The notes under the pieces were generated by a model, which was not told where the DNA came from, ran no database searches, and saw nothing but the letters and a program-made list of their open reading frames with translations. This document shows positions 1 to 64,000 of a DNA stretch of 64,000 bases, piece after piece (the stretch's first letter is position 1; the number at the start of each line of letters is the position of its first letter). This DNA comes from Longimicrobiales bacterium (GTDB taxonomy: Bacteria > Gemmatimonadota > Gemmatimonadetes > Longimicrobiales > Gaopeijiaceae). The position numbers and the translations under genes were made by a program. Location: positions 192,001 to 256,000 of the forward strand of contig CBDCNQ010000004.1 of the NCBI GenBank assembly GCA_965219445.1, in the 5' to 3' direction.

Positions 1-456
1 CCTCGCAGCGCACCCATCGTGGGAATGTTTATGTTTGGAAACTTACTCCGGGTAAGCGGTGCAGTAGAAAGGCTTTCTGACACGGCACAGAATGCCTTTG
101 TCAACTCAATCACTATACTCCTCATGCTTTCTATCGGAGCAAGTATGCCTGCCGAGCTAGTAATGCGCCCGGAAACCCTTATGGTTCTGGCTTTGGGTCT
201 TTTCGCCTTTGCTTGTGGGACAGCCGGGGGTGTGCTTATGGGGAAGCTGATGAAGCTAGTTAGCAAAGAACCCTTCAATCCGATGATAGGTGCCTGTGGT
301 GTCTCGGCCGTGCCAATGTCAGCCAGGGTAGTGCAGGGAATGGGGCAGGAAGCCAACCCGAGCAACTTCCTGCTGATGAATGCCATGGGACCAAATGTGG
401 CTGGTGTTGTAGGTTCTGCTGTTGTCGCTGGGATCTTTTTGAGTGTTCTAGGCTAG
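1..456 (+). CDS. Na+-translocating carboxylase/decarboxylase beta subunit (OadB/MmdB family), 5' partial
   Basis: Hydrophobic C-terminus with NPMIGACGVSAVPMSARV and NFLLMNAMGPNVAGVVGSAV motifs typical of OadB/GcdB; runs off the window start. Confidence 0.92.
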   Translation, partial: PRSAPIVGMFMFGNLLRVSGAVERLSDTAQNAFVNSITILLMLSIGASMPAELVMRPETLMVLALGLFAFACGTAGGVLMGKLMKLVSKEPFNPMIGACGVSAVPMSARVVQGMGQEANPSNFLLMNAMGPNVAGVVGSAVVAGIFLSVLG

Positions 457-497
457 GCGTCTTCGTTTGGCGGGTGATGCTTATAGTGTGAGAGGGG

Positions 498-719
498 ATG
501 GCTGAACAGATTGTGAAGGCCCCCATGAGGGGAAGGGTGATCCGGGTTCATGTCGAAAAGGGGAGCCAAGTCGAGGAGAGAGACCGCATGTGCGACATCG
601 AGGCCTTGAAGATGGAGATGCCTATCATGGCCCCGGCGGGCGGCACCATCAAAGAGGTCTATATCTCTGTCGGTGAGGAGATCGGGGGGGGCGATCCTCT
701 GTTTGTGATTGAGAGCTAG
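498..719 (+). CDS. Biotin carboxyl carrier (biotinyl-lipoyl domain) protein
   Basis: 73 aa with EALKME biotinylation motif; RBS GAGGGG; follows the beta subunit. Confidence 0.9.
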   Translation: MAEQIVKAPMRGRVIRVHVEKGSQVEERDRMCDIEALKMEMPIMAPAGGTIKEVYISVGEEIGGGDPLFVIES

Positions 720-735
720 GGTGACTATTGACTAT

Positions 736-761
736 TGAGGTGCCCCCAGTTGCGGTACCAC
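736..761. mobile_element. Isolated IS3-family-like terminal inverted repeat
   Basis: TGAGGTGCCCCCAGTTGCGGTACCAC resembles the IS end TGACCTGCCCCCAAGAGCGGTACCAC at 55016. Confidence 0.55.
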
Positions 762-802
762 TTAACGCCTCTGGCGTGCGAGACTCCCTATCAAGCACAA
801 CG

Positions 803-1045
803 TCAACCGAGCCGCTCCCGTCCGCTCGTTTGTTCCAGAGATCGTCCTGTCCGGCACGATTCGAGATGAAGGTCAGCGACTGACCGCGCGACTTCCTCCA
901 CGGTTAGGTCCCGTGTGGAGCCGACCTCTGTCTCTCTACTGTCGCGTTCGAGCAGCGCCAAGAGGTCGGCCCGCGTGATCGTGACGGCGGAGTCATCGGA
1001 GGGCAGGGCAGAGGCGAGTTGACGGAGGCGGTCGTGGAGCGTCAT
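803..1045 (-). pseudogene. Truncated excisionase-like HTH protein
   Basis: RDLTVEEVA begins an HTH_17-like motif, then the sequence degenerates. Confidence 0.4.
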
Positions 1046-1224
1046 ACGGCGACCGATGCTGCCAAGGCAGGCGGTCTACCGCCAAGCCAAGGAGCGAAGG
1101 GGCGAACTGAGCCAAGGATTGTACCAAAGTGCCTGTCCTCTCTTCGCCCACAAGCGGATCGACGCTACCGGGTACGGCGCGACAGGAGGCGAGCGCATCG
1201 TGCATGAATGTGTGGCGAGCAGTC

Positions 1225-1632
1225 TCAAAGCCAGACGATATCTACGGTGTCCTCGACCGCTGCGAACTCTGGGTCGCCCGTGACCACGCACACCCCGAGC
1301 CGAATAGCGGTAGCGACTGCAAACGCGTCGGCGTAGGACAGGGGAAAGCGGGCCTTGACCCTCGCCGCATCGATGACCTCGGCGTAGCCGTTCGAAACGA
1401 TCTCCAGTGGAAGCGTTTCGAGGTATCGGAGGACGCGCTCCGCCTCACTGAGGGACCGGTGCTTGGCTACGATGTAAAAGACCTCTCCGACATTGATTTC
1501 GTTCACCAGCAGGAGATCTTCGTCCCGGACGCCCGCCCTCAGGAGGTCGGCGACGACCTGTGCACCCGGCTCGTCATTCAGAAGAGCCAGGATCGTGTAG
1601 GAGTCGAGCAGACTTCTCTGTTTCTCGGGCAT
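1225..1632 (-). CDS. vapC: VapC-family PIN domain toxin
   Basis: LLDSYTILALL, NVGEVFY, LSYADAFAVA and VVTGDPEF acidic PIN motifs. Confidence 0.9.
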   Translation of the reverse strand: MPEKQRSLLDSYTILALLNDEPGAQVVADLLRAGVRDEDLLLVNEINVGEVFYIVAKHRSLSEAERVLRYLETLPLEIVSNGYAEVIDAARVKARFPLSYADAFAVATAIRLGVCVVTGDPEFAAVEDTVDIVWL

Positions 1633-1855
1633 GCTCGGCACGGCGCTCCTCGGTCAGGGCTGTGGTCAGAGACGGGCCCTCCTTCAGGAGCCCGCGGACG
1701 GCAGAGACGGGATCTTCGGCGACAGGCTCGATCAGCACCTGCCGCCCCCCCGCGTGGCTGACGAGCACGAGATCCCCAGGACTTAGTCCGATGACCTCGC
1801 GGAGCCGTGCGGGGACAACCACCTGGCCCTTGGGGGAGGTTCTGACGATCGGCAT
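1574..1855 (-). CDS. AbrB/MazE/SpoVT-family antitoxin
   Basis: SPKGQVVVPARLREVIGLSPGD AbrB signature, directly upstream of and overlapping vapC. Confidence 0.88.
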   Translation of the reverse strand: MPIVRTSPKGQVVVPARLREVIGLSPGDLVLVSHAGGRQVLIEPVAEDPVSAVRGLLKEGPSLTTALTEERRAEHARETEKSARLLHDPGSSE

Positions 1856-2153
1856 AGCGATATTCCTTGGTTTAACTGTATCGTAATTCGTACAACTTTT
1901 CTCTTGAAGTTAAACAATTACGTATGCCAGTGCAACGATGAATCTCTGACGCCATGCGAGAACGGTCTGCCCGCCCCACCCATGAACGTGACCAGGCTCC
2001 AGGGCGCGCACATAGCACAACGAGCCGGGGCTGCGGTGGTGCGTCGTCTCTACGACCGGAAGTCGTGCTGAGCCGGAAGCTGAATATGCCCGTGCTGGAG
2101 CGGGCGAGGATTTTACGCGCTTGCTCCTTTGTGTTTCTCGACCTATCTTCGAC

Positions 2154-2171
2154 TTTCGGTTTATATTCGGT
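2154..2171 (+). promoter_or_regulatory. Putative SOS/LexA-type operator upstream of imuB
   Basis: TTTCGGTTTATATTCGGT; 17/18 identical to 5183-5200 upstream of the DUF6504-recX unit. Confidence 0.5.
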
Positions 2172-2205
2172 ATTCGTTCCGCCTCATCCGATGGCTCATC
2201 CGACC

Positions 2206-3555
2206 ATGTCGAAGCCCCATTCACGCACGTATGGTGCTCCCACCCACCCCACCGTTTGTGGGTGGGAAAACAGGGACGCCATAGCCACTCGGCAGCGTGG
2301 AAGCCGCCAAGCACTGTGCACCTGGCTGCCCACGTTCGAGCTCCGGCTGGAACTGGTTCGAACCCCGGAGTTGGACAGCACGTCCGTAGCCCTTCTCTCC
2401 CCGGGGGAGAACACCCGGAGAACCATATGGCAGGTCTCCGAGCGCGCCTCGATCGCAGGCGTACGGCCGGGGCAACTCATCTCGCAGGCCGTCGCTCTCT
2501 GCCCCTCCCTCACCCTCTTGGAGCCCGATCCGGCCCACTACGACGCTACGCAGGAAGAGCTTCTGGAAACCCTGTCGGGCCTGAGTCCCATCGTGGAGCC
2601 CGCCGGCCGTGGGAGGATCTTTGTCGGCATGGATGGGCTCGGCCGGCTGTACGGCTCACCATCACGCCAGGTGGAGAGAGTTCTGCACACGCTCCTGAAG
2701 ATTTTCCCTCGCCCACTAGTGGCCGCCACGAGAATCGGATGGGCCCCCGGAAAATTCGGGGCCTGGGTGGCCGCAGCCGGAGCGGGCCCGGGCCGGCCCG
2801 TGATCGTTTCGGATCAGGAATTGCCGGCATTCCTGAACCCGTGTCCTGTCTCCGTACTCCCGGTGGATGCGGTCGTGACCGAGCGACTCGAGCGACTCGG
2901 CATCGAGACCCTGGGCGACCTGATTCGCCTTCCGAGCCCTGCCCTGGTCGGACAGTTCGGCCCCGACGGGCGGAGGGCCCGGGCGTGGGCCACGGGTGAG
3001 CGCATCGACCCCGTCCAACCGTATTACCGCCCCCAGCCGATCCGTGTCTCCATGGAATTCCACACTCCCGTGGGCCAAGTGGATACGCTCCACGGCGCTC
3101 TCGACCGGCTCCTGGAACGGGCGCTGGCCCGTCTGGAGCGCAAAGGCCGAAGCGTACAGGGGGTACGCCTCGGGGCGCGTCTGGAGGGTGGGGGCTCGTG
3201 GGCCCTGGAGGCGATCCTGCGAGAGCCCACGTCCGAGCGGGACCGCATCGCCTTCACCGTCCGAACTCGGATGGCCCTGTCCCCTCCCCTACGGGCGGTC
3301 GAGGCCCTCATGGTGGAGTTCTTCCAGTTCGGTCCCGCAACATCCCAGAACGACCTCTTCGGTCGCGCGGAAACTGGCGGCAGAGAGGAGAGTGGACGGG
3401 AGCTGTCCGAGGGCGCCATCCCGTCCTCTCTGAGGGAAGCCGTGACGGAGTTGAAGCTGAAGCTGGGGTTCTCTCCGCTTTATCGCGTCGTGGAGATCGA
3501 CCCCTGGTCCAGGATCCCGGAGCGACGACACGCGTTGCTGAATTTCGATCCGTGA
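2206..3555 (+). CDS. imuB: ImuB-like inactive Y-family DNA polymerase
   Basis: GVRPGQLISQAVALCP, LERLGIETLGDLIRLP and C-terminal SRIPERR motifs; catalytic acidic residues not evident; start uncertain. Confidence 0.85.
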   Translation: MSKPHSRTYGAPTHPTVCGWENRDAIATRQRGSRQALCTWLPTFELRLELVRTPELDSTSVALLSPGENTRRTIWQVSERASIAGVRPGQLISQAVALCPSLTLLEPDPAHYDATQEELLETLSGLSPIVEPAGRGRIFVGMDGLGRLYGSPSRQVERVLHTLLKIFPRPLVAATRIGWAPGKFGAWVAAAGAGPGRPVIVSDQELPAFLNPCPVSVLPVDAVVTERLERLGIETLGDLIRLPSPALVGQFGPDGRRARAWATGERIDPVQPYYRPQPIRVSMEFHTPVGQVDTLHGALDRLLERALARLERKGRSVQGVRLGARLEGGGSWALEAILREPTSERDRIAFTVRTRMALSPPLRAVEALMVEFFQFGPATSQNDLFGRAETGGREESGRELSEGAIPSSLREAVTELKLKLGFSPLYRVVEIDPWSRIPERRHALLNFDP

Positions 3556-3746
3556 GCTACAGAGGGAGCGGCCGATGGCCCCCATCGGCGAGCACACCGA
3601 CATGAAGCTCACGTGCTCGGGAACTTTTAGGCCTCCCCGCGGACTATTCTAAAGGTCGTGACGCCGGTGGGCTCGACACCGCAGAACGTCCACAACCACG
3701 AGGAGACGAGACGAAAAATTTTCATGTCAGACGAAGGGCACACTGG

Positions 3747-4263
3747 GTGGTCATGTCTCTTTTCCTCGCAGTCACAGGCTGCGGTGGGGATTCTGGAACG
3801 AATGGCGGCAATGGCGGCAATGGCGGTGGTGGTGGGGGTGGCGGTGGGGGTACTTCGGTGACAGTCGGGAACAATTTCTTCAATTTGCCGAATATCTTCG
3901 TCGATCCCGGCGCGACAGTAACGTGGATGTGGACCGGGGGCGGCGATCAACACAACGTGACGTTTGCTTCCAGCAGGATTGCCGACTCCCCCACGCAGAC
4001 CACCGGTACGCATGCGGTCACGATGCCTGCTACGCCGGCGGTGTACAGTTACCGGTGCACCATCCATGGGGCAGCGACGATGAGGCGGCTCGGTGACGGT
4101 CGGTAGTGGCGGTGGCGAAGACCCTGTGTACTAGTGGTGAACTCAGTGGTGTTCCCACGTCCGGCCCGATAGTGTCCTGCACACGAAGTGGAGGCCAGTA
4201 ATACGAACCAGCGCGGTCGCGCCCAGCACGACGGTGACCTGGACGTGGGACGGTGGGGAGTAG
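3747..4263 (+). pseudogene. Plastocyanin/cupredoxin-like lipoprotein, degenerate, with second domain remnant
   Basis: Lipobox-like VTGC, Gly-rich linker, HNVTF and YRCTIH...M copper ligands; second TVTWTW remnant near 4230-4263. Confidence 0.6.
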
Positions 4264-4531
4264 CCCCCTACGGTCTGAGTAGGACGATACCCGGGCCAAT
4301 CATTCCTGCGCGTTGAATCGCAACGCCATCTGACAGCCATCTCGTGATCAAGCCCGACGGCCGTCAGGCGGTCGAGTTGCGCATGCCGCGGGGCAGCCGT
4401 GAACGCCGTCCAGGGGCAAGGGGGGATGTGTGTCCCGGTGATTTTCATGACACGGGAACACCACCGAGCCCACCACGTAGTATTCGAACTCCCCGACACA
4501 CGAAGTGGGGCCGTTATACGAAGCAGGAGTG

Positions 4532-5089
4532 ATGTCACACGTGGAATGTTCGGAATTTCTGAGCCGGTTTTCCGACTTCTATGACGAGTCACCGGACTCA
4601 CGGCTGCGGGGGCCATTAGAGGCGCACCTCGAGCACTGTGAAAAGTGCGCGCAGTATGAACAGGCGGTCGCGAGTGGGGCTGCACTGCTGCGAACGTTAC
4701 CCCGTATCGAGCTGTCTGAAAGCTTCCGGCCCACCTTGGAACACCGCTTGTTCCACCTGGAGGACGAGAATGCCATCGCCCGGGCCGCCGGGAGTTCGGC
4801 CGTCCCGGTACTGACTGCCGTGGGCATAGCGATCGTGCTGGCGATCATCGCGTGGTCTCCAACCCTCGGGCGCTCTACGGCACAAGTGGCCTTGGCCCCC
4901 ATCGTGGTCTCCGGTCCCCCCTCTCCCGAACCCGCCCTCCCCGCTGGCACAGGAAGATATACACCGTGGGAGCCGACTCTGGATCTGGAGAAGGAACTGT
5001 GGTCGGATCCCAACGCGTTGCTCTATGAGTATTCTCCGATGCGTGAAAGGTACCGAGCCGAGGGGCTTCTCCGGCAAACCGGCTTCTGA
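4532..5089 (+). CDS. zf-HC2 anti-sigma factor
   Basis: N-terminal C...HLEHCEKC (HxxxCxxC) followed by one TM helix. Confidence 0.8.
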   Translation: MSHVECSEFLSRFSDFYDESPDSRLRGPLEAHLEHCEKCAQYEQAVASGAALLRTLPRIELSESFRPTLEHRLFHLEDENAIARAAGSSAVPVLTAVGIAIVLAIIAWSPTLGRSTAQVALAPIVVSGPPSPEPALPAGTGRYTPWEPTLDLEKELWSDPNALLYEYSPMRERYRAEGLLRQTGF

Positions 5090-5182
5090 GTTTTTTGGAC
5101 TAGTTCTTCGCGCGGCCGCACCCCACTTCTCAACAGCTTCTAGTACCCCTTGAGTCCCCACCTGGAATTGCATCGCCCCGAT

Positions 5183-5200
5183 TTTCGGTTTATCTTCGGT
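5183..5200 (+). promoter_or_regulatory. Second copy of the putative SOS-type operator
   Basis: TTTCGGTTTATCTTCGGT, ending 22 nt upstream of the ORF at 5223. Confidence 0.5.
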
Positions 5201-5222
5201 TTCTGAGACACCACACCAATCC

Positions 5223-5549
5223 ATGAACCCGATTCTCATGAATCCCAGCATTCCACCAGCGAACTACGCCGGACACGGGCATCACAGTGTGGTGTTCCAG
5301 CGGCAGAGGCTGCGGCCCTTGAAGTCCCCTTCCCCGGTCCGAGTTCGCACCGACGACGAGGGCTTACCGGCCGAGCTTCATCAAAAAGGAAAGCGACTCC
5401 GGGTAATGGCGGTTCGAGAGCGCTGGAGAATCGACGATGAATGGTGGCGCGAACCAATTTCCAGAGAATACTACGCCCTGGTGCTGGAGGACGGCCGGCC
5501 GGTCATCCTCTTTCGGGATCTCGTGGCCGGAGGGTGGTACGGGCAGTGA
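5223..5549 (+). CDS. DUF6504-like small protein (ImuB C-terminal-like, imu-cassette associated)
   Basis: RERWRIDDEWWREPISREYY...LFRDL..GGWY motif. Confidence 0.7.
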   Translation: MNPILMNPSIPPANYAGHGHHSVVFQRQRLRPLKSPSPVRVRTDDEGLPAELHQKGKRLRVMAVRERWRIDDEWWREPISREYYALVLEDGRPVILFRDLVAGGWYGQ

Positions 5550-6025
5550 GAGTCCTCCGCATCCAACTCACGCCGTCGGGCTCCGCCCATCCTCTTGTTG
5601 ACGGGTCCTGGTCTCTTCGGGCAGAGTCCCCGAGGACTTCGCCTTCAAACTGAGTCCCAAGGAGTGGGCCGCTTTGAAATCACATCTTGTGACATCAAAA
5701 ACAGGGCGAGGGGGCCGTAGGAAACCGCCGAGTGTCTTCACCGAGCAGGGCGTGGCCATGCTCTCTTCGGTGCTCCGGAGCAAGCGCGCGGTCGAGGTCA
5801 ACGTGGCGATCATGCGGACCTTTGTGCGCATCCGCCGCGTCCTGGGCGCGAACGAGGATCTGGCCCGGAAGGTGGCTCGCCATGACGAGGAAATCCACGC
5901 GCTTTTCCGGCATGTGAAGGGTCTGTTGGCCTCGCCTCCAGAGCCCACGAAACCGCCTATCGGCTTTATCCATACGAAGGACGGGTGGTACGGGGAGTGA
6001 GAGTCCTCCGCATCCAACTCACGCC
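5532..6025 (+). repeat. 43-bp direct repeat (5532-5574 and 5983-6025, 1 mismatch) flanking an insert
   Basis: GGGTGGTACGGG(C/G)AGTGAGAGTCCTCCGCATCCAACTCACGCC occurs twice. Confidence 0.95.
5620..6000 (+). pseudogene. ORF6N-domain DNA-binding protein, N-terminally truncated
   Basis: PEDFAFKL..GRGGRRKPPSVFTEQGVAMLSSVLRSKRAVEVNVAIMRTFV and KPPIGF signature; no proper N-terminus. Confidence 0.8.
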
Positions 6026-6701
6026 ACGCAAGAAGAACCGAGTCCTCGTGCATCTGGACGGCATCGAGCCTCTCGATATCGCCCTGGACGTCATGGAGCG
6101 CTCGGGCATCCACGTCGGAGACGACGTGACCATCCAGGATCTCGCCCAGCTCCAGGAAGACGATACCAAGTGGCGCGTTCGCCAAGCCGCTCTTCATCTT
6201 CTCTCGTACAGACCGAGAGCCGAGCAGGAGCTTCGGCGCCGCCTCCGTTCCAAGGACTTTCCGCATGCGCTCGTGGAGTGGTGTCTCCGCGCCCTCGAGG
6301 AAGAGGGGCTCATCGACGACCATGCCTTCGCTTCCGCGTACGTGCGCAGCCGGATCCGCCTCAGGCCGAGAGGACGCTTTCGTTTAGTCCAAGAGCTGCG
6401 CCAAAAGGGAGTGTCCGCCGAGATAGCGGAACAAGCCATCGACGAGGCCTTCGACAACGAAGAAACGTCGGAACGGGCCTTGGCATGTGCGGCGGCTCGA
6501 CGTTGGCTCGACCGTCAGGGTTCGACCCTGATCGAGAGCCTGGCCGACACGGACCGATCCGACGAACGTGAGCGGGCCCGCCGGCGCCTGCACGCCTTCC
6601 TGAGCCGCCGTGGATTCGGGACGGATGTCATCCGCGTTGGGATGGAGGAAGCCGAGGCCGATGCGAGGGAAGCGGTTGGACAGAGAGACGCGCCGGCCTG
6701 A
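5997..6701 (+). CDS. recX: Regulatory protein RecX
   Basis: AALHLLSYRPRAEQELRRRL, GLIDDHAFA, ELRQKGV and FLSRRGF three-helix repeats; GTG start. Confidence 0.9.
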   Translation: MRVLRIQLTPRKKNRVLVHLDGIEPLDIALDVMERSGIHVGDDVTIQDLAQLQEDDTKWRVRQAALHLLSYRPRAEQELRRRLRSKDFPHALVEWCLRALEEEGLIDDHAFASAYVRSRIRLRPRGRFRLVQELRQKGVSAEIAEQAIDEAFDNEETSERALACAAARRWLDRQGSTLIESLADTDRSDERERARRRLHAFLSRRGFGTDVIRVGMEEAEADAREAVGQRDAPA

Positions 6702-6798
6702 CGCAGCGGGTGGCTCGAATCGTGTCGGTCGTTGGCCCGTTGACGCGTGGCTGGCTAAATTGAAAAATGGATTGAGTTGCACAGATGGGAGGTTCGAG

Positions 6799-7261
6799 AT
6801 GAGAGGCCTGACACCACTCCTTCGGTCTCGCCGCATTGCGGCTGTAGCTGCGCTTGCTGCGGCCGCTTTCTGGTCAGGCTGCTCGGACGCTCCAGACTCC
6901 CTATCTGGTCCCGATCTCGAGACGGCCCAATCCAGGATCCAAGAGCTAGGCATTCGCCCCGCCCTCGAGGCCCAAGAACGCCATGGGGACCGGCTCATGG
7001 CGATTCCGGGCGTGGTTGGGCATGGGGTGAGTGTAGGGGCGAACGGGCAACCGACCGTCGTGGTGTTCACTCTTCGCCCCGGCACGAGCGGCATACCGGA
7101 GCGCGTAGATGGCGTGTCGACTCGGACCGTAGCGAGTGGCATGATCGTCGCTCTGACGGAAGAGACGGCGAGGCACCGCCCGACGCCCCTGGGCATGTCT
7201 ATCGGCCACCCCGACATCACTGCCGGGACACTTGGCTTCAAGGTGAAGGACGTCTCGGGTA
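6799..7261 (+). pseudogene. Secreted lipoprotein / trypsin-like protease N-terminus truncated by IS256
   Basis: Lipoprotein signal (WSGC) and RP.P.G.SIGHP..TAGTLG motif; ends at the IS left end. Confidence 0.6.
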
Positions 7262-8648
7262 GAGCTAGGATCAGAAGGGTGTGTAAAAAAAGAGGCGACG
7301 TACCTTTCCGCTAGGTAGTAAGAAGTTAACCAGCGAATCCCGGGTGAGCGCCCGGGGGAAAGGAACGATGCCTCGTGAGGAAGAATATGGTGGGACCCGA
7401 GAGTGAGTCCAGCACGCCGACGTGGGAGTGCTTGGAAGCGCTGGTTCGTGAGAAGGCCCAGGAGATGGTCCAGCGGATTCTGGAGGAGGAAGTGACGGAG
7501 TTGCTCGGCCGGGAGAAGTCGGAGCGGAAGACGGTCGTAGACCCGGCGCCAGGCTACCGCAACGGCTACGGCAAGGCTCGGCGGCTGGCGATGAGCTCGG
7601 GCACGATCATGCTCCGACGGCCCCGGGTTCGAGGCATTGAGGAGCGGTTCGAGAGTCGGGTGTTGCCGTTGTTCGCACGACGGACGAAGGAGGTGGGTGC
7701 TCTGCTTCCGGAGCTGTATCTGCACGGGCTGGCGGAGGGAGACTTCGAGCTGGCGATGCGGGGCCTGCTGGGCGAGGGGGCCCCGTTGTCGAAGTCTTCG
7801 ATTTGGCGGCTGCGGGCGGGATGGACAAGGAAATTCGAGGAATGGTCGAAGCGCTCGCTGGCCGACCGTGAGGTCGTCTACGTCTGGGCGGACGGGATCT
7901 ACGTGAAGGCGGGGCTCGAGCGGGACAAGGCAGCGCTGCTGGTGGTTCTCGGTGCGATGCGAGATGGTACGAAGGAGGTGTTGGCCCTGAGATCGGGCTA
8001 CCGAGAGTCGGTCGAGTCCTGGTCCGAGGTGTTGCGGGATCTGAAGGCACGCGGCATCGAGGCGCCCCGGCTTTTGATGGCGGACGGCAACGCGGCGATC
8101 TGGGGCGCAGTACGGCAGGTATGGCCTGAGGCGGGCGAGCAACGGTGCTGGAACCACAAGATGAGGAACGTGCTGGACCGGCTGCCTCAGCGGGAGCAGA
8201 GCGAGGCGAAGGACCTTCTCAGGACCGTGGTCTACGCACCGAGGCGGTCCGAGGCGCTGAAGGCCCGTGAGGCGTTCGCCAGGCGCTACAGACCGTGGTA
8301 TCCGAAGGCGGTGGATGTACTCGAGGACGACTGGGAGCGGATGGTGGCGTTCTACGACTTCCCCGAGGACCACTGGAAGCATCTACGCACGACGAACGTG
8401 GTCGAGAGCCCCTTTGCCGCAGTACGGCTCAGGACAACGGCGGCGAAGCGCTTCAAGCGGGTCGAGAGCGCTACGGCGCTGATCTGGAAGCTGCTCTTGG
8501 TGGCGGAGAAGCGCTTCAGAAGGCTCGACGCTCCTCACCTCCTCAAGGACGTATTTGAAGGAAGAAAGTTCGAAGACGGAAAGCCCGTCTCAACCCAACA
8601 GCGGAAAAACGCCGCCTGAAACATTTACACACCTATTGACCCAACCTC
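7262..8648 (+). mobile_element. IS256-family insertion sequence
   Basis: Imperfect terminal IRs GAGCTAGGATCAGAAGGGTGTGTAAA / TTTACACACCTATTGACCCAACCTC; no target duplication seen. Confidence 0.9.
7375..8619 (+). CDS. IS256-family DDE transposase
   Basis: GYRNGY, YVWADGIY, ADGNAA, QRCWNHK and LRTTNVVES motifs; intact ORF. Confidence 0.95.
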   Translation: MRKNMVGPESESSTPTWECLEALVREKAQEMVQRILEEEVTELLGREKSERKTVVDPAPGYRNGYGKARRLAMSSGTIMLRRPRVRGIEERFESRVLPLFARRTKEVGALLPELYLHGLAEGDFELAMRGLLGEGAPLSKSSIWRLRAGWTRKFEEWSKRSLADREVVYVWADGIYVKAGLERDKAALLVVLGAMRDGTKEVLALRSGYRESVESWSEVLRDLKARGIEAPRLLMADGNAAIWGAVRQVWPEAGEQRCWNHKMRNVLDRLPQREQSEAKDLLRTVVYAPRRSEALKAREAFARRYRPWYPKAVDVLEDDWERMVAFYDFPEDHWKHLRTTNVVESPFAAVRLRTTAAKRFKRVESATALIWKLLLVAEKRFRRLDAPHLLKDVFEGRKFEDGKPVSTQQRKNAA

Positions 8649-8709
8649 GTGCTGCCTGTGCCAAACCTCGAACTCCTTCCAGATGGAAAACCGGTCATGA
8701 AGCAGTGGG

Positions 8710-9561
8710 GTGAAGGATGGCGTCGCTGAGAAGACACGCTGGGCAACCGGCAGCGACGTCGGGTCCGCGGTACTCGACCTGGTACAACGCAGCCTCACCG
8801 TGGACACGATTATGACTCCTCGGGCTCATCTGGCGACCTGCCGTCGCGACGAGACGGCGAGCGCAGTCATGGATCGGAACGAAGACCATTTCAGCTTTCT
8901 TCCTGTGGTGGACGACACCGAGCGCAAGTGCTTCCTGGGCCTCTATAGGGCGGAGCGGTGGTTCGGCGACGAAGCGCCGGATGAGCCGATCCGCCACGAC
9001 TTCGAACTGCTCTCCGAAGACCACGTGATCGGAGCCGACGCGAGCATCATTGAATTCGTGATGACAGCTGACGAACGCCCGGCGCGGCTCGTCGTCTCAG
9101 GTAATGAGGTCGCTGGCCTGGTCACCCTATCCGATCTGCAGCGACTGCCGGTCCGCGCAGCGATCTTCACCCTGATAACCAGCCTTGAGATCGCAATGGC
9201 CGAACGGATCGAGACAGAATGGCCTGACGACCCCACGGGGTGGCTCGAACTGTTGAGCGACCAGAGGCGGGACGAAGTCCTGAAGAAGATCGACACGGCC
9301 AAGCAGGAATACGGGTTCGTCAGCGCAATCATGTTCACTCAGCTCTCGGACAAGGCCACGATCCTATGCAAGGAAAAGCTGGTTTCCGGAAGTGGGAAGC
9401 AACTAAAGCGCGGCTTCAATGATATCCGTGATCTGCGCGATCACCTCGCCCACGCGAACTACTATGCCGAGACCCCCGCGGCTGCTCGTCAGGTCTGCCA
9501 GGTGGTCAGGAAGATTCGCCGCATCCAAGCGGACCTGCTTACAGGGATCGAAGATCAATAG
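8710..9561 (+). CDS. CBS-pair domain fused to a C-terminal HEPN (Swt1-like) domain
   Basis: TVDTIMTP, FSFLPVVD and AGLVTLSDL CBS motifs; helical C-terminus with R-x4-H (RDHLAH). Confidence 0.7.
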   Translation: MKDGVAEKTRWATGSDVGSAVLDLVQRSLTVDTIMTPRAHLATCRRDETASAVMDRNEDHFSFLPVVDDTERKCFLGLYRAERWFGDEAPDEPIRHDFELLSEDHVIGADASIIEFVMTADERPARLVVSGNEVAGLVTLSDLQRLPVRAAIFTLITSLEIAMAERIETEWPDDPTGWLELLSDQRRDEVLKKIDTAKQEYGFVSAIMFTQLSDKATILCKEKLVSGSGKQLKRGFNDIRDLRDHLAHANYYAETPAAARQVCQVVRKIRRIQADLLTGIEDQ

Positions 9562-9678
9562 CTCCCCTCAAGGAGAGCCGCCGTGGAGACCCCATCGGCG
9601 GGAGGAGATTGACGAAGGCCCTAATCTGCTATAATCAGACCACGGTCTCAGCACATAAGTATCACGGAAGGGAGAGCT

Positions 9679-9966
9679 ATGCCGCAGACATCCTCGAGGG
9701 ACATTGATGAGAGTGCTCTAACGAAGGGCCACCTCCGCAAGCTGAACGCACTTCGCAAGTCCGTCGGCGAAGATATCGGCGAGCGGGCGTTCGCCGAGTG
9801 GCTCTCCCGGCCAGCAACCGCAAGGGCGAGCGACCGGAACGCCGAGTTGATCGCCGAAAGTCTTTGGTCCCTTGTTGAGCAAGGCAAGCTTGCGATTCGT
9901 TCTGGCGGCTATGTGGTCAAACGCGGGCGCGGGCGAATCATCGTCGAGCCAGCGAAAAAGACGTAG
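9679..9966 (+). CDS. Small basic hypothetical protein (possible DNA-binding)
   Basis: 95 aa, RBS GGGAG, natural-looking protein sequence. Confidence 0.6.
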   Translation: MPQTSSRDIDESALTKGHLRKLNALRKSVGEDIGERAFAEWLSRPATARASDRNAELIAESLWSLVEQGKLAIRSGGYVVKRGRGRIIVEPAKKT

Positions 9967-10019
9967 ACGCCCAGCGCCAGCCGCTTCCCCGACCGCCTTC
10001 CCGCGAGGGACTGATGGAC

Positions 10020-10240
10020 ACGGGAGCGACCCCCCGGCGGAGGGTGGCATGGGCGTGCACATGCCAACCCTCTGCGATGCCGATCGAGGCATCCCCAAAG
10101 GGGGGGTCGCTCCCGTCCACGGCCGCAAGCTCCGGAGCGGCGTCGCCGCTCCGGCGGCCGTGCCGCAACTGTAAGACAGGCAGCCACATACGGGAGCGCT
10201 GGCGCGCACATGGAAATGGCGTTTCGGTGCACATGCACCC
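10020..10240. repeat. Conserved hairpin-rich non-coding block, inverted relative to copies at ~11787-11970 and ~34440-34660
   Basis: Shared GGTGCA(C/T)(A/G)TGCAC and GGGAGCGACCCCC motifs; CCGGAGCGGC-N3-GCCGCTCCGG hairpin here and at 11872-11894. Confidence 0.85.
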
Positions 10241-10257
10241 CGTTGTCTGATGTGCAT

Positions 10258-10288
10258 CAGGTCGCAGGTTCGTATCCTGCTACGCCCA
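10258..10288 (+). other. tRNA 3'-half-like remnant (T-arm), possible att site
   Basis: GCAGG-TTCGTAT-CCTGC T-stem/loop followed by TACGCCCA, immediately beyond the integrase end; no 5' half. Confidence 0.45.
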
Positions 10289-10344
10289 AGGGACTTACGG
10301 GAATCGTTAGTCCGATTCCCGCTATTTGATTCCCGCTATTTGGG

Positions 10345-11508
10345 CTAAGAGCAGGCCCTCCGGCGGTCGTCGAGGGCCTTCCTGAGCTGGTCCTCGTCGG
10401 CCCGCTGGTAGCACTGGAGCACTGTTCTGGCCGTCTTCCAGCCCCCAAGCTCGCACAGCACCTTGAGCGGCTGGTCCATGAGGTCCGAAGCGAACTTCCG
10501 CCTCAGCGAGTGCCAGCCTCTGCGGTGCTTCGGCTCCAGCCCCGCGAGCCTCTCCGCTCTCCTCCACCAGGAGCGCGCCCGCCCGGAGCGCACGCACGTC
10601 GAAGGATTCCCGGGCGCGGGTAACACAAGCGCGTCGCCGATCCCAGGGTTCCTCTTTCGCGCCTCTTCCAAGACGACGATCGCCTCGATGGTCACCGGCG
10701 TCCGGTGTTCGTAGCCCGACTTCTCGTGCTCCACGCGCCACCGCACCACTCTTTCTTCGAAGTCGATGTCCGACCACCGAAGCTGGCGGATGGCACCGAT
10801 GCGGTGACCCGTCTCGTGCGCGAGCACGAGCGCGACACGAAACCGCCAGTCGACCTGGCGGGACACCTCTAGAAGCGCCTGGTATTCCTCCTCCACGAGG
10901 ACGACCCGGGTCGGGTTCTTCTCCTTGGGCGTCTTCAGACCCTGCAGCGGGTTCGAATCGAGGAGCAGGCGGCCCTGCTCGTCCCTCGACTTCGCGGCCC
11001 AGTTGAGGATCGCCAGCAGTAGCTTCAGGTCCTGTTGGATTGTTCGATCCGATACGGGCCTTCCGCTCGGGCCGACCCGGCCCGCCCGTCGTTCCCTGAT
11101 GAACCTGTCCCAGTCGCGCTGGGAGAGCGTTGCCGGGCTGCGGTCCCGTCCGAAGAACCCAAGGAACATCCGCATCGCGGCCCTGTCGTGCCGCCGCGAT
11201 TGCCTGCCCTTGGTGGGCGTCACCTCTTCACCGTAGATGTCAAAAAGCGTCTCCAGCGTGGGCGGCTCGGGCTCGGCTTCCGCTCCGCCCCCGATCTCCG
11301 GCCCGGCGAAGCCTGCGGCGAACTCGTCCGCCTGCCTCTTCGCCCGTGCCCAGTCGCGGTGCTTGAGCGATTTGCTCAGCCTGCGCCCGTTCTCACGCCA
11401 CTCGATCTGGAGCAGGCCGGTCTTGGGATCGGGAAACACCCGTACCCGGTTCCGGCCCCATTCGCCGGCGCCGTAACTGTGCCGGCTTCGTTTCGTGCGT
11501 GCCATCAT
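10345..11508 (-). CDS. Tyrosine recombinase/integrase (copy 1)
   Basis: HETGHRIG (R), WHSLRR (HxxR), LGGW and QCY (Y) catalytic motifs. Confidence 0.95.
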   Translation of the reverse strand: MMARTKRSRHSYGAGEWGRNRVRVFPDPKTGLLQIEWRENGRRLSKSLKHRDWARAKRQADEFAAGFAGPEIGGGAEAEPEPPTLETLFDIYGEEVTPTKGRQSRRHDRAAMRMFLGFFGRDRSPATLSQRDWDRFIRERRAGRVGPSGRPVSDRTIQQDLKLLLAILNWAAKSRDEQGRLLLDSNPLQGLKTPKEKNPTRVVLVEEEYQALLEVSRQVDWRFRVALVLAHETGHRIGAIRQLRWSDIDFEERVVRWRVEHEKSGYEHRTPVTIEAIVVLEEARKRNPGIGDALVLPAPGNPSTCVRSGRARSWWRRAERLAGLEPKHRRGWHSLRRKFASDLMDQPLKVLCELGGWKTARTVLQCYQRADEDQLRKALDDRRRACS

Positions 11509-12405
11509 TCGATTCCTCCTCGATGATGGACTGCACGATCTGCGCGCCTGAAACTTCGCGCTGAAAAGGCATCTTCGCCAGACGGGCGATTCCGCGTGCG
11601 CCGGGCCTTCCGGCGTTCAGGCCGCTCCGAGCCGATGACCCGCCGCGCTGGCGCTTCCCGATTCACGAGTCCGGCGCTATGATGGGAAGGTTGTTTTGCA
11701 GACGTGTCGAGAGCGGCTCGGGGGGCCGATCTTGACCGCCGATCACCGGGGGTCGGTGGCGTACCGCGCGTGCACATCGACATCGAGGTGCATGTGCACG
11801 GAACCACCGCTTCCATGTGCGCGCCAGCGGTTCCGTATGTCGCTGGCTGCTTTGCGGTTGCACCACGGTCGCCGGAGCGGCGATGCCGCTCCGGAGCTTG
11901 CGGCCGTGACCGGAGCGACCCCCCTCTTTGGATGCCCAGTACGGCATCGGGGAGGGTTGGATGTGGGTGCCCAGGACGGGCGCATCCCGGACTTGGCGGC
12001 TTGGGCTGTGGCCCGAGCCATCGGGGGTACCCCGGCCTTGCTCGGTGATGCCCGGCTGCCAGACGGCCGGCCGGTCGGCGAACGGGTGATCCGCCGCCTC
12101 GAAGCGGCGCTCAAACCGCCTTCCCGCGTAGGGATTGATGGATCGGGAGCGACCCCAAGGGACGGGGGCAGGGGTGTGAAAACACACCTGCGTCCGAACC
12201 CGTACCAGGCCCTCGGACTGGGGGGTCGCTCCCACCACGGCCGGTGCCGCCCCTGCGGTGCTGGCCGGCCTGTCCGCGGAAGCGCAAGACGCTGCCGCGC
12301 CAGCGGATAGGCGGGAAGCTCCGTGTGAATCGCCGGGGCGCCGAAGTGTGAATCGTACCCCCGCGTCGTTTGCGCACTCCAGTGCGGCCGTAAGTCGCGC
12401 GCCGC

Positions 12406-13380
12406 TCATCGGTAGCGAGCCCCGGCGAGGCGCGCGGTCCGCCATGTGCTGCCGCGGCGGATTGAGGCACGGGCGGCCTGCCGTCGGGCCTGTTTCTCCA
12501 GCGCCACGCTGCGCTTCATGGCGGCCTGGAGACCGCCGTACTCCTCCAGGATCGGGACCGCGCCCGCGAGAATGGCCTCCTCGATCCGGGCGAGCTCCTT
12601 GCGAACCTGGGGGTCGAGTTCGGCTGGACCGGAGGGCTCGGCCCAGTGGCGCATGACTCGCCGTGCCCGCTCAAGCTCTCTCGAGGGGCGACCGACCGCG
12701 ACAACCTCGACGGATCGGCCTCGTCTCCCAAGCACGTGCCAGAGCCCGCGGTGCGCCGCACCCCAGGAGTGAAGCGCGGTCGCGGTCGCGTGGCCGGGAT
12801 CGGCGTAGACGAAGACGGCGCGCTCGGCGTCCAGCGCGACGGGCAGCTTTACCGGGAAGTAGCGCCGAGTCGCACCGGCGCCACCCCGGTAAACCCGGAC
12901 GGGCAGCAGCCCGTGTTCGATGCCGAGGGCCTCGAACGCGGCGACTTTCTCGGATTCGGTGGCCAGCCAAGGCAAGCCGGGATGCTCGATCACGTAGTCG
13001 AGCGAGAGCAGGCGCCGCATGAGTACGGCGGGCGAGGCGTCGCGGCGGTGGCGGATGTGCTCGGCTCCGATGGCCCGGTAGATCCGCCGGGAGAAGATGC
13101 GGCACACGCGGCCGATCCCCCGGATGCCGGGCACGGTGTCCTCGGCGGCCAGGCCCTGCGCGATCAGCGCGTGGACGACGCGCCGCACCTGTTCCGGGTG
13201 TGCATCGAGGAATCGCGCGCACTGGACGCGGGTGAACGCGCCGCTGTGGAGGCAGACGAACGCGATCCACCCGGCCTTTTCTCCCGTCCAGCCGAATGGC
13301 GCGAGCGCCTCTTCGCTTCCCTGGAGGTGAACGATCGCATCGCTCACCGCCGACTTGAACTGCTGCTTCCGCGTCTCCAT
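12406..13380 (-). CDS. Conserved ICE backbone protein (winged-helix-like, possible replication/relaxation), fused N-terminus
   Basis: Paralog of 35129-36061 (CLHSG.FTR, HIRHRR, RRLLSLDYV); first ~14 aa resemble the regulator at 44408. Confidence 0.65.
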   Translation of the reverse strand: METRKQQFKSAVSDAIVHLQGSEEALAPFGWTGEKAGWIAFVCLHSGAFTRVQCARFLDAHPEQVRRVVHALIAQGLAAEDTVPGIRGIGRVCRIFSRRIYRAIGAEHIRHRRDASPAVLMRRLLSLDYVIEHPGLPWLATESEKVAAFEALGIEHGLLPVRVYRGGAGATRRYFPVKLPVALDAERAVFVYADPGHATATALHSWGAAHRGLWHVLGRRGRSVEVVAVGRPSRELERARRVMRHWAEPSGPAELDPQVRKELARIEEAILAGAVPILEEYGGLQAAMKRSVALEKQARRQAARASIRRGSTWRTARLAGARYR

Positions 13381-13706
13381 GCCCGGAACAGTGAAGAGCC
13401 GTTTGCAAGAAAGTCAACCATTGGGGAATCTCCCAATTGCTCGTAGCGGCTAGAGATAGCCAGTACGGTACGCGAGCTGTTGGACACCGCCGCCAGCACC
13501 CCCGCCCCCGCCCCCACATGGCTCGCTGGAAGCTTGGTCACGGGACGTAGCGCGACCGGGAGGCCGGTCTGGGCAAAGCGTCGCGCCCGGCGGAACCCGA
13601 GCGCGGCGGTGTGCATCGGAGGGCACTGACCCGCAGGCGGCTCGATTGCTCCGGTGAGAACCCCGCGATATTGGTTGCTCGATTTGTGACGCGGAGAGAG
13701 AAAGCC

Positions 13707-13865
13707 ATGAAGAGCCTGCCCGAGCGCATCATGGAGCACGCCGACGCCACGCCGGAGGCCACGCCGATCTGCCCGGCGGCCCTGCTTCACCTCGGCCAAA
13801 AGGGCCGCGGTGGGTCAGGCCCTCTCCCGCCTGGCCCGTTCAGGCCGGCTCATGCGGATCTGTGA
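13707..13865 (+). pseudogene. AbiEi/DUF6088 antitoxin 5' fragment
   Basis: Near-identical to the start of the gene at 44810; frameshifted and truncated. Confidence 0.75.
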
Positions 13866-14059
13866 CGAGGGTTGCGGCTCTCTCGTGCCCCCCCGCATCA
13901 TTTGACCAGTCCCCTCCTGAAAACTCTGAGCTGGCCCTTGTACCGTTACGCGAATCCTTCCATGACTCTCAACGCCGGTTGAAAATGTCACACATCGGGG
14001 GGAGGTGACGGGCCTCTAAGTCGTCGTCGTCTCCTTCGATGTTCTCCTCCTCTTGCGAG

Positions 14060-14305
14060 TGACCTGACCCCCTGAAACGAGACCAGGTGCAATGTTAGGA
14101 TCGACCTGGTGTGAAGCTTTTCAGCGAGGAGGTCAGGATGGGAAGGAAGCGACACACTCCGGAGCAGATCATCACTGCACTGCGGGAGGCAGAGGTCGGT
14201 CTGGCCCGCGGCAAATCCGTGAAGCTGATCAGCCGGGAGCTCGGCATCACCGAGCAGACGTACTACCGGTGGAGGCGGGAGTACGGCGGGATGAAGGTGA
14301 GCCAG
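14060..14305 (+). mobile_element. IS3-family left end plus orfA fragment
   Basis: TGACCTGACCCCCTGAAA end; MGRKRHTPEQIITALREAE...GITEQTYYRWRREYGGMK. Confidence 0.85.
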
Positions 14306-14419
14306 GGGCACGGCGCCTGCCTGCTCCGCTCACTCGGCGTGGGCGACGGCGGAGATCGCTCCTCCCTGCGAGGGCCGACCGACCGGGACCCGGCCGCGCT
14401 CGAGCTCTAGCCCGCCCCC

Positions 14420-14734
14420 ATGCAACCCTGGAAGATCAGCGCGGGGCTGACCGCTGCCCTAGCAGGCTCGGCCGTCCTACTCGCTGGGGCTCGTTTCAAG
14501 TATCTGGCGCCGTTCTGGCCACTGATCCTCTCGGACTATGGCGTTCTCATCGCCCTGCACCTGGGGTTGGCACTGACGGCCGCTCTAGCCGCCATCTACG
14601 GTGTCGCGCGAGCCGCCGGACTCGCCGACCTGGGGCGGCGCGTCGATCTCGTCGAGCGCTCCGTCCGGCGCGGCGAGGGCGATCCCGAGCTCGCCCGCGC
14701 TCTCAAGAGAGACGCCGAGGGCCACTGGGACTGA
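14420..14734 (+). CDS. Small membrane protein of the ICE family
   Basis: Two hydrophobic helices; 3' half repeated at ~56050-56222. Confidence 0.6.
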   Translation: MQPWKISAGLTAALAGSAVLLAGARFKYLAPFWPLILSDYGVLIALHLGLALTAALAAIYGVARAAGLADLGRRVDLVERSVRRGEGDPELARALKRDAEGHWD

Positions 14735-15279
14735 ACGCGGGGATGAATCCTCCTTCGACGGTAGTCCTCGGAAGTCTGCAAGGCTCATTCAGGCTTCGTC
14801 TGCACGGTCCGCGTTCCCCCCAGCCTTGTTCGAGAGAGGAAGCCTCCCGTGTTCCTCGAAAGCGCCCTGGGCGCCGGTGGGCTGAAGGGGAGGCGAAGCC
14901 AGATCACGGATGGCGCGGGACGGGGCCGGGTGCCACGCAAGTACCGTGATCAGCTGTGCGCCAACGTTGGCGAGGTCGTCGAACTCGTCGTCGAGTTGCT
15001 CCGCTTTCAGAGTTGGCGGGCGGAAGGAGAATAGAGATGCCGGAAACCAGACAGAGCAAGATTGGTGTTACGATATTCAGCGCTCGCGATCGAACGTTCC
15101 GGGCGGTGGCTGAATCCTCAGGGCCCACCTCGATGACCATGAACCGGTTGCCCAAATCAGAAAAGCAGACTAAACAAGTACACGCTCCCGAGCCACCACC
15201 TTCAACTGTCAGCAGGACACCATCCTCATGCAGGTCAGATACGTCGATGGACCACGGTAGCGGTGCGCGCCCGGCGGTG

Positions 15280-15475
15280 TGCGACTACGCGCGGTATCAG
15301 CGGGCCGAGCTCAACCGAATCAACGTGTTCCCGGTCCCGGATGGGGATACGGGCACCAACCGCGCCCTGACGGTTCAGGCGATCGCGGACCATCTCCGGC
15401 CGGGTTGTTATCGAGAGGCCTCGGCCGTAGCGTACGAGGCCACCCATGGTGCGGCTGTCGGAGCTCGCGGGAAGG
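15280..15475 (+). pseudogene. DAK2-domain (FakA/DegV-associated) gene fragment
   Basis: ELNRINVFPVPDGDTGTN and GARG motifs; short and lacking start and end. Confidence 0.75.
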
Positions 15476-15593
15476 TGATCACATTTCCTTGTTGATCCTC
15501 TGGATCTCGTGGTCCCCTCGCGCCGTCGGATCAGAGCAGGTCGAACGCATGAAGCCTGTGGTCTTCACCCGTGCCTGTGGATTGGGTCGTTGA

Positions 15594-16178
15594 ATGCCGA
15601 TTCCAGCTTTTGACTTTGACGGCGTTCTCCCGCCCTTTGTAGGTGTGCAAGGGCCAGGTGGCGTACCTACAGATATGTCTCCCTACGTCGCCACGGCATT
15701 GGAGGTCGCCAGTGGCTTTGGAGGCACTGCAGGGCGCCGGACCATATTGCGTGGGTGGCTTGGCCATCGAGCCGCGATGCGTGCGGCTGGATTTGACCGG
15801 GGCTTTCAGTGGCTAGACGGCAGCTTCGTCGAGGACAAGGAACCGCGTGATCTTGATCTCGTAACCTTCCTCTACCGTCCGCGGAAGGTCCACGACCCTG
15901 CCGCGCTTACGGCTGTGATGTCCGCAAATCCAGACCTTTTTCTAAGACCGCGCGTTCGTCAAAGGTACAGCCTCGACTCATTCCCGATCGACCTAGATGG
16001 ATCGCCCGAAGGCATTGTCGCAACATCATGTTACTTTCTTGGATTATTCTCCCATCGGCGTGCCGACAACCGTTGGAAGGGCACGATTCAGGTGCGACTT
16101 GAGGATCCCAACGACGACACCGCAGCGTTGGGAGCACTCGATTCAAGCCCAGCGGAGCAAGAAAGGAATCCCCAATGA
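15594..16178 (+). CDS. DUF6932-like Pol-beta superfamily nucleotidyltransferase
   Basis: IPAF...GVLPP start; WLDGSF...EPRDLDLV (GS + DxD) motif. Confidence 0.7.
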   Translation: MPIPAFDFDGVLPPFVGVQGPGGVPTDMSPYVATALEVASGFGGTAGRRTILRGWLGHRAAMRAAGFDRGFQWLDGSFVEDKEPRDLDLVTFLYRPRKVHDPAALTAVMSANPDLFLRPRVRQRYSLDSFPIDLDGSPEGIVATSCYFLGLFSHRRADNRWKGTIQVRLEDPNDDTAALGALDSSPAEQERNPQ

Positions 16179-17116
16179 CCAGCCAGCGTAAGTTGGAGCG
16201 CGACCTCCTCCATGCAGATATGGCCGCTGTTAACACGTTGCTGGACCAGCTCGATGAGGAAGATGTGATGACGCGCTTCGGTCTGGAGGCCCGTCGCGAC
16301 GAGCTGCGCGACTTAATCTCGGCGTCGGAGGCGGAGCCGGAGGAAGCAACCGCGTCCGCAATTCTCTTCTTCGGGGGCCGGCCTGTGACCGGAACCCGCG
16401 GGATCGAGAGCGAGTTCGCGTGTCTGGCGGTGAGCAAATTTCAAGATCTCGTCGCAAAGATGACAGCGCAGAAAGCCGGCACTCTTGGTCAACGGGGCGT
16501 GGTGCCGAATAAAGGCTTTTCGACGCTGCACATCACGAACATAACCCGCGGGTCAATCGGGTTTGTTCTGGAGGAAGTGCAACCCCAGACGCAGCACATC
16601 GGCGCGCCGCTTAAAACTTCGGTGAATGAGGCAATGCAGTTGCTCGATGCCTACGGCGAGGCAGACGAAGTGCAATTTCATCACGCCGTCGAAGCGATGA
16701 ATCAGCGCGTGCTTGGCACCACACGAGATTTTTTTGAACTAATGCGCGAATGCGGGGCGACGTTGCGTCTCGTCGCGAACGAGTCGGAATGCAGCCTCGG
16801 CTCAGAGGCCGTCATGCGTGCGGCTGAGCGGGCGAAGTTCACGACGACAGAAGAGGCCGAGGAGATTATCGTAGGCCAATTGGCCGGCGTGTTGCCTACC
16901 GCCCGTCGATTCGAGTTCCGCACCCGTGATGCCCGTGGAGTTATCAACGGGAAGGTCGACAGTGCGCTTACCGCCCATGTGCTCGCCCACCTTGGCCGCA
17001 AATGGGTAGATGTTGACGCGCATGCCCGGATTGTGGTGAAGCGGGTATTTCGCAAGGATGCTGTGGTACGGGAGAGCTACACGTTAATGAACTTGGTGGC
17101 GCCGACTAGCGCTTGA
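16175..17116 (+). CDS. Hypothetical protein translationally coupled to the nucleotidyltransferase
   Basis: ATGA overlap; N-terminal coiled coil, LFFGGRPV.G.RGI motif, beta-rich C-terminus. Confidence 0.75.
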   Translation: MTSQRKLERDLLHADMAAVNTLLDQLDEEDVMTRFGLEARRDELRDLISASEAEPEEATASAILFFGGRPVTGTRGIESEFACLAVSKFQDLVAKMTAQKAGTLGQRGVVPNKGFSTLHITNITRGSIGFVLEEVQPQTQHIGAPLKTSVNEAMQLLDAYGEADEVQFHHAVEAMNQRVLGTTRDFFELMRECGATLRLVANESECSLGSEAVMRAAERAKFTTTEEAEEIIVGQLAGVLPTARRFEFRTRDARGVINGKVDSALTAHVLAHLGRKWVDVDAHARIVVKRVFRKDAVVRESYTLMNLVAPTSA

Positions 17117-17131
17117 GGGCGGAGACATCGG

Positions 17132-17464
17132 TCAACCGCACCAGACCACTCTGCCCTCCCGGAGCCAGAAGTGCGACCGACAGCCGGTACGCCGCCACAC
17201 CGATGGCAAAAGGCTGGGACGACCGCGATGATCGATAGAGAGTGACCATCTTGGCCGCGCTTCGGGCGCGACCAGCAGTTCAATCGTTTCGCCGCATCCG
17301 CATGGGCAGCCCATGCCTATGCTCCAATCCTCCTGATCTTCGCACGTGACGATGAGATCGCGACGTGGCAGGATGGATGGCAGCATATCGCCGTCGATAA
17401 CCCGCATGCGCCGTCGCGGAAGGATCCCTTCCTTGGCATTGCGCCACCACCGGCGCAGTATCAT
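17132..17464 (-). CDS. DUF6527-family Cys/His protein
   Basis: CPCGCG...W...PSLLPSVW...GCRSHFW..G.V.W. Confidence 0.85.
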   Translation of the reverse strand: MILRRWWRNAKEGILPRRRMRVIDGDMLPSILPRRDLIVTCEDQEDWSIGMGCPCGCGETIELLVAPEARPRWSLSIDHRGRPSLLPSVWRRTGCRSHFWLREGRVVWCG

Positions 17465-18861
17465 GACGGCACCTTGACACCGGGGTTAGCGAGCGCGGGC
17501 AGTCCAAGAAGAGGTTCACGGGCCCCGCAGCCCAGAAGCGGATTGGGACTTATCTCGAAAGCATCCTCGCTGAAAAAATCTTCGTCGCCAGCTGCCAGAC
17601 TAAACTGCGTACGCGCATAGTTGCGATTGGGGTCGAGGCGAAAGGGGTAGGCTCGCAGGATGAACTCATTCATGCAGGCTGCCGCCGCCCGCATGTTTAG
17701 GGAGATTACGGCTGGCGCCTCTTCAATCGCCCCCTTGATATAGCCCGCTTCGACTTCTTGAGCGTGAGCATCAGGCGCCACGGATCGGAGATATTCGGCG
17801 CGCAACCTCTCCGGGGTATAGACCTTGCGATCGCCGAGGGTGGCGCCGCCGGGCTGGACATAGTCGATACGTCCGACCGCGTCGATGATGGCGATGGCGG
17901 ACTCCGCATTTCGGACCGGAATGACGACGCCGACATCGAACAACGGCAACACGAAGGCAGCAGCGATCAGATCGGCTAAATGTCGGGCCTCCAGCGTATC
18001 GACACAGCAGAACATTACATCGCCTTGGCTAGCGGCGAGCACAGCGTCCCGTGTATTGATCGGTGCGATGACCGGGGTGGCGATGCCCGGTCCTCGATAG
18101 GTGGTGATGGCCTCGGCGAAAGCGTCGGACTTGAACCGTCGGGCTACGACGTCCGCCAGCGTAGCGTTAAGGATGCGGTTGAGATTGCGCTGCTTTATGC
18201 GATCGAAATCGATCAGCGTCACGCCACCGAAGCCGAGCCGGGCGGCCTGTTCGGCTTGGATCGATCCCGTGCCGGAAACGCCGATGATGATGGCAGTCAG
18301 CCGCCCGAGTTCGGCGGTCATACCGCTCGTGAAGGCCACCGGGCGTGCGCCTGTCTCCACCGACAAAGACTCGTCGTTCCACCAAAAGTGGATATCATCG
18401 CCCGCGCTGGTTACGAGGTCGACGGGACGCGGAGCCATATCCGAGTCGTAAAGCCGAGCGCGCATGGCACCGCTGGGAATCATGATCGCGGAGCCATGCC
18501 AATCACCATAAGCCTGAAACAGCGATTCGATGGTTATGAGGTCGCTCTTGTCGTCGGCTTCAGAAAAGGCGAACAGCCCGCCGGGATGCGAATGCAGCAG
18601 GATGAGGCAGAGCCCTTCGGCCTCGCCACGATCGATCGCTTCTTCAAGAAACCGGCCGGGCCAAGTGATGGCATCATGCCCCCGATGGGCGCAGGCATCG
18701 TAGGGAATGGGAATGATTTCGCGCACGAGCAGCCGCAGACGCGGGCCCGGTGTCCGGGCGCACAGAAGGATCGTGGCGGCCTCACAACCATCGCCCGGAA
18801 AGAGGTGGCAATGCGCCTGTGTATGAGTCGTCCCGGCCAGCGCGAGAGTCGTCGAAATCAT
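17461..18861 (-). CDS. JAB/MPN peptidase fused to ThiF/E1-like adenylating domain
   Basis: E...HSHPGG...FSEADD JAB motif; GVSGTGS, DFDRIKQRNLNR and CVD ThiF motifs; ATGA overlaps at both ends. Confidence 0.9.
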   Translation of the reverse strand: MISTTLALAGTTHTQAHCHLFPGDGCEAATILLCARTPGPRLRLLVREIIPIPYDACAHRGHDAITWPGRFLEEAIDRGEAEGLCLILLHSHPGGLFAFSEADDKSDLITIESLFQAYGDWHGSAIMIPSGAMRARLYDSDMAPRPVDLVTSAGDDIHFWWNDESLSVETGARPVAFTSGMTAELGRLTAIIIGVSGTGSIQAEQAARLGFGGVTLIDFDRIKQRNLNRILNATLADVVARRFKSDAFAEAITTYRGPGIATPVIAPINTRDAVLAASQGDVMFCCVDTLEARHLADLIAAAFVLPLFDVGVVIPVRNAESAIAIIDAVGRIDYVQPGGATLGDRKVYTPERLRAEYLRSVAPDAHAQEVEAGYIKGAIEEAPAVISLNMRAAAACMNEFILRAYPFRLDPNRNYARTQFSLAAGDEDFFSEDAFEISPNPLLGCGAREPLLGLPALANPGVKVPS

Positions 18862-19970
18862 TCTCCCACCTCCTTGGTGAGAGCCGCCTCGACCAAGCCG
18901 ATCTGGGACACGACGTTGTCGGTTGCGGGATCCCACGGCGCAGTTGGCCCTCGATGGCGCGACCAGCCATGAAATTCGAAGCCGAGCAGCGTACCGCGAA
19001 GCTGAGTCCTGGGGATAGTGCGGCCCGATGCCAGCGCCAGCGGCGGATACACGTAGAAGCCATAGATCGCCGCCCCCGGATAGGCCGGTGGAATCTCCAG
19101 CGCCAGCATGGTGTGCGCGAGGGTGTAGCCTGCTGGCACCGGAAAGTGCCGGATGAGCAGCCATCGCCGATTAGCATCAACGATCGTCTCCCACTTGAGC
19201 TGGAGGCGGTCGAGATAGGCGGTATCAATGTCCAGCAAACCGAAGTCGCGGCGAGACGCCGGAGGCGCCTCGCCATTGTCGACATTGCGTGGTGTGAGCC
19301 GAAGCTTCTCAATGCCAGGCGTCTCAAGGTCGAGAACATCCGTGAGGCTCACCTCGCGCTTCGTCTTGCCCGCCACCTTGAAGAAGATGTGCCACGGCTT
19401 GCTGGTGTCGAAGCCGGCCTGTTCCATGGCGGCGCTCACGGTAATGGTGCGCGTCGTCACTTCAATCACCACGCCGTGGACGTTGAGCTTCCACGCGGCC
19501 TTGCGGGTGATGAACGATTCGATGCCGTCCATGTCTAGATCGACAAGGTCATCGGCGCCAATGAGCTGATCGGGATAGTCTACCCGCTCCAGATACAGCA
19601 ACTTGTCTGCCGAGATCAAAGCGAGCTTGCGAAGCAGCCCGCCGCTCACAACGCGGCAGGACCAGTCGAAGCGTTGCCCGTCGATTGACAGGAGATAAAC
19701 GCGATCGCTGGCGACGATCACGAAGCGACCGTCATGGTGACGCAGGTCGACGACCTCCTCGAGACGGATGGTCTCGAGCGCGCCGTCCGCGAGGACCTGG
19801 AGGATGATCGCGGTATCGGGGGACTTGAAGCCAGCGGCCCGCGCGAGCTGCGCACCTGTTGGTGTCAGATCATCGATCTTGACGGCTCGGTAGGCCAGCG
19901 TCTCGTCGGCGATGGCGATGCTACGATGGTCTTTACCGCAGCCAAGCGCGGTGTCTGCAATGTCGGACAT
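18858..19970 (-). CDS. Multi-ubiquitin (three Ubl-like repeats) fused to prokaryotic E2-like domain
   Basis: Three repeats ending VDL...F / LDL..PGIEK; linker NVDNG; E2-like P.GY...IPPAYP...WSRH. Confidence 0.85.
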   Translation of the reverse strand: MSDIADTALGCGKDHRSIAIADETLAYRAVKIDDLTPTGAQLARAAGFKSPDTAIILQVLADGALETIRLEEVVDLRHHDGRFVIVASDRVYLLSIDGQRFDWSCRVVSGGLLRKLALISADKLLYLERVDYPDQLIGADDLVDLDMDGIESFITRKAAWKLNVHGVVIEVTTRTITVSAAMEQAGFDTSKPWHIFFKVAGKTKREVSLTDVLDLETPGIEKLRLTPRNVDNGEAPPASRRDFGLLDIDTAYLDRLQLKWETIVDANRRWLLIRHFPVPAGYTLAHTMLALEIPPAYPGAAIYGFYVYPPLALASGRTIPRTQLRGTLLGFEFHGWSRHRGPTAPWDPATDNVVSQIGLVEAALTKEVGE

Positions 19971-20007
19971 AAATCCTCCTAAGTGTCGCCGGCTCCATTG
20001 CCGGTGA

Positions 20008-20072
20008 TGCTAAATTAGAATAGCTTGCCAAGTACGTCAAGCAGCCTCTTCGCAAGCTTGCTGCGTTTAGCA
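20008..20072. promoter_or_regulatory. Palindromic putative operator region upstream of the Ubl operon
   Basis: TGCTAAA (20008) / TTTAGCA (20066) inverted pair and GCAAGCTTGC palindrome (20052-20061). Confidence 0.4.
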
Positions 20073-20085
20073 ATGGGATATAAGA

Positions 20086-21305
20086 TGAATTGCCTCCGTG
20101 TGGTGGACCCCTAGGTCTCTTGGGAGAAAGGAGTTCAGCATGGGAAGAACGAGACCGGCATACCCACCGGAGTTTCGGGAGCAGATGGTGGCGTTGGTGC
20201 GGGCGGGGAGGAGGCCGGAGGAGCTGGCTCGGGAGTTTGAGCCTTCGGCCCAGTCGATCCGCAACTGGGTGGTCCAAGCTGATCTGGATGAAGGGCGAAG
20301 AACTGATGGGTTGACGACCCAGGAGCGCGAGGAGCTCCGGCGCCGGATCAGCGTAAGAGTTCGTGAGAGCCAATCAGGCGAGCTTCCCGGTGCGGCTGAT
20401 GTGCCAAGTGCTGGGCGTCTCCCCCAAGCGGGTACTGTGCGTGGCGCCGTCGAGGGCCTTCGCCGAGAGAGCGGTCACCAACGGGCGACTGCGTGAGCGG
20501 ATGCGGGAGATCCACCGGTCGAGCCACGAGACGTACGGGCGGCCTCGGATGCAGGCGGAGCTTCGTGACGCGTGCTGGGGGGTCAATCACAAGCGTGTGG
20601 CCCGTCTGATGAAGCTCGAGGGCCTCGAGGGTGCGAGCCGTCGCAGAAAGTGGCGTACGACGAAGCGGGCCAAGGACGTACGGCCCGCCCCGGATCTGGT
20701 CGAGCGAGACTTTCTGGTGAGAGGTCCGGACCGGCTCTGGGTGGCGGATGTGACCTACCGTGCCCACCTCGAGCGGGTTCCTGTACCTGGCGGTGGTGAT
20801 GGATGCCTGGAGTCGGCGGGTGGTGGGCCGGTCGATGGAGACGCACCTGAGGACGGAGCTCATGCTCGGGGCGCTGAACATGGCGATCTGGCAGCGACGG
20901 CCCGAAGCGGTGGCCCACCACAGAGACCTGGCCAGTACACGTCGACCGCCTTCGGGCTGCACTGCAAGGAGGCGGGTGTGAGGCCCTCAATGGCCTCGGT
21001 GGGCGATGCCTACGACAACGCGATGTGCGAGAGCTTCTTCGCCACGCTCGAATGCGAGCTGATCGAGCGGAAGCGGTTGCGGAGCCAGGCTGAGGCAAAG
21101 ATGGCTGTGTTCGACTTCATCGAGGGCTGGTATAACCCGCGACACAGACACTCGGCCCTCGACTACGAGTCGCCGATCCACTTCGAACGGCGGAGTGAGG
21201 CTGCCTTCTACTCCCCCGCCGCGCGGGGGAAGCTCCTCACTTCCCACAGCTAGGGGAGGAGTGACAATCCCAGTTCTTACCTGTCCACTCAAAAGGGACA
21301 GCTCG
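20086..21305 (+). mobile_element. Degenerate IS3-family element (orfA truncated, orfB frameshifted)
   Basis: IRs TGAATTGCCTCC..GTGGAC / GTCCAC..GGGACAGCTCG; YPPEFREQMV, WVADVT, YDNAMCESFF and WYNPRHRHSAL spread over several frames. Confidence 0.9.
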
Positions 21306-21353
21306 AAGGAATATAGTTCCGATTCTGCATCCGATTCTCAGAGAGGAGGCCAC

Positions 21354-21737
21354 ATGAGCGATACGCCAGACGTAGGTGCGGGAAAGCCAAATAGGCTAGG
21401 CCAATATCTCAATAGCGTCCGACGCGGTCTTGATCTTTCACTCAGGGACGTCGAAGAAACGACGGGAAAGGAAGTCAGCAATGCCTATTTGAGCCAGCTC
21501 GAAACTGGCAAGATCCGGAAGCCTTCGCCACATATTCTCTACGCTCTGTCTACAGCACTCGCCGTCCCTTACGAGGATCTCATGGAGCGTGCAGGCTATA
21601 TCGCACCGAACCGCGGGAGACCCGAAGGCTCAAAACATGGGAGTGCAGCGACCTTCGCGATCGAGGACCTAACCTCCGACGAGGAAAAAGCGTTGCTTGA
21701 ACATCTCTCCTACATTCGGTGGCAAAGCAACAAATGA
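21354..21737 (+). CDS. XRE-family HTH transcriptional regulator (CapH-like)
   Basis: LSLRDVE..VSNAYLSQLETGK..PSP..L; RBS GGAGG. Confidence 0.9.
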   Translation: MSDTPDVGAGKPNRLGQYLNSVRRGLDLSLRDVEETTGKEVSNAYLSQLETGKIRKPSPHILYALSTALAVPYEDLMERAGYIAPNRGRPEGSKHGSAATFAIEDLTSDEEKALLEHLSYIRWQSNK

Positions 21738-22642
21738 GTCGTCGACCGGACGACTGCTCCTTGAGCTTGGCTCAACTGGCGAAGGTCCGCAAAGAGGCCG
21801 AGCGCTCTCTACGGGAAGCAGATGTGCTCGGCGTCCTGCCGACACCTATCGACCACATCCTCGCTGTAGCGAAGGTAGAGGAGGTAAAGGACAATGTGCT
21901 TGATGAAGGCTTCCTTACCAAAATGCGCACGAAGGCAGGTGGTGGTGCACTCAAGCGAGCTTTATCCAAGGTCATGGGAGTTTTCGACGCCGTCGCTGGC
22001 CTCGTCTTTGTCGACCAGCTTCTGCTGCCGGTAAAGAAGCGATTCGTGACGTTACACGAAGCGGGCCACGGATTCATGCCGTGGCAACGCGCGATGTACA
22101 AGATCGTTGAGGATTGTGCTCAGACACTCGATCCTGAAGCGGCAGATCTTTTTGACCGTGAAGCGAACATGTTCGCCTCGGAAGTGCTCTTTCAGAACGA
22201 TACCTTCTACGACTTGGCTGCGGACGAGAAGTTCGAAATCTGGACGCCGATACGACTTGCGAAGAAGTTCGACGCCTCCCTCTATTCGTCTATCCGCCAA
22301 TATGTCTCAAAGAACGACCGGCGCTGCGTTGTCCTTGTACTACACCCGCCCAAACTTGCTGAAGGCGATGGATTCCGGGCAACGCTTCGACGCGTCATTG
22401 CCTCGAATGCCTTTACGAAGGCATTCGGTGATTATCCCTGGCCGTCAGCCTACACGCCAGATGACCAACTTGGGTGCCTAGTGCCGATTGGCAAACGCAA
22501 ATCATCCGGGAAACGCGAAGTCGTACTCATTGATCGGAATGGAGATCGGCATGAGTGCATCGCCGAGTCTTTCACCCAGACACACCAAGTGTTCATTCTT
22601 ATCCATGCAGTAAAGACACTTGGGCCAGCCGTGGCTTTGTAG
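21734..22642 (+). CDS. ImmA/IrrE-family metallopeptidase (CapP-like)
   Basis: RFVTLHEAGH (HExxH) and EANMFASEVL; ATGA overlap with the HTH gene. Confidence 0.88.
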   Translation: MSRRPDDCSLSLAQLAKVRKEAERSLREADVLGVLPTPIDHILAVAKVEEVKDNVLDEGFLTKMRTKAGGGALKRALSKVMGVFDAVAGLVFVDQLLLPVKKRFVTLHEAGHGFMPWQRAMYKIVEDCAQTLDPEAADLFDREANMFASEVLFQNDTFYDLAADEKFEIWTPIRLAKKFDASLYSSIRQYVSKNDRRCVVLVLHPPKLAEGDGFRATLRRVIASNAFTKAFGDYPWPSAYTPDDQLGCLVPIGKRKSSGKREVVLIDRNGDRHECIAESFTQTHQVFILIHAVKTLGPAVAL

Positions 22643-22655
22643 TCTCCACGAGCGG

Positions 22656-24719
22656 TTACTCCAGCAACTTGAACACTCCGTCTTCCGCGTCCCTGTAGAA
22701 CTCGATGTTGACCTTGGTCCATACATCGTCCTGCAGGTTCATCAACTCGCGACGTGCCCCGACAGGCATCAGGAGCACGGCCGCCTGCTTGTCGACTGCC
22801 AGCTCCGCCATCGCAACCGGGTCCGGGACTTGCTCGAGCGACCCTCCCAAGTTCAGCGGGCCGACGACGATCGTTGCGCCGCGGGTCTTCCGCTCCAGTA
22901 ATCCGCTAACCATGGCCGCGAGCACTGGCAGCCCGAGCCCCCGGCCAGACTTGTCGTTGTCCCGAGGCTGCATCTGAACCGTGTACTGGTGCGCACGCGC
23001 ATCGCGGTCGCCTACCAACGTCTTTCCTGATGCGTAGAGGTTCTGGTGGCCTACGTTCACGCTCTCCCGAAACGCCGGAGGGATCGGCTGGTTCAGGATC
23101 TTCGCGGATCCGGGACCTGGTCCGACAGCCACTTCGATGCGGTAGAGCCCCGGCCCGGTACCTTCTACTCCGGGCCCGATCGCCCACACCTGCCCAGGAG
23201 GCAGCGGGTCTCCGTCAATCGCCTCGTCGCTCCGGAGCTCCGGCGTAGCCACAAACTGCTCCGTACCGTCAACTCCCAGAGTGTACGAAAAATGGGTGCT
23301 TCGGAACTCCGCCTTGAGGCACCGTTTCTGTTGCTCCTTCACGCGGCGGCGGGACTCCAGGGCGACTCGCACCATCCATTCGAGGTCGTCGTCCTCCACC
23401 TCCATCTCCGGGTCCGGCAAGAGGAGCTTGATGAGACCAGAGATTGTCTTGTGCACCGCCTCGATGTCCCGTCCAGACAGCGCGCCACCCCAGAACACCC
23501 GATTCTGGAGAATGGGGAGGCGCGTGGTGTCGCGAAGCTTGGTCCAGCACGCGCTCAGGAAGTCATTGACCAGACCGAAGTGGTCGGTGAGGTGCTCGTT
23601 TGGGTTGAGTTTGGGGAAGTCCCAGCCGGGAGCGTAGGAGTGGATCCGGTCGTGGAAGGCCGTGTCGTCTCGCATCTGCGTAGGGAGCGGGCTCAGCAGG
23701 TGTCCGATGCGCTGCTGCTGCTCTACCGAGACATCGAAATTGCCGACGAGGACCAGAGAACCTTCCGCACGGATGCTCTCCTTGCCCCGGCTGAACTCGC
23801 CCGACGCCATGTAGCCCTTCATGATATTGACGCCGTCCTTCTGATCGAAGGAGATGCCGGCGACCTCGTCGAAGCACAGCACATCGTACTGGCAGACCAG
23901 GCCACGCTGTCCGTTCGCCATGTTCACGAACATCTTGGCCACGGTGGCTTTCCCGCCCGACAGCAAGTGGGAGTACGGAGACAGCTGCTGGTAGACGTGG
24001 CTCTTGCCGGTCCCTCGCGGCCCGAACTCAACGAAGTTGTAGTTGCGTTCGACGAAGGGGATGAGGCGCAAGAGAACGACTCGCTTGGCTCGTTCGTCCA
24101 GCGCCGAGGGCTCGAGGCCCGTGGAGCGGACGAGAAAATCCATCCACTCGGCCGTGGTGAAGGAGCGCCGCCCCTTCGCCAATACTTCGAGGACCGATGG
24201 GTTCGACATCTGGATGGGCCGCATGTCAGCGACACTGAACGGCCGACCGTTCTTCTCCTGTGCGATCACCGCGTCGTACGCCAACGTCACCTCGGCGTAG
24301 AATCCGTCGGCCAGTATCCGTTCGTTCTCGGTAACGACTTCGCTGGCGATCCGGATGTCCCGAAGGCCGAGGCTGGGCAATTCGGCGATGTAACAGTCGT
24401 TCTTGGCATCGAGGCGGGCACGCACGATGTCGATCAGGCGCACCGAGCCCTGCTCGCGGGCGCGCGACTTGAACACTTCCTGCTCGGCGGACCGGACCGT
24501 GCGGCCTTCGAGCTGTGTCTTCACGATCGCGAGACCTTCGTCGATCTCGTCCTGATCGACGCTAGCGCAGTAGCGGCCCAGCAGGAATTCGACGACGTAG
24601 GTAGGGACGGGGTACTGCCGAGCGTAGCGCCGCACGAGATCTTTGCGCACCAGGTAGCCCGGGAACGCTTCGTTGGCCTTGCGGTCCAATGCGTCCATTT
24701 GAAACTCCGGTGCGCTCAT
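22656..24719 (-). CDS. brxL: BREX Lon-like ATPase BrxL
   Basis: VPTYVVEFLLGRYC, GPRGTGKS Walker A, FDEV Walker B, C-terminal Lon-like domain. Confidence 0.93.
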   Translation of the reverse strand: MSAPEFQMDALDRKANEAFPGYLVRKDLVRRYARQYPVPTYVVEFLLGRYCASVDQDEIDEGLAIVKTQLEGRTVRSAEQEVFKSRAREQGSVRLIDIVRARLDAKNDCYIAELPSLGLRDIRIASEVVTENERILADGFYAEVTLAYDAVIAQEKNGRPFSVADMRPIQMSNPSVLEVLAKGRRSFTTAEWMDFLVRSTGLEPSALDERAKRVVLLRLIPFVERNYNFVEFGPRGTGKSHVYQQLSPYSHLLSGGKATVAKMFVNMANGQRGLVCQYDVLCFDEVAGISFDQKDGVNIMKGYMASGEFSRGKESIRAEGSLVLVGNFDVSVEQQQRIGHLLSPLPTQMRDDTAFHDRIHSYAPGWDFPKLNPNEHLTDHFGLVNDFLSACWTKLRDTTRLPILQNRVFWGGALSGRDIEAVHKTISGLIKLLLPDPEMEVEDDDLEWMVRVALESRRRVKEQQKRCLKAEFRSTHFSYTLGVDGTEQFVATPELRSDEAIDGDPLPPGQVWAIGPGVEGTGPGLYRIEVAVGPGPGSAKILNQPIPPAFRESVNVGHQNLYASGKTLVGDRDARAHQYTVQMQPRDNDKSGRGLGLPVLAAMVSGLLERKTRGATIVVGPLNLGGSLEQVPDPVAMAELAVDKQAAVLLMPVGARRELMNLQDDVWTKVNIEFYRDAEDGVFKLLE

Positions 24720-27076
24720 GTGGTGTCTCCCGCGCGGGTCGGCTTCTGGGCGAGAATGCGGCCATCCGGATCGGTTACGACCACGACCAGAGCGGCGTCA
24801 GCGTGCTGGTCGTCGGAGAGAACCAGGCTGACGAGCCCGTCTTCGTCGATTCGCTTAGGTGAGGAAGCCACAGATTGCCCCGCGGGGCTACCGAGCCGCA
24901 GGTCGGCGCTAAGCGGGCCGCCCCGTACCTCGACGTTGACGTTGCAGCGGAACCGAAGCCAGGAGACGTCCCGGATTGTGGCAGCGGCTCCGCCCTCACC
25001 CGCACTTTCCACGCGAATGTCCGGTATGAGGCACTCTTGGACGCTGAGCCCACCGTGAGCGTACTCGTCCCTCTTGCTGAAACAGGCGATACCGGGCGGT
25101 GTCGCGAACGACTCGTTCGGGTCCCAGTGCCAAGAGTGGAGGGGAGCGTCGGGCCTGGAATCGCCGGAGATGACGGCGCAGCGCGCCCACTTGGACGCGG
25201 TGAGGTGCGTCGGGAGGCTGACCATGGGCAATCCGCCGGGGAGCAGGAGCCAGCCGTGGTCGGTAATGACGCGAACCGCTCGCCAGCCGGCCTTGAGCAG
25301 GTCGTTGATGCGGCGGGCCAGGCACCGCAGTTCGTCGTCCAGCAGGCGGGCGAATAGCACCCCATCGGCGTGGTGGCCGTGCTTGTCGATTTCGCCGGTC
25401 TCCATCCAGCCGCGTGGTCCGGCGTCCATCGGAAACTCGAGGGTATCGCCGACGATCTGATAGCCGCGACCCTCCATGGCTCCCCGGAGCTCCTTCTGGT
25501 CCGCCGCCCGGCCCGTGCCCCGCATCACGGGACGGAAGTCCGGACCCAGGCCGTCACCGGCGATGTCACGAGCGGCGGGAGTGACGGCTGGCTTGGCGGT
25601 GGCGGTCACCGTCGGGATCGCAGCCCAACGGTGTCCGGTGGTGGTCCTACAACCCGATCCCTCCAGGCGCTCGACCAAGCGGCGCCCAAGCTCGTACCTG
25701 AGTCCGTCGACGAAGACGACGCACTCGCCTTCGCCCGCAACGACGACGGGTTGGTCGCCGGCGGAGGGGAGCGGCTGCCGGTCCAGTGACGCTTGAAAAG
25801 CGCGAGCAGAATCATCCAGCCAGGACTCAAGCAGATGCCGGACGGCATCGGCGACCGTTTGCTCATACTTGTCAGGGGCCAGGGCGAGGGCCTCCCGGGC
25901 ACTCGCGTCCGCGAGCCAACCGCGATCTGCGTACGCTCGGGCAACATCGTCCGGTGTCGCACCGCCGAGCCTGGTGCGCGCCGACTCCGCGAGCCGGGCC
26001 AGTGGTTCAAGGACCCGGGCGAATGGCGAGCGCCCAAGCTTCGCCCACACCCAGTCCCGGCGGTCACGGTGTTCGGCCTCGAGTCGGACGACCGTTTCGC
26101 AAGCGTCTCCGTGCAACTGTGACTGGAGATCAGCCAAGGCATTCCGTACGGTCTCCTCGTCCTCGTCGTTCTGATCCGGCCACCGTTCACGATGGAGAAC
26201 GAGTTCGCCAACTGGCCGGGCCCGCACAAGCACCTCACCCACCTTGGGAAAGCTATTCGGTGCCTCAGAAAACCGGGTCCAGACATCAGCCCACCGACCC
26301 GCGCCCTCGCCCAGTTTGGCGGCAGCCGATACGTCCGCTTCCGTTGCCGGATCGAACTTAAGTTCCTGACGGCACTCTGCGCGGAATGCCTTCCAACCGC
26401 TGGCCCCCAATTGGGCACGCGCGCCCTCCGGGTCGGCCATCCACCGGAGGACGTCGCGCATCACGTCAACCCCAGCCATGCGGTTGAAGTCGGCGGCGTC
26501 CAGCCGACGGCCTCGGAGTTGGTCCATCGGGGCCAGGAGCACTTGGTCAAGAACTCCCAGCAACGCGGCCGTCGTACCCTGATCGGTCGCAATGTCGAGA
26601 CCCGCTCCTTTGGGTGAGCTGAGGAAGGCCGTTGCACTCCAGTCGCGACCATTGGGGTGGTGCCAAACGATGCCTCGGTAGAGGAGCTCCACGAGCGGTT
26701 TGAGCTCGTCGGGACAATCCTCGCCAGCCCTCAGTTGATCGCGTTCTACTCCGGGGAGGTAGATGATCGGGGTGTGATCTCTAGCGAAGCCAGGAAAATC
26801 GATCGTTCCGTCGATCACGCAGCGGAGCCAAATTGCCGGCCCTGTGCGTTCCTCAGGACGGTAGTCGCCGAGCACTAGCAGTTCAGGAATCTCGGCCCGC
26901 GCGACCGACAAGAGCCGTCGCCATTCCTCTTTCGGGTCCGTCCAGAGAACAGCGACGGGCTCGTCTTCGCCGCTCCGGACTGAGGCCCGACCCCGCAAGC
27001 TCTCGATGAGGTAATCCATGGGCCGGGAAGGACCCTTTCCCGTGCTACCGCGTGCCGCCATATGAGCTGCCGTCAC
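24716..27076 (-). CDS. pglZ: BREX phosphatase PglZ
   Basis: FVDGLRY, PTVTATAK, ITDHGW and YAHGGLS.QE motifs; start could be 27061 or 27019. Confidence 0.92.
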   Translation of the reverse strand: MTAAHMAARGSTGKGPSRPMDYLIESLRGRASVRSGEDEPVAVLWTDPKEEWRRLLSVARAEIPELLVLGDYRPEERTGPAIWLRCVIDGTIDFPGFARDHTPIIYLPGVERDQLRAGEDCPDELKPLVELLYRGIVWHHPNGRDWSATAFLSSPKGAGLDIATDQGTTAALLGVLDQVLLAPMDQLRGRRLDAADFNRMAGVDVMRDVLRWMADPEGARAQLGASGWKAFRAECRQELKFDPATEADVSAAAKLGEGAGRWADVWTRFSEAPNSFPKVGEVLVRARPVGELVLHRERWPDQNDEDEETVRNALADLQSQLHGDACETVVRLEAEHRDRRDWVWAKLGRSPFARVLEPLARLAESARTRLGGATPDDVARAYADRGWLADASAREALALAPDKYEQTVADAVRHLLESWLDDSARAFQASLDRQPLPSAGDQPVVVAGEGECVVFVDGLRYELGRRLVERLEGSGCRTTTGHRWAAIPTVTATAKPAVTPAARDIAGDGLGPDFRPVMRGTGRAADQKELRGAMEGRGYQIVGDTLEFPMDAGPRGWMETGEIDKHGHHADGVLFARLLDDELRCLARRINDLLKAGWRAVRVITDHGWLLLPGGLPMVSLPTHLTASKWARCAVISGDSRPDAPLHSWHWDPNESFATPPGIACFSKRDEYAHGGLSVQECLIPDIRVESAGEGGAAATIRDVSWLRFRCNVNVEVRGGPLSADLRLGSPAGQSVASSPKRIDEDGLVSLVLSDDQHADAALVVVVTDPDGRILAQKPTRAGDTT

Positions 27077-27215
27077 TAGGGATTACTCGGCATCAGCGGA
27101 ATTTCCGGATCGTCGGGCGGCTTCCGAGCCGGAATAGCCGTGGCTGACACCTCGCCCGGATCTCCAAGGTGGACCCGCGAAGGCACAGGATCGATCGGGG
27201 CAAAAGACGACGGTG

Positions 27216-30200
27216 TCACTGTGGTAGCCCTCGGTGCTCTTTCTGCCGAGCCGCCACTTTCGAAGCCCCCGTGTAGTGCAGATCGTTCCAGCGCTTGCCG
27301 TCGAACGCGGCTCCGGCCGGAGCTCTGAAGTCTGTCCGCGCCTCCTGGCTCTCCGTGCCCGGACACCCCCAGAACCATGGGAAGGCCTCCCGGGGACGCG
27401 GCTCTCCGGGTTCGTTCCCCCGGTCCTTGCACCGCCTGATGTTGGGCTTCCATCGGAGGATTCCGGCACCGGCGCGCCCGCCCTTCCGCAGGTCGGCGCG
27501 CATGAAGGGGCGGATGTTCAGGCGGACGCCGTCGTCGAGGTCCGTGTCCCAGCCGATGGCCTGGGCGTGGAGCGGCTTCCAGCGGACAAAGACATCGCAC
27601 GGAGGCTCGCCTTCAAGGATGCGCTTGAGCTGCGCCTGAAGATCCAGCGCGTGAGCGAGGCGGTCGTCGGCTCCGGGGGTGTCGTCACGCTGTTCCGCCC
27701 GCTGCCGCTGGATCCAATCGTTCAGGTAGGCGTAGGCAAGCGATTCGAGCGTCCGTCGGCCCGTGCCGTCCGGCCCGGCAAGGTGGTGGTAGTTGACGAG
27801 CGCGTGGAATCCGTCCTTGCGGCCGTCCCAGATGTGCCAGAGGAAGGGACGGTTATGGAATAGCTGGCAGTGCTCCTCAAAAAATCGGTCGCGGAGCCAG
27901 TCTTCGAGGGACTGAGGCGGTTGTCCGCCTAGCGCGGAGGCGGCAAGAAGCCGGCGTTCGGTGGCGGAGGACCATTCCCCGCCATAAGCATGTGCAAGAA
28001 GCGCACGAAGACGGTCGGCAGCGCTGGGCTCACCCCGGGCGGCAGAGAGGCAGACGATCCCGTCCGCGTCGGCGAATTGGTCGTATGCACCGCCGCAGTC
28101 CGTGATGGCGCGCTGCTCGAAGGCGAGTCGCATCTCCGGGTCCCGCTCGGCGGGCCAGCGGTAGCCGAGCAGGCGGGCGACGGCGACTTGGAGAACGGTG
28201 CTGTCGAAACGGACCGGGCCGTGTGCGGTGAGCTTGGCGTCTTCGTCCCAAATGACGCTCCGGCAGGGGTCGCCGTGGAAGACCCACTGTGTGGGGTCGT
28301 CGGAATAGGGTTCGGGGAGACCGTTGGGGTAGCGTTCGGCGGCGACCTTGGTCCAGTGGTCGAGGTCGAAGGGGACTTTGACTAGGGTCGCCGCGGTGAC
28401 CTTCAGTGCTTGGTCGATTTGTCGCAGAGCAGTCTCATGCATCCCGGACTCACAGAAACACAATACAGCGGAGGCGTGACTCTCGTCGCGCGGAGCCAGT
28501 ACGCCGACATTGTCATCGAATACTTCGCCGCCGTAGGCGTAGGGTGTGAGTTCCCCTGTCTTCCTGACCGCCACTCCATCGCGCTCCCAGATACCGTGCC
28601 CGTGGATCCGGCATCCGGGCATGGCAAGGAGACTCGGATCACTCAGCGGTACCTTGGCTAGCAGCGACCGACCTGTCCACGGCGATGCCTTATCGTCTCC
28701 AGGAGAGTCTAGCCACTTCACAGACTTAGGCAGAATACGAGGAAGCTCCCAGTAGCGGAGCAAAAACCGGGGACGGTCACCCGTGGTACTGCCCTTCCCG
28801 TAATCCGCGATCAGGGAAAGCAGAGGATGATCCTCGAGCGGCTCTAGCAGAACCCGCGAATCCGGATTCCTGAGCTGCTCCGCTTGGACCGATCTCACCA
28901 CCTTCGCCTCCCCGCTCAGCAGTTCCGCCTTCTCGGCCGCCTTGATCGGGCGCTGCCCCCGCGGAGCCGACACGTCAACCCCTGCCATTTCCCACTCCGA
29001 ACCGGGACGGTCGGCCGACAGGATAGTCAGCGCGACGTTGACGACCTCGCCGCTGATCGTCTCGAACGCCCCGGAACCCAACCGCGCCACCACATTCCAC
29101 GTCCGCTCGTTGAGCAACCTCTCGCGCAGCTTCCGGTATGTCGTCAGGAACAGCCAGTTTTGTGGCGTCACGACCGCCTGCGTGCCGTGCTCGCTCAGCC
29201 ACCGGAAGATCCGCGACACAAAGACCGTCGCGATGTCGCCCTTGGCGTGCCCATGGTGCTCTTCGGCGAACTTCCGAAGTCGGCCGCTCTGCTTTCCCCT
29301 AGCCAGGAACGGCACGTTGGTGACTACAAGCGTGTAGCGGCCCGTTAGGATCTCGGCCGCGCGCGCCATGCCCGCCGCCGCCACGGCCCGTTCATCGCGG
29401 CCTGCGGCTCCCCCTTCCCGCCGGATCACGGCATCGAGCGGCTCCCGAAGGGATTCATACTCTGCCCCGAGTAGATCATCTCCCACGGCACCCGGGTCGA
29501 TCAGAGACCCCAGCTCGCGGGCCTGCCCGAAGAGACGGTGCAGCCGGGCCATCCCCTCCTGTAGCGGTCCCCGCGCGAGAGATGCCTTGCTACCGAAGAG
29601 ATCCGGGTCTTCCGCCAGCCCGGTGAACCCTTCCAGGCGGTCCGTCAACGCAACCCATTCGGCCTCGGAGGCCTCTGGTGCGATTCCCGAGCACGCGATG
29701 TTGAGCGGCGGCAGCCGGATCCACCCACCCGCCATCCGCCATGCCGCAAGCGCCACGTTGAACGCGGCGATCTGGGTGCAACGCGGATCGATCTCCAGTC
29801 CGAAGAGGTTGTCCGTCAGGACCGCGCGAATGGCATCGGGCACGGACAGCGCCTCGTCTTCCATCCGCAGCCGCACCAGAAGATCGAAGGCTTCGACCAG
29901 GAAGTGGCCGCTCCCGCAGCAGGGATCGAGAACGCGAAGGTCACGCACTGCTCGGGGCCAGTCCGGAAACGAGCCCGCCGCCGGGCACCAGGGTCCCGAG
30001 CGCTCGCCGTCCCGGTCTTCCGGAGCCTTGCCACACGCGAAGCGCAAGTAGGTGAAGTCGTATCCGCCGCTGGCCTCGAGGCGCATCCGCTCGCGAAGCG
30101 CATCTTCGCTCACGGCCGCGACCGCAAGTTCCGGGTCCTCCCCCAACACCTTGCCCGCACGCCACGCGCCTATGGTGTTGTGCAGGAGGAACAGCACTAT

Positions 30201-30510
30201 GTAGCGCTCGGTGAAGAGCTGGGTCACTGCAGGAAGCTCGTCCGCGCCGATCTTCTTGCCGCTGCTGTTGACCTGGTCCTTCTCGTCGGCTCTCCAGTAC
30301 TGGTAGGTCCAACCGAGCGAATCCTGCGCCGTGAAGACCGACTCGGGCAGCGACTCGAGAAGTGTTTCGAGCTTCTGCCGGGTCTCGGGGAGCAACGCCA
30401 CCTCGAGGACCGGATCATCCTGGCCGAAGATCTCCGGCAGCATCTTCTCTGCCCACTCTCCCGCCAACTGCCACGGACTGGCGCCCTCTTCGCGGGCCAG
30501 CTCCCTGTAT
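27216..30510 (-). CDS. pglX: BREX adenine methyltransferase PglX, apparently N-terminally truncated
   Basis: PAVTQLFTE.Y, VLDPCCGSGHFL, TNVPF, HNRPF.WH and DLDDGVR.N motifs; no recognisable native start. Confidence 0.88.
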
Positions 30511-30795
30511 GGTGGAGACAGGTCCGACCTGCTTGAACCATTCAATCCGAACCCGGTCAGACAGCTTCACGACCATCGTCTGGCGATCGGACAGCTTGGG
30601 GAAGCGACCGTTCCACCACTCGGAATTCCATACGGCTGCATCCCAATGTTCTTTGGGGCCGATGTCGACACGATCCCGCGCGTCGGACGGCGGATCGCAT
30701 GCCTCCTGCACGAGGGCGACATCCGCGTCCATTTTATGCAGCCAGCGCCATGGCTCCTTCTGATGGTTGGTGTTCCAGCAAACCACTTTCACCAT
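30510..30795 (-). pseudogene. Endonuclease/exonuclease/phosphatase N-terminal fragment
   Basis: MVKVVCWNT...DADVALVQEA EEP motif; runs out of frame into pglX sequence. Confidence 0.65.
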
Positions 30796-31138
30796 TCGAA
30801 TGCTCCGTTGAGATTTGCCACCCACACCGGCATGATGAGCACCACCGCTATAGACCGCGATCGCCACCGGGCCGAGCAGCCCCGCCACCAGCGACAACGC
30901 CACCGTAACCGTGCCGAGCCCAATCCCCGCCGTCCAGCCTACCGCTTTTACACAAATCCCGGGACACTACCTGAAGGAATTCGGAGAGTACCGCACGCAG
31001 CGCTATGTACGGCGCGCCTTCCACCAACTAGAACGCGGAGAGCTGCCGGGTCTCAATGGGTAGCCCGTCCGGCCGTGCTCTCAACCGCCCGTTACGCAGC
31101 CGACCGGCTCCGCAACGTGGGTCTACCTAATCGGCAGA

Positions 31139-31390
31139 AACCGCAAGGCATGAGCTGCGAGGCCATGGGCGAGTTCCGCGTTTCTGCGCCCCGCGGCGGC
31201 CTTCGAACGGCTTCTATTTATGCGTTCCTCGGATGGGACCTAATGCGACCCGGATTCCCGCCATTTGATGCCATTTTCTCGCCCTTTAAGCACGGCAGCA
31301 TCAGGTATGGTAGGACGGCAAGTGCGGCAGATCGTGCAGTCCTGGTTGAACTTAGACGATTCCTTGCCGGGATTCACGCCACCGCTACTC
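31139..31390 (+). repeat. Conserved element left-end region (homologous to ~55414-55680)
   Basis: Shared CCGCAAGGCATGAG..GCGAGGCCATGGGCGA, GATTCCCGCCA and GACGGCAAGTGCGGCAGATCGTGCAGTCCT.GTTGAACTTAGACGATT. Confidence 0.85.
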
Positions 31391-31394
31391 TGCC

Positions 31395-31639
31395 TTGCGG
31401 GCGTTGTCCGCGCAGTACGAGATGGAACAGCGGCGGCACTCCGAGCAGGTCGAAGCCTTGCGGCAGCGTGTCGAGCGGCAGACCGGGGAGAACGAAGCCT
31501 TGCAGAGGCGAATCGAGCGGCTCGACGGGCAAGTGACACGCTTGGCCGAGTACTGCAGGATGCTCGCCGCGAAATCGCGCGGCCTCCGCATCTGATGCGC
31601 CGCCGCGGGCCGGAGCGCGATCATGGTCCGAGCCGCTGA
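31395..31639 (+). pseudogene. Mobilisation gene remnants (MbeD-like coiled coil overlapping a relaxase-like C-terminal tail)
   Basis: Short coiled-coil ORF 31395-31595 overlapping a frame ending RRRGPERDHGPSR. Confidence 0.4.
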
Positions 31640-31774
31640 CGATCACGTCAAGTCGCTTCCGGCCCGAACGCCGCAACGGGCGGCGCGCCAACAACCACCC
31701 GTCTGGCGGAGATGCCTTCCCGGCGCGAAGTTTCAACCGTGCAGATCGTGCAGTCCATCATGGAGAGGAATCGA

Positions 31775-32938
31775 ATGATGGCACGCACGAAACGAAGTCG
31801 GCGCAGCTATGGCGTCGGCGAATGGGGCCGGAATCGGGTGAGGGTGTTCCCCGATCCCAAAACCGGCCTGTTCCAGATAGAGTGGCGCGAGAACGGGCGC
31901 AGGCTGACCCGGTCGCTCAAGCACCGCGACTGGGCTCGGTCCAAGAGGCAGGCGGACGAGGTTGCCGCTGGCTTCGCGGTCCACGAGCCCGCTGGCAAGG
32001 CCGAAGCCGAACCAGAGCCGCTCACTCTGGGTACGCTTTTTGACATATACGGTGAGGAGGTGACGCCGACCAAGGCCGACCGGACACGGCCGCGCGACCG
32101 GGTCGCGACCACGATGTTCCTCCGCTTCTTCGGACGGGACCGGGACCCGGCGACGCTTTCCCAGCGCGACTGGGACCGGTTCATCCGGGAGCGGCGCGCG
32201 GGCAGGGCCGGCATCTCGGGTGAGCCCGTGAGCAACCGGACGATCGAAGGAGACCTGACGTTCCTGATGGCGGTGCTCAACTGGGCCGCAAGGTCGAGGG
32301 ACGAGCAGGGCCGCCTGCTCCTCGACAGGAACCCGCTGAAGGGCCTCAGGAAGCCCAGGGAGAAGAACCCCACCCGCGTCGTGCTCGATGAAGAGGAGTA
32401 TCGGACGCTGCTCGGGGTTTCCCGGCAGGTCAATTGGCGATTCCACGTCGCGCTCGCGCTCGCGCACGAGACCGGGCACCGGATCGGAGCCATCCGACAG
32501 CTCCGGTGGTCGGACATCGACCTCGAAGGCATGACCATCCGGTGGCGGGCGAAGCACGAGAAGAACGGCTACGAACACACCACGCCGGTGACGGCCGAGG
32601 CGATAGCGGCGTTGGAAGAGGCGCGACGGATGAGCAGCGGGACGGGAGACGCTCCGGTGCTGCCCGCCGGGACGGATGCCTCCAGATGCATGGGTCGCGG
32701 ATGGGCGTACCGGCTGTGGCGCAGGGCGGAGGCCCTCGCGGGGATGGAGCGCAAGGGCGGACGTGGCTGGCACTCGCTTAGGCGGAAGTTTGCGACCGAC
32801 CTGATGGACCTGCCGCTCAAGGTGCTCTGCGACTTGGGCGGATGGAAGAACGCACACACGGTGCTCAGATGCTATCAGAGAGCCGACGAGGGACAACTCA
32901 GGAAGGCTCTGGAAGGCCGCACGCGGGTTCGCGGCTGA
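31775..32938 (+). CDS. Tyrosine recombinase/integrase (copy 2)
   Basis: Same motifs as copy 1; intact. Confidence 0.95.
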   Translation: MMARTKRSRRSYGVGEWGRNRVRVFPDPKTGLFQIEWRENGRRLTRSLKHRDWARSKRQADEVAAGFAVHEPAGKAEAEPEPLTLGTLFDIYGEEVTPTKADRTRPRDRVATTMFLRFFGRDRDPATLSQRDWDRFIRERRAGRAGISGEPVSNRTIEGDLTFLMAVLNWAARSRDEQGRLLLDRNPLKGLRKPREKNPTRVVLDEEEYRTLLGVSRQVNWRFHVALALAHETGHRIGAIRQLRWSDIDLEGMTIRWRAKHEKNGYEHTTPVTAEAIAALEEARRMSSGTGDAPVLPAGTDASRCMGRGWAYRLWRRAEALAGMERKGGRGWHSLRRKFATDLMDLPLKVLCDLGGWKNAHTVLRCYQRADEGQLRKALEGRTRVRG

Positions 32939-32956
32939 GATCCCAATCGGCGGGAA

Positions 32957-34135
32957 TCAAACAGCGGGAACCGGACCGACGAATCCCGTAAGTGACACGT
33001 TCACAAACAGATACAAATCTGATGATGCCTGCTGGTAGCACTGGAGCACTGTCTTGGCCTCCTTCCAGCCGCCGAGTTCGCAGAGCACCTTGAGCGGCTG
33101 GTCCATGAGGTCGGAGGCGAACTTCCGTCTCAGGGAGTGCCAGCCCCTCCCACGCTTAGGTTCAAGCCCCGCGAGCGCCTCCGCTTTTTGCCACCAAACG
33201 CGCGCCTGACAGGAGCCCACGCACCTCGACGGATCCTGCGGCGAGGGCAGCACGAGAGTGTGTCCGGTCACGGGGTTCCTCTTTCGCGCCGCCTCCAAGG
33301 CGGCGAGCGCCTCGGCGGTGACCGGCGTCCGGTGCTCGTAGCCCGACTTCTCGTGCTCTGCGCGCCAGCGGATGGTCTTGCCCTCCATGTCGATGTCCGA
33401 CCACCGGAGCTGGCGGATGGCACCGATGCGGTGACCCGTCTCGTGCGCGAGCACGAGCGCGGCGCGGAACCGCCAGTCGACCTGCCGGGACACCTGTAGA
33501 AGCGCTTGGTACTCCTCCTCGGCCAGGACGATTCGGGCCGGGTTCTTCTGCTTGGGCGTCTTCAGGCCTCTCAGGGGATTCGCTTCCAAGAGCAGGCGGC
33601 CCTGCTCGTCCCTCGACTTGGCGGCCCAGTTGAGCACCGCGATCAGGAACTTCAGGTCGCGTTCGATCATCCGGTCGGACACCGGCTTGCCGCTCGGGCC
33701 GACCCTGCCCGCCCTACGCTCCCGGATGAACCGGTCCCAGTCGCGCTGGGACAGCGTGGCCGGGCTGCGCTTCGATCCGAAGCACCCGAGGAACATCCTC
33801 ATCGCGGCCCTGTCGTGCAGCCGCGACTGTCCACGCTTGGTGGGCGTCACCTCTTCACCGTAGATGTCAAAAAGCCGCTCCAGGGTGAGCGGCTCGAGCT
33901 CGGCGTCCGCCTTGCGGTGGAGCTCCGGCCCGAGGTAGCCAGCGGCGAACTCGTCCGCCTGCCGCTTCGCCCGTCTCCAGTCGCGGTGCTTCAGCGACCT
34001 TGTGAGCCTGCGCCCGTTCTCGCGCCACTCGATCTGGAACAGGCCGGTCTTGGGATCGGGAAAGACCCGTACCCGGTTCCGGCCCCATTCGCCGGCGCCG
34101 TAGCTGCGCCGGATAGGTTTCGTGCGTGCCATCAT
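32957..34135 (-). CDS. Tyrosine recombinase/integrase (copy 3), last helix replaced
   Basis: Homology ends after LQCYQQA (~33028); tail is read from the end sequence of element 2. Confidence 0.9.
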   Translation of the reverse strand: MMARTKPIRRSYGAGEWGRNRVRVFPDPKTGLFQIEWRENGRRLTRSLKHRDWRRAKRQADEFAAGYLGPELHRKADAELEPLTLERLFDIYGEEVTPTKRGQSRLHDRAAMRMFLGCFGSKRSPATLSQRDWDRFIRERRAGRVGPSGKPVSDRMIERDLKFLIAVLNWAAKSRDEQGRLLLEANPLRGLKTPKQKNPARIVLAEEEYQALLQVSRQVDWRFRAALVLAHETGHRIGAIRQLRWSDIDMEGKTIRWRAEHEKSGYEHRTPVTAEALAALEAARKRNPVTGHTLVLPSPQDPSRCVGSCQARVWWQKAEALAGLEPKRGRGWHSLRRKFASDLMDQPLKVLCELGGWKEAKTVLQCYQQASSDLYLFVNVSLTGFVGPVPAV

Positions 34136-35128
34136 TCGATTCCTCTCTCGATGATGGACTGCACGATCTGCGCATCGGAAACTTGGGGTGCGAACGGCTT
34201 CTTGACCAGTGGCGTCGGCGGGCTCATGGACGTTGGGCTGCCTGTTCGGCCCACGAGGGCGAAGACCCGAAGGCCGGTCCCAGTCCTTGACCCGCCGAGC
34301 CGGATGCTTCGCGACTCGCGAGTTCGGAGCCACGATTGGAGGTCGTTTTCCGCAGCGGCGACCGAGAGCGATTCGGGGGGCGGAACTTGACCGCCGATCG
34401 CCGGGGGTCGGTGGCGTACCGCGCGCGCACATCGACATCGAGGTGCATGTGCACGGAACCGCCGTCGCGATGTGCGCGCCAGCGGTTCCGTATGTCGCTG
34501 GCTGCTTTGCGGTTGCACCCCGGCCACCGGATCGGCGATACCGTTCCAGAGGGTGCGGCCGTGGCGGGAGCGACCCCCCTCTTTCGATGCCTGGTACGGC
34601 ATCGGGGAGGGTTGGATGTGCACGCCCATCCACCCTCCGTCGGGAGGTCGCTCCGGTCCAGCAATCCCGTGCGGGAAGGCCATCGGTCACCTGGGACGGG
34701 CGCGTCCCGGACTTGGCGGCTTGGGCTGTGGCCCGAACCATCGGGGGTACCCCGGCCTTGCTCGGTGATGCCCGGCTGCCAGACGGCCGGCCGGTCGGCG
34801 AACGGGTGATCCGCCGCCTCGAAGCGGCGCTCAAACCGCCTTCCCGCGTAGGGATTGATGGCTCGGGAGCGACCCCAAGGGACGGGGGCAGGGGTGTGAA
34901 AACACACCTGCGTCCGAACCCGTACCAGGCCCTCGGACTGGGGGGTCGCTCCCGTCCCGGTCAGTGCTGCCCGTGCGGCGCTGACCGACCCGGCCGCGAA
35001 GGCGCAAGACGTTGCCGTGTCGTGGCCTACACCGCAGCACCGGCGCGCATCGCCGGAGGGCCAAAGTGCGCATCGGCCCCCCGCGTCGTTTGCGCACTCC
35101 AGTGCGGCCATGAGACGCGCGCCGGTCG

Positions 35129-36061
35129 TCACCGGTAGCGCGCTCCCGCGAGGCGCACCGTTTGCCAGGCGACGCCGCGGTGAATCGCCCCGCGGCCTGC
35201 CTGCCGGCGGGCCTGCTTCTCCAGCGCGACGCTGCGTTTCAGGGCGGCTTGCAGGCCTCCGAACTCCTCGAGGATCTGGATCGCGCCTTGAAGGATCGCC
35301 CGCTCGATACGGGCAAGTTCCTCACGGATCCCGGCGTCGGGCTCGCCGGGGCCGGACGCCTCAGCCCAGCCGCTCATCACGGCCAGGGCCCGGTCCATCT
35401 CCCGCGAAGTGCGGGCGACGGCGACGACCTCGACGGACCGGCCTAGCCTATGGAGCGCGTGCCAGAGCCCGCGGTGCGCCCCGCCCCACGAACGTAGCGC
35501 GGTCGAGGTATCGTGGCCGGGATCGACGTAGACGAACACTGCACGGCCCGAGTCCAGTGCGACGGGCAACTTGAGCGGGAAGCAGCGCCGGGTGTCCCCG
35601 GCGGCTCCGCGGTAGAGGCGCGAGGGCAGCAACTCACGCTCGATCCCGAGCGCCTCGAACGCGCCGACCTTCTCCGGTTCGGTGGGCAGCCACGGCAGGC
35701 CGGTGTGCCCGATCACGTAGTCGAGCGAGAGCAGGCGGCGCATGAGCACGTCGGCGGACGCCGTGCGGCGGTGGCGGATGTGCTCGGCTCCGAGCGCGTG
35801 GTATAGACCCCGGGAGAAGATCCGGCACACGCGGCCGATCCCCCGAACGCCCGGCACGGTCTCCTCGGCGGCGAGGCCCTGCGCGATCAGCGCGTGGACG
35901 AGGCGGCGCGCCCGCTCGTGATGCGTGTCCAGGAACCGCGTCGCCTGTGTGCGGGTGAACACGCCGCTGTGGAGGCATACGAGCGCGATCCACTCGGCCT
36001 GGCGGCCCGTCCAACCGAATGGCTCGAGCGCCTTCTCTCGCCCGGCGAGATGGGCGATCAT
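35129..36061 (-). CDS. Conserved ICE backbone protein (possible replication/relaxation function)
   Basis: MIAHLAGREKALEPFGW..CLHSGVFTR; last gene of the virB operon. Confidence 0.7.
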   Translation of the reverse strand: MIAHLAGREKALEPFGWTGRQAEWIALVCLHSGVFTRTQATRFLDTHHERARRLVHALIAQGLAAEETVPGVRGIGRVCRIFSRGLYHALGAEHIRHRRTASADVLMRRLLSLDYVIGHTGLPWLPTEPEKVGAFEALGIERELLPSRLYRGAAGDTRRCFPLKLPVALDSGRAVFVYVDPGHDTSTALRSWGGAHRGLWHALHRLGRSVEVVAVARTSREMDRALAVMSGWAEASGPGEPDAGIREELARIERAILQGAIQILEEFGGLQAALKRSVALEKQARRQAGRGAIHRGVAWQTVRLAGARYR

Positions 36062-36726
36062 CGCGGGGCTTCCGTGACCAGGGCACGGTCGGCCTGGAGG
36101 TAGGTGATGAGGATGCCCATCGGGTTGTAGACGACGAGCTCGGAGGGGATGACGGTGAGGAACGTGAACCGGAGCGTGATCGACCAGCGCTCGCGCCGGG
36201 TCTCCTGCCCCTGCCTGAGGTGGACCAGATCGAAGTCGGCGGTCGCGCCGTGCGGCGCCTCGGGTGCGGGGTGGATGCGGAGCACGACCTGCTCGACCTG
36301 GAGCTCGGTGTCGGCGGTGCCGGCCGCCATGGCGGCGACCTCGGCGCCGTCCCTCGTGAATGCGGCGTTCGCCAGCTCGGTCGAGAGGAAGCGGAGGCTC
36401 CGCGTCCAGTGCTCCTCGACCGTGGCCCGTCGCCGCGAATAGAAGTCGGAGATGAACCGGTTGAGGAAGTACTTGGTCGTGGGATCGAGCGGATCCGCCT
36501 GCGCCGTTGCGGCCTCGTAGGCCACGGCCTCGGCGCGGCCGACCTCGTCGACCCGGACGACGATCGGGCGGGGCGGCTCGACGGTCGCGACCCGGAGGAG
36601 CAGCACGGCGAGCGCGAGACACGCTCCTCCGAGAATCATTGCAAGCGTCCGGAGCTTCCGGTTCGCCTCGACGGTCTCACCCCAGATTTCCGCGTACTCG
36701 CGGCCGGCATCGTGTTCTCGGTTCAT
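36058..36726 (-). CDS. virB8: VirB8/TrbF-family T4SS protein
   Basis: One TM, P.VVRVDEVG, C-terminal NPMGILIT. Confidence 0.85.
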   Translation of the reverse strand: MNREHDAGREYAEIWGETVEANRKLRTLAMILGGACLALAVLLLRVATVEPPRPIVVRVDEVGRAEAVAYEAATAQADPLDPTTKYFLNRFISDFYSRRRATVEEHWTRSLRFLSTELANAAFTRDGAEVAAMAAGTADTELQVEQVVLRIHPAPEAPHGATADFDLVHLRQGQETRRERWSITLRFTFLTVIPSELVVYNPMGILITYLQADRALVTEAPR

Positions 36727-36737
36727 GGATGTCTCCT

Positions 36738-37748
36738 TCAGCCTCCGGGGACTGGGGGGCGGGCCGGGTTCGCGGCGGCGGTGAGGCGTCCGCCGCCGCG
36801 CACCACGAGCGCCATCATGCCCGACCCGACGGATCCGGAGCCGGAGACGAGCATCGCGGCGAGCTCGCCCACCTTCATGCCGGCCATCAGGCCGGAGACG
36901 ACGAGCGGGAGGAGGACGACGACCCACAGCCCTAGCTCGGCCGGGTCGGAGGAGCCGGTGCCCATCAAGGCGCCGGTGTAGGTCGTGACGTAGCCCATGC
37001 CGACGCCCATGAACACGCGGAGGATCGCGCCGGCCACGACGCCGTAGAGCGTGTAGACCATGAGCGTGCGGAACCAACCCCAGAACAGGAACGCGAGCGG
37101 CTCGAACAGCAGCCAGGGGATGAACACGGGGCCGAGCAGGATCACGATCGCGAGCGCCACCTGCGCCCAGATCACCTGCGCGTAGGTCAGGCAGAAGAGC
37201 GCGACGAGGCCGAGCACGAGCGGCACGCCCATCATCAGCGCGACGAGGGACGAGAAGAACACGCTCACGCCCTCGGTCACGACGGTCATCAGGCTCCCGC
37301 CCGACCATGCCGCGCCGAGCCGTGCGGCGAACGCCTGGACCAGCGCGGTCATCTCCGTGTAGCCGACGGACACGACGTCGGAGATGAACAGGTTCTGGAG
37401 CCAGATCCCTCCGGCCGCCACCATGGCCGGAAACGTGAACCCGACGCCCGGGATCGGGACGCTGTAGTAGTGGAGCAACGTCCGGGGGATCGCGATCCCG
37501 AGCACGACACGCACGAGGGACCACGGTTCGAGCGTGCCGCTGTAGGCGATCTTGAGCCCGCTCCAGGCGACGACGATCGCCGCGAGACCGCCCCACAGCT
37601 GGTGGCCGAGCGTCAGCACGTCGGGCGCGGCGCCGCCGACCACCGTATCGAGCACGACGTCCAGGAACCCCTTGAAGTCCTGGAGCTGATCCGCCGGGAT
37701 CTGGGCCGGGACGTTCGGATCGATCGACTGCGGGGGAGGAAGTTGCAT
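36738..37748 (-). CDS. virB6: VirB6/TrbL-family T4SS inner-membrane protein
   Basis: Polytopic, with LGPVFIPWLLF...FLFWGW motif. Confidence 0.85.
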   Translation of the reverse strand: MQLPPPQSIDPNVPAQIPADQLQDFKGFLDVVLDTVVGGAAPDVLTLGHQLWGGLAAIVVAWSGLKIAYSGTLEPWSLVRVVLGIAIPRTLLHYYSVPIPGVGFTFPAMVAAGGIWLQNLFISDVVSVGYTEMTALVQAFAARLGAAWSGGSLMTVVTEGVSVFFSSLVALMMGVPLVLGLVALFCLTYAQVIWAQVALAIVILLGPVFIPWLLFEPLAFLFWGWFRTLMVYTLYGVVAGAILRVFMGVGMGYVTTYTGALMGTGSSDPAELGLWVVVLLPLVVSGLMAGMKVGELAAMLVSGSGSVGSGMMALVVRGGGRLTAAANPARPPVPGG

Positions 37749-37766
37749 GACGGTCGCTCCCGGGGC

Positions 37767-38696
37767 CTAAACTTGGCCGCCCATGTAGAACGACGGGATC
37801 TTGAACAGGAGCCCCTCCCGGAGCCGGTCGCGGTTCTGGAACGCGGCCGTGCGCATCGCATCCGCCATCGCGTTCGTACGGAGGCGTGCGTCCCTCCACT
37901 CGGCCAGCCGCTCGAGCCGGTCGATCTCGGCCTGCTGCATCCGGTTCGCTTGCTCGACCGCTTGATAGGCGAGCACCTGCGCCACGGCGGCGTTGATCCG
38001 GCCCTGGGTCAGCGCGGCCGCCACTTGCGCCTGCTGGAGCGCCGTGTTGGACAGGTTGCTGTTCGCGGTCAGGTCGTCGAACGAGTCCTGCGCGCTCTCG
38101 ACGGTCGAGGCGAGCGAGGCCGCGGCGTCCATCATCGCGTAGTCGAGCACCCTCTGCCGGTCGGCGGCCTCCTTGGCCTGGCGGTAGTCCTCAGCCGCGC
38201 GCGACGACGCCTCGGCCGGGCGGTTACGGAACAGCCCCAAGATGTCCGCCTCGCTCACCTGGTCGGCCACCCCTTGGGCGCTCCGCCAGACATCGGTGAA
38301 CGAGTCGCCGCTCCCCATGTCACGGACCGCGTCGACCAGCTCTCCGGCCGCGCCGGTGAAGTCGGAGCCCCAGTCGAGGCCGTCGCCGACGAGGCCGATG
38401 GATCCGGCCGCCAGCTCCGCAAACGGCTCGATCAAAGCGTCCACCTCGCCGCGCGCGACGTCCTTCATGTAGTCGAGCTGCTCCTCGAGCTCGGTGAGCT
38501 GGCGGGTCATCGTCCGCATCTGGCTGAGCTGGTTCGCAAGCTGGGTCGCTTGGTTTACGATCATCTGGGCACGCTGAATCACGCCGCCGATGTCGAAGAG
38601 GGCGTTGGCCGGCCCAGCGCTCGCGAGCATCAGGACCGAGACCAAGAGGACGGTGGTAAGGCTGCGGTGACGCATGATGAGCTCCTTGTTTGTCAT
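37767..38696 (-). CDS. VirB5/TrbJ-like helical secreted protein
   Basis: Signal peptide, Gln-rich NQATQLANQLSQM helices, position upstream of virB6. Confidence 0.7.
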   Translation of the reverse strand: MTNKELIMRHRSLTTVLLVSVLMLASAGPANALFDIGGVIQRAQMIVNQATQLANQLSQMRTMTRQLTELEEQLDYMKDVARGEVDALIEPFAELAAGSIGLVGDGLDWGSDFTGAAGELVDAVRDMGSGDSFTDVWRSAQGVADQVSEADILGLFRNRPAEASSRAAEDYRQAKEAADRQRVLDYAMMDAAASLASTVESAQDSFDDLTANSNLSNTALQQAQVAAALTQGRINAAVAQVLAYQAVEQANRMQQAEIDRLERLAEWRDARLRTNAMADAMRTAAFQNRDRLREGLLFKIPSFYMGGQV

Positions 38697-39961
38697 TGCC
38701 GTGTCCCGGCCCTGGGGACCAGGACATCGGAGGTGAACCAGATGCGCAGGCGATGGCCGGCGCGGATCGTGATCGTGGGTAGCCGGTTCAGGAACCGGTC
38801 GAGAACCGAGGTCGCGCTCTGGCCGAGGCCTTGGCCGACGCCCGCCCTGAGGCCGAACGGCGAACCGCCGGCCAGGGCGAGTCCGCTTACGACGCCGATG
38901 GCTCCGGCGGCCGCGAACGTGCTGAAGTAGTGGCGGTCGACTTGGTCCCGAAGCGCCCCTTCGCCCGCCTGGTTGAGGCCGGTGAACTCGAGGTCGATCC
39001 AGCTCCCGTCGGGCAGGAGTAGCCGGTGGAACGCGACGGCGAGCCGGCTCTGGTCCGGGTCCTGAACGGCCCGGGCCGTGCCGACGACGCGCGTGCCGCG
39101 CGGGATCAGGACCCGCTGGCGGTCGGCCGAATAGAACGGGACCGAGACCATGGCGAGCACCGGTCCCGGGAAATCGCCCGAGAGCTGCGTGAGGAGCACC
39201 CCTTCGAGGAACGAGCCCTCGTGGATCCGCTCCCAGCCCGGCGGGTCGGCGGGTTGCACGCTCCGGCCGGGCTCAGCCGTGCCGGGGGTGCGAGGAGAGC
39301 TTGGCGGTGCGGCAGGTCCCGGGGAGCCGGAGAGGAGCTGCCCGGCCGCCAACTCCGCTTCCAATTCGTTCTCGAGCGCCCCGACCGACTGCTCGAAAGA
39401 GGCGAGCGCCGCTTGGACCGTGTTCTCGAGGAGCGCCACATCCGCGTCGGCCGCATCGCCGGTGCCGGCTTCGGACGACTCCGCGGTCGCGTTGGGATCC
39501 CGGTACGACTGAGCCACGGGAAGGGCACGGAGCGAGCGGGTTCTTCGCTCCAGCTCCTCCAGCCGAAGCGCCTCCCTAAGCTCCGACTCCGCCGCTCCGA
39601 TGCCTGGGATCAAGGCTGCGGTGTTCGGCGTCTCCGACTCGGTCTGGAGCCGGGCCATTTCTTCGGCGGCCGCAGCCTGCCGGCGCTCGAGCTCGGCGCG
39701 CGCCCGGGCGGCGGCCTCCAGAGTCTGCCGCTCGGCCTCGGCGCGAATACGGCCTTCGAGCGATCGGCCCATCCCGTCGTCGACCGCCTGCGCCTCGGGC
39801 AGGGCTACGAGAGTGGGCGCATCTTCCTCGGGACCCGTCATCGCCCACGAGAACAGGAGTCCACCGACGAGCACGGCGATCAACACCACGCCGGCCTTCG
39901 TCACGATGCCGCCCGGCAGCGCGCCTTCCGGCGGCGAGACCCACTGCTTCCAACGGCTCAT
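38693..39961 (-). CDS. virB10: VirB10/TrbI-family T4SS protein
   Basis: LSGDFPG, LIPRGTRVVG, G..D.VDRH and PTITIRAG motifs. Confidence 0.9.
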   Translation of the reverse strand: MSRWKQWVSPPEGALPGGIVTKAGVVLIAVLVGGLLFSWAMTGPEEDAPTLVALPEAQAVDDGMGRSLEGRIRAEAERQTLEAAARARAELERRQAAAAEEMARLQTESETPNTAALIPGIGAAESELREALRLEELERRTRSLRALPVAQSYRDPNATAESSEAGTGDAADADVALLENTVQAALASFEQSVGALENELEAELAAGQLLSGSPGPAAPPSSPRTPGTAEPGRSVQPADPPGWERIHEGSFLEGVLLTQLSGDFPGPVLAMVSVPFYSADRQRVLIPRGTRVVGTARAVQDPDQSRLAVAFHRLLLPDGSWIDLEFTGLNQAGEGALRDQVDRHYFSTFAAAGAIGVVSGLALAGGSPFGLRAGVGQGLGQSATSVLDRFLNRLPTITIRAGHRLRIWFTSDVLVPRAGTRQ

Positions 39962-40827
39962 CGGAGCGCTTCCTGCGGCGTGAACCGCCAGCTGGCCCGC
40001 TTGTCGCCGATCTGGAGCCATCCGTCGCCCAACACGTGTCGAGCGATGTAGAGGCCGTCCTCACTGAGGTCGTAGGCGACGAGCGCCGGCTCGCCGTCCC
40101 GGAGCTCATAGAGGGCCGGCGACTCCTGCGCGCGGGAGCGGAGATAGGTGAACTGCCCGTCGTGCCACATCGCCTCGACGAGGAACGGCCGGTCGGCCGC
40201 GTCCCCGTCGAGCCGGTACTCGAACGCGAGACGCGCGGGATAGCCGGCACGGAACGCCTCGATCGCCGACTCAGCCTGAGTCCGGGCTTCCAGGATGCCG
40301 GCCTCGGCCGCCTCCCGGGCGCTGCGAGCCGCCTCGGCCGCCTCGGCGGCCATCTGCTGATAGGCCGCGACCTCGCTACGCGCGACGAACGCGGGACGGC
40401 CCGTGCCGCCGCTGTACAGTCCCGTCTTCTCCGCTCCAGACTCGACCCGGACGACCAGGTGGGGCGGGCCGTCGCTGTGCTCGGCCACCAGGAACGAGTA
40501 GATCCGCCCCGACTCGCAGACGAGCGCGATGTTCGTCGCCGCGTCCGGCCGCAGGGGCTTCAGGAACGCGACGTTCGCCGCGCCCGCCAGATGCCAGTAC
40601 TCCGAGTCGCCGACGACGAAATCCAGGATGTTCTCGTCGGTGGGGAGCACGATGACCGTCGTGTGACGGACCCGGGTGCGCAGCCGGTGAATGCGGTCCT
40701 CGCCCTCCTCCGGGACCGCTACCCGGAGGAGGGCTTGGTCGTCGTTCTCCTGCTGCGCGGCGGCCCTAGCGGGGAGGGCAGCCAAGAGAAGGGCGGTTAG
40801 AACGAGGGGTGTCATCGGTGGTCGCAT
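39958..40827 (-). CDS. virB9: VirB9/TrbG-family T4SS protein
   Basis: Signal peptide, TTVIVLP..E.I...GD...W, HDGQFTYL, PALY. Confidence 0.88.
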   Translation of the reverse strand: MRPPMTPLVLTALLLAALPARAAAQQENDDQALLRVAVPEEGEDRIHRLRTRVRHTTVIVLPTDENILDFVVGDSEYWHLAGAANVAFLKPLRPDAATNIALVCESGRIYSFLVAEHSDGPPHLVVRVESGAEKTGLYSGGTGRPAFVARSEVAAYQQMAAEAAEAARSAREAAEAGILEARTQAESAIEAFRAGYPARLAFEYRLDGDAADRPFLVEAMWHDGQFTYLRSRAQESPALYELRDGEPALVAYDLSEDGLYIARHVLGDGWLQIGDKRASWRFTPQEALR

Positions 40828-40833
40828 GGCGTA

Positions 40834-43278
40834 TCAGCTCCTTGCGTTGGGGGTGGGGGTGGGATCGTCTCGGCTCGCGAGAACCTCGATGGCCCGGGCG
40901 AGCCCGTGACGCTCGACGGCCCGGGCCCTCTGCTCGGCGTCCAATGCGGACGAGGTGTAGAGCCAATAGCTCTCCGGATCGACCTCGAGCCGGAGCACCG
41001 CCGCCCCGTCCGGGCGGCGCAGATAGATCTCGCGCTTGGGGATCAGGCCACGGACCTGGGCCAGCTCCGACTCGCTCAGCCGGAACAGCGCCCCGACCGC
41101 GTCGGGCAGCTCCGGGTTCGCGAGGAACAGCTTGGTCGGGATCGACTCGAGGAGCGCCGCAGCACCCGGCGTCGCCGTCACGTCCACGGCGGACTGCGTG
41201 GCCATGATCAGCGCGGCGTTCTTCTTGCGCCACGTCTTCGCCGCTTCGGCCAGGTAGCTCAGCACGACGGGGTCCTGCAGGTAGCGCCACGCCTCGTCCA
41301 CGACCATCAACTTCAGGCGCGCCGCCTCGGCCGGGTCCTCAACCTCCAGGCGCATCCGCTCGAGCAGGTAGGAGAGCGCCGCGTCGCAGAGATCCGGATG
41401 CTCGACCGCACCCGCCAGATCGATCACCTGCCAGTCGGCGAACTCGAGATCCGGCGCTCCGACGGCCGGGTTATCGAAGTACGCGCCCCACGCGCCGCCT
41501 TCGATCCAACGGCTCCAGGCCGGCCACGTCGCCGAGGGGAGGGAGCTGGCCAAGACACTCAGCGTGCGCCGCTCCGGCTCGAACGCGTAGAGGTCCTCGA
41601 TCCGTGCCCGGATCTCGCTCGTATCCGCTCCGCTCGCTTCCCAACCGCCGAGCTTCAGCAACCGCAGCACCCAGCCCGTCAGGAACTGGAACGTCCGCGT
41701 GCCCGCCGGGAGCGCGAACGGCTGCAGCCGGAGCGTCGGCTCCGCCTCGCCGGGCGACAGCTCGAGGTAGCGGCCCCCGAGGAACCGGGTCAGCCAGCGG
41801 TAGGAGCCGCCCAGGTCCAGGATCAGGACGCGCGGGTCGTACCTGAGCGCCTCGACCAGCAGGAAGTTCAGCGTGAAGCTCTTCCCCGAGCCGGTCGCGC
41901 CGAGCATCAGCGTGTGGCCCACGTCGCCGGCGAACAGATCGTAGTGGTACGCCGTACGCCACGGCGTCTCCAAGACCGCGAGCGACTCGCGACCCAAGTG
42001 CTTGCTCTTCGCCGTGCCCCGTGGCGGCCCGAACAGCGGCGCGAGGCTCGCCGCCACGCCGGCCGACACGAAGACCTTCCGCACCTGCCGCCCCCGGGGC
42101 TGGGCCGGCAGCCGGGAGAACCAGGCCGGCAGCTGGCCGTAGCCCTCCCGGATCACCTTCGCGTCGTGCGCGGCGAACAGCCGACGCAGGTCCCCGTCCA
42201 GCCGCTCGATGCTTCCCAGCTCGCCGTGGAGCGCCACGGTGAGCGTGGCCTCGCCGTAGCTCACCCCGTCCGCTTCGAGCTCGACCAGCGCCTCGCCCAG
42301 CCGGTCCGACTCGGTCGCCGCGGCCGAGTCGACCATCGCGGCGGCCGTGCCCTCGGTCTCCTGCACGTGCGCCATCATCGAGTAGCGCCTGGCGAAGTAG
42401 TGCCGCTGCGCACCACGGATCCGGCGCCGGGCCGCCTCCATCGCCCAGGGCCGCCACTCGAGCGACACGGTCATCACGGCATCGAGGCAGTAGAGATCCC
42501 GGAGCAGGTTCGCGTAGGCTTGGCCCGGTGGGGACAGGAGCGAGTACAGGATCACCGGCTCGCCGTCGAGCCGCAGGTGTCCTCGCTCCGCCTCGAGCTC
42601 CGAAAGCGCGAGCCGCCAGTTCATACCGCTCCCCGTCGCGCCGTCCCACACCGTGCCCGGACGGTTGATGAGCTCGGAGAGAAACCGCGAGGCTTCGGCG
42701 GGCTCGAGCATCTCGATCGGCGTGTGCTCCCCTACGAGCGCACGGCCCGCGTCCACCGTCGCGCGGAAGCGGGCGGCGGCCGCCTCGATCTCGGACCGCA
42801 GGTAGGTGGGCGCGCCCCCTCGGCGGCGCTTCCACCACTGCATGAGCCGGGAGGCGCTTCCTGTTCTGGGCCCGTCTGCCACCGTGCGGAGACGGGGATC
42901 GTGCGACCATACCAGGTAGGCCTCGAGCTGCTGCACGCGGCCCGAGAGAAACGCACTCCGCTTCCGCTGGGAGACCGCTACGATGCCGGAACCGTCGGCG
43001 TCCTCCGCCTCGGGCACACTCGGCCGGCGCAGCAGATAGAAGTAGAGGCGTGTGTCGGAGTCCAACCCCGAGAGGAGCCGCTGCCAGCGGCCCAGCACGC
43101 GGTCGATCTGTTCGGGCGAACGCCCATCCACCACTGCGGGCGCCAGCTGGCCGGCCGCGATCAGCTCGCCCGTGCGGGTCAGGCAGGTGCGGCCGTCCTC
43201 GAGCCAACCCCAGTAGGGCAGCTCCTCGGCCAGCGAGCCGGCTGCCTCGTGGTCCCGGAGCTCCGCGGCGATCCTCAT
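40834..43278 (-). CDS. virB4: VirB4 ATPase
   Basis: GHTLMLGATGSGKS, VDEAW and RKKN..ATQS motifs. Confidence 0.93.
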   Translation of the reverse strand: MRIAAELRDHEAAGSLAEELPYWGWLEDGRTCLTRTGELIAAGQLAPAVVDGRSPEQIDRVLGRWQRLLSGLDSDTRLYFYLLRRPSVPEAEDADGSGIVAVSQRKRSAFLSGRVQQLEAYLVWSHDPRLRTVADGPRTGSASRLMQWWKRRRGGAPTYLRSEIEAAAARFRATVDAGRALVGEHTPIEMLEPAEASRFLSELINRPGTVWDGATGSGMNWRLALSELEAERGHLRLDGEPVILYSLLSPPGQAYANLLRDLYCLDAVMTVSLEWRPWAMEAARRRIRGAQRHYFARRYSMMAHVQETEGTAAAMVDSAAATESDRLGEALVELEADGVSYGEATLTVALHGELGSIERLDGDLRRLFAAHDAKVIREGYGQLPAWFSRLPAQPRGRQVRKVFVSAGVAASLAPLFGPPRGTAKSKHLGRESLAVLETPWRTAYHYDLFAGDVGHTLMLGATGSGKSFTLNFLLVEALRYDPRVLILDLGGSYRWLTRFLGGRYLELSPGEAEPTLRLQPFALPAGTRTFQFLTGWVLRLLKLGGWEASGADTSEIRARIEDLYAFEPERRTLSVLASSLPSATWPAWSRWIEGGAWGAYFDNPAVGAPDLEFADWQVIDLAGAVEHPDLCDAALSYLLERMRLEVEDPAEAARLKLMVVDEAWRYLQDPVVLSYLAEAAKTWRKKNAALIMATQSAVDVTATPGAAALLESIPTKLFLANPELPDAVGALFRLSESELAQVRGLIPKREIYLRRPDGAAVLRLEVDPESYWLYTSSALDAEQRARAVERHGLARAIEVLASRDDPTPTPNARS

Positions 43279-43577
43279 CGCCCGCTCCGGATCACGAGAT
43301 GCCACGGCTCTTCGGCCCACTTGCCCGGGTCGAAGCGCGCCGGGTAGCGCGTCCCGGCCCGTAGCACGCCGAGCATGTCGGGGTCCTTGCGGCCGGCCAG
43401 CCATCCGGCCCCAAAGCCGACCGCGAACACCACGCCGCCCGTCACCAGCGAAGCCGTCGCGTTCCACATTGCGAGCCCGAGCGTCGCGACGAGGAGAAAC
43501 CCCCTACGCTCCACACCCAGGATCGTGAGCGGACGGTTCAGCGCCGCATAGCCGGCCCAGCGCCTCAGACCCCTCAT
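43275..43577 (-). CDS. virB3: VirB3/TrbD-family protein
   Basis: ALNRPLTILGVER...KDP motif. Confidence 0.88.
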   Translation of the reverse strand: MRGLRRWAGYAALNRPLTILGVERRGFLLVATLGLAMWNATASLVTGGVVFAVGFGAGWLAGRKDPDMLGVLRAGTRYPARFDPGKWAEEPWHLVIRSGR

Positions 43578-43864
43578 CAGAATAGCCACGCCAGGAAGTT
43601 CGCCGCGCCCATCGCCATCCCCAGCCCGAAGATGATCCCGGCCAGCGTCCGCTTGCTCCCGCCCTCGCCGAACGCGAACATCAGCCCGCCCACCACGATC
43701 GCGATCAGCGACAGCCCCCTCGCGATCGGACCCGTGAACTGCGCCTGCAGCTCGTTCACCGCCTCCACCCACGGGCTCGTCCCCTGCGCCAGCAGCACAC
43801 TCGGCGTCAGCGCCAGCAGTGCGGCCCAGGCGGCCGCTTGCAGCGTTCTCGACAACGTTCTCAT
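43577..43864 (-). CDS. virB2: VirB2/TrbC pilin
   Basis: SPW...L...FTGPIA.GLSLIAIVVGGLMFAFGE. Confidence 0.9.
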   Translation of the reverse strand: MRTLSRTLQAAAWAALLALTPSVLLAQGTSPWVEAVNELQAQFTGPIARGLSLIAIVVGGLMFAFGEGGSKRTLAGIIFGLGMAMGAANFLAWLF

Positions 43865-43883
43865 TCTCTCTCCTCCTTGGGGT

Positions 43884-44408
43884 TCAGTTGTGTTTTGCCG
43901 CCGAGGCGTCCCCGCCCCGGCCCTGCTCGATCCGCTCATCCATCCATTCCTCGACCTCCGACTCGATCCAGCGCACCGCGCGCTCGCTCAGCCGGACCGC
44001 CCGGGGGAAGCGCCCCTGTGCCGACCAGTCGTAGATCGTGGTCCGCGACAGGCCCGTCAGCGCCTCGACAGCCGAGATCCGCAGGAAACGGATCGGCGCA
44101 TTCGTTCTCTGTTCGATCGGTTGTTCACTCATCGCTCTGCTGCTCCTCGTTCTCCTCGCCCCCGGCGAAGGCTTCCGGCGCCGGTGGCCTCGGGGCGGAG
44201 TCCGAGGGCCGCCCGAGTCCAGGTCGGAGTCCGCCACGAACGCCAGAACCCGGTCCGCCGTCCTCAGCGACAGCGAGCGTCCGCCGTCGATCTGGCGCAT
44301 CAGGTTCGGGTCGCCCAGCGCCTTCAAGCCGAACGTCGTCGGACTCACGCCCGTGCTGCCCAGAAACGCGTTCAGCCGTGTGTTGAATTGCTCCTCCAGG
44401 GTCTGCAT
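43884..44408 (-). CDS. AlpA-family regulator with an extra N-terminal HTH-like domain
   Basis: FLRISAVEALTGLSRTTIY...FP..V.L...VRW.ESEV..W. Confidence 0.85.
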   Translation of the reverse strand: MQTLEEQFNTRLNAFLGSTGVSPTTFGLKALGDPNLMRQIDGGRSLSLRTADRVLAFVADSDLDSGGPRTPPRGHRRRKPSPGARRTRSSRAMSEQPIEQRTNAPIRFLRISAVEALTGLSRTTIYDWSAQGRFPRAVRLSERAVRWIESEVEEWMDERIEQGRGGDASAAKHN

Positions 44409-44809
44409 GAGAGCCGTTCCAACCGTGTCATGGCCCGTAACGTTGAAGGGGCCTTTGCCAGGAAGTCAACTCTTAGGAAATCTCCTAAGTGTCCGTGGTG
44501 CACGTAGTTATCCGACGTTGTCCGGGAGGCTCTGGAGGCCGCCGCCAGTGGCATGGCAGACACAGCCTCCGCAGCGCTCGCCAGAGGTTCCCGTCAAGGG
44601 TCTTAGGGCTCGACCGGAAGGTCGGCCCGGGCACGGCCGACTTGGCGTCGCCCACACGGAAGTGACAGGTTTCACATGCCGGGGCGCGCGGCGGTCGCCG
44701 AGCGGCGTGCCGTGCCTGCCGCGGCAACGGATCAAGGGCTTCGAGAGTCGCTCCGAACAGGACGACTGTTATATTTGTGGTTCGATTTGTGACGCGGAGA
44801 GAGAAAGCC

Positions 44810-45392
44810 ATGAAGAGCCTGCCCGAGCGCATCATGGAGCACGCCGAGGCCACGCCGATCTGCCCGGCGGCCCTGCTTCACCTCGGCCAAAGGGCCGCGG
44901 TGGGTCAGGCGCTCTCTCGCCTGGCCCGTTCAGGCCGGCTCATGCGGATCCGCCAAGGGGTCTACATGCGCCCGATCGAGACCCGCTTGGGGCGGTGTGC
45001 GCCGGGCACCGAGAAGTCACTCCTGGCGCTCTCGGAGCTCTGGGGCGAGACGATCGTCCCGAACGGAGGCGGCGCGGCCAACTGGCTTGGTTTGACGACG
45101 CAGAATCCCGTCCGCTCGGTCTATCTCACCTCCGGCCGCAGTCGGCGATTGCGCTTCGGCAAGCATCCCGTCGAGCTGCGCCACGCTCCGCGCTGGCAAC
45201 TGGCGGCTCCGCACAGGATGGCGGGAGTGGTGATCCGTGCCCTGGCATGGTCGGCCCCGAAGAGGTCGAAGACAGCCTCGACGCGATCCTGCCCAAGCTC
45301 TCGGAGGAAGACCTCGAGGAGCTTGCGGTCGCGCGGGGCGTCATGCCGGTGTGGATGGCGGAGCCGCTGACCACGCGTCTGGCGCATGGCTG
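44810..45392 (+). pseudogene. AbiEi/DUF6088 type IV TA antitoxin, frameshifted
   Basis: ALSRL..G.L.RI..G.Y, AANWLGLTTQ.P, YLTSGRS; frameshift near 45250. Confidence 0.8.
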
Positions 45393-45733
45393 GAGCACTG
45401 TTTCAGCGCCTGGCGGCCGAAGAGCGCCGTCATGCCTTGCGTGCCGCTCAAGCCGAATGCCCGCACCTGGCGTTCGTGCTCGAGAAAGACATCTGGGTGG
45501 TCGCAACCCTCGGCGTCCTGTTCGACGCCCCGTTCGGCCATCAGTTGGTGTTCAAGGGCGGCACCTCCTTGTCCAAGGTGTGGCGCGCGATCCGGCGGTT
45601 CTCGGACGTCATCGACATCACCTACGACATCCGCGGCTTCGCACCGGATCTGGTTGCCGGTGCCGGCGACGAGGCGCTGCCGCTCACGCGCAGTCAGGAG
45701 AGGCGCTGGACAAAGGCGGGCGGCCGCGACTAG
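45386..45733 (+). pseudogene. AbiEii nucleotidyltransferase toxin, truncated
   Basis: LEKDIWV, LVFKGGTSLSK and RFSDVID motifs; only 115 aa. Confidence 0.85.
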
Positions 45734-45907
45734 AAGCTGACACCACAGAGGAGCCATGAGATGTGTCGACCGCAGGATCGAACCGGGCCTGCGGCCGGCC
45801 GCGCGACAAAGCCGCGCTGGGCCACCGCATGCGGGACGGCCATCGCCCGGAGTACGACGCTCGCAAGGACACCCGGCGCGCCGGGGACACTACTCGTCCG
45901 CCGGCGC

Positions 45908-48900
45908 CTACCAGCCCACCGTGAGTCGGCCCACCAGGCTGTGGTCCGGCTTGTCCTGAAGCAGACTTTCGCGGCGCTGGGCGTCGAGGCCGAACTGGAA
46001 GCTCATGGCGCCACCCTGCACGACAGCCAGGCTGTAGCCCAGCCGGTAGCCGCGCCCGTACTCGGAAGTCGTGACGCCGAACCTCGGGGTCCCCACCAGC
46101 CGACTCCCGACCGGCAGCGCATAGCCGAGCTCGGCGTCGATGCGGTCACCCGATCCCGGGCCTCCTGCCCCGAGCCCCTCCATCGTATCGCGGCCCCAGA
46201 GCGCGTCGGTACCGCTCATCGCCTGGCCGCCCCACGAGGGCGCGACCCGCGCTGTAAAGCCCAGCGGCGTCTGTGGCGTCGGATCGTAGCTGAACGACAC
46301 CGACACGCCCCGTTCCCTGAACCCTTCGTCCTGGTGTACGAGCAGCGTCCGCACCCGCACGTCGACCGACAGTCCGGTCAGCGGGTCCGATGCGATCAGG
46401 CTTGCGGCGACGTCCGCGCCCGCGCCCGTCTCGGCGTCCCCGCCGTCCTGCCTGAGCCCGAGCTCGAGGCTCGGCCGGAGCGCGATGCCGTGCCCGAACA
46501 CGTAGCCTCTCGAGGCCTCGAGCGCTGTCCGCACACGCGTCACCACCGCCTCGGTGCCAGCCAGTCGGCCTGCCGGACCCTCCACTGCCTCGCTACCCGT
46601 GCCCACCCACAGCGCGTCCGCCTTGAACGCCAGCCCGAACCCGCCGATACCGGCATCCACCAGATCGCCCCTCACGCCTCCGGCCAGCATCGACATCGAG
46701 AGCCCGCCCTCGAGAGCGACGGGAGCCGCGAGAGACGTTGGTAGAGACACTGCCTCGCCCGGCGTCAAGCTCAGCGAGCCCCTCCCGTAGCCGGTCACGC
46801 CCCAGAGCGTGACCCGCTCCGTCAGCTTGTATCCCACCCAGGGGTGGAGCCCCGTGACCGACGACGCCACCTGGCCGATATCGGCTCCCTGGTAGCCGCC
46901 CAGGCCTCGGCGGTGCGAGAGCATCAGCCCGGCCATCAGCGGCCCCTTCGCGTAGTCGGCGCCGAACATCGTCGTGCGGACCCCGCCATCGAGCGACAGC
47001 TCGCCGTCCTGGCCGCTGAACCGCGACTCCATCCCGCGGCTCCAGAGCGACACGCTCGCGCCCCCGCCCGTCTCGCGGTTCAGCACGAACCCCGAGCCCA
47101 TCAGCAGGTCGCCGCCTCCGAGACCCGTCCGCAAGAGCTCGGAGCCGCTCAGATCGGACTGGACGCCCATCGTATCCCGAGCGCCCGCGCCCGCCGTGGA
47201 CTGAAGCCGGCTCAGGAAGTTCCGGCCCATATCGCGCTCCATCCCACGCCTGAGCTCACGGCCCGCGACCCGGCCCCGGAAGCCCGAGGCTCTGGACGCC
47301 TCCAGCCGCTCCTCGACCTGCTCCATCACGTGAAGCGCCGTCGCCCGCCCGAACCGCGCCAGGAGAGCGCGCGGGAGCGGATCGGTGTTCTCGATCGTCC
47401 CCGTCGCTTCCGCGTCGGCCAGCCGGCCCTCCGACGGATTCGAGAGCCGGAGCGTCATCGTCTCCTCGCCCTCGTCGTGCGAATCGTCGAGCACCGCGAC
47501 CTCGACCGTCTTCGACGACTCGCCCGTCTGGAACGTGAGCGTCCCGTCCGCCGCCGTGTAGTCCGTCCCCGCCGATGCCGTACCGTTCACCGTCTGGTAG
47601 TCCACCGTCACCTGCCCGGCAGCCGCCCGGCTCAAGGTGACCGCGAAGGCCAGCGGCGCCCCGCCGTTTTCGTCCACCCGCGCGTCGGCGACCGATATCC
47701 CCACCGGACTGGCGATGGTCTCCGACAGCGAATGCGACAGGGGCCTGCCGTCCTCGGTGCAGATCGCGTCGACCGCGTCGCAGTCGGTCGTAGCCGGCAG
47801 GTCGATGCGGATCTCGCCGGTGGTCTCTGGCTGCACATGGATCTCCCGCAGGTCGTTGCGGCCGTCCACCCGGCGTGCCTTCTTCACGTCACCGCCCGTC
47901 ACCGTGAACGCGCGATCCCGGAGCACCTCGTAGCTCACCGCCGGATCCTCGCTGAAACGCAGCCGGAAGGTGAACACTGTCGACCCGTCGTGCTCCGACG
48001 GCACGTCCTCGAAGCTCGCCGTCAGCGGCGTCTCGGTGTTCTGGATCGTGCCGGTCGCCTCGGCATCGTCGAGATCGGCGCCGGAGGCGCCGCTGAGGGT
48101 GAGCGTGAGGATCTCGCCGCCGTCTTCCACCGCGTCGTCCGTGATCGGCACCGAGACCGTCTTCGACGTCTCGCCCGGCTGGAAGGTCAGCGTGCCGCTC
48201 GTGGCGGTGTAGTCCGAGCCCGCCGTCGCGGTGCCGTCCGCTGTGGCATAGTCCACCGTCACGGCCGCGGTCGCGGCCGGGTCGAGCGTCACGACGAAGT
48301 CGAGCGCAGCGTCCTCTTCCTCGGTCGCCTCCGCGTCGGCCACCGACAGGCCGCTCGGCGGGTCCGGCGCCGTGTCGTCGGCGTCGTCCGTGTCGTCGGC
48401 GGCGGCCTCGGGACCCGGCGGCCCGGCGACCGTCGCAGACGGGCTGTTGCTCAGCGGCCTCGGGTCGTCCCCGCGCGTGCACACGGCCCCGGCCGTGCCG
48501 CAGGCACTGCCGCCGGGAAGCGAGATCGTCACCGCCTCGCGCGAATCGGGCTCGACCGTGATCTCCCACAGATCGTGGCGGCCATCGACCCGCCGCGCCC
48601 CCGTGACGTCACCGTCCGTCACCGAGAAGGACTCGTCGCGGAGGGCCTTGTAGCTGATCCCAACGTCCTCGCTGAACTCGACCCGGACGTTGAAGGCGCT
48701 CTGGCCGTCGTGCTCCGCCGGATCGGGATAGGGGAGGACCGGCGTTCCCGGTCCTTCCCCTCCCACACCACCAGGCATGCGGGTCCGCACCTGGCGGTTC
48801 GGTGAGTTGAGGTCAGTACGGCGTGAGCCGGGGCACACCCAGCTCGTCGAAGTACGCCCCTGGCAAGGCCGTGTGCAGGGCGTGGTGCGCGGCCACGTGC

Positions 48901-51900
48901 CACCAGCTTCGCGCGAACCGAGCAGCTCGCCAGGCGAGGTTCTCGCTCACACCGCGAGCCCTCAACTCCCGGTACGCTGTCCTTCCCCGTTTCCACTGGC
49001 GTAATTGCAACGTACGCAGCCGGCGGTGGATCCATTGGTCCAGGTCTCGGAAAACCCCCGGTGTATCCGCTAAGCCGAAGTATGCCTTCCACCCCAGCAC
49101 GTAGCGCCGTAGCTCTTCTGCCACCTGTTGCAGGCTCCGCCCGCCACTCCGGCTTGTAATCTGCCGGACTCGCTCCTTGAACTTCGTCAGGGCCTTCTTG
49201 CTGACCCGGCGCTTCACGACCTTCCCTGCCGCTACCCAGAAGCTGTAGCCCAGGAACTGTCGATCCCACACTCGCGCCACCGCGCTCTTTTCCTCGTTGA
49301 CCTGAAGCCGAAGTTTCCCGTACAAGTGCCTCAGCGCCTGCATCACACGTTGTCCTGCCCGCCTCGACCGCACGTATACATTGCAGTCATCGGCGTACCG
49401 GACAAACGCGTGTCCGCGTAGCTCCAACTCCTTGTCCACTTCGTCCAGGAGCACGTTCGCCAGCAACGGCGACAACGGTCCGCCCTGAGGCGTCCCCATG
49501 TGCCGCTCCATCACCACCCCGTTCGCCATGACTCCGGCTTCCAGGTAGCGACGGAGGATCCGCAGCATCGCCTTATCCTCGATCCGCTTTGCCAGCCGCC
49601 CCATCAGCACGTCGTGGTTCACCCGGTCGAAAAACTTCTCCAGGTCCACATCCACCACCCATCGTCTCCCTTCCTGGATGTATTGCTGCGCTTCGCGCAC
49701 CGCATCGTGTGCTCGGCGCCCAGGCCGGAAGCCGTGGCTGTGCCGACTGAACGTCGGGTCGAACCTCGGTTGCAGCACCTGCAGGATGGCTTGTTGGATG
49801 AACCGGTCCAGCACGGTCGGAATCCCCAACTCCCGGACCCCTCCCCCACTCTTCGGTATCTCCTGCCTTCGTACCGGCTTCGGTTGGTAGGTCCCCGCCA
49901 GCAACCGCTGTCGGATCTCCCCCCAGTGCCTGCGCAAGTACTCTGGCAGCTCCTCCACGTTCATCCCGTCGATGCCCGGACTGCCCTTATTCTGCCGCAC
50001 GCGTTTCAACGCTCCTACGAGGTTGGCACGCCCGACCACCTCCTGCATCAGGAGATGCTCGCTTCCTGAGCGCTCGTCTCCATGGGCCACCGTTCCGGCT
50101 TCGCCACTCCCCTCTACCTTCGGGGCTTCACCCCTATCCTCCAGTGGGAGCCCCAGTTGCCTGGACTCCTGGCGCATGGCCTTGCCGAGGTCCACGGTCG
50201 TCACGCTCTCCTCTCCGTTCGGCCCTTCGTCCGACAAAGCTGGGTCCAAGCGCATCATGCACTTCGTCGGCCTACTATGGCCTCTGCTGACTTCTCGCTC
50301 CGCCGGCAGGCCCAACAGCGCAGTGCCGGCGTCACCCTTTCAGGCGTCAGGCGAGACCTCCCCGGGTAAGAACGATGACCTTCCCCGCACAATCGCCGGA
50401 TCTACGCCGCTTCCCCTTGGTCGCAGGAGCTTCGCGGTCAGTGGTCCGCTCGCCCCGGTCCGCAGCGCCTCGTATCCGGTTCCTGTTCGTCGACTCACGG
50501 GTTCGTTTCACGCTTCGTTCAGCGTACGCCTCACGACGAACGCCTTGCGCTTCCCTTCGGTCCCTGCGACCAGGTTCCGGGAGGACTTTCACCTCCAAGT
50601 CATCGCCCATGCCGGGCCCACCACCTCACCGAACGCCGCCGTCAGTGCCGCCGGCGCCGTGTCGTCCGTGTCGTCGTCGGCGTCGGCGGCGGCCTCGGGA
50701 CCCGGGATCGTCAGCGTCGCCGGCACCTGCGTCAGCACCGTCCCGCCCGCGGTGCAGATGCCGCCCGAGGCGCAGGCCGCGTCCGCCACCAACGTGAACG
50801 TCACGTCACCGTCGCCTTCGGGGGTCAGGAAGAACAGCCAGGCGTGTGCGAGTCCGTCTTCCGTATGGGCCTGCACCGCGCTGATGGTTCCGCCCGTGAC
50901 CTGCACCGACGGCGTGTTCGCTGCGAATGCCGCCACCGCCTCGCTGAAGGTCACCACTACCTGCGGCCGGTCGTCCGATCCCGTGTGCCGCGTCGAGGCG
51001 AACCGGCTCGCCGGGAAGCTCGCCGACAGCGCGGCTCCGTCATCCTCGTCTGCCGTCGCCGCGGCGACCGTGAACGACACCGAGCGCGTCTGCAGCGCGG
51101 TGCCCCCGCCATCGGGGTCGGCGTAGGCCGTCGCCTGCAGCGTGTAGGCGCCCGGCGGCAACCCCTCGCCGCCGTCGGCGTACAGCGTGTAGGGCGCCGC
51201 GTTGTCCGTGCGGGTCACCGTCTTCGCCCCCGACAGCGCCAGCCGCAGGCTCCCGATCGCCGCCTCCGGTATCGTCTCCACCCGGACCCCGTACTGTCCG
51301 GTCGCCGGCGCGTCCAGCGTGACCTCGGTCCCGTCCGTGAGCGACCCGACATCCGTCCCAGCCGCCGCGTCCACCAGGGTGAAGCCCACGAGCACGTCCT
51401 CATGGTTGTAGATCAAGCCGGCGGCGCGCTCGACTCCGAGACGCGCGCCCGAGACGTTGCTCAGCAGCAGCGCGAACGACTCGCCGCTGTCCTCCACCGT
51501 GTCGTCGACGATCGGCACCGACACGGTCTTCTCCGTCTCGCCCCGCGCGAAGGTCAGCGTCCCGGCCGTCGCCTGATAGTCCTCGGGCGCCGTCGCGCTG
51601 CGGTCCTCGGTGTGGTAGTCCACCGTCACCGTCGAGCTCGCGGCCGGGTGGAGTTCCACCGTGAAGTCGACGGCCGCGTTCCGGCTTTCCCGCGCCAATG
51701 CGATCCAGACCCGGATCGTCGGGGCACCGGACACCGCCGTCCTGCCGTCGACGCGCCGCGCGCGGCCGTGGCCCACCGCGTTCACCGCGCGCACCTCGAA
51801 GCTGTATTTCCTCCCCTCCGAGAGCCCGTCGCTGTGTGTGTAGCCCGTCGTGCTCGCACTGCTGCCCGGGATGGTGGCCCAAAGGGTGAAACCGGGGCTG

Positions 51901-53528
51901 ACCCTCGTGCGCCGGTACTGGTATTTCGTGATCGCCCGGCCGCCGTCGTACCGCCTCGTCCACGTCAGCGTGATCGACCGCCGGTCGCCGGGCCTCGCCC
52001 TGAGCTCCGGCGCGGACGGCACGTCCGGCGTCGTCGCGCTCTGGCTCGCCGCCGCGGAGCGCACCGTACCGGCTCGGATCCGCAGCGCGACCGTGTAGGC
52101 GGTCCCATTGGCGAGGCGGCTCACGGTGTGGCGGGTGGTCGTCGCGTCGCTGCCGGAGATGTCGGTCCAGGAGTTCCAGGTGTCGCCGCCGTCGGTGCTC
52201 AGCCGGTACTGGTACGCCTCCACGGCCACGGTCGAGGCCGCCGCCGTCCACGCCAGATCCACCTTGCGGATGCCCGCCGTCACCCCAAAGCCACTCGGGG
52301 CGTCCACGGGCAGGGCCTGCGTTGTCGCCCCCCGCTGGGCAGACGCGCCGCCACCTTCGGAATTCACGGCCCGGATCTGTATGACGTAGGTCGTCTCGTC
52401 GGCCAGACCGGTCACGGTGTGGCGGGTGGTCTGGTAGTTGCTGTTTGGAATCCTCGTCCAGGCGGTGTACGGGTGCGCACCCGATTGGTAGCGCACCTGG
52501 TAGTAATCGATACGGTTGAAGGTGGCCGGCGGCGTCTCCCAAGACAGCGCCACGCGCTGGAAGCCGCCCGCGGCGGCGAGATCCCTCGGCGCGAACGGCG
52601 ACTCGCTCCGGCGCGGCGTGAAGGTGATTTCGGCGTGCAGTCCAGGCCCGTCCGCGGTCACCGCCCGGAACTGGTAGGTATAGGAAACCCCACATGTGAA
52701 GGAACCACTGAGCTCCGTCGTAAGCGGATTACCAAGGTCCTGCTGCCAGTCATGGAAGGGTCGATTCCCAACCCTGTGCCGATTCTCGTACCTCGTGATC
52801 GCGGTGCCGCCGTTCGATGCGGGCGCCGACCAGTCCATCGTCACATAACATCCATCCGACAGCGTCACCGTGAGGTTGGTGGGGGGTGCACTGAGGCGTG
52901 AGCCCCCGAGTTGGATGCGGAGCGCCTCGTTGGACCCGGACTTAACCGTCCAGGTGCCGCTGTTGTTCCAGTAGAACTTGTCTTTGATGCTCCAGCCCGG
53001 GAAGGCAAAAACATCTTCTCCGCCGTCGGTGGTGGAGTCGAGTGTCACGCTCCCGGTGCCGTGCTGCTTGATCACCACCACGTAGTTGGTGTTCGCCGAG
53101 AGGGCGATGCCGGCGTGCGTGAACCTCACGAGCCCGGCCGTGAAGCTGCTCGGCGCCGTCAGGGCCGTGCAGGTGCTGGATGGAAACTCGTCCGCGCTGC
53201 CATCCTCCTCGCAGATCTCGACGTCGAAGTCGTCGCCCTCGGCGTCCTCGGAGTCGACGATCACGCTGGTGAGCGTGTAGCCGCGCGCGTGGGTACCCGT
53301 GTGGAACAGCTGCGCATGGTCGTTGCCATTGGTTTCGGCGCTGTCATCGGACCCTTTCGTGATGTTGCCCACGAAGGTGATCGTCTGCGCCTCCGCCGCG
53401 GCCGCCCCGAGGAGCAGCAGGCCCACGACGAGGACGGCGGCGGCGGCGCGGCCGGGACGGGCGTGCCGACGGGACCGGTCTCGATCCCGCGCCCCGGCGG
53501 GCGCGGCGGAGAGTCGCCGAGTCAACAC
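45908..53528 (-). CDS. Large surface/autotransporter-like protein (Fn3 and Calx-beta repeats, C-terminal beta-barrel), split by a group II intron
   Basis: Exons 53528-50622 and 48721-45908 join in frame (FGEV|PAEHDG); signal peptide, Fn3 Y..RAVN..G, Calx-beta TVDY.T.DGTA..G.DY, ends LTVGW. Confidence 0.85.
48722..50621 (-). mobile_element. Group II intron, class IIC-like (1900 nt)
   Basis: 5' GTGGGCCCGGCATGG; DV GAACCGCCAGGTGCGGACCCGCATGCCTGGTGGTGTG with CGC triad; DVI ending CCTATCCCGAT. Confidence 0.92.
48813..50177 (-). CDS. ltrA: Group II intron reverse transcriptase/maturase (no endonuclease domain)
   Basis: SPGIDG, RELGIPTVLDR, GTPQGGPLSPLLAN, RYADD and GWKAYF motifs; start approximate. 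Confidence 0.95.
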   Translation of the reverse strand: MRQESRQLGLPLEDRGEAPKVEGSGEAGTVAHGDERSGSEHLLMQEVVGRANLVGALKRVRQNKGSPGIDGMNVEELPEYLRRHWGEIRQRLLAGTYQPKPVRRQEIPKSGGGVRELGIPTVLDRFIQQAILQVLQPRFDPTFSRHSHGFRPGRRAHDAVREAQQYIQEGRRWVVDVDLEKFFDRVNHDVLMGRLAKRIEDKAMLRILRRYLEAGVMANGVVMERHMGTPQGGPLSPLLANVLLDEVDKELELRGHAFVRYADDCNVYVRSRRAGQRVMQALRHLYGKLRLQVNEEKSAVARVWDRQFLGYSFWVAAGKVVKRRVSKKALTKFKERVRQITSRSGGRSLQQVAEELRRYVLGWKAYFGLADTPGVFRDLDQWIHRRLRTLQLRQWKRGRTAYRELRARGVSENLAWRAARFARSWWHVAAHHALHTALPGAYFDELGVPRLTPY

Positions 53529-53571
53529 GCGAGTCCGGAACGCGACGTCCGGTAGCCCGCCTCGCGGCCGC

Positions 53572-53785
53572 CCGGACAGCTCCTCGTTCGCAGCACTCGC
53601 GGGCCCAATCAGGCGGGAACTTCCAGGCGGGAACTTCGGGAACTTGCTGAACGCATTTACACCATCCTGAACGGATGGCGTGAGGATTACCAGATGGGTT
53701 TTTTTCTGGCTCTAGGGGCAGTTTAATTGCGGGTACGGCGCGATCGTTATTCCGGGCGCGTTCCATGCCCACATCGCGGCGCTAT
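53572..53785 (-). promoter_or_regulatory. Conserved leader duplicated upstream of the surface-protein gene and of lysR (~54829-55014)
   Basis: Shared GGACAGCTC..TTCGCAGCACTCG, GGGAACTTGCT.AACGCAT and GATGGGTTTT.TTCTGGCTCTAG..GCA.TTTAATT.CGGGTACGGCGCGATCG. Confidence 0.7.
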
Positions 53786-53885
53786 TTCCTGCCGAAAGGG
53801 ACACGTCAAGGGCGCCTTCAGGGGGCGACAGGTCGGGGTGCCGAAGGCGCCCGCCTGCAGCGGCCGTCGCTGCGGCCCGACGCCC

Positions 53886-54806
53886 TCAGCCGCAGCTTTC
53901 GCCTCCCGCGGCGGGCTTCCCGGCCTCGGCCCGGAGCCAGTCCAGGAACACCCGCGCCTCGGGCTTCTCCCCGGAGCCTGGAGCGACCGCAAGGAAGTAG
54001 CGCGCCGGGGCCGCGACCGGCGGCTCGAACAGCGTCACCAGCGTTCCGCGCTCGAGATAGGGCACGATCAGCAGGGAGTGACCGAGCGCGACGCCCATGC
54101 CCTCGAGCGCCGCCTGGACCATCATCGAGTACAGACGGTACCCCGACGCCTGGGACATGTCCGGCGCGCCGGCCTCCCTGCAGGCAAACCAGTGCGCCCA
54201 GTATTCCTCCCAGGCCAGATCGTAGAGCAGCGGCCATCCATGCAGATCGGCCGGGTGCACGGGCCGCCCCCTCGATGCAAGAAAGGCCGGGCTGCACACC
54301 GGGACGAGCGTTTCCTCGAATAGCACCTCGCTCTGCACGGTGCGCGGGACCCCGGCGACGAATGCGATCCAGACGTCGAACGCGCGCCGTGCGGGATCGA
54401 CCTCGTAGTGATCGGTCTCGAACTCGATGACGATCTCGGGGTGCGCGCGCCGGAACCCGGCGAGCCGCGGCATCAGCCACAGCTCGGCGAAGGCCTCCAC
54501 GGTGACGAGCTTCAGCGTCCCGGCATTCGCGCCGGCACGAAAGCGCTCGGTAGCCTTGTCGAGAACGGAGAGGGTGTGCTGGACCTCCACGAGGAACGCC
54601 TGTCCACGCGTGCTCAGGGCGAGACCCTGCGGTTGGCGTTCGAACAGCTGCTCCCCGAGGTAATGCTCGAGCGTCCTGACACGATGGGCGACGGCGCCGG
54701 ACGTCACGCCGAGCTCGCGTGCCGCCTCGGCGAAACTCTCGTGCCGCCCGGCCACGTCGAAGAAACGAAACACCTCCAGCGGCGGCCAGCCTACCGCCTT
54801 ATCCAT
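53886..54806 (-). CDS. LysR-family transcriptional regulator (GcvA-like)
   Basis: PPL..F....RH.SF..AA.ELGVT..AV...LE, WLMPRL..F...HP, G.GVAL. Confidence 0.93.
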   Translation of the reverse strand: MDKAVGWPPLEVFRFFDVAGRHESFAEAARELGVTSGAVAHRVRTLEHYLGEQLFERQPQGLALSTRGQAFLVEVQHTLSVLDKATERFRAGANAGTLKLVTVEAFAELWLMPRLAGFRRAHPEIVIEFETDHYEVDPARRAFDVWIAFVAGVPRTVQSEVLFEETLVPVCSPAFLASRGRPVHPADLHGWPLLYDLAWEEYWAHWFACREAGAPDMSQASGYRLYSMMVQAALEGMGVALGHSLLIVPYLERGTLVTLFEPPVAAPARYFLAVAPGSGEKPEARVFLDWLRAEAGKPAAGGESCG

Positions 54807-55015
54807 GTTTCCGACCCCGGCTCCCGCTCGGACAGCTCTTCATTCGCAGCACTCGGTGACGCAACCACGAGGGAACTTGCTCAACGCATCTGTAACATTC
54901 TTAATCGGTAGTTTGAAGACTTCAAGATGGGTTTTATTCTGGCTCTAGCCGCAATTTAATTTCGGGTACGGCGCGATCGATTCCGGGCGGGTCCCATACT
55001 CGCATCGCGCCGCTG

Positions 55016-55330
55016 TGACCTGCCCCCAAGAGCGGTACCACATTCTATGTTAGTCCCAGCACCTGTGGAGGGCCGTGAAGGACGGGCATCCTCAGGAACC
55101 AGGGCGACGGCTTAATCGCCTCAGGGGCCGGGGGAAAGCCGCCGCAGGCGCTGTGGGGTCGGACGGTATTGTACTCGCGCCTCCATTGCTCGACCAGCAC
55201 GGCCGCCTGCGCCAACGAGCAGAAGATCTCCCCGTTCAACAGCTCGTCCCTGAGCTTGCCGTTGAAGCTCTCGTTGTAGCCGTTCTCCCACGGGCTGCCC
55301 GGCTCGATAAAGAGCATCTCGACGCCCACG
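55016..55330 (-). mobile_element. IS3-family right end plus orfB C-terminal fragment
   Basis: PGSPWENGYNESFNGKLRDELLN...YNTVRPHSA; terminal IR at 55016. Confidence 0.88.
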
Positions 55331-55737
55331 CGGGTCCGAGGCACGCCCGCAAGGGAGAAGGAGAAGTGATCTACAGGCATGGGAGCAACCCGGGCTCGCC
55401 GAAGCGGCGGAGACCGCAAGGCATGAGGAGCGAGGCCATGGGCGAACCTACCGGATAGAGGACCGTTCCACGTGGCAATGGCAAGCCCGTGGTGGCCTTG
55501 AACGCCTTCGGTCTACGCGTCCCTCGGATGCGATCTGAGACAACGGCAAGGATTCCCGCCAATCGACTCCGGCTTTCCGGCTATTGTGACACGATGGAGT
55601 CAGATATCGTCCGACGGCAAGTGCGGCAGATCGTGCAGTCCTAGTTGAACTTAGACGATTTCTTGCCGGGGTTCACGCTCACTGGGATGTGCCTGATGTG
55701 CACTCGCCGATCAGCACCGACGCTCGCCGATCCGCGT

Positions 55738-56040
55738 TCAAAATCCGCCTCCAGGGAGCCGCCTCGAGCGCCATGTCGCGAAGCCGTGGATCATCGTTCC
55801 GGGAGTCGAGGATCGGTGGAGGTCCTTCAGCTCGACGATCCGCTTGAGGCAGGCCTGCAAGCCGCCGTACTCCATGAGGACCCGGACATCACCCTTGATG
55901 ATGGCCCGGTCGATCCGGTCGATCTCGCGGCCGATTTCGTGGTCGAATTCGGAGGGGTGGGGATCTCGCGCCCAGTTGGCGAGCACCGTCTCCGCCCGGC
56001 TCCGCTCCTGCCAGGTCCGGGCCACAGCGACGACTTCGAT
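55738..56040 (-). pseudogene. C-terminal fragment of the ICE backbone protein
   Basis: EVVAVART...EYGGLQACLKR matches the C-terminus of 35129-36061. Confidence 0.75.
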
Positions 56041-56218
56041 CCTTGCGCCTGGCATTGGCGCTGGCCGCCGTCTTGGCCGCCCTCTACGCCGTCGCGCGCG
56101 CCGCAGGGCTCGCCGATCTGGGACGCCGCGTCGATCTCGCCGAGCGCTCCGTTCGGCGCGGCGAGGGCGACCCGGCCCTCACCGACGCGCTCCGCAGAGA
56201 CGCCGAGGGCGACTGGGA

Positions 56219-56665
56219 ATGAACGCGGAGACCGGGCGCGCGGCGGGCCGACGAGATCGACCCAAACGTGCGCGCACACCTCGCGGCGCGTCCGTCGAGA
56301 CCCTGCCAGTCACCTGGCGGACGCAGGCCAAGGCGCTCCGCCGGTACGGGGGCGAGACGCCGGCCGTCGCGCTCGAAAGCTGCGCGGCCGAGCTCGAGGC
56401 CACGCTCAGGGAGAGGGACGAGACCACCCTCTCGCTGACGGAGGCAGCCAGGGAGAGCGGCTACTCCGCTGACCATCTCGGCCGCCTCGTGCGCGACGGC
56501 AGGATCCCCAACGCCGGAAGACCCGGCGCGCCCAGGATCGCCCGCTCGATCCTGCCACGGAAGACCCAGGCGCCAGCCACACCGCGACTGGTGGAAAAGC
56601 ATCGCCGAGGCGAAGTTTCCAACGCGCAGATCGTGCAGTCCATCATCGAGAGAGGAATCGAATGA
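56219..56665 (+). CDS. Excisionase-like HTH protein
   Basis: LSLTEAARESGYSADHLGRLVRDGRIP; overlaps the integrase start. Confidence 0.7.
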   Translation: MNAETGRAAGRRDRPKRARTPRGASVETLPVTWRTQAKALRRYGGETPAVALESCAAELEATLRERDETTLSLTEAARESGYSADHLGRLVRDGRIPNAGRPGAPRIARSILPRKTQAPATPRLVEKHRRGEVSNAQIVQSIIERGIE

Positions 56666-57825
56666 TGGCACGCACGAAACCTATCCGGCGCTCCTACGGC
56701 GCCGGCGAATGGGGCCGGAACCGGGTACGGGTCTTTCCCGATCCCAAGACCGGCCTGTTCCAGATCGAGTGGCGCGAGAACGGGCGCAGACTCACAAGGT
56801 CGCTGAAGCACCACGACTGGAGACGGGCCAAGACGCAGGCGGACGAGTTCGCCGCTGGCTACCTCGGGCCGGAGCTCCACCGCAAGGCGGAAGCCGAGTC
56901 CGAGCCGCTCACCCTGGAGACGCTTTTTGACATCTACGGTGAAGAGGTGACGCCGACCAAGCGTGGACAGTCGCGGCTGCACGACAGGGCCGCGATGAGG
57001 ACGTTCCTCGGGTGCTTCGGACGGAACCGCGACCCCGCCACGCTGTCCCAGCGGGACTGGGACCGGTTCATCCGGGAGCGGCGCGCGGGCAGAGCCGGCC
57101 GCAGCGGCAAGCCGGTGGCCGACCGGACGATCGAACGGGACCTCAAGTTCCTGCTCGCGGTCCTCAACTGGGCCGCGAGGTCGAGGGACGAGAGGGGAAG
57201 GCTCTTGCTCGAGTCCAACCCCCTCAGGGGCCTCAAGACGCCGAAGGAGAAGAATCCTACCCGGGTGCTGCTCACTGAGGCGGAATACGAGGCCATGCTT
57301 CGGGTGTCCGTGGAGGTGGACTGGCGCTTTCACGTCGCTCTCGTGCTCGCGCACGAGACGGGACACCGCATCGGCGCCATCCGTCAGTTGCGATGGTCCG
57401 ACATCGACATGGAAGCTCGTGTCATCCGGTGGCGAGGCGAGCATGAGAAGACCGGCTACGAGCACCGGACCCCGGTGAGTGCCGAAGCGCTCGGCGTCCT
57501 CGAAGAGGCGCGGTGGCGGAACCCCGGGATCGGGGACCTTCCGGTGTTGCCCGCGCCCAAGCATGCCTCGATGTGCGTGGGCCAGTGGCCGATCCGTGAC
57601 TGGTGGGAGAAGGCCGAGGTGCTCGCAGGGCTGGAACCCAAGCGTGGGCGCGGCTGGCACTCACTGAGGCGGAAGTTCGCCTCCGACCTCATGGACCAGC
57701 CGCTCAAGGTCCTCTGCCAACTCGGCGGCTGGAAGACGGCCCAGACAGTGCTCCAGTGCTACCAGCGGGCCGACGAGGACCAGCTCAGGAAGGCTCTGGA
57801 GAGCCGACGCAGAGTTCGCGCCTGA
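56662..57825 (+). CDS. Tyrosine recombinase/integrase (copy 4)
   Basis: Same motifs as copy 1; intact. Confidence 0.95.
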   Translation: MMARTKPIRRSYGAGEWGRNRVRVFPDPKTGLFQIEWRENGRRLTRSLKHHDWRRAKTQADEFAAGYLGPELHRKAEAESEPLTLETLFDIYGEEVTPTKRGQSRLHDRAAMRTFLGCFGRNRDPATLSQRDWDRFIRERRAGRAGRSGKPVADRTIERDLKFLLAVLNWAARSRDERGRLLLESNPLRGLKTPKEKNPTRVLLTEAEYEAMLRVSVEVDWRFHVALVLAHETGHRIGAIRQLRWSDIDMEARVIRWRGEHEKTGYEHRTPVSAEALGVLEEARWRNPGIGDLPVLPAPKHASMCVGQWPIRDWWEKAEVLAGLEPKRGRGWHSLRRKFASDLMDQPLKVLCQLGGWKTAQTVLQCYQRADEDQLRKALESRRRVRA

Positions 57826-57919
57826 GGCCAATCGGCGGGAATCAGATGGCGGGAATCCGGCCAGCGAAGCCCGTAAGTTCAATAATCACATAAACATCCA
57901 AAACTGTGGGCGTTTGCCT

Positions 57920-58495
57920 TCCCGTCAGGATCAGCCCCGGGATCAAACCCGCGCGGAAAAGCGCGCCGACCGACACTCCCATTTGATCTCCGAGCACGAT
58001 CAACACGATGCTGGGTGGGATGATCTGCCCCAAGGTGCCGGCGGCGGCGATGACCCCGACCGTCAGCTCGTCCTTGTAGCCGTTTCGCATCATGACCGGG
58101 AGCGAGATCAGCCCCATCGCGGTGACCGACGCCCCAACCACACCGGTCGCCGCGGCGAGCAGCGCTCCCACGCCGATCACGCCGATGGCCAACCCGCCTC
58201 GAAAACGGCCGAACAGAATGCCGATCGTCTCCAGAAGGTCCTCGGCCAGGTCGGACTTTTCTAGGACCGTACCCATGAATATGAAGAAGGGGACGGCCAG
58301 GAGCGTGTAGTTCGCCATGATCCCGAACGTCCGGTCCGGAAGCGCCCGCAGGAGGACGAGATCGAAATGCCCTGCCAGTGACCCTAGGAGAGAAAAAATC
58401 AAGGCGGCGCCGGCGAGCGCAAACGCGACCGGGTACCCCGTGAAGATGAGGACGAGTGTCCCCAGGAACATGGCCGGGCCCCAAATCTCTCCCAC
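57920..58495 (-). pseudogene. dctM: TRAP transporter large permease DctM, 3' truncated at the island boundary
   Basis: [19 protein letters not shown] and [11 protein letters not shown]; homology ends at about aa 190. Confidence 0.85.
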
Positions 58496-58511
58496 TATTC
58501 GTGCTCGTCCA

Positions 58512-59093
58512 CTAGGTGCGCTCGCGTGGCGATCCGACGTCATTCCCGAGGACCTCCGCCCCGGGGGGCCCTCCGTCGGGCTGGGCCAGGATCGCGGCGT
58601 TCTTCACGATTTGGCTGAGCGCTTGAAGGAGGAGCAGGAAAAACGACACGAGGATGACGGTCTTGATGGGATAGCGCGCCAGACCACCGGGGTCGGGCGA
58701 CGTCTCGAGGATGGCCCAGCTATTCGCGACCGGTCCCCACGAAACCCAGAGCATCACCAATGCGAAGGGGGCGAGGAAGAGAGCGGACCCGATCAGGTCG
58801 ATCCACGCGCGTGCCCGGCGCCCCAAGCGCGCGTACAGCACGTCCACACGAACGTGGTAGTCATGGTTCAGTCCGTACGCCGCGCCCATCAGAAAGATGA
58901 GGCTGAAGAGGTACCATTGGAGCTCGAGATACGCATTCGAACTCAGCGACACGCCGGTGAAGCGAGTCGCGTAACGGGCGATGGCGTTGAACGCTCCGAT
59001 GATCACCATGACCAGCGTGAGCCACTGGATGGCCGAGCCGATCCGGTCATTGAGCCGGTCAATCGCGGCGGAGATTCGCCGGAGCGACGTCAC
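58512..59093 (-). CDS. dctQ: TRAP transporter small permease DctQ
   Basis: ELQWYLF, HVRVDV and SPDPGGL motifs. Confidence 0.9.
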
Positions 59094-59096
59094 CCG

Positions 59097-60125
59097 CTAG
59101 GGAGCCCCAGCAGCCCCGGAGTCGACACCCAGCTGCCGCATTATGGCCTGGCCGATCTCACGCAGCGTTTCTACCCCGTGCACGTCGTGCGGCAGAAGGT
59201 CTAGGTGGACTCGTCGGAGGCTCGAAAACGTCTGGTCGATCTCGTCCCTGTACTCGTGTTCCTGAACCCGTCGCTCCCGGAGAAAGTCACCCTCCGCATC
59301 GGGCGGCAACAGACGGTTCACGATCATTCCCGCCACTGGCACGTCGAACTTGCCGAGCAAGTCGAGCGTCTTCTTGCTCTCGAGAATAGGGAGCCGCTCC
59401 GCGGTGAGCACGAGCAAGAAGGCCGTAACCGTCGGGTCGGTCAGGAGAGAGCGCGCCCGATGGAACTTCCGGCGCCGGGTCAGAAGAATGTCTTGGATTC
59501 GGCCGTCGCGGCTGTCGTTGGGCTCCTCCTTCGACCCCCCGATCATCCCGAACTCGTCCTCCCTCGAGTGATCACGACCGAAGACCTTGAGCAGCTCCCC
59601 CAATCGTCGCGACCGGTCCTGATGGCCGAGCATACCGTCGGTCCAGGCGGACAGCACCTCGGGCAAGGAGAGAAGGCGGATCGTGTGCCCGGTCGGGGCC
59701 GTGTCGAAGATCAGCAGATCGAAGCGGCTCCTCGCGTCCGTCATGAGATCGGCCACACGCTCGAGCAGCGCGGCCTCCATCGTGCCGGGGGAATGACGGG
59801 CGAGCTCGAGCTGACGGTCAATCTCCCCGTACATCTTGGGAGCGACCAACGACTTCATGCTCATCTTGACGGTCGCGATATGGCGCTCGGCTTCGGCCTC
59901 GGGATCGATCTCCAAGCCCGCGAGATTCGGGGCAAGAGGGGTCTCTACGTTTCCGACCCGTATGTCGAAAACGTCGCCGAGCGAATGCGCGGGGTCGGTC
60001 GAGACGAGCAGCGTCGAGCGCCCTGCTTCGCCCGCCATCAGCGCGAGCGCACCGGCAGTCGTGGTCTTGCCGACCCCACCCTTGCCGCCCACGAAGATGA
60101 TGCGCCGGTCGAAAAGCTGATCCAC
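59097..60125 (-). CDS. ArsA/GET3-family ATPase
   Basis: GGKGGVGKTT, STDPAHSL and DTAPTGHT. Confidence 0.92.
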   Translation of the reverse strand: MDQLFDRRIIFVGGKGGVGKTTTAGALALMAGEAGRSTLLVSTDPAHSLGDVFDIRVGNVETPLAPNLAGLEIDPEAEAERHIATVKMSMKSLVAPKMYGEIDRQLELARHSPGTMEAALLERVADLMTDARSRFDLLIFDTAPTGHTIRLLSLPEVLSAWTDGMLGHQDRSRRLGELLKVFGRDHSREDEFGMIGGSKEEPNDSRDGRIQDILLTRRRKFHRARSLLTDPTVTAFLLVLTAERLPILESKKTLDLLGKFDVPVAGMIVNRLLPPDAEGDFLRERRVQEHEYRDEIDQTFSSLRRVHLDLLPHDVHGVETLREIGQAIMRQLGVDSGAAGAP

Positions 60126-60196
60126 GGTCTGCTACGACTCCTGCGAAGTCTCCCTTAGAAGGGTGATCGGAACGGGGGGCGGATTCCGATCACCCC

Positions 60197-60469
60197 TCAG
60201 CAACATCTGAAGTCGTCGAGAGGCGAATGATCCATGCCCATGCGGGTATGCCACTCGTGAAACCGTTCCAGCAAGACCGGCTGCAACTCCAGCGTGTAAT
60301 ACGAAGCCGGGTTCGGAACCCCCATCATCTCCGAGAAGATGAGCAGCATGAAGAGATCGTCCTGGTCCCGCTTCGCTCGAGCCACCGCGCCCCTGTACGG
60401 CACGTGGTAGACTTCGGAAGCCAGATATGCCCACCAGCGGAGCTTCTTCTTGATGTCAGCCCACTTCAT
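60197..60469 (-). CDS. cory-CC-star family protein
   Basis: DLFMLL.FSE.MG.PNP..YYTLEL.P, ends in CC; lies between cstA and the ArsA-like gene. Confidence 0.85.
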   Translation of the reverse strand: MKWADIKKKLRWWAYLASEVYHVPYRGAVARAKRDQDDLFMLLIFSEMMGVPNPASYYTLELQPVLLERFHEWHTRMGMDHSPLDDFRCC

Positions 60470-60475
60470 TCTTGT

Positions 60476-62176
60476 TTAGACGGGTACTCCCGGCCGGCCA
60501 GCGCGATCCGCCGCCCGCTTCTCCCGCGTAAAGGCGGACTGCGACTCGAGGAGCACGAAGATGGCCATGATGATGATCACGACGTCCACCGCCCCCAGCA
60601 GGTAGTTGGGGTTCCTCCAAAACAGATCCCACAGCTGGTAGACCGCCGCCGCCAGAGACATCAGGGTGACGAAGACCATGGGCACGAGCGTGAAGATGTA
60701 CCGCCGCCCGAGCTTGACCAACATGACGCTCAGCACGAGCAGCGTCAGGCCGGCCAGCAACTGGTTCGTGGTGCCGAAGAGAGGCCAGATGAGCATGCCA
60801 CCCTGACCGTCCCTACCGCCCGCCCCGAACGCAAGCGCGAGGCACGCCGCCACGGCCGCGAAGGTCGCGATGTATCCGTTCTGCAACACACGAATGTTGT
60901 AGATGGTGCCCCATTCCTGGACGATGTAACGCTGGAGGCGCACCCCGGCGTCCATCGTGGTTCCGGCGAACAGAACCGCCATGACCGCAAGCAGCGTCTG
61001 TGCGAATTCCCTGGACAGTGGCGTTCCGTCCGAAACGATCTGCGACCCGCCGGCGACGAACGTGGGGATGCCGATCGTGCCGCCGAACTCAGCGTACGTC
61101 GTCTGCCACTCGCCGAGCGAAGCGAAGCCCGCGCTGACGGCGATGATCGTGACGAGGGCGAGCATCCCCTCACCCGACGACCCCAGATAACCCACGAAGC
61201 GGGCGTCCGTCTCCTTGTTCAACTGCTTGGACGTTGTACCGGAGGCCACAAGGCCGTGGAACCCTGAGAGAGCCCCGCATGCGATCGTGACGAAGAGCAG
61301 AGGCACCAATGGGGGGGTCCCTGCGGGAACGCTCGTGTTGTACATCGGTGCGACGACCGTGGGGTTCGCAATGAACACCGCGCCGAACAACAGGGCCAGC
61401 CCGATGATGAGCTGAATTCCGTTGATGTAGTCTCTCGGCTGAAGCAGTAACCAGACTGGAAGCAGCGACGCAATCGTGGCGTAGATGAAGAGAATTATGA
61501 TCCACTGCGGAGCCGCTCCGAGACCCATGAATGTCTCTGGGAGCGAGACCGGAACCTGGTCCCCCACATAGATCACCGCATAGAGGATGATGGTGCCGAT
61601 GACCGTGGGCCACAGGATCGGGACCTTCACCTTATAGATCAGCACGCCGATCGCCACAGCCACGGCGATCGCGCTCCAGGCCGGAATCACGCTACTGGGC
61701 GTCGCCACGAAGGCGTTGGAGATCGCGACGGCGAACACGGCGTTGACCATCATCAACAGAAAGAAGATGACGATCATGAAGAGCGTGCGTGCACGGAGAC
61801 TGACGACATCGGCGGTGAGTGATCCGACGGACCTTCCCTGGTTACGGACGCTCGCCCAGATCGCGCCGAAGTCGTGCACGCCGGCAAAGAATATCGTGCC
61901 GCCGATGACCCATATGAACGCAGGCAGCCACCCCCAGATGACCGCGATGGCAGGTCCGATGATGGGCGCCGCACCCGCAACGGCCGTGAAGTGGTGACCC
62001 CACAGCACGACCCTGTTCGTTGGAATGAAGTCGATGTCGTCCCGCAAGGCGTGGGCCGGCGTCTCGAAATTCGGATCGAGCTGATAGATCTTCTCGGCGA
62101 TGAACTTCGAGTAGAAGAAATAGCCGGAAGCCACGAGTACGATGCCGATTACCGCAGGGACGATTGCGCTCATCAT
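60476..62176 (-). CDS. cstA: Carbon starvation protein A transporter
   Basis: TPAH, GHHF..AGAAPI.GP, LLQPRDY, TIACGALSGFH and WPLFG..NQL. Confidence 0.95.
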   Translation of the reverse strand: MMSAIVPAVIGIVLVASGYFFYSKFIAEKIYQLDPNFETPAHALRDDIDFIPTNRVVLWGHHFTAVAGAAPIIGPAIAVIWGWLPAFIWVIGGTIFFAGVHDFGAIWASVRNQGRSVGSLTADVVSLRARTLFMIVIFFLLMMVNAVFAVAISNAFVATPSSVIPAWSAIAVAVAIGVLIYKVKVPILWPTVIGTIILYAVIYVGDQVPVSLPETFMGLGAAPQWIIILFIYATIASLLPVWLLLQPRDYINGIQLIIGLALLFGAVFIANPTVVAPMYNTSVPAGTPPLVPLLFVTIACGALSGFHGLVASGTTSKQLNKETDARFVGYLGSSGEGMLALVTIIAVSAGFASLGEWQTTYAEFGGTIGIPTFVAGGSQIVSDGTPLSREFAQTLLAVMAVLFAGTTMDAGVRLQRYIVQEWGTIYNIRVLQNGYIATFAAVAACLALAFGAGGRDGQGGMLIWPLFGTTNQLLAGLTLLVLSVMLVKLGRRYIFTLVPMVFVTLMSLAAAVYQLWDLFWRNPNYLLGAVDVVIIIMAIFVLLESQSAFTREKRAADRAGRPGVPV

Positions 62177-62242
62177 TCAACCAGGGCTTTAGGTGGACTC
62201 GGGGCAACTGCGGCGGCAATGTAAGGAGAAAAGTCGCTCCCG

Positions 62243-63139
62243 TCAGCCCTGGGAGTGAATGAAGTCGGTAAAACCGCTGTCGTAATCGGACAGACCTTTT
62301 TGCCCGGTCATCCTCATACGCTCCTCCATGATCGGCTTCATGACGGTCCATACGGCCCGTTCATAGGCCGAGGGCTCCGGCCGAAGGGCGTGGAAGTCCT
62401 TCGCCAGTTCCTCGCGTAACCCCGACTCCTCCACCAGGCGGTGATAGTGTCCGATGTCCCCATCCGCCAGCACGCGCAGGTTGCGATGTGTGCGTTCGGC
62501 TAGTGCGGCTTGCACAAGGACCGGGTCGTCCGAGGTGCTGAGCGCGAGATAGGCGATAGCCTGCGCTTGAAGCTCCTTGTAGTAGCCTTTTCTGTGGCAA
62601 AACTCGTGTGCGATGATGTGCGGCTCGAAGACGCCAGAATCCCGGAAGATCGTGACGTCACCGGAAAGGATGTCGCATGCACCCAGGGCGAAAGGAAACA
62701 AGAGCTTGGAGAGGGCCACGCTACGAAGTTCGGCGCTCGTCTCGACTCGCTGGCCGGTGATCGAGGCGATGTAGGCGGTCAGATGCTCGTTCACGACCCG
62801 GGCCAACTGTCCTCGTGAAAGCGCCGGCGGCTGGTAGTCCCGGTTGAGAACAGCGACGAGATCGGCAACGGTTTCGCGCCGCGCCTCCTCGCTCATGGCC
62901 TCGAGGTCGGATGGGTCCTGACCGAAAGTCTCCTCGAAGTCGATAGGGCGGGCGTCCTGGCGGGCAAGCCAATCGCTCAGCGCGCTTCCCGCGTAGGCGC
63001 CCAGGGCGACCGCTTGGACGATGCGGCCTGGCATGCTCGCTCGGAACAGCAAACGGGACGCCAAGGGAGCCAGCATGAAGACGTCGGCGAGGGCAAACGG
63101 CGCATAAGTCGCCTGGTTTGGGATTTCTACACGGTCCAT
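62243..63139 (-). CDS. Zincin-like (DUF3810-like) protein
   Basis: P.IIAHEFCH.KGY..E..A motif. Confidence 0.65.
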   Translation of the reverse strand: MDRVEIPNQATYAPFALADVFMLAPLASRLLFRASMPGRIVQAVALGAYAGSALSDWLARQDARPIDFEETFGQDPSDLEAMSEEARRETVADLVAVLNRDYQPPALSRGQLARVVNEHLTAYIASITGQRVETSAELRSVALSKLLFPFALGACDILSGDVTIFRDSGVFEPHIIAHEFCHRKGYYKELQAQAIAYLALSTSDDPVLVQAALAERTHRNLRVLADGDIGHYHRLVEESGLREELAKDFHALRPEPSAYERAVWTVMKPIMEERMRMTGQKGLSDYDSGFTDFIHSQG

Positions 63140-63266
63140 TGCCACAGTACCCACGCTCGACGGTCGTGGGTCCCGTACTGCGGGAGGGTGGAAGAGGGGC
63201 TCACGGTCCCGCTCCGGTGGCCCACCCCTCTTTCCGATCACCCTTCCAACGGTACAATGCTTCGAA

Positions 63267-64000
63267 ATGCCATCGACCGAACCAGCTTGGTTTCTCACGA
63301 TCCCTTGGGCCCTGCTCCTCTTCCCGGGTGCCGGTCTGGCTCAGAATGGTGGCCGCGACGCATGGTTTCCAGATGCGGAATACTTCTCCCGGCCCACGGC
63401 CTCGGTGCGAGAACCGACCTTCGCGATCGGGGCCGTGTGGAGCACGGTGTTCAGAGACCGATCCGACCCCGCCGAACGCTCACCCTTCGACCTCCAGGGT
63501 GGAACCGGGCTGGGAACCGACCTCCAGGGTGAGGCGGCACTCGGGGGCAACATCCGGATCTGGCAGCCGCTGCAGTGGGCCGATGGCGGACTCACGCTGG
63601 GCATCCAAGCCGGAGTCTTCGGCCGTTTTCGCTTCGAGGTCTCGAACAACGACCTCGTGGCCTCCGACTGGATCGTGGGCCTCCCAGCAGAGATCGCGCA
63701 CGGACCTTGGTCTGGACGTCTACGCGTTCTGCACTGGAGCGCTCATGTGGGCGACGAGCTGATCGAGGCGGGTGTCGAACGCGTCGACTTTACCACGGAG
63801 ACGCTGGAGGCGCTGGCCGCCTATGGGTCCGGCGATTTTCGGTTCTACGGAGGCGGAAGCCTGGTGGTCCGCTCGAGCCTCGAGAACGAGCCTCAGTTGG
63901 GCCCGGCCTTCTCCGATGACGTGCTGATGCGCTTGGGCGCCGACGCGCGCGTGCGCCCATGGGCCCGAGACGACGTAACCGTGGACGGAGGAGTGGACTG
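63267..64000 (+). CDS. DUF1207-like outer-membrane protein, 3' partial
   Basis: Signal peptide, F..P.A..REP and HWSAHVGDE; open to the window end. Confidence 0.7.
   Translation, partial: MPSTEPAWFLTIPWALLLFPGAGLAQNGGRDAWFPDAEYFSRPTASVREPTFAIGAVWSTVFRDRSDPAERSPFDLQGGTGLGTDLQGEAALGGNIRIWQPLQWADGGLTLGIQAGVFGRFRFEVSNNDLVASDWIVGLPAEIAHGPWSGRLRVLHWSAHVGDELIEAGVERVDFTTETLEALAAYGSGDFRFYGGGSLVVRSSLENEPQLGPAFSDDVLMRLGADARVRPWARDDVTVDGGVD

Follow-up and report, generated by a model that had tools for sequence, protein, structure and literature searches.

A Type I Bub operon with tyrosine in place of an E2 active-site aspartate, next to a capH/capP-like pair and an IS3-family remnant

The Bub system has been characterised in Citrobacter, where a crossover-loop tyrosine of the E1, Y370, stands in for the missing cysteine (PMC11601596). 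The Citrobacter DUF6527 protein, BubE, carries four cysteines that form a predicted structural Zn site, together with a Ser-His dyad (S92/H102) that cleaves Ubl fusions and strips conjugates (PMC11601596 preprint). The portions of that study available to us contain no D299 mutant of BubB, and in them S333 and H335 are mutated only jointly. CapH and CapP accompany 168 of 544 Bub operons (PMC11601596), and protection against phage has yet to be demonstrated for any Bub operon (PMC11601596 discussion; PMC13373217, 2026). Cleavage after Gly, the Ser-based E2, the CapH/CapP linkage and the Bub system itself are already known; the interest of the present locus lies in the E2 mechanism of a Tyr variant.

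Within the 64-kb window (the whole stretch of DNA analysed, 64,000 nucleotides), three minus-strand genes resemble this system: bubAB, encoding a tri-Ubl-E2 protein (18858..19970, 370 aa; Pfam and PDB 9d59, 9eav_D, 9ea8_B), bubCD, encoding JAB-E1 (17461..18861, 466 aa; PDB 9ea4, E 1.2e-152), and bubE, encoding a DUF6527 protein (17132..17464, 110 aa; Pfam and residue spacing as in Citrobacter). An earlier note on this DNA had described three ATGA-coupled genes; the ORFs and the ATGA at both bub junctions were confirmed, and the note's coordinates and motifs hold on re-reading of the ORFs and translations. Pfam matches above cut-off are Multi_ubiq and Prok-E2_E in BubAB, Prok-JAB and ThiF in BubCD, DUF6527 in BubE, and HTH_3 and Peptidase_M78 in the products of the switch genes capH and capP. 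Its products align collinearly with the Citrobacter proteins of known structure (E 5e-64 and 1e-152), and the operon has the Type I gene set of a Ubl-E2 fusion, a JAB-E1 fusion and DUF6527. Judged by its sequence, it is a Type I Bub operon (6E.1/DUF6527) of bubAB, bubCD and bubE with capH/capP alongside, filed as a Type I variant rather than a canonical Asp-His-Ser member because the D299 equivalent is Tyr303. It sits on an ICE-like defence island, and its ORFs are uninterrupted in genome G007 too (0-2 substitutions per ORF). The 64-kb window contains no detected tRNA, positions 14000-24000 gave no Rfam match, and none of 84 candidates (0/84) obtained with the two sequence patterns used was a BubAB relative in a viral contig. 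We assign a probability of about 75% to the reading that this is a Type I Bub conjugation operon, controlled by CapH/CapP, in which Ser337 would still be the carrier without an Asp-His pair.

By Pfam and PDB alignment, BubAB comprises three beta-grasp Ubl domains (residues ~15-233) and a Cys-less E2 domain (234-370). The three Ubl repeats claimed earlier stand as three beta-grasp domains because residues 15-233 align without gaps to the Citrobacter Ubl of known structure, which has three such domains (E 5e-64); as repeats they show up only weakly when the protein is aligned to itself (252, 24 and 3 out of 500 shuffles score as high), and Pfam detects two ubiquitin-like stretches rather than the three domains of the Citrobacter alignment. 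Sequence comparison finds all seven Ca2+ ligands (D34, T36, E66, E72, D89, D134 and E151). At the junction with the E2 domain, Gly233 (codon 19272..19274, minus strand), the equivalent of Citrobacter G229, marks the predicted JAB cleavage site NVDNG/E, and Gly is found at this position in 120/120 homologs. Cleavage after this Gly, which had been proposed from the sequence, is already published for Citrobacter orthologs (PMC11601596).

BubCD has the HSH (90-92) and D103 of the reported JAB motif, and its JAB active site E27/H90/H92/D103 corresponds to Citrobacter E28/H91/H93/D104. In the E1 adenylation domain, R229 aligns with Citrobacter R227 of 9ea4. The GGATLGD stretch lies at 338-344, and no crossover-loop Cys occurs between residues 286 and 396. 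The same alignment places Tyr374 (codon 17740..17742, minus strand) at the catalytic crossover-loop Y370, and its equivalent is Tyr in 70/70 loci covering the position; the earlier note makes no mention of this E1 residue. By analogy with steps shown for Citrobacter, and given the conserved residues, the JAB domain would cut BubAB after Gly233, the E1 domain would adenylate the freed tri-Ubl, and Tyr374 and then E2 Ser337 would be needed to pass it, through proposed oxyesters, to target lysines. The Ubl would likewise be expected to build Ca2+-dependent filaments.

The E2 domain indeed lacks Cys, as BubAB has this residue only at positions 11 and 105. Its active-site loop, H334-G-W-S337-R-H339 (18954..18971, minus strand), aligns S337 with S333 and H339 with H335, so the suggested Ser-based conjugation, published for Citrobacter (PMC11601596), retains its serine equivalent here. 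The 'invariant' Asp of Type I BubB, D299, is replaced by Tyr303 (TAT, 19062..19064, minus strand; alignment to 9eae_C), followed by Gly where Type I BubB has Met (Met300). Tyr occupies position 303 in 112/120 nearest homologs versus 8/150 distant representatives, and on these sequences Tyr303 marks a derived clade of Type I BubB. A sequencing error or private lesion is ruled out by the 112 homologs and the use of both Tyr codons; contig X1-2 also covers the site with 0 differences, although X1 may be the source sample.

Across the 112 Tyr-clade homologs, the His339 position is N in 76, H in 29, Y in 6 and D in 1, while Ser337 is kept in 111/112 proteins and in 54/54 Tyr-type loci. Among these 54 loci, E1 Y374 is present in 47/47 covered and BubE S88 and H98 in 44/44 covered. 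H334 is clade-typical rather than universal (51/54 Tyr-type loci, and 2/31 Asp-type loci). Synonymous codons vary at each of Y303, S337 and N339, with both Tyr codons and, for S337, four Ser codons in use, as expected under protein-level selection. The strongest differences between Tyr-type and Asp-type loci fall in the E2 domain (303, 304, 324, 326, 334 and 362), and no BubCD or BubE position fully separates the two types. Because the Asp is gone, and most proteins of the clade have lost the His as well, E2 activity cannot simply be assumed. The conservation of S337 could also be structural, because W336, R338, R340 and G341 are conserved to the same degree. Ser337 may instead be activated by a remodelled pocket of Tyr303, Gly304, Gln323 and His334.

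In BubE, the CPCGC and CxxH motifs were confirmed, and C53/C55/C57/C95, S88 and H98 have spacing identical to Citrobacter C57/59/61/99, S92 and H102. As in Citrobacter, the Ser-His dyad would work on the Ubl C-terminus and reduce conjugates. A search of the PDB with BubE returned chance hits only. An adaptor or transfer role for BubE is possible.

Upstream of bubAB lie a capH-like XRE repressor gene (21354..21737, plus strand; HTH_3, PADLOC capH E 1e-6) and a capP-like M78 peptidase gene (21734..22642, plus strand; Peptidase_M78, PADLOC capP E 3e-12), overlapping by ATGA. The CapP-like protein has H108-E-x-x-H112, E143 and D127-C128, with C128 in 30/30 homologs covering it; this conserved pair is likely a cysteine switch. 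No Pfam GAF match was obtained at its C-terminus. The proposed CapH/CapP link agrees with published Bub operons (PMC11601596), and the HTH and HExxH...E peptidase genes are present and divergent as described; they are not adjacent to the operon, however, since a decayed IS3-family element of 1,220 bp lies between (20086..21305, plus strand; orfA fragment and frameshifted orfB; Pfam HTH_Tnp_1, HTH_21, rve_2/3). The earlier note does not mention this element. Its ends are 13/23 complementary and flanked by AAGA/AAGG, it carries about a dozen indels relative to a relative in its own genome, and it is shared with G007. The bubAB-capH gap is 1,383 bp here versus 144-254 bp in 38 related loci. An assembly artefact is ruled out, as G007 has the element and each junction is spanned by contigs from X1, X2 and X4; among the contig matches listed, none joins the flanks without it.

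On the bub side of the element we found an 18-bp operator-like box (20026..20043, minus strand) that overlaps the putative bub -35 (20035-20040; putative -10 at 20012-20017). It scores 22.4 bits in a matrix scan (next best in the window 6.5), and the window is outside the training set. This conserved box is confined to capH-bearing loci, with at most 5.6 bits upstream of 32/32 loci without capH; the high scores at 28/28 capH loci are circular because the same loci trained the matrix. Searched as a pattern across the whole genome, the box occurs once, and so does a reversed control pattern. A second candidate box (20055..20072, plus strand; 5.6 bits) overlaps the putative capH -35 (20058-20063), and both are degenerate in this window. 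CapH may bind the box that covers the bub -35, with ssDNA-activated CapP cleaving CapH. The operon probably serves a stress response, to DNA damage or to infection.

These observations leave several alternatives to weigh against a Ser337 carrier. The Tyr-clade E2 could be a scaffold or target adaptor, with E1 Tyr374 handing the Ubl directly to either the target or BubE Ser88. We regard this as unlikely. In its favour, Asp loss and His relaxation coincide in the Tyr clade and apparently again in P0149, a protein with Tyr-Gly and Gln for His that falls outside the main Tyr clade in a quick tree. In the journal abstract on Bub, BubE is reportedly credited with 'a role in Ubl-target conjugation', which would count for the same idea. 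Against it stand the near-complete retention of S337 through four synonymous codons, the absence from both BubCD and BubE of a fixed change that would compensate, and the removal of conjugates by Citrobacter BubE (preprint PMC11601596). The earlier suggestion that DUF6527 supplies the E1's missing catalytic Cys or a Zn module is highly improbable: BubE does have four conserved Cys and its gene always adjoins the E1, but the four Cys match the predicted structural Zn site, Citrobacter BubCD and BubB conjugate without BubE and require Y370, and BubE activity maps to S92/H102, both conserved here.

A further alternative concerns regulation only and fits alongside the chemistry favoured above. The element may have cut capHP from its promoter in this strain, leaving the operon constitutive or silent rather than damage-inducible, an outcome we hold possible but doubtful. 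The two conserved boxes, like the two putative promoters, are on the bub side of the element, with only 48 bp left before capH; the capH-side box has decayed, and a strict scan of 19900-21420 found no sigma-70 consensus promoter. The insertion would spare the bub promoter and box while parting capHP from its ancestral promoter, and it makes damage induction in this strain uncertain. On the other side, the element has gathered about a dozen indels while capH, capP and the bub genes stay open in both genomes, which suggests that the insertion is tolerated, and since its orientation matches that of capH and the scan detected no plus-strand terminator within it, read-through into capH is possible.

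Convergent with the operon lie an ATGA-coupled pair encoding a DUF6932 protein with a GSF..DxD nucleotidyltransferase-like motif (15594..16178, plus strand; Pfam) and a 313-aa protein of no known family (16175..17116, plus strand) that ends 15 bp from bubE. The pair co-occurs with the capH-bearing bub cassette across loci, as a convergent passenger. Profile search matched neither protein in the PDB, and a search for 'DUF6932' returned no paper. Mesorhizobium sp. SP-1A, which is cultured, has the entire Tyr-type cassette without the element. More speculatively, a cross-phylum derived Bub clade might have rebuilt its E2 centre, with Tyr303/His334 replacing Asp-His around Ser or Tyr303 joining a Tyr-to-Tyr/Ser relay, and the capH-regulated seven-gene cassette could encode a target or effector through the nucleotidyltransferase-like pair; we offer this tentatively. 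If true, the rebuilt centre would be a third route to activation of oxyester E2 enzymes, and its target or acceptor chemistry might differ as well. Serine-E2 activation can be tested directly, from cultured sources, in a natural clade that lacks the Asp and in most members also the His; the operator-like box lends itself to a binding assay with CapH, and the DUF6932 pair offers a candidate partner where Bub studies have lacked a target or effector.

The Bub literature consulted contains no description of the Tyr-for-Asp clade, the 18-bp box or the DUF6932 pair, leaving aside the journal version (PMC12885553), which may cover the variant or revise the role of BubE. Bil (PMC11601596) has Ubl, E2, JAB and E1 parts in common with this operon; it differs in using Cys thioesters and separate genes, in lacking DUF6527 and in its proven anti-phage activity, and neither the catalytic Cys in E1 and E2 nor the separate genes are seen here. 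The CapH and CapP regulators (bioRxiv 10.1101/2022.04.27.489752; 10.64898/2026.05.16.725639) comprise the same divergent XRE HTH and ~300-aa HExxH...E peptidase with an internal conserved Cys. The present CapP is distant in sequence from the solved one (E 0.09), its gene is separated from the putative shared promoter by the element, and its Cys lies 20 residues past the first His, versus 17 in E. coli and Thauera. The filament-forming Ubl3 proteins (PMC11601603; PDB 9D59, 9CD2, 8U38) have the same three beta-grasp domains and named Ca2+ ligands, with no sequence difference found, and filaments are predicted here accordingly from sequence. Closest is the Type I Bub of Citrobacter sp. RHBSTW-00271 (PMC11601596; PDB 9EA4, 9EA5, 9EA8, 9EAE, 9EAV), with the same gene order, fusions, cleavage Gly, JAB residues, E1 Arg/Tyr, E2 Ser/His/Lys, and BubE Cys4 and Ser/His. 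Its E2 has Asp299-Met300 in place of Tyr-Gly; across the Tyr clade, Asn mostly takes the place of His335, while three residues before the Ser stands a His; and at the present locus an IS3 remnant splits the regulatory region and a DUF6932 pair adjoins the operon.

The three minus-strand genes bubAB (18858-19970), bubCD (17461-18861) and bubE (17132-17464) meet at ATGA junctions, and all motifs quoted in the earlier note are present in the sequence. Pfam places Multi_ubiq and Prok-E2_E in bubAB, Prok-JAB and ThiF in bubCD and DUF6527 in bubE, all over cut-off; BubAB, BubCD and BubE are the set that defines Type I Bub operons in the available text of the Corbett-lab preprints (PMC11601596, PMC11601603). 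Over their length, the window proteins match the solved chains of the reference system from Citrobacter sp. RHBSTW-00271 (BubA, E 5e-64; BubB, E 3e-27; BubCD, E 1e-152). The Citrobacter Ubl/E2 junction glycine G229 corresponds to G233 in the window, the JAB site E28/H91/H93/D104 to E27/H90/H92/D103, E1 R227 and Y370 to R229 and Y374, and BubB S333/H335/K358 to S337/H339/K366. For BubE, spacing and by-eye comparison with the preprint supplement equate C57/59/61/99, S92 and H102 with C53/55/57/95, S88 and H98. The three ubiquitin-like domains seen earlier in BubAB resemble one another only weakly, and the three-domain reading derives from an ungapped alignment with the solved Ubl3 of Citrobacter, whose Ca2+ ligands D30, T32, E62, E68, D85, D130 and E147 recur as identical residues at +4.

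On an alignment of 107 sequences, the available preprint text (PMC11601596) describes D299 and H335 as invariant across Type I. Citrobacter BubB D299-M300 is replaced by Y303-G304 in the window protein; lacking this "invariant" Asp, the operon is filed as a variant of Type I Bub, whose gene complement it has by sequence. Among the best 120 of 689 BubAB homologs, one being the window's own cluster, 112 carry Y303, G304 and H334, and the remaining eight carry D303, M304, N334 and H339. Position 339 in the 112 Tyr-type homologs is N (76), H (29), Y (6) or D (1), and S337 is retained in 111. Across the broader family, sampled as the best 150 of 455 representatives after clustering at 50%, 131 have D at position 303, eight have Y, eight a gap and three another residue; H occupies 339 in 129, and D-Q-S-H appears in 120 of the 136 rows covering all four sites. 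By these counts most of the family follows the published motif, and the Tyr type is a minority lineage. A quick E2 tree of 157 rows, omitting 26 of the 150 representatives (short or without the Ser) and adding 32 of the 120 near homologs, gathers 28 of 29 Tyr rows into one branch (SH-aLRT 95) nested inside the Asp types. Apart from that branch lies P0149, a single Logan protein whose E2 has Asp->Tyr, Met->Gly and His->Gln, a possible second origin of the Tyr type. A quick BubCD tree requires three changes of Tyr/Asp label and is still compatible with a single origin.

We compared 88 loci, eight from genomes and 80 of 208 from metagenomes; because the search patterns favour close relatives, their proportions (54 Tyr type, 31 Asp type, three without coverage of site 303; 41, 24 and three clusters at 95% identity) are not family frequencies. 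Among the named sources of the Tyr type are a Terriglobia MAG, Mesorhizobium sp. SP-1A, Nitrosomonas sp. Nm84, Paraburkholderia sediminicola and Methylomonas sp. BW4-1. The names Nitrosomonas, SP-1A and sediminicola do not occur in the available preprint Table S1 (PMC11601596), which may nevertheless include Tyr types because it carries gene ids only. The best-discriminating positions all lie in the E2 (303, 304, 362, 324, 326, 334), and no fully type-separating position was found in BubCD or BubE among the compared Tyr and Asp loci. Many Tyr-type operons without capH (L043:55-4843 and ~25 similar loci) have other upstream genes instead: sigma-70-like, a ~200-aa protein of no assigned family, and an M78 peptidase-UvrD helicase-PD-(D/E)XK nuclease fusion.

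Our preferred reading, at a probability of about 0.75, is that the operon would perform conjugation as published for Citrobacter, using an E2 that is remodelled with its Ser still active, under CapH/CapP control possibly altered by an insertion element (IS). A non-carrier E2 in the Tyr clade strikes us as improbable. Tyr-type loci keep S337 in 54/54, E1 Y374 in 47/47 covered and BubE S88/H98 in 44/44 covered, with several synonymous codons at Y303, S337 and N339. Caution against over-reading the variant comes from the residues flanking S337, which are equally conserved, from H334, which three of 54 Tyr loci lack and two of 31 Asp loci possess, and from H339, retained in the window protein. That DUF6527 is a Cys donor, as the earlier note entertained, is scarcely credible. 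The abstract of the Bub paper's journal version reportedly assigns BubE a function in conjugation and is said to connect one Bub pathway with the control of translation during stress.

The control element of the preferred reading concerns the divergent genes capH (21354-21737, +) and capP (21734-22642, +), above Pfam cut-off for HTH_3 and Peptidase_M78 and matched by PADLOC (E 1e-6 and 3e-12). CapP carries HExxH and E143 together with a D-C pair that is kept in 30/30 homologs and probably a cysteine switch of the kind described in the accessible parts of two preprints (2022, 10.1101/2022.04.27.489752; 2026, 10.64898/2026.05.16.725639). Between bubAB and capH lies a decayed IS3-family element (20086-21305), absent from the earlier note: the gap measures 144-254 bp in 38 related capH loci (capH ends from tblastn) versus 1,383 bp in the window, and L001, a locus with 81% identical BubAB, aligns to both IS flanks. 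Aligned to a 74%-identical copy at another site of the genome, the IS shows two deletions plus roughly ten small indels. It is shared by G007, the one further carrier in a search of 61 genomes that counted the window's own, and contigs from three runs bridge the junctions. Two inverted 18-bp boxes, each over a TTGACA-like -35, are common to 35 distinct intergenic regions. A matrix built from these regions scores 22.4 bits at 20026-20043, the window's best site (next 6.5), and 5.6 bits at the second box. Its scores reach 25.3 bits or more in 28/28 capH loci (circularly, as these trained it) and at most 5.6 bits in 32/32 loci without capH. A genome-wide pattern search matched the box once, and the reversed control pattern also once. 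Both boxes lie between bubAB and the IS; we infer that they serve as CapH operators and that the IS may have altered this control. An outright broken switch in the window strain, compatible with the chemistry of the preferred reading, is a tentative, rather doubtful alternative.

A DUF6932 gene and orf313, a 313-aa gene of no known family (16175-17116, +), converge on bubE. The DUF6932 protein has a GSF..DxD motif, a PADLOC match to PDC-M63A (E 3e-8) and, in the atlas, weak leads pointing towards Pol-beta nucleotidyltransferases (score 0.82). The pair is present in 11 of 43 loci having at least 3.6 kb downstream; by 95% clusters, in 10/17 with capH and 0/20 without (37 of 68 clusters had enough flank, and kin are not independent). 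It accompanies both E2 types and also a Bradyrhizobium plasmid copy, the Bradyrhizobium septentrionale locus L094 (NZ_CP147712.1). There the seven-gene cassette of the window recurs, but its E2 is of the Asp type, its intergenic region measures 163 bp and the two boxes are undamaged; orf313 has four other plasmid matches. The pair may be an independent hitch-hiking module. Many large plasmids from enterobacteria, 220-455 kb in size, carry BubAB homologs with 46% identity (plasmid matches H2-H32).

Several tyrosine integrases and VirB6/VirB10/VirB9/VirB4-like genes (10345-11508, 31712-34834, 36738-43467, 56662-57825) place the bub cassette, on gene content, inside an ICE-like island. The genome holds more than 15 near-full-length copies of the window tyrosine integrase. 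BREX type-1 genes pglX, pglZ (type B) and brxL (22656-30545, -) end 13 bp from capP, with integrase genes upstream, and Calx-beta/Fn3 surface-protein ORFs (45908-53528, -) are split by a group II intron reverse transcriptase (48813-50315). Elsewhere, L013:1958-3755 (G000:C5:50957-52754, -) encodes a second JAB-like/ThiF fusion, 27% identical to BubCD, preceded by a 125-aa WSH-motif protein, with a divergent sigma-70 region-4 gene and a TIR-like gene downstream; this locus has no BubE or BubAB match.

The preprint text available finds capH and capP beside 168 of 544 Bub operons and states that phage protection was not demonstrated for Bub (PMC11601596), as does the accessible part of a 2026 EMBO J paper (PMC13373217). 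A Tyr-type E2 was not found described in the literature on Bub systems, the key paper being covered as a preprint. The system is already known, as are its chemistry and its pairing with the regulator; what the compared sequences add is a clade with a Tyr-type E2, an operator-like box and a cassette of seven genes.
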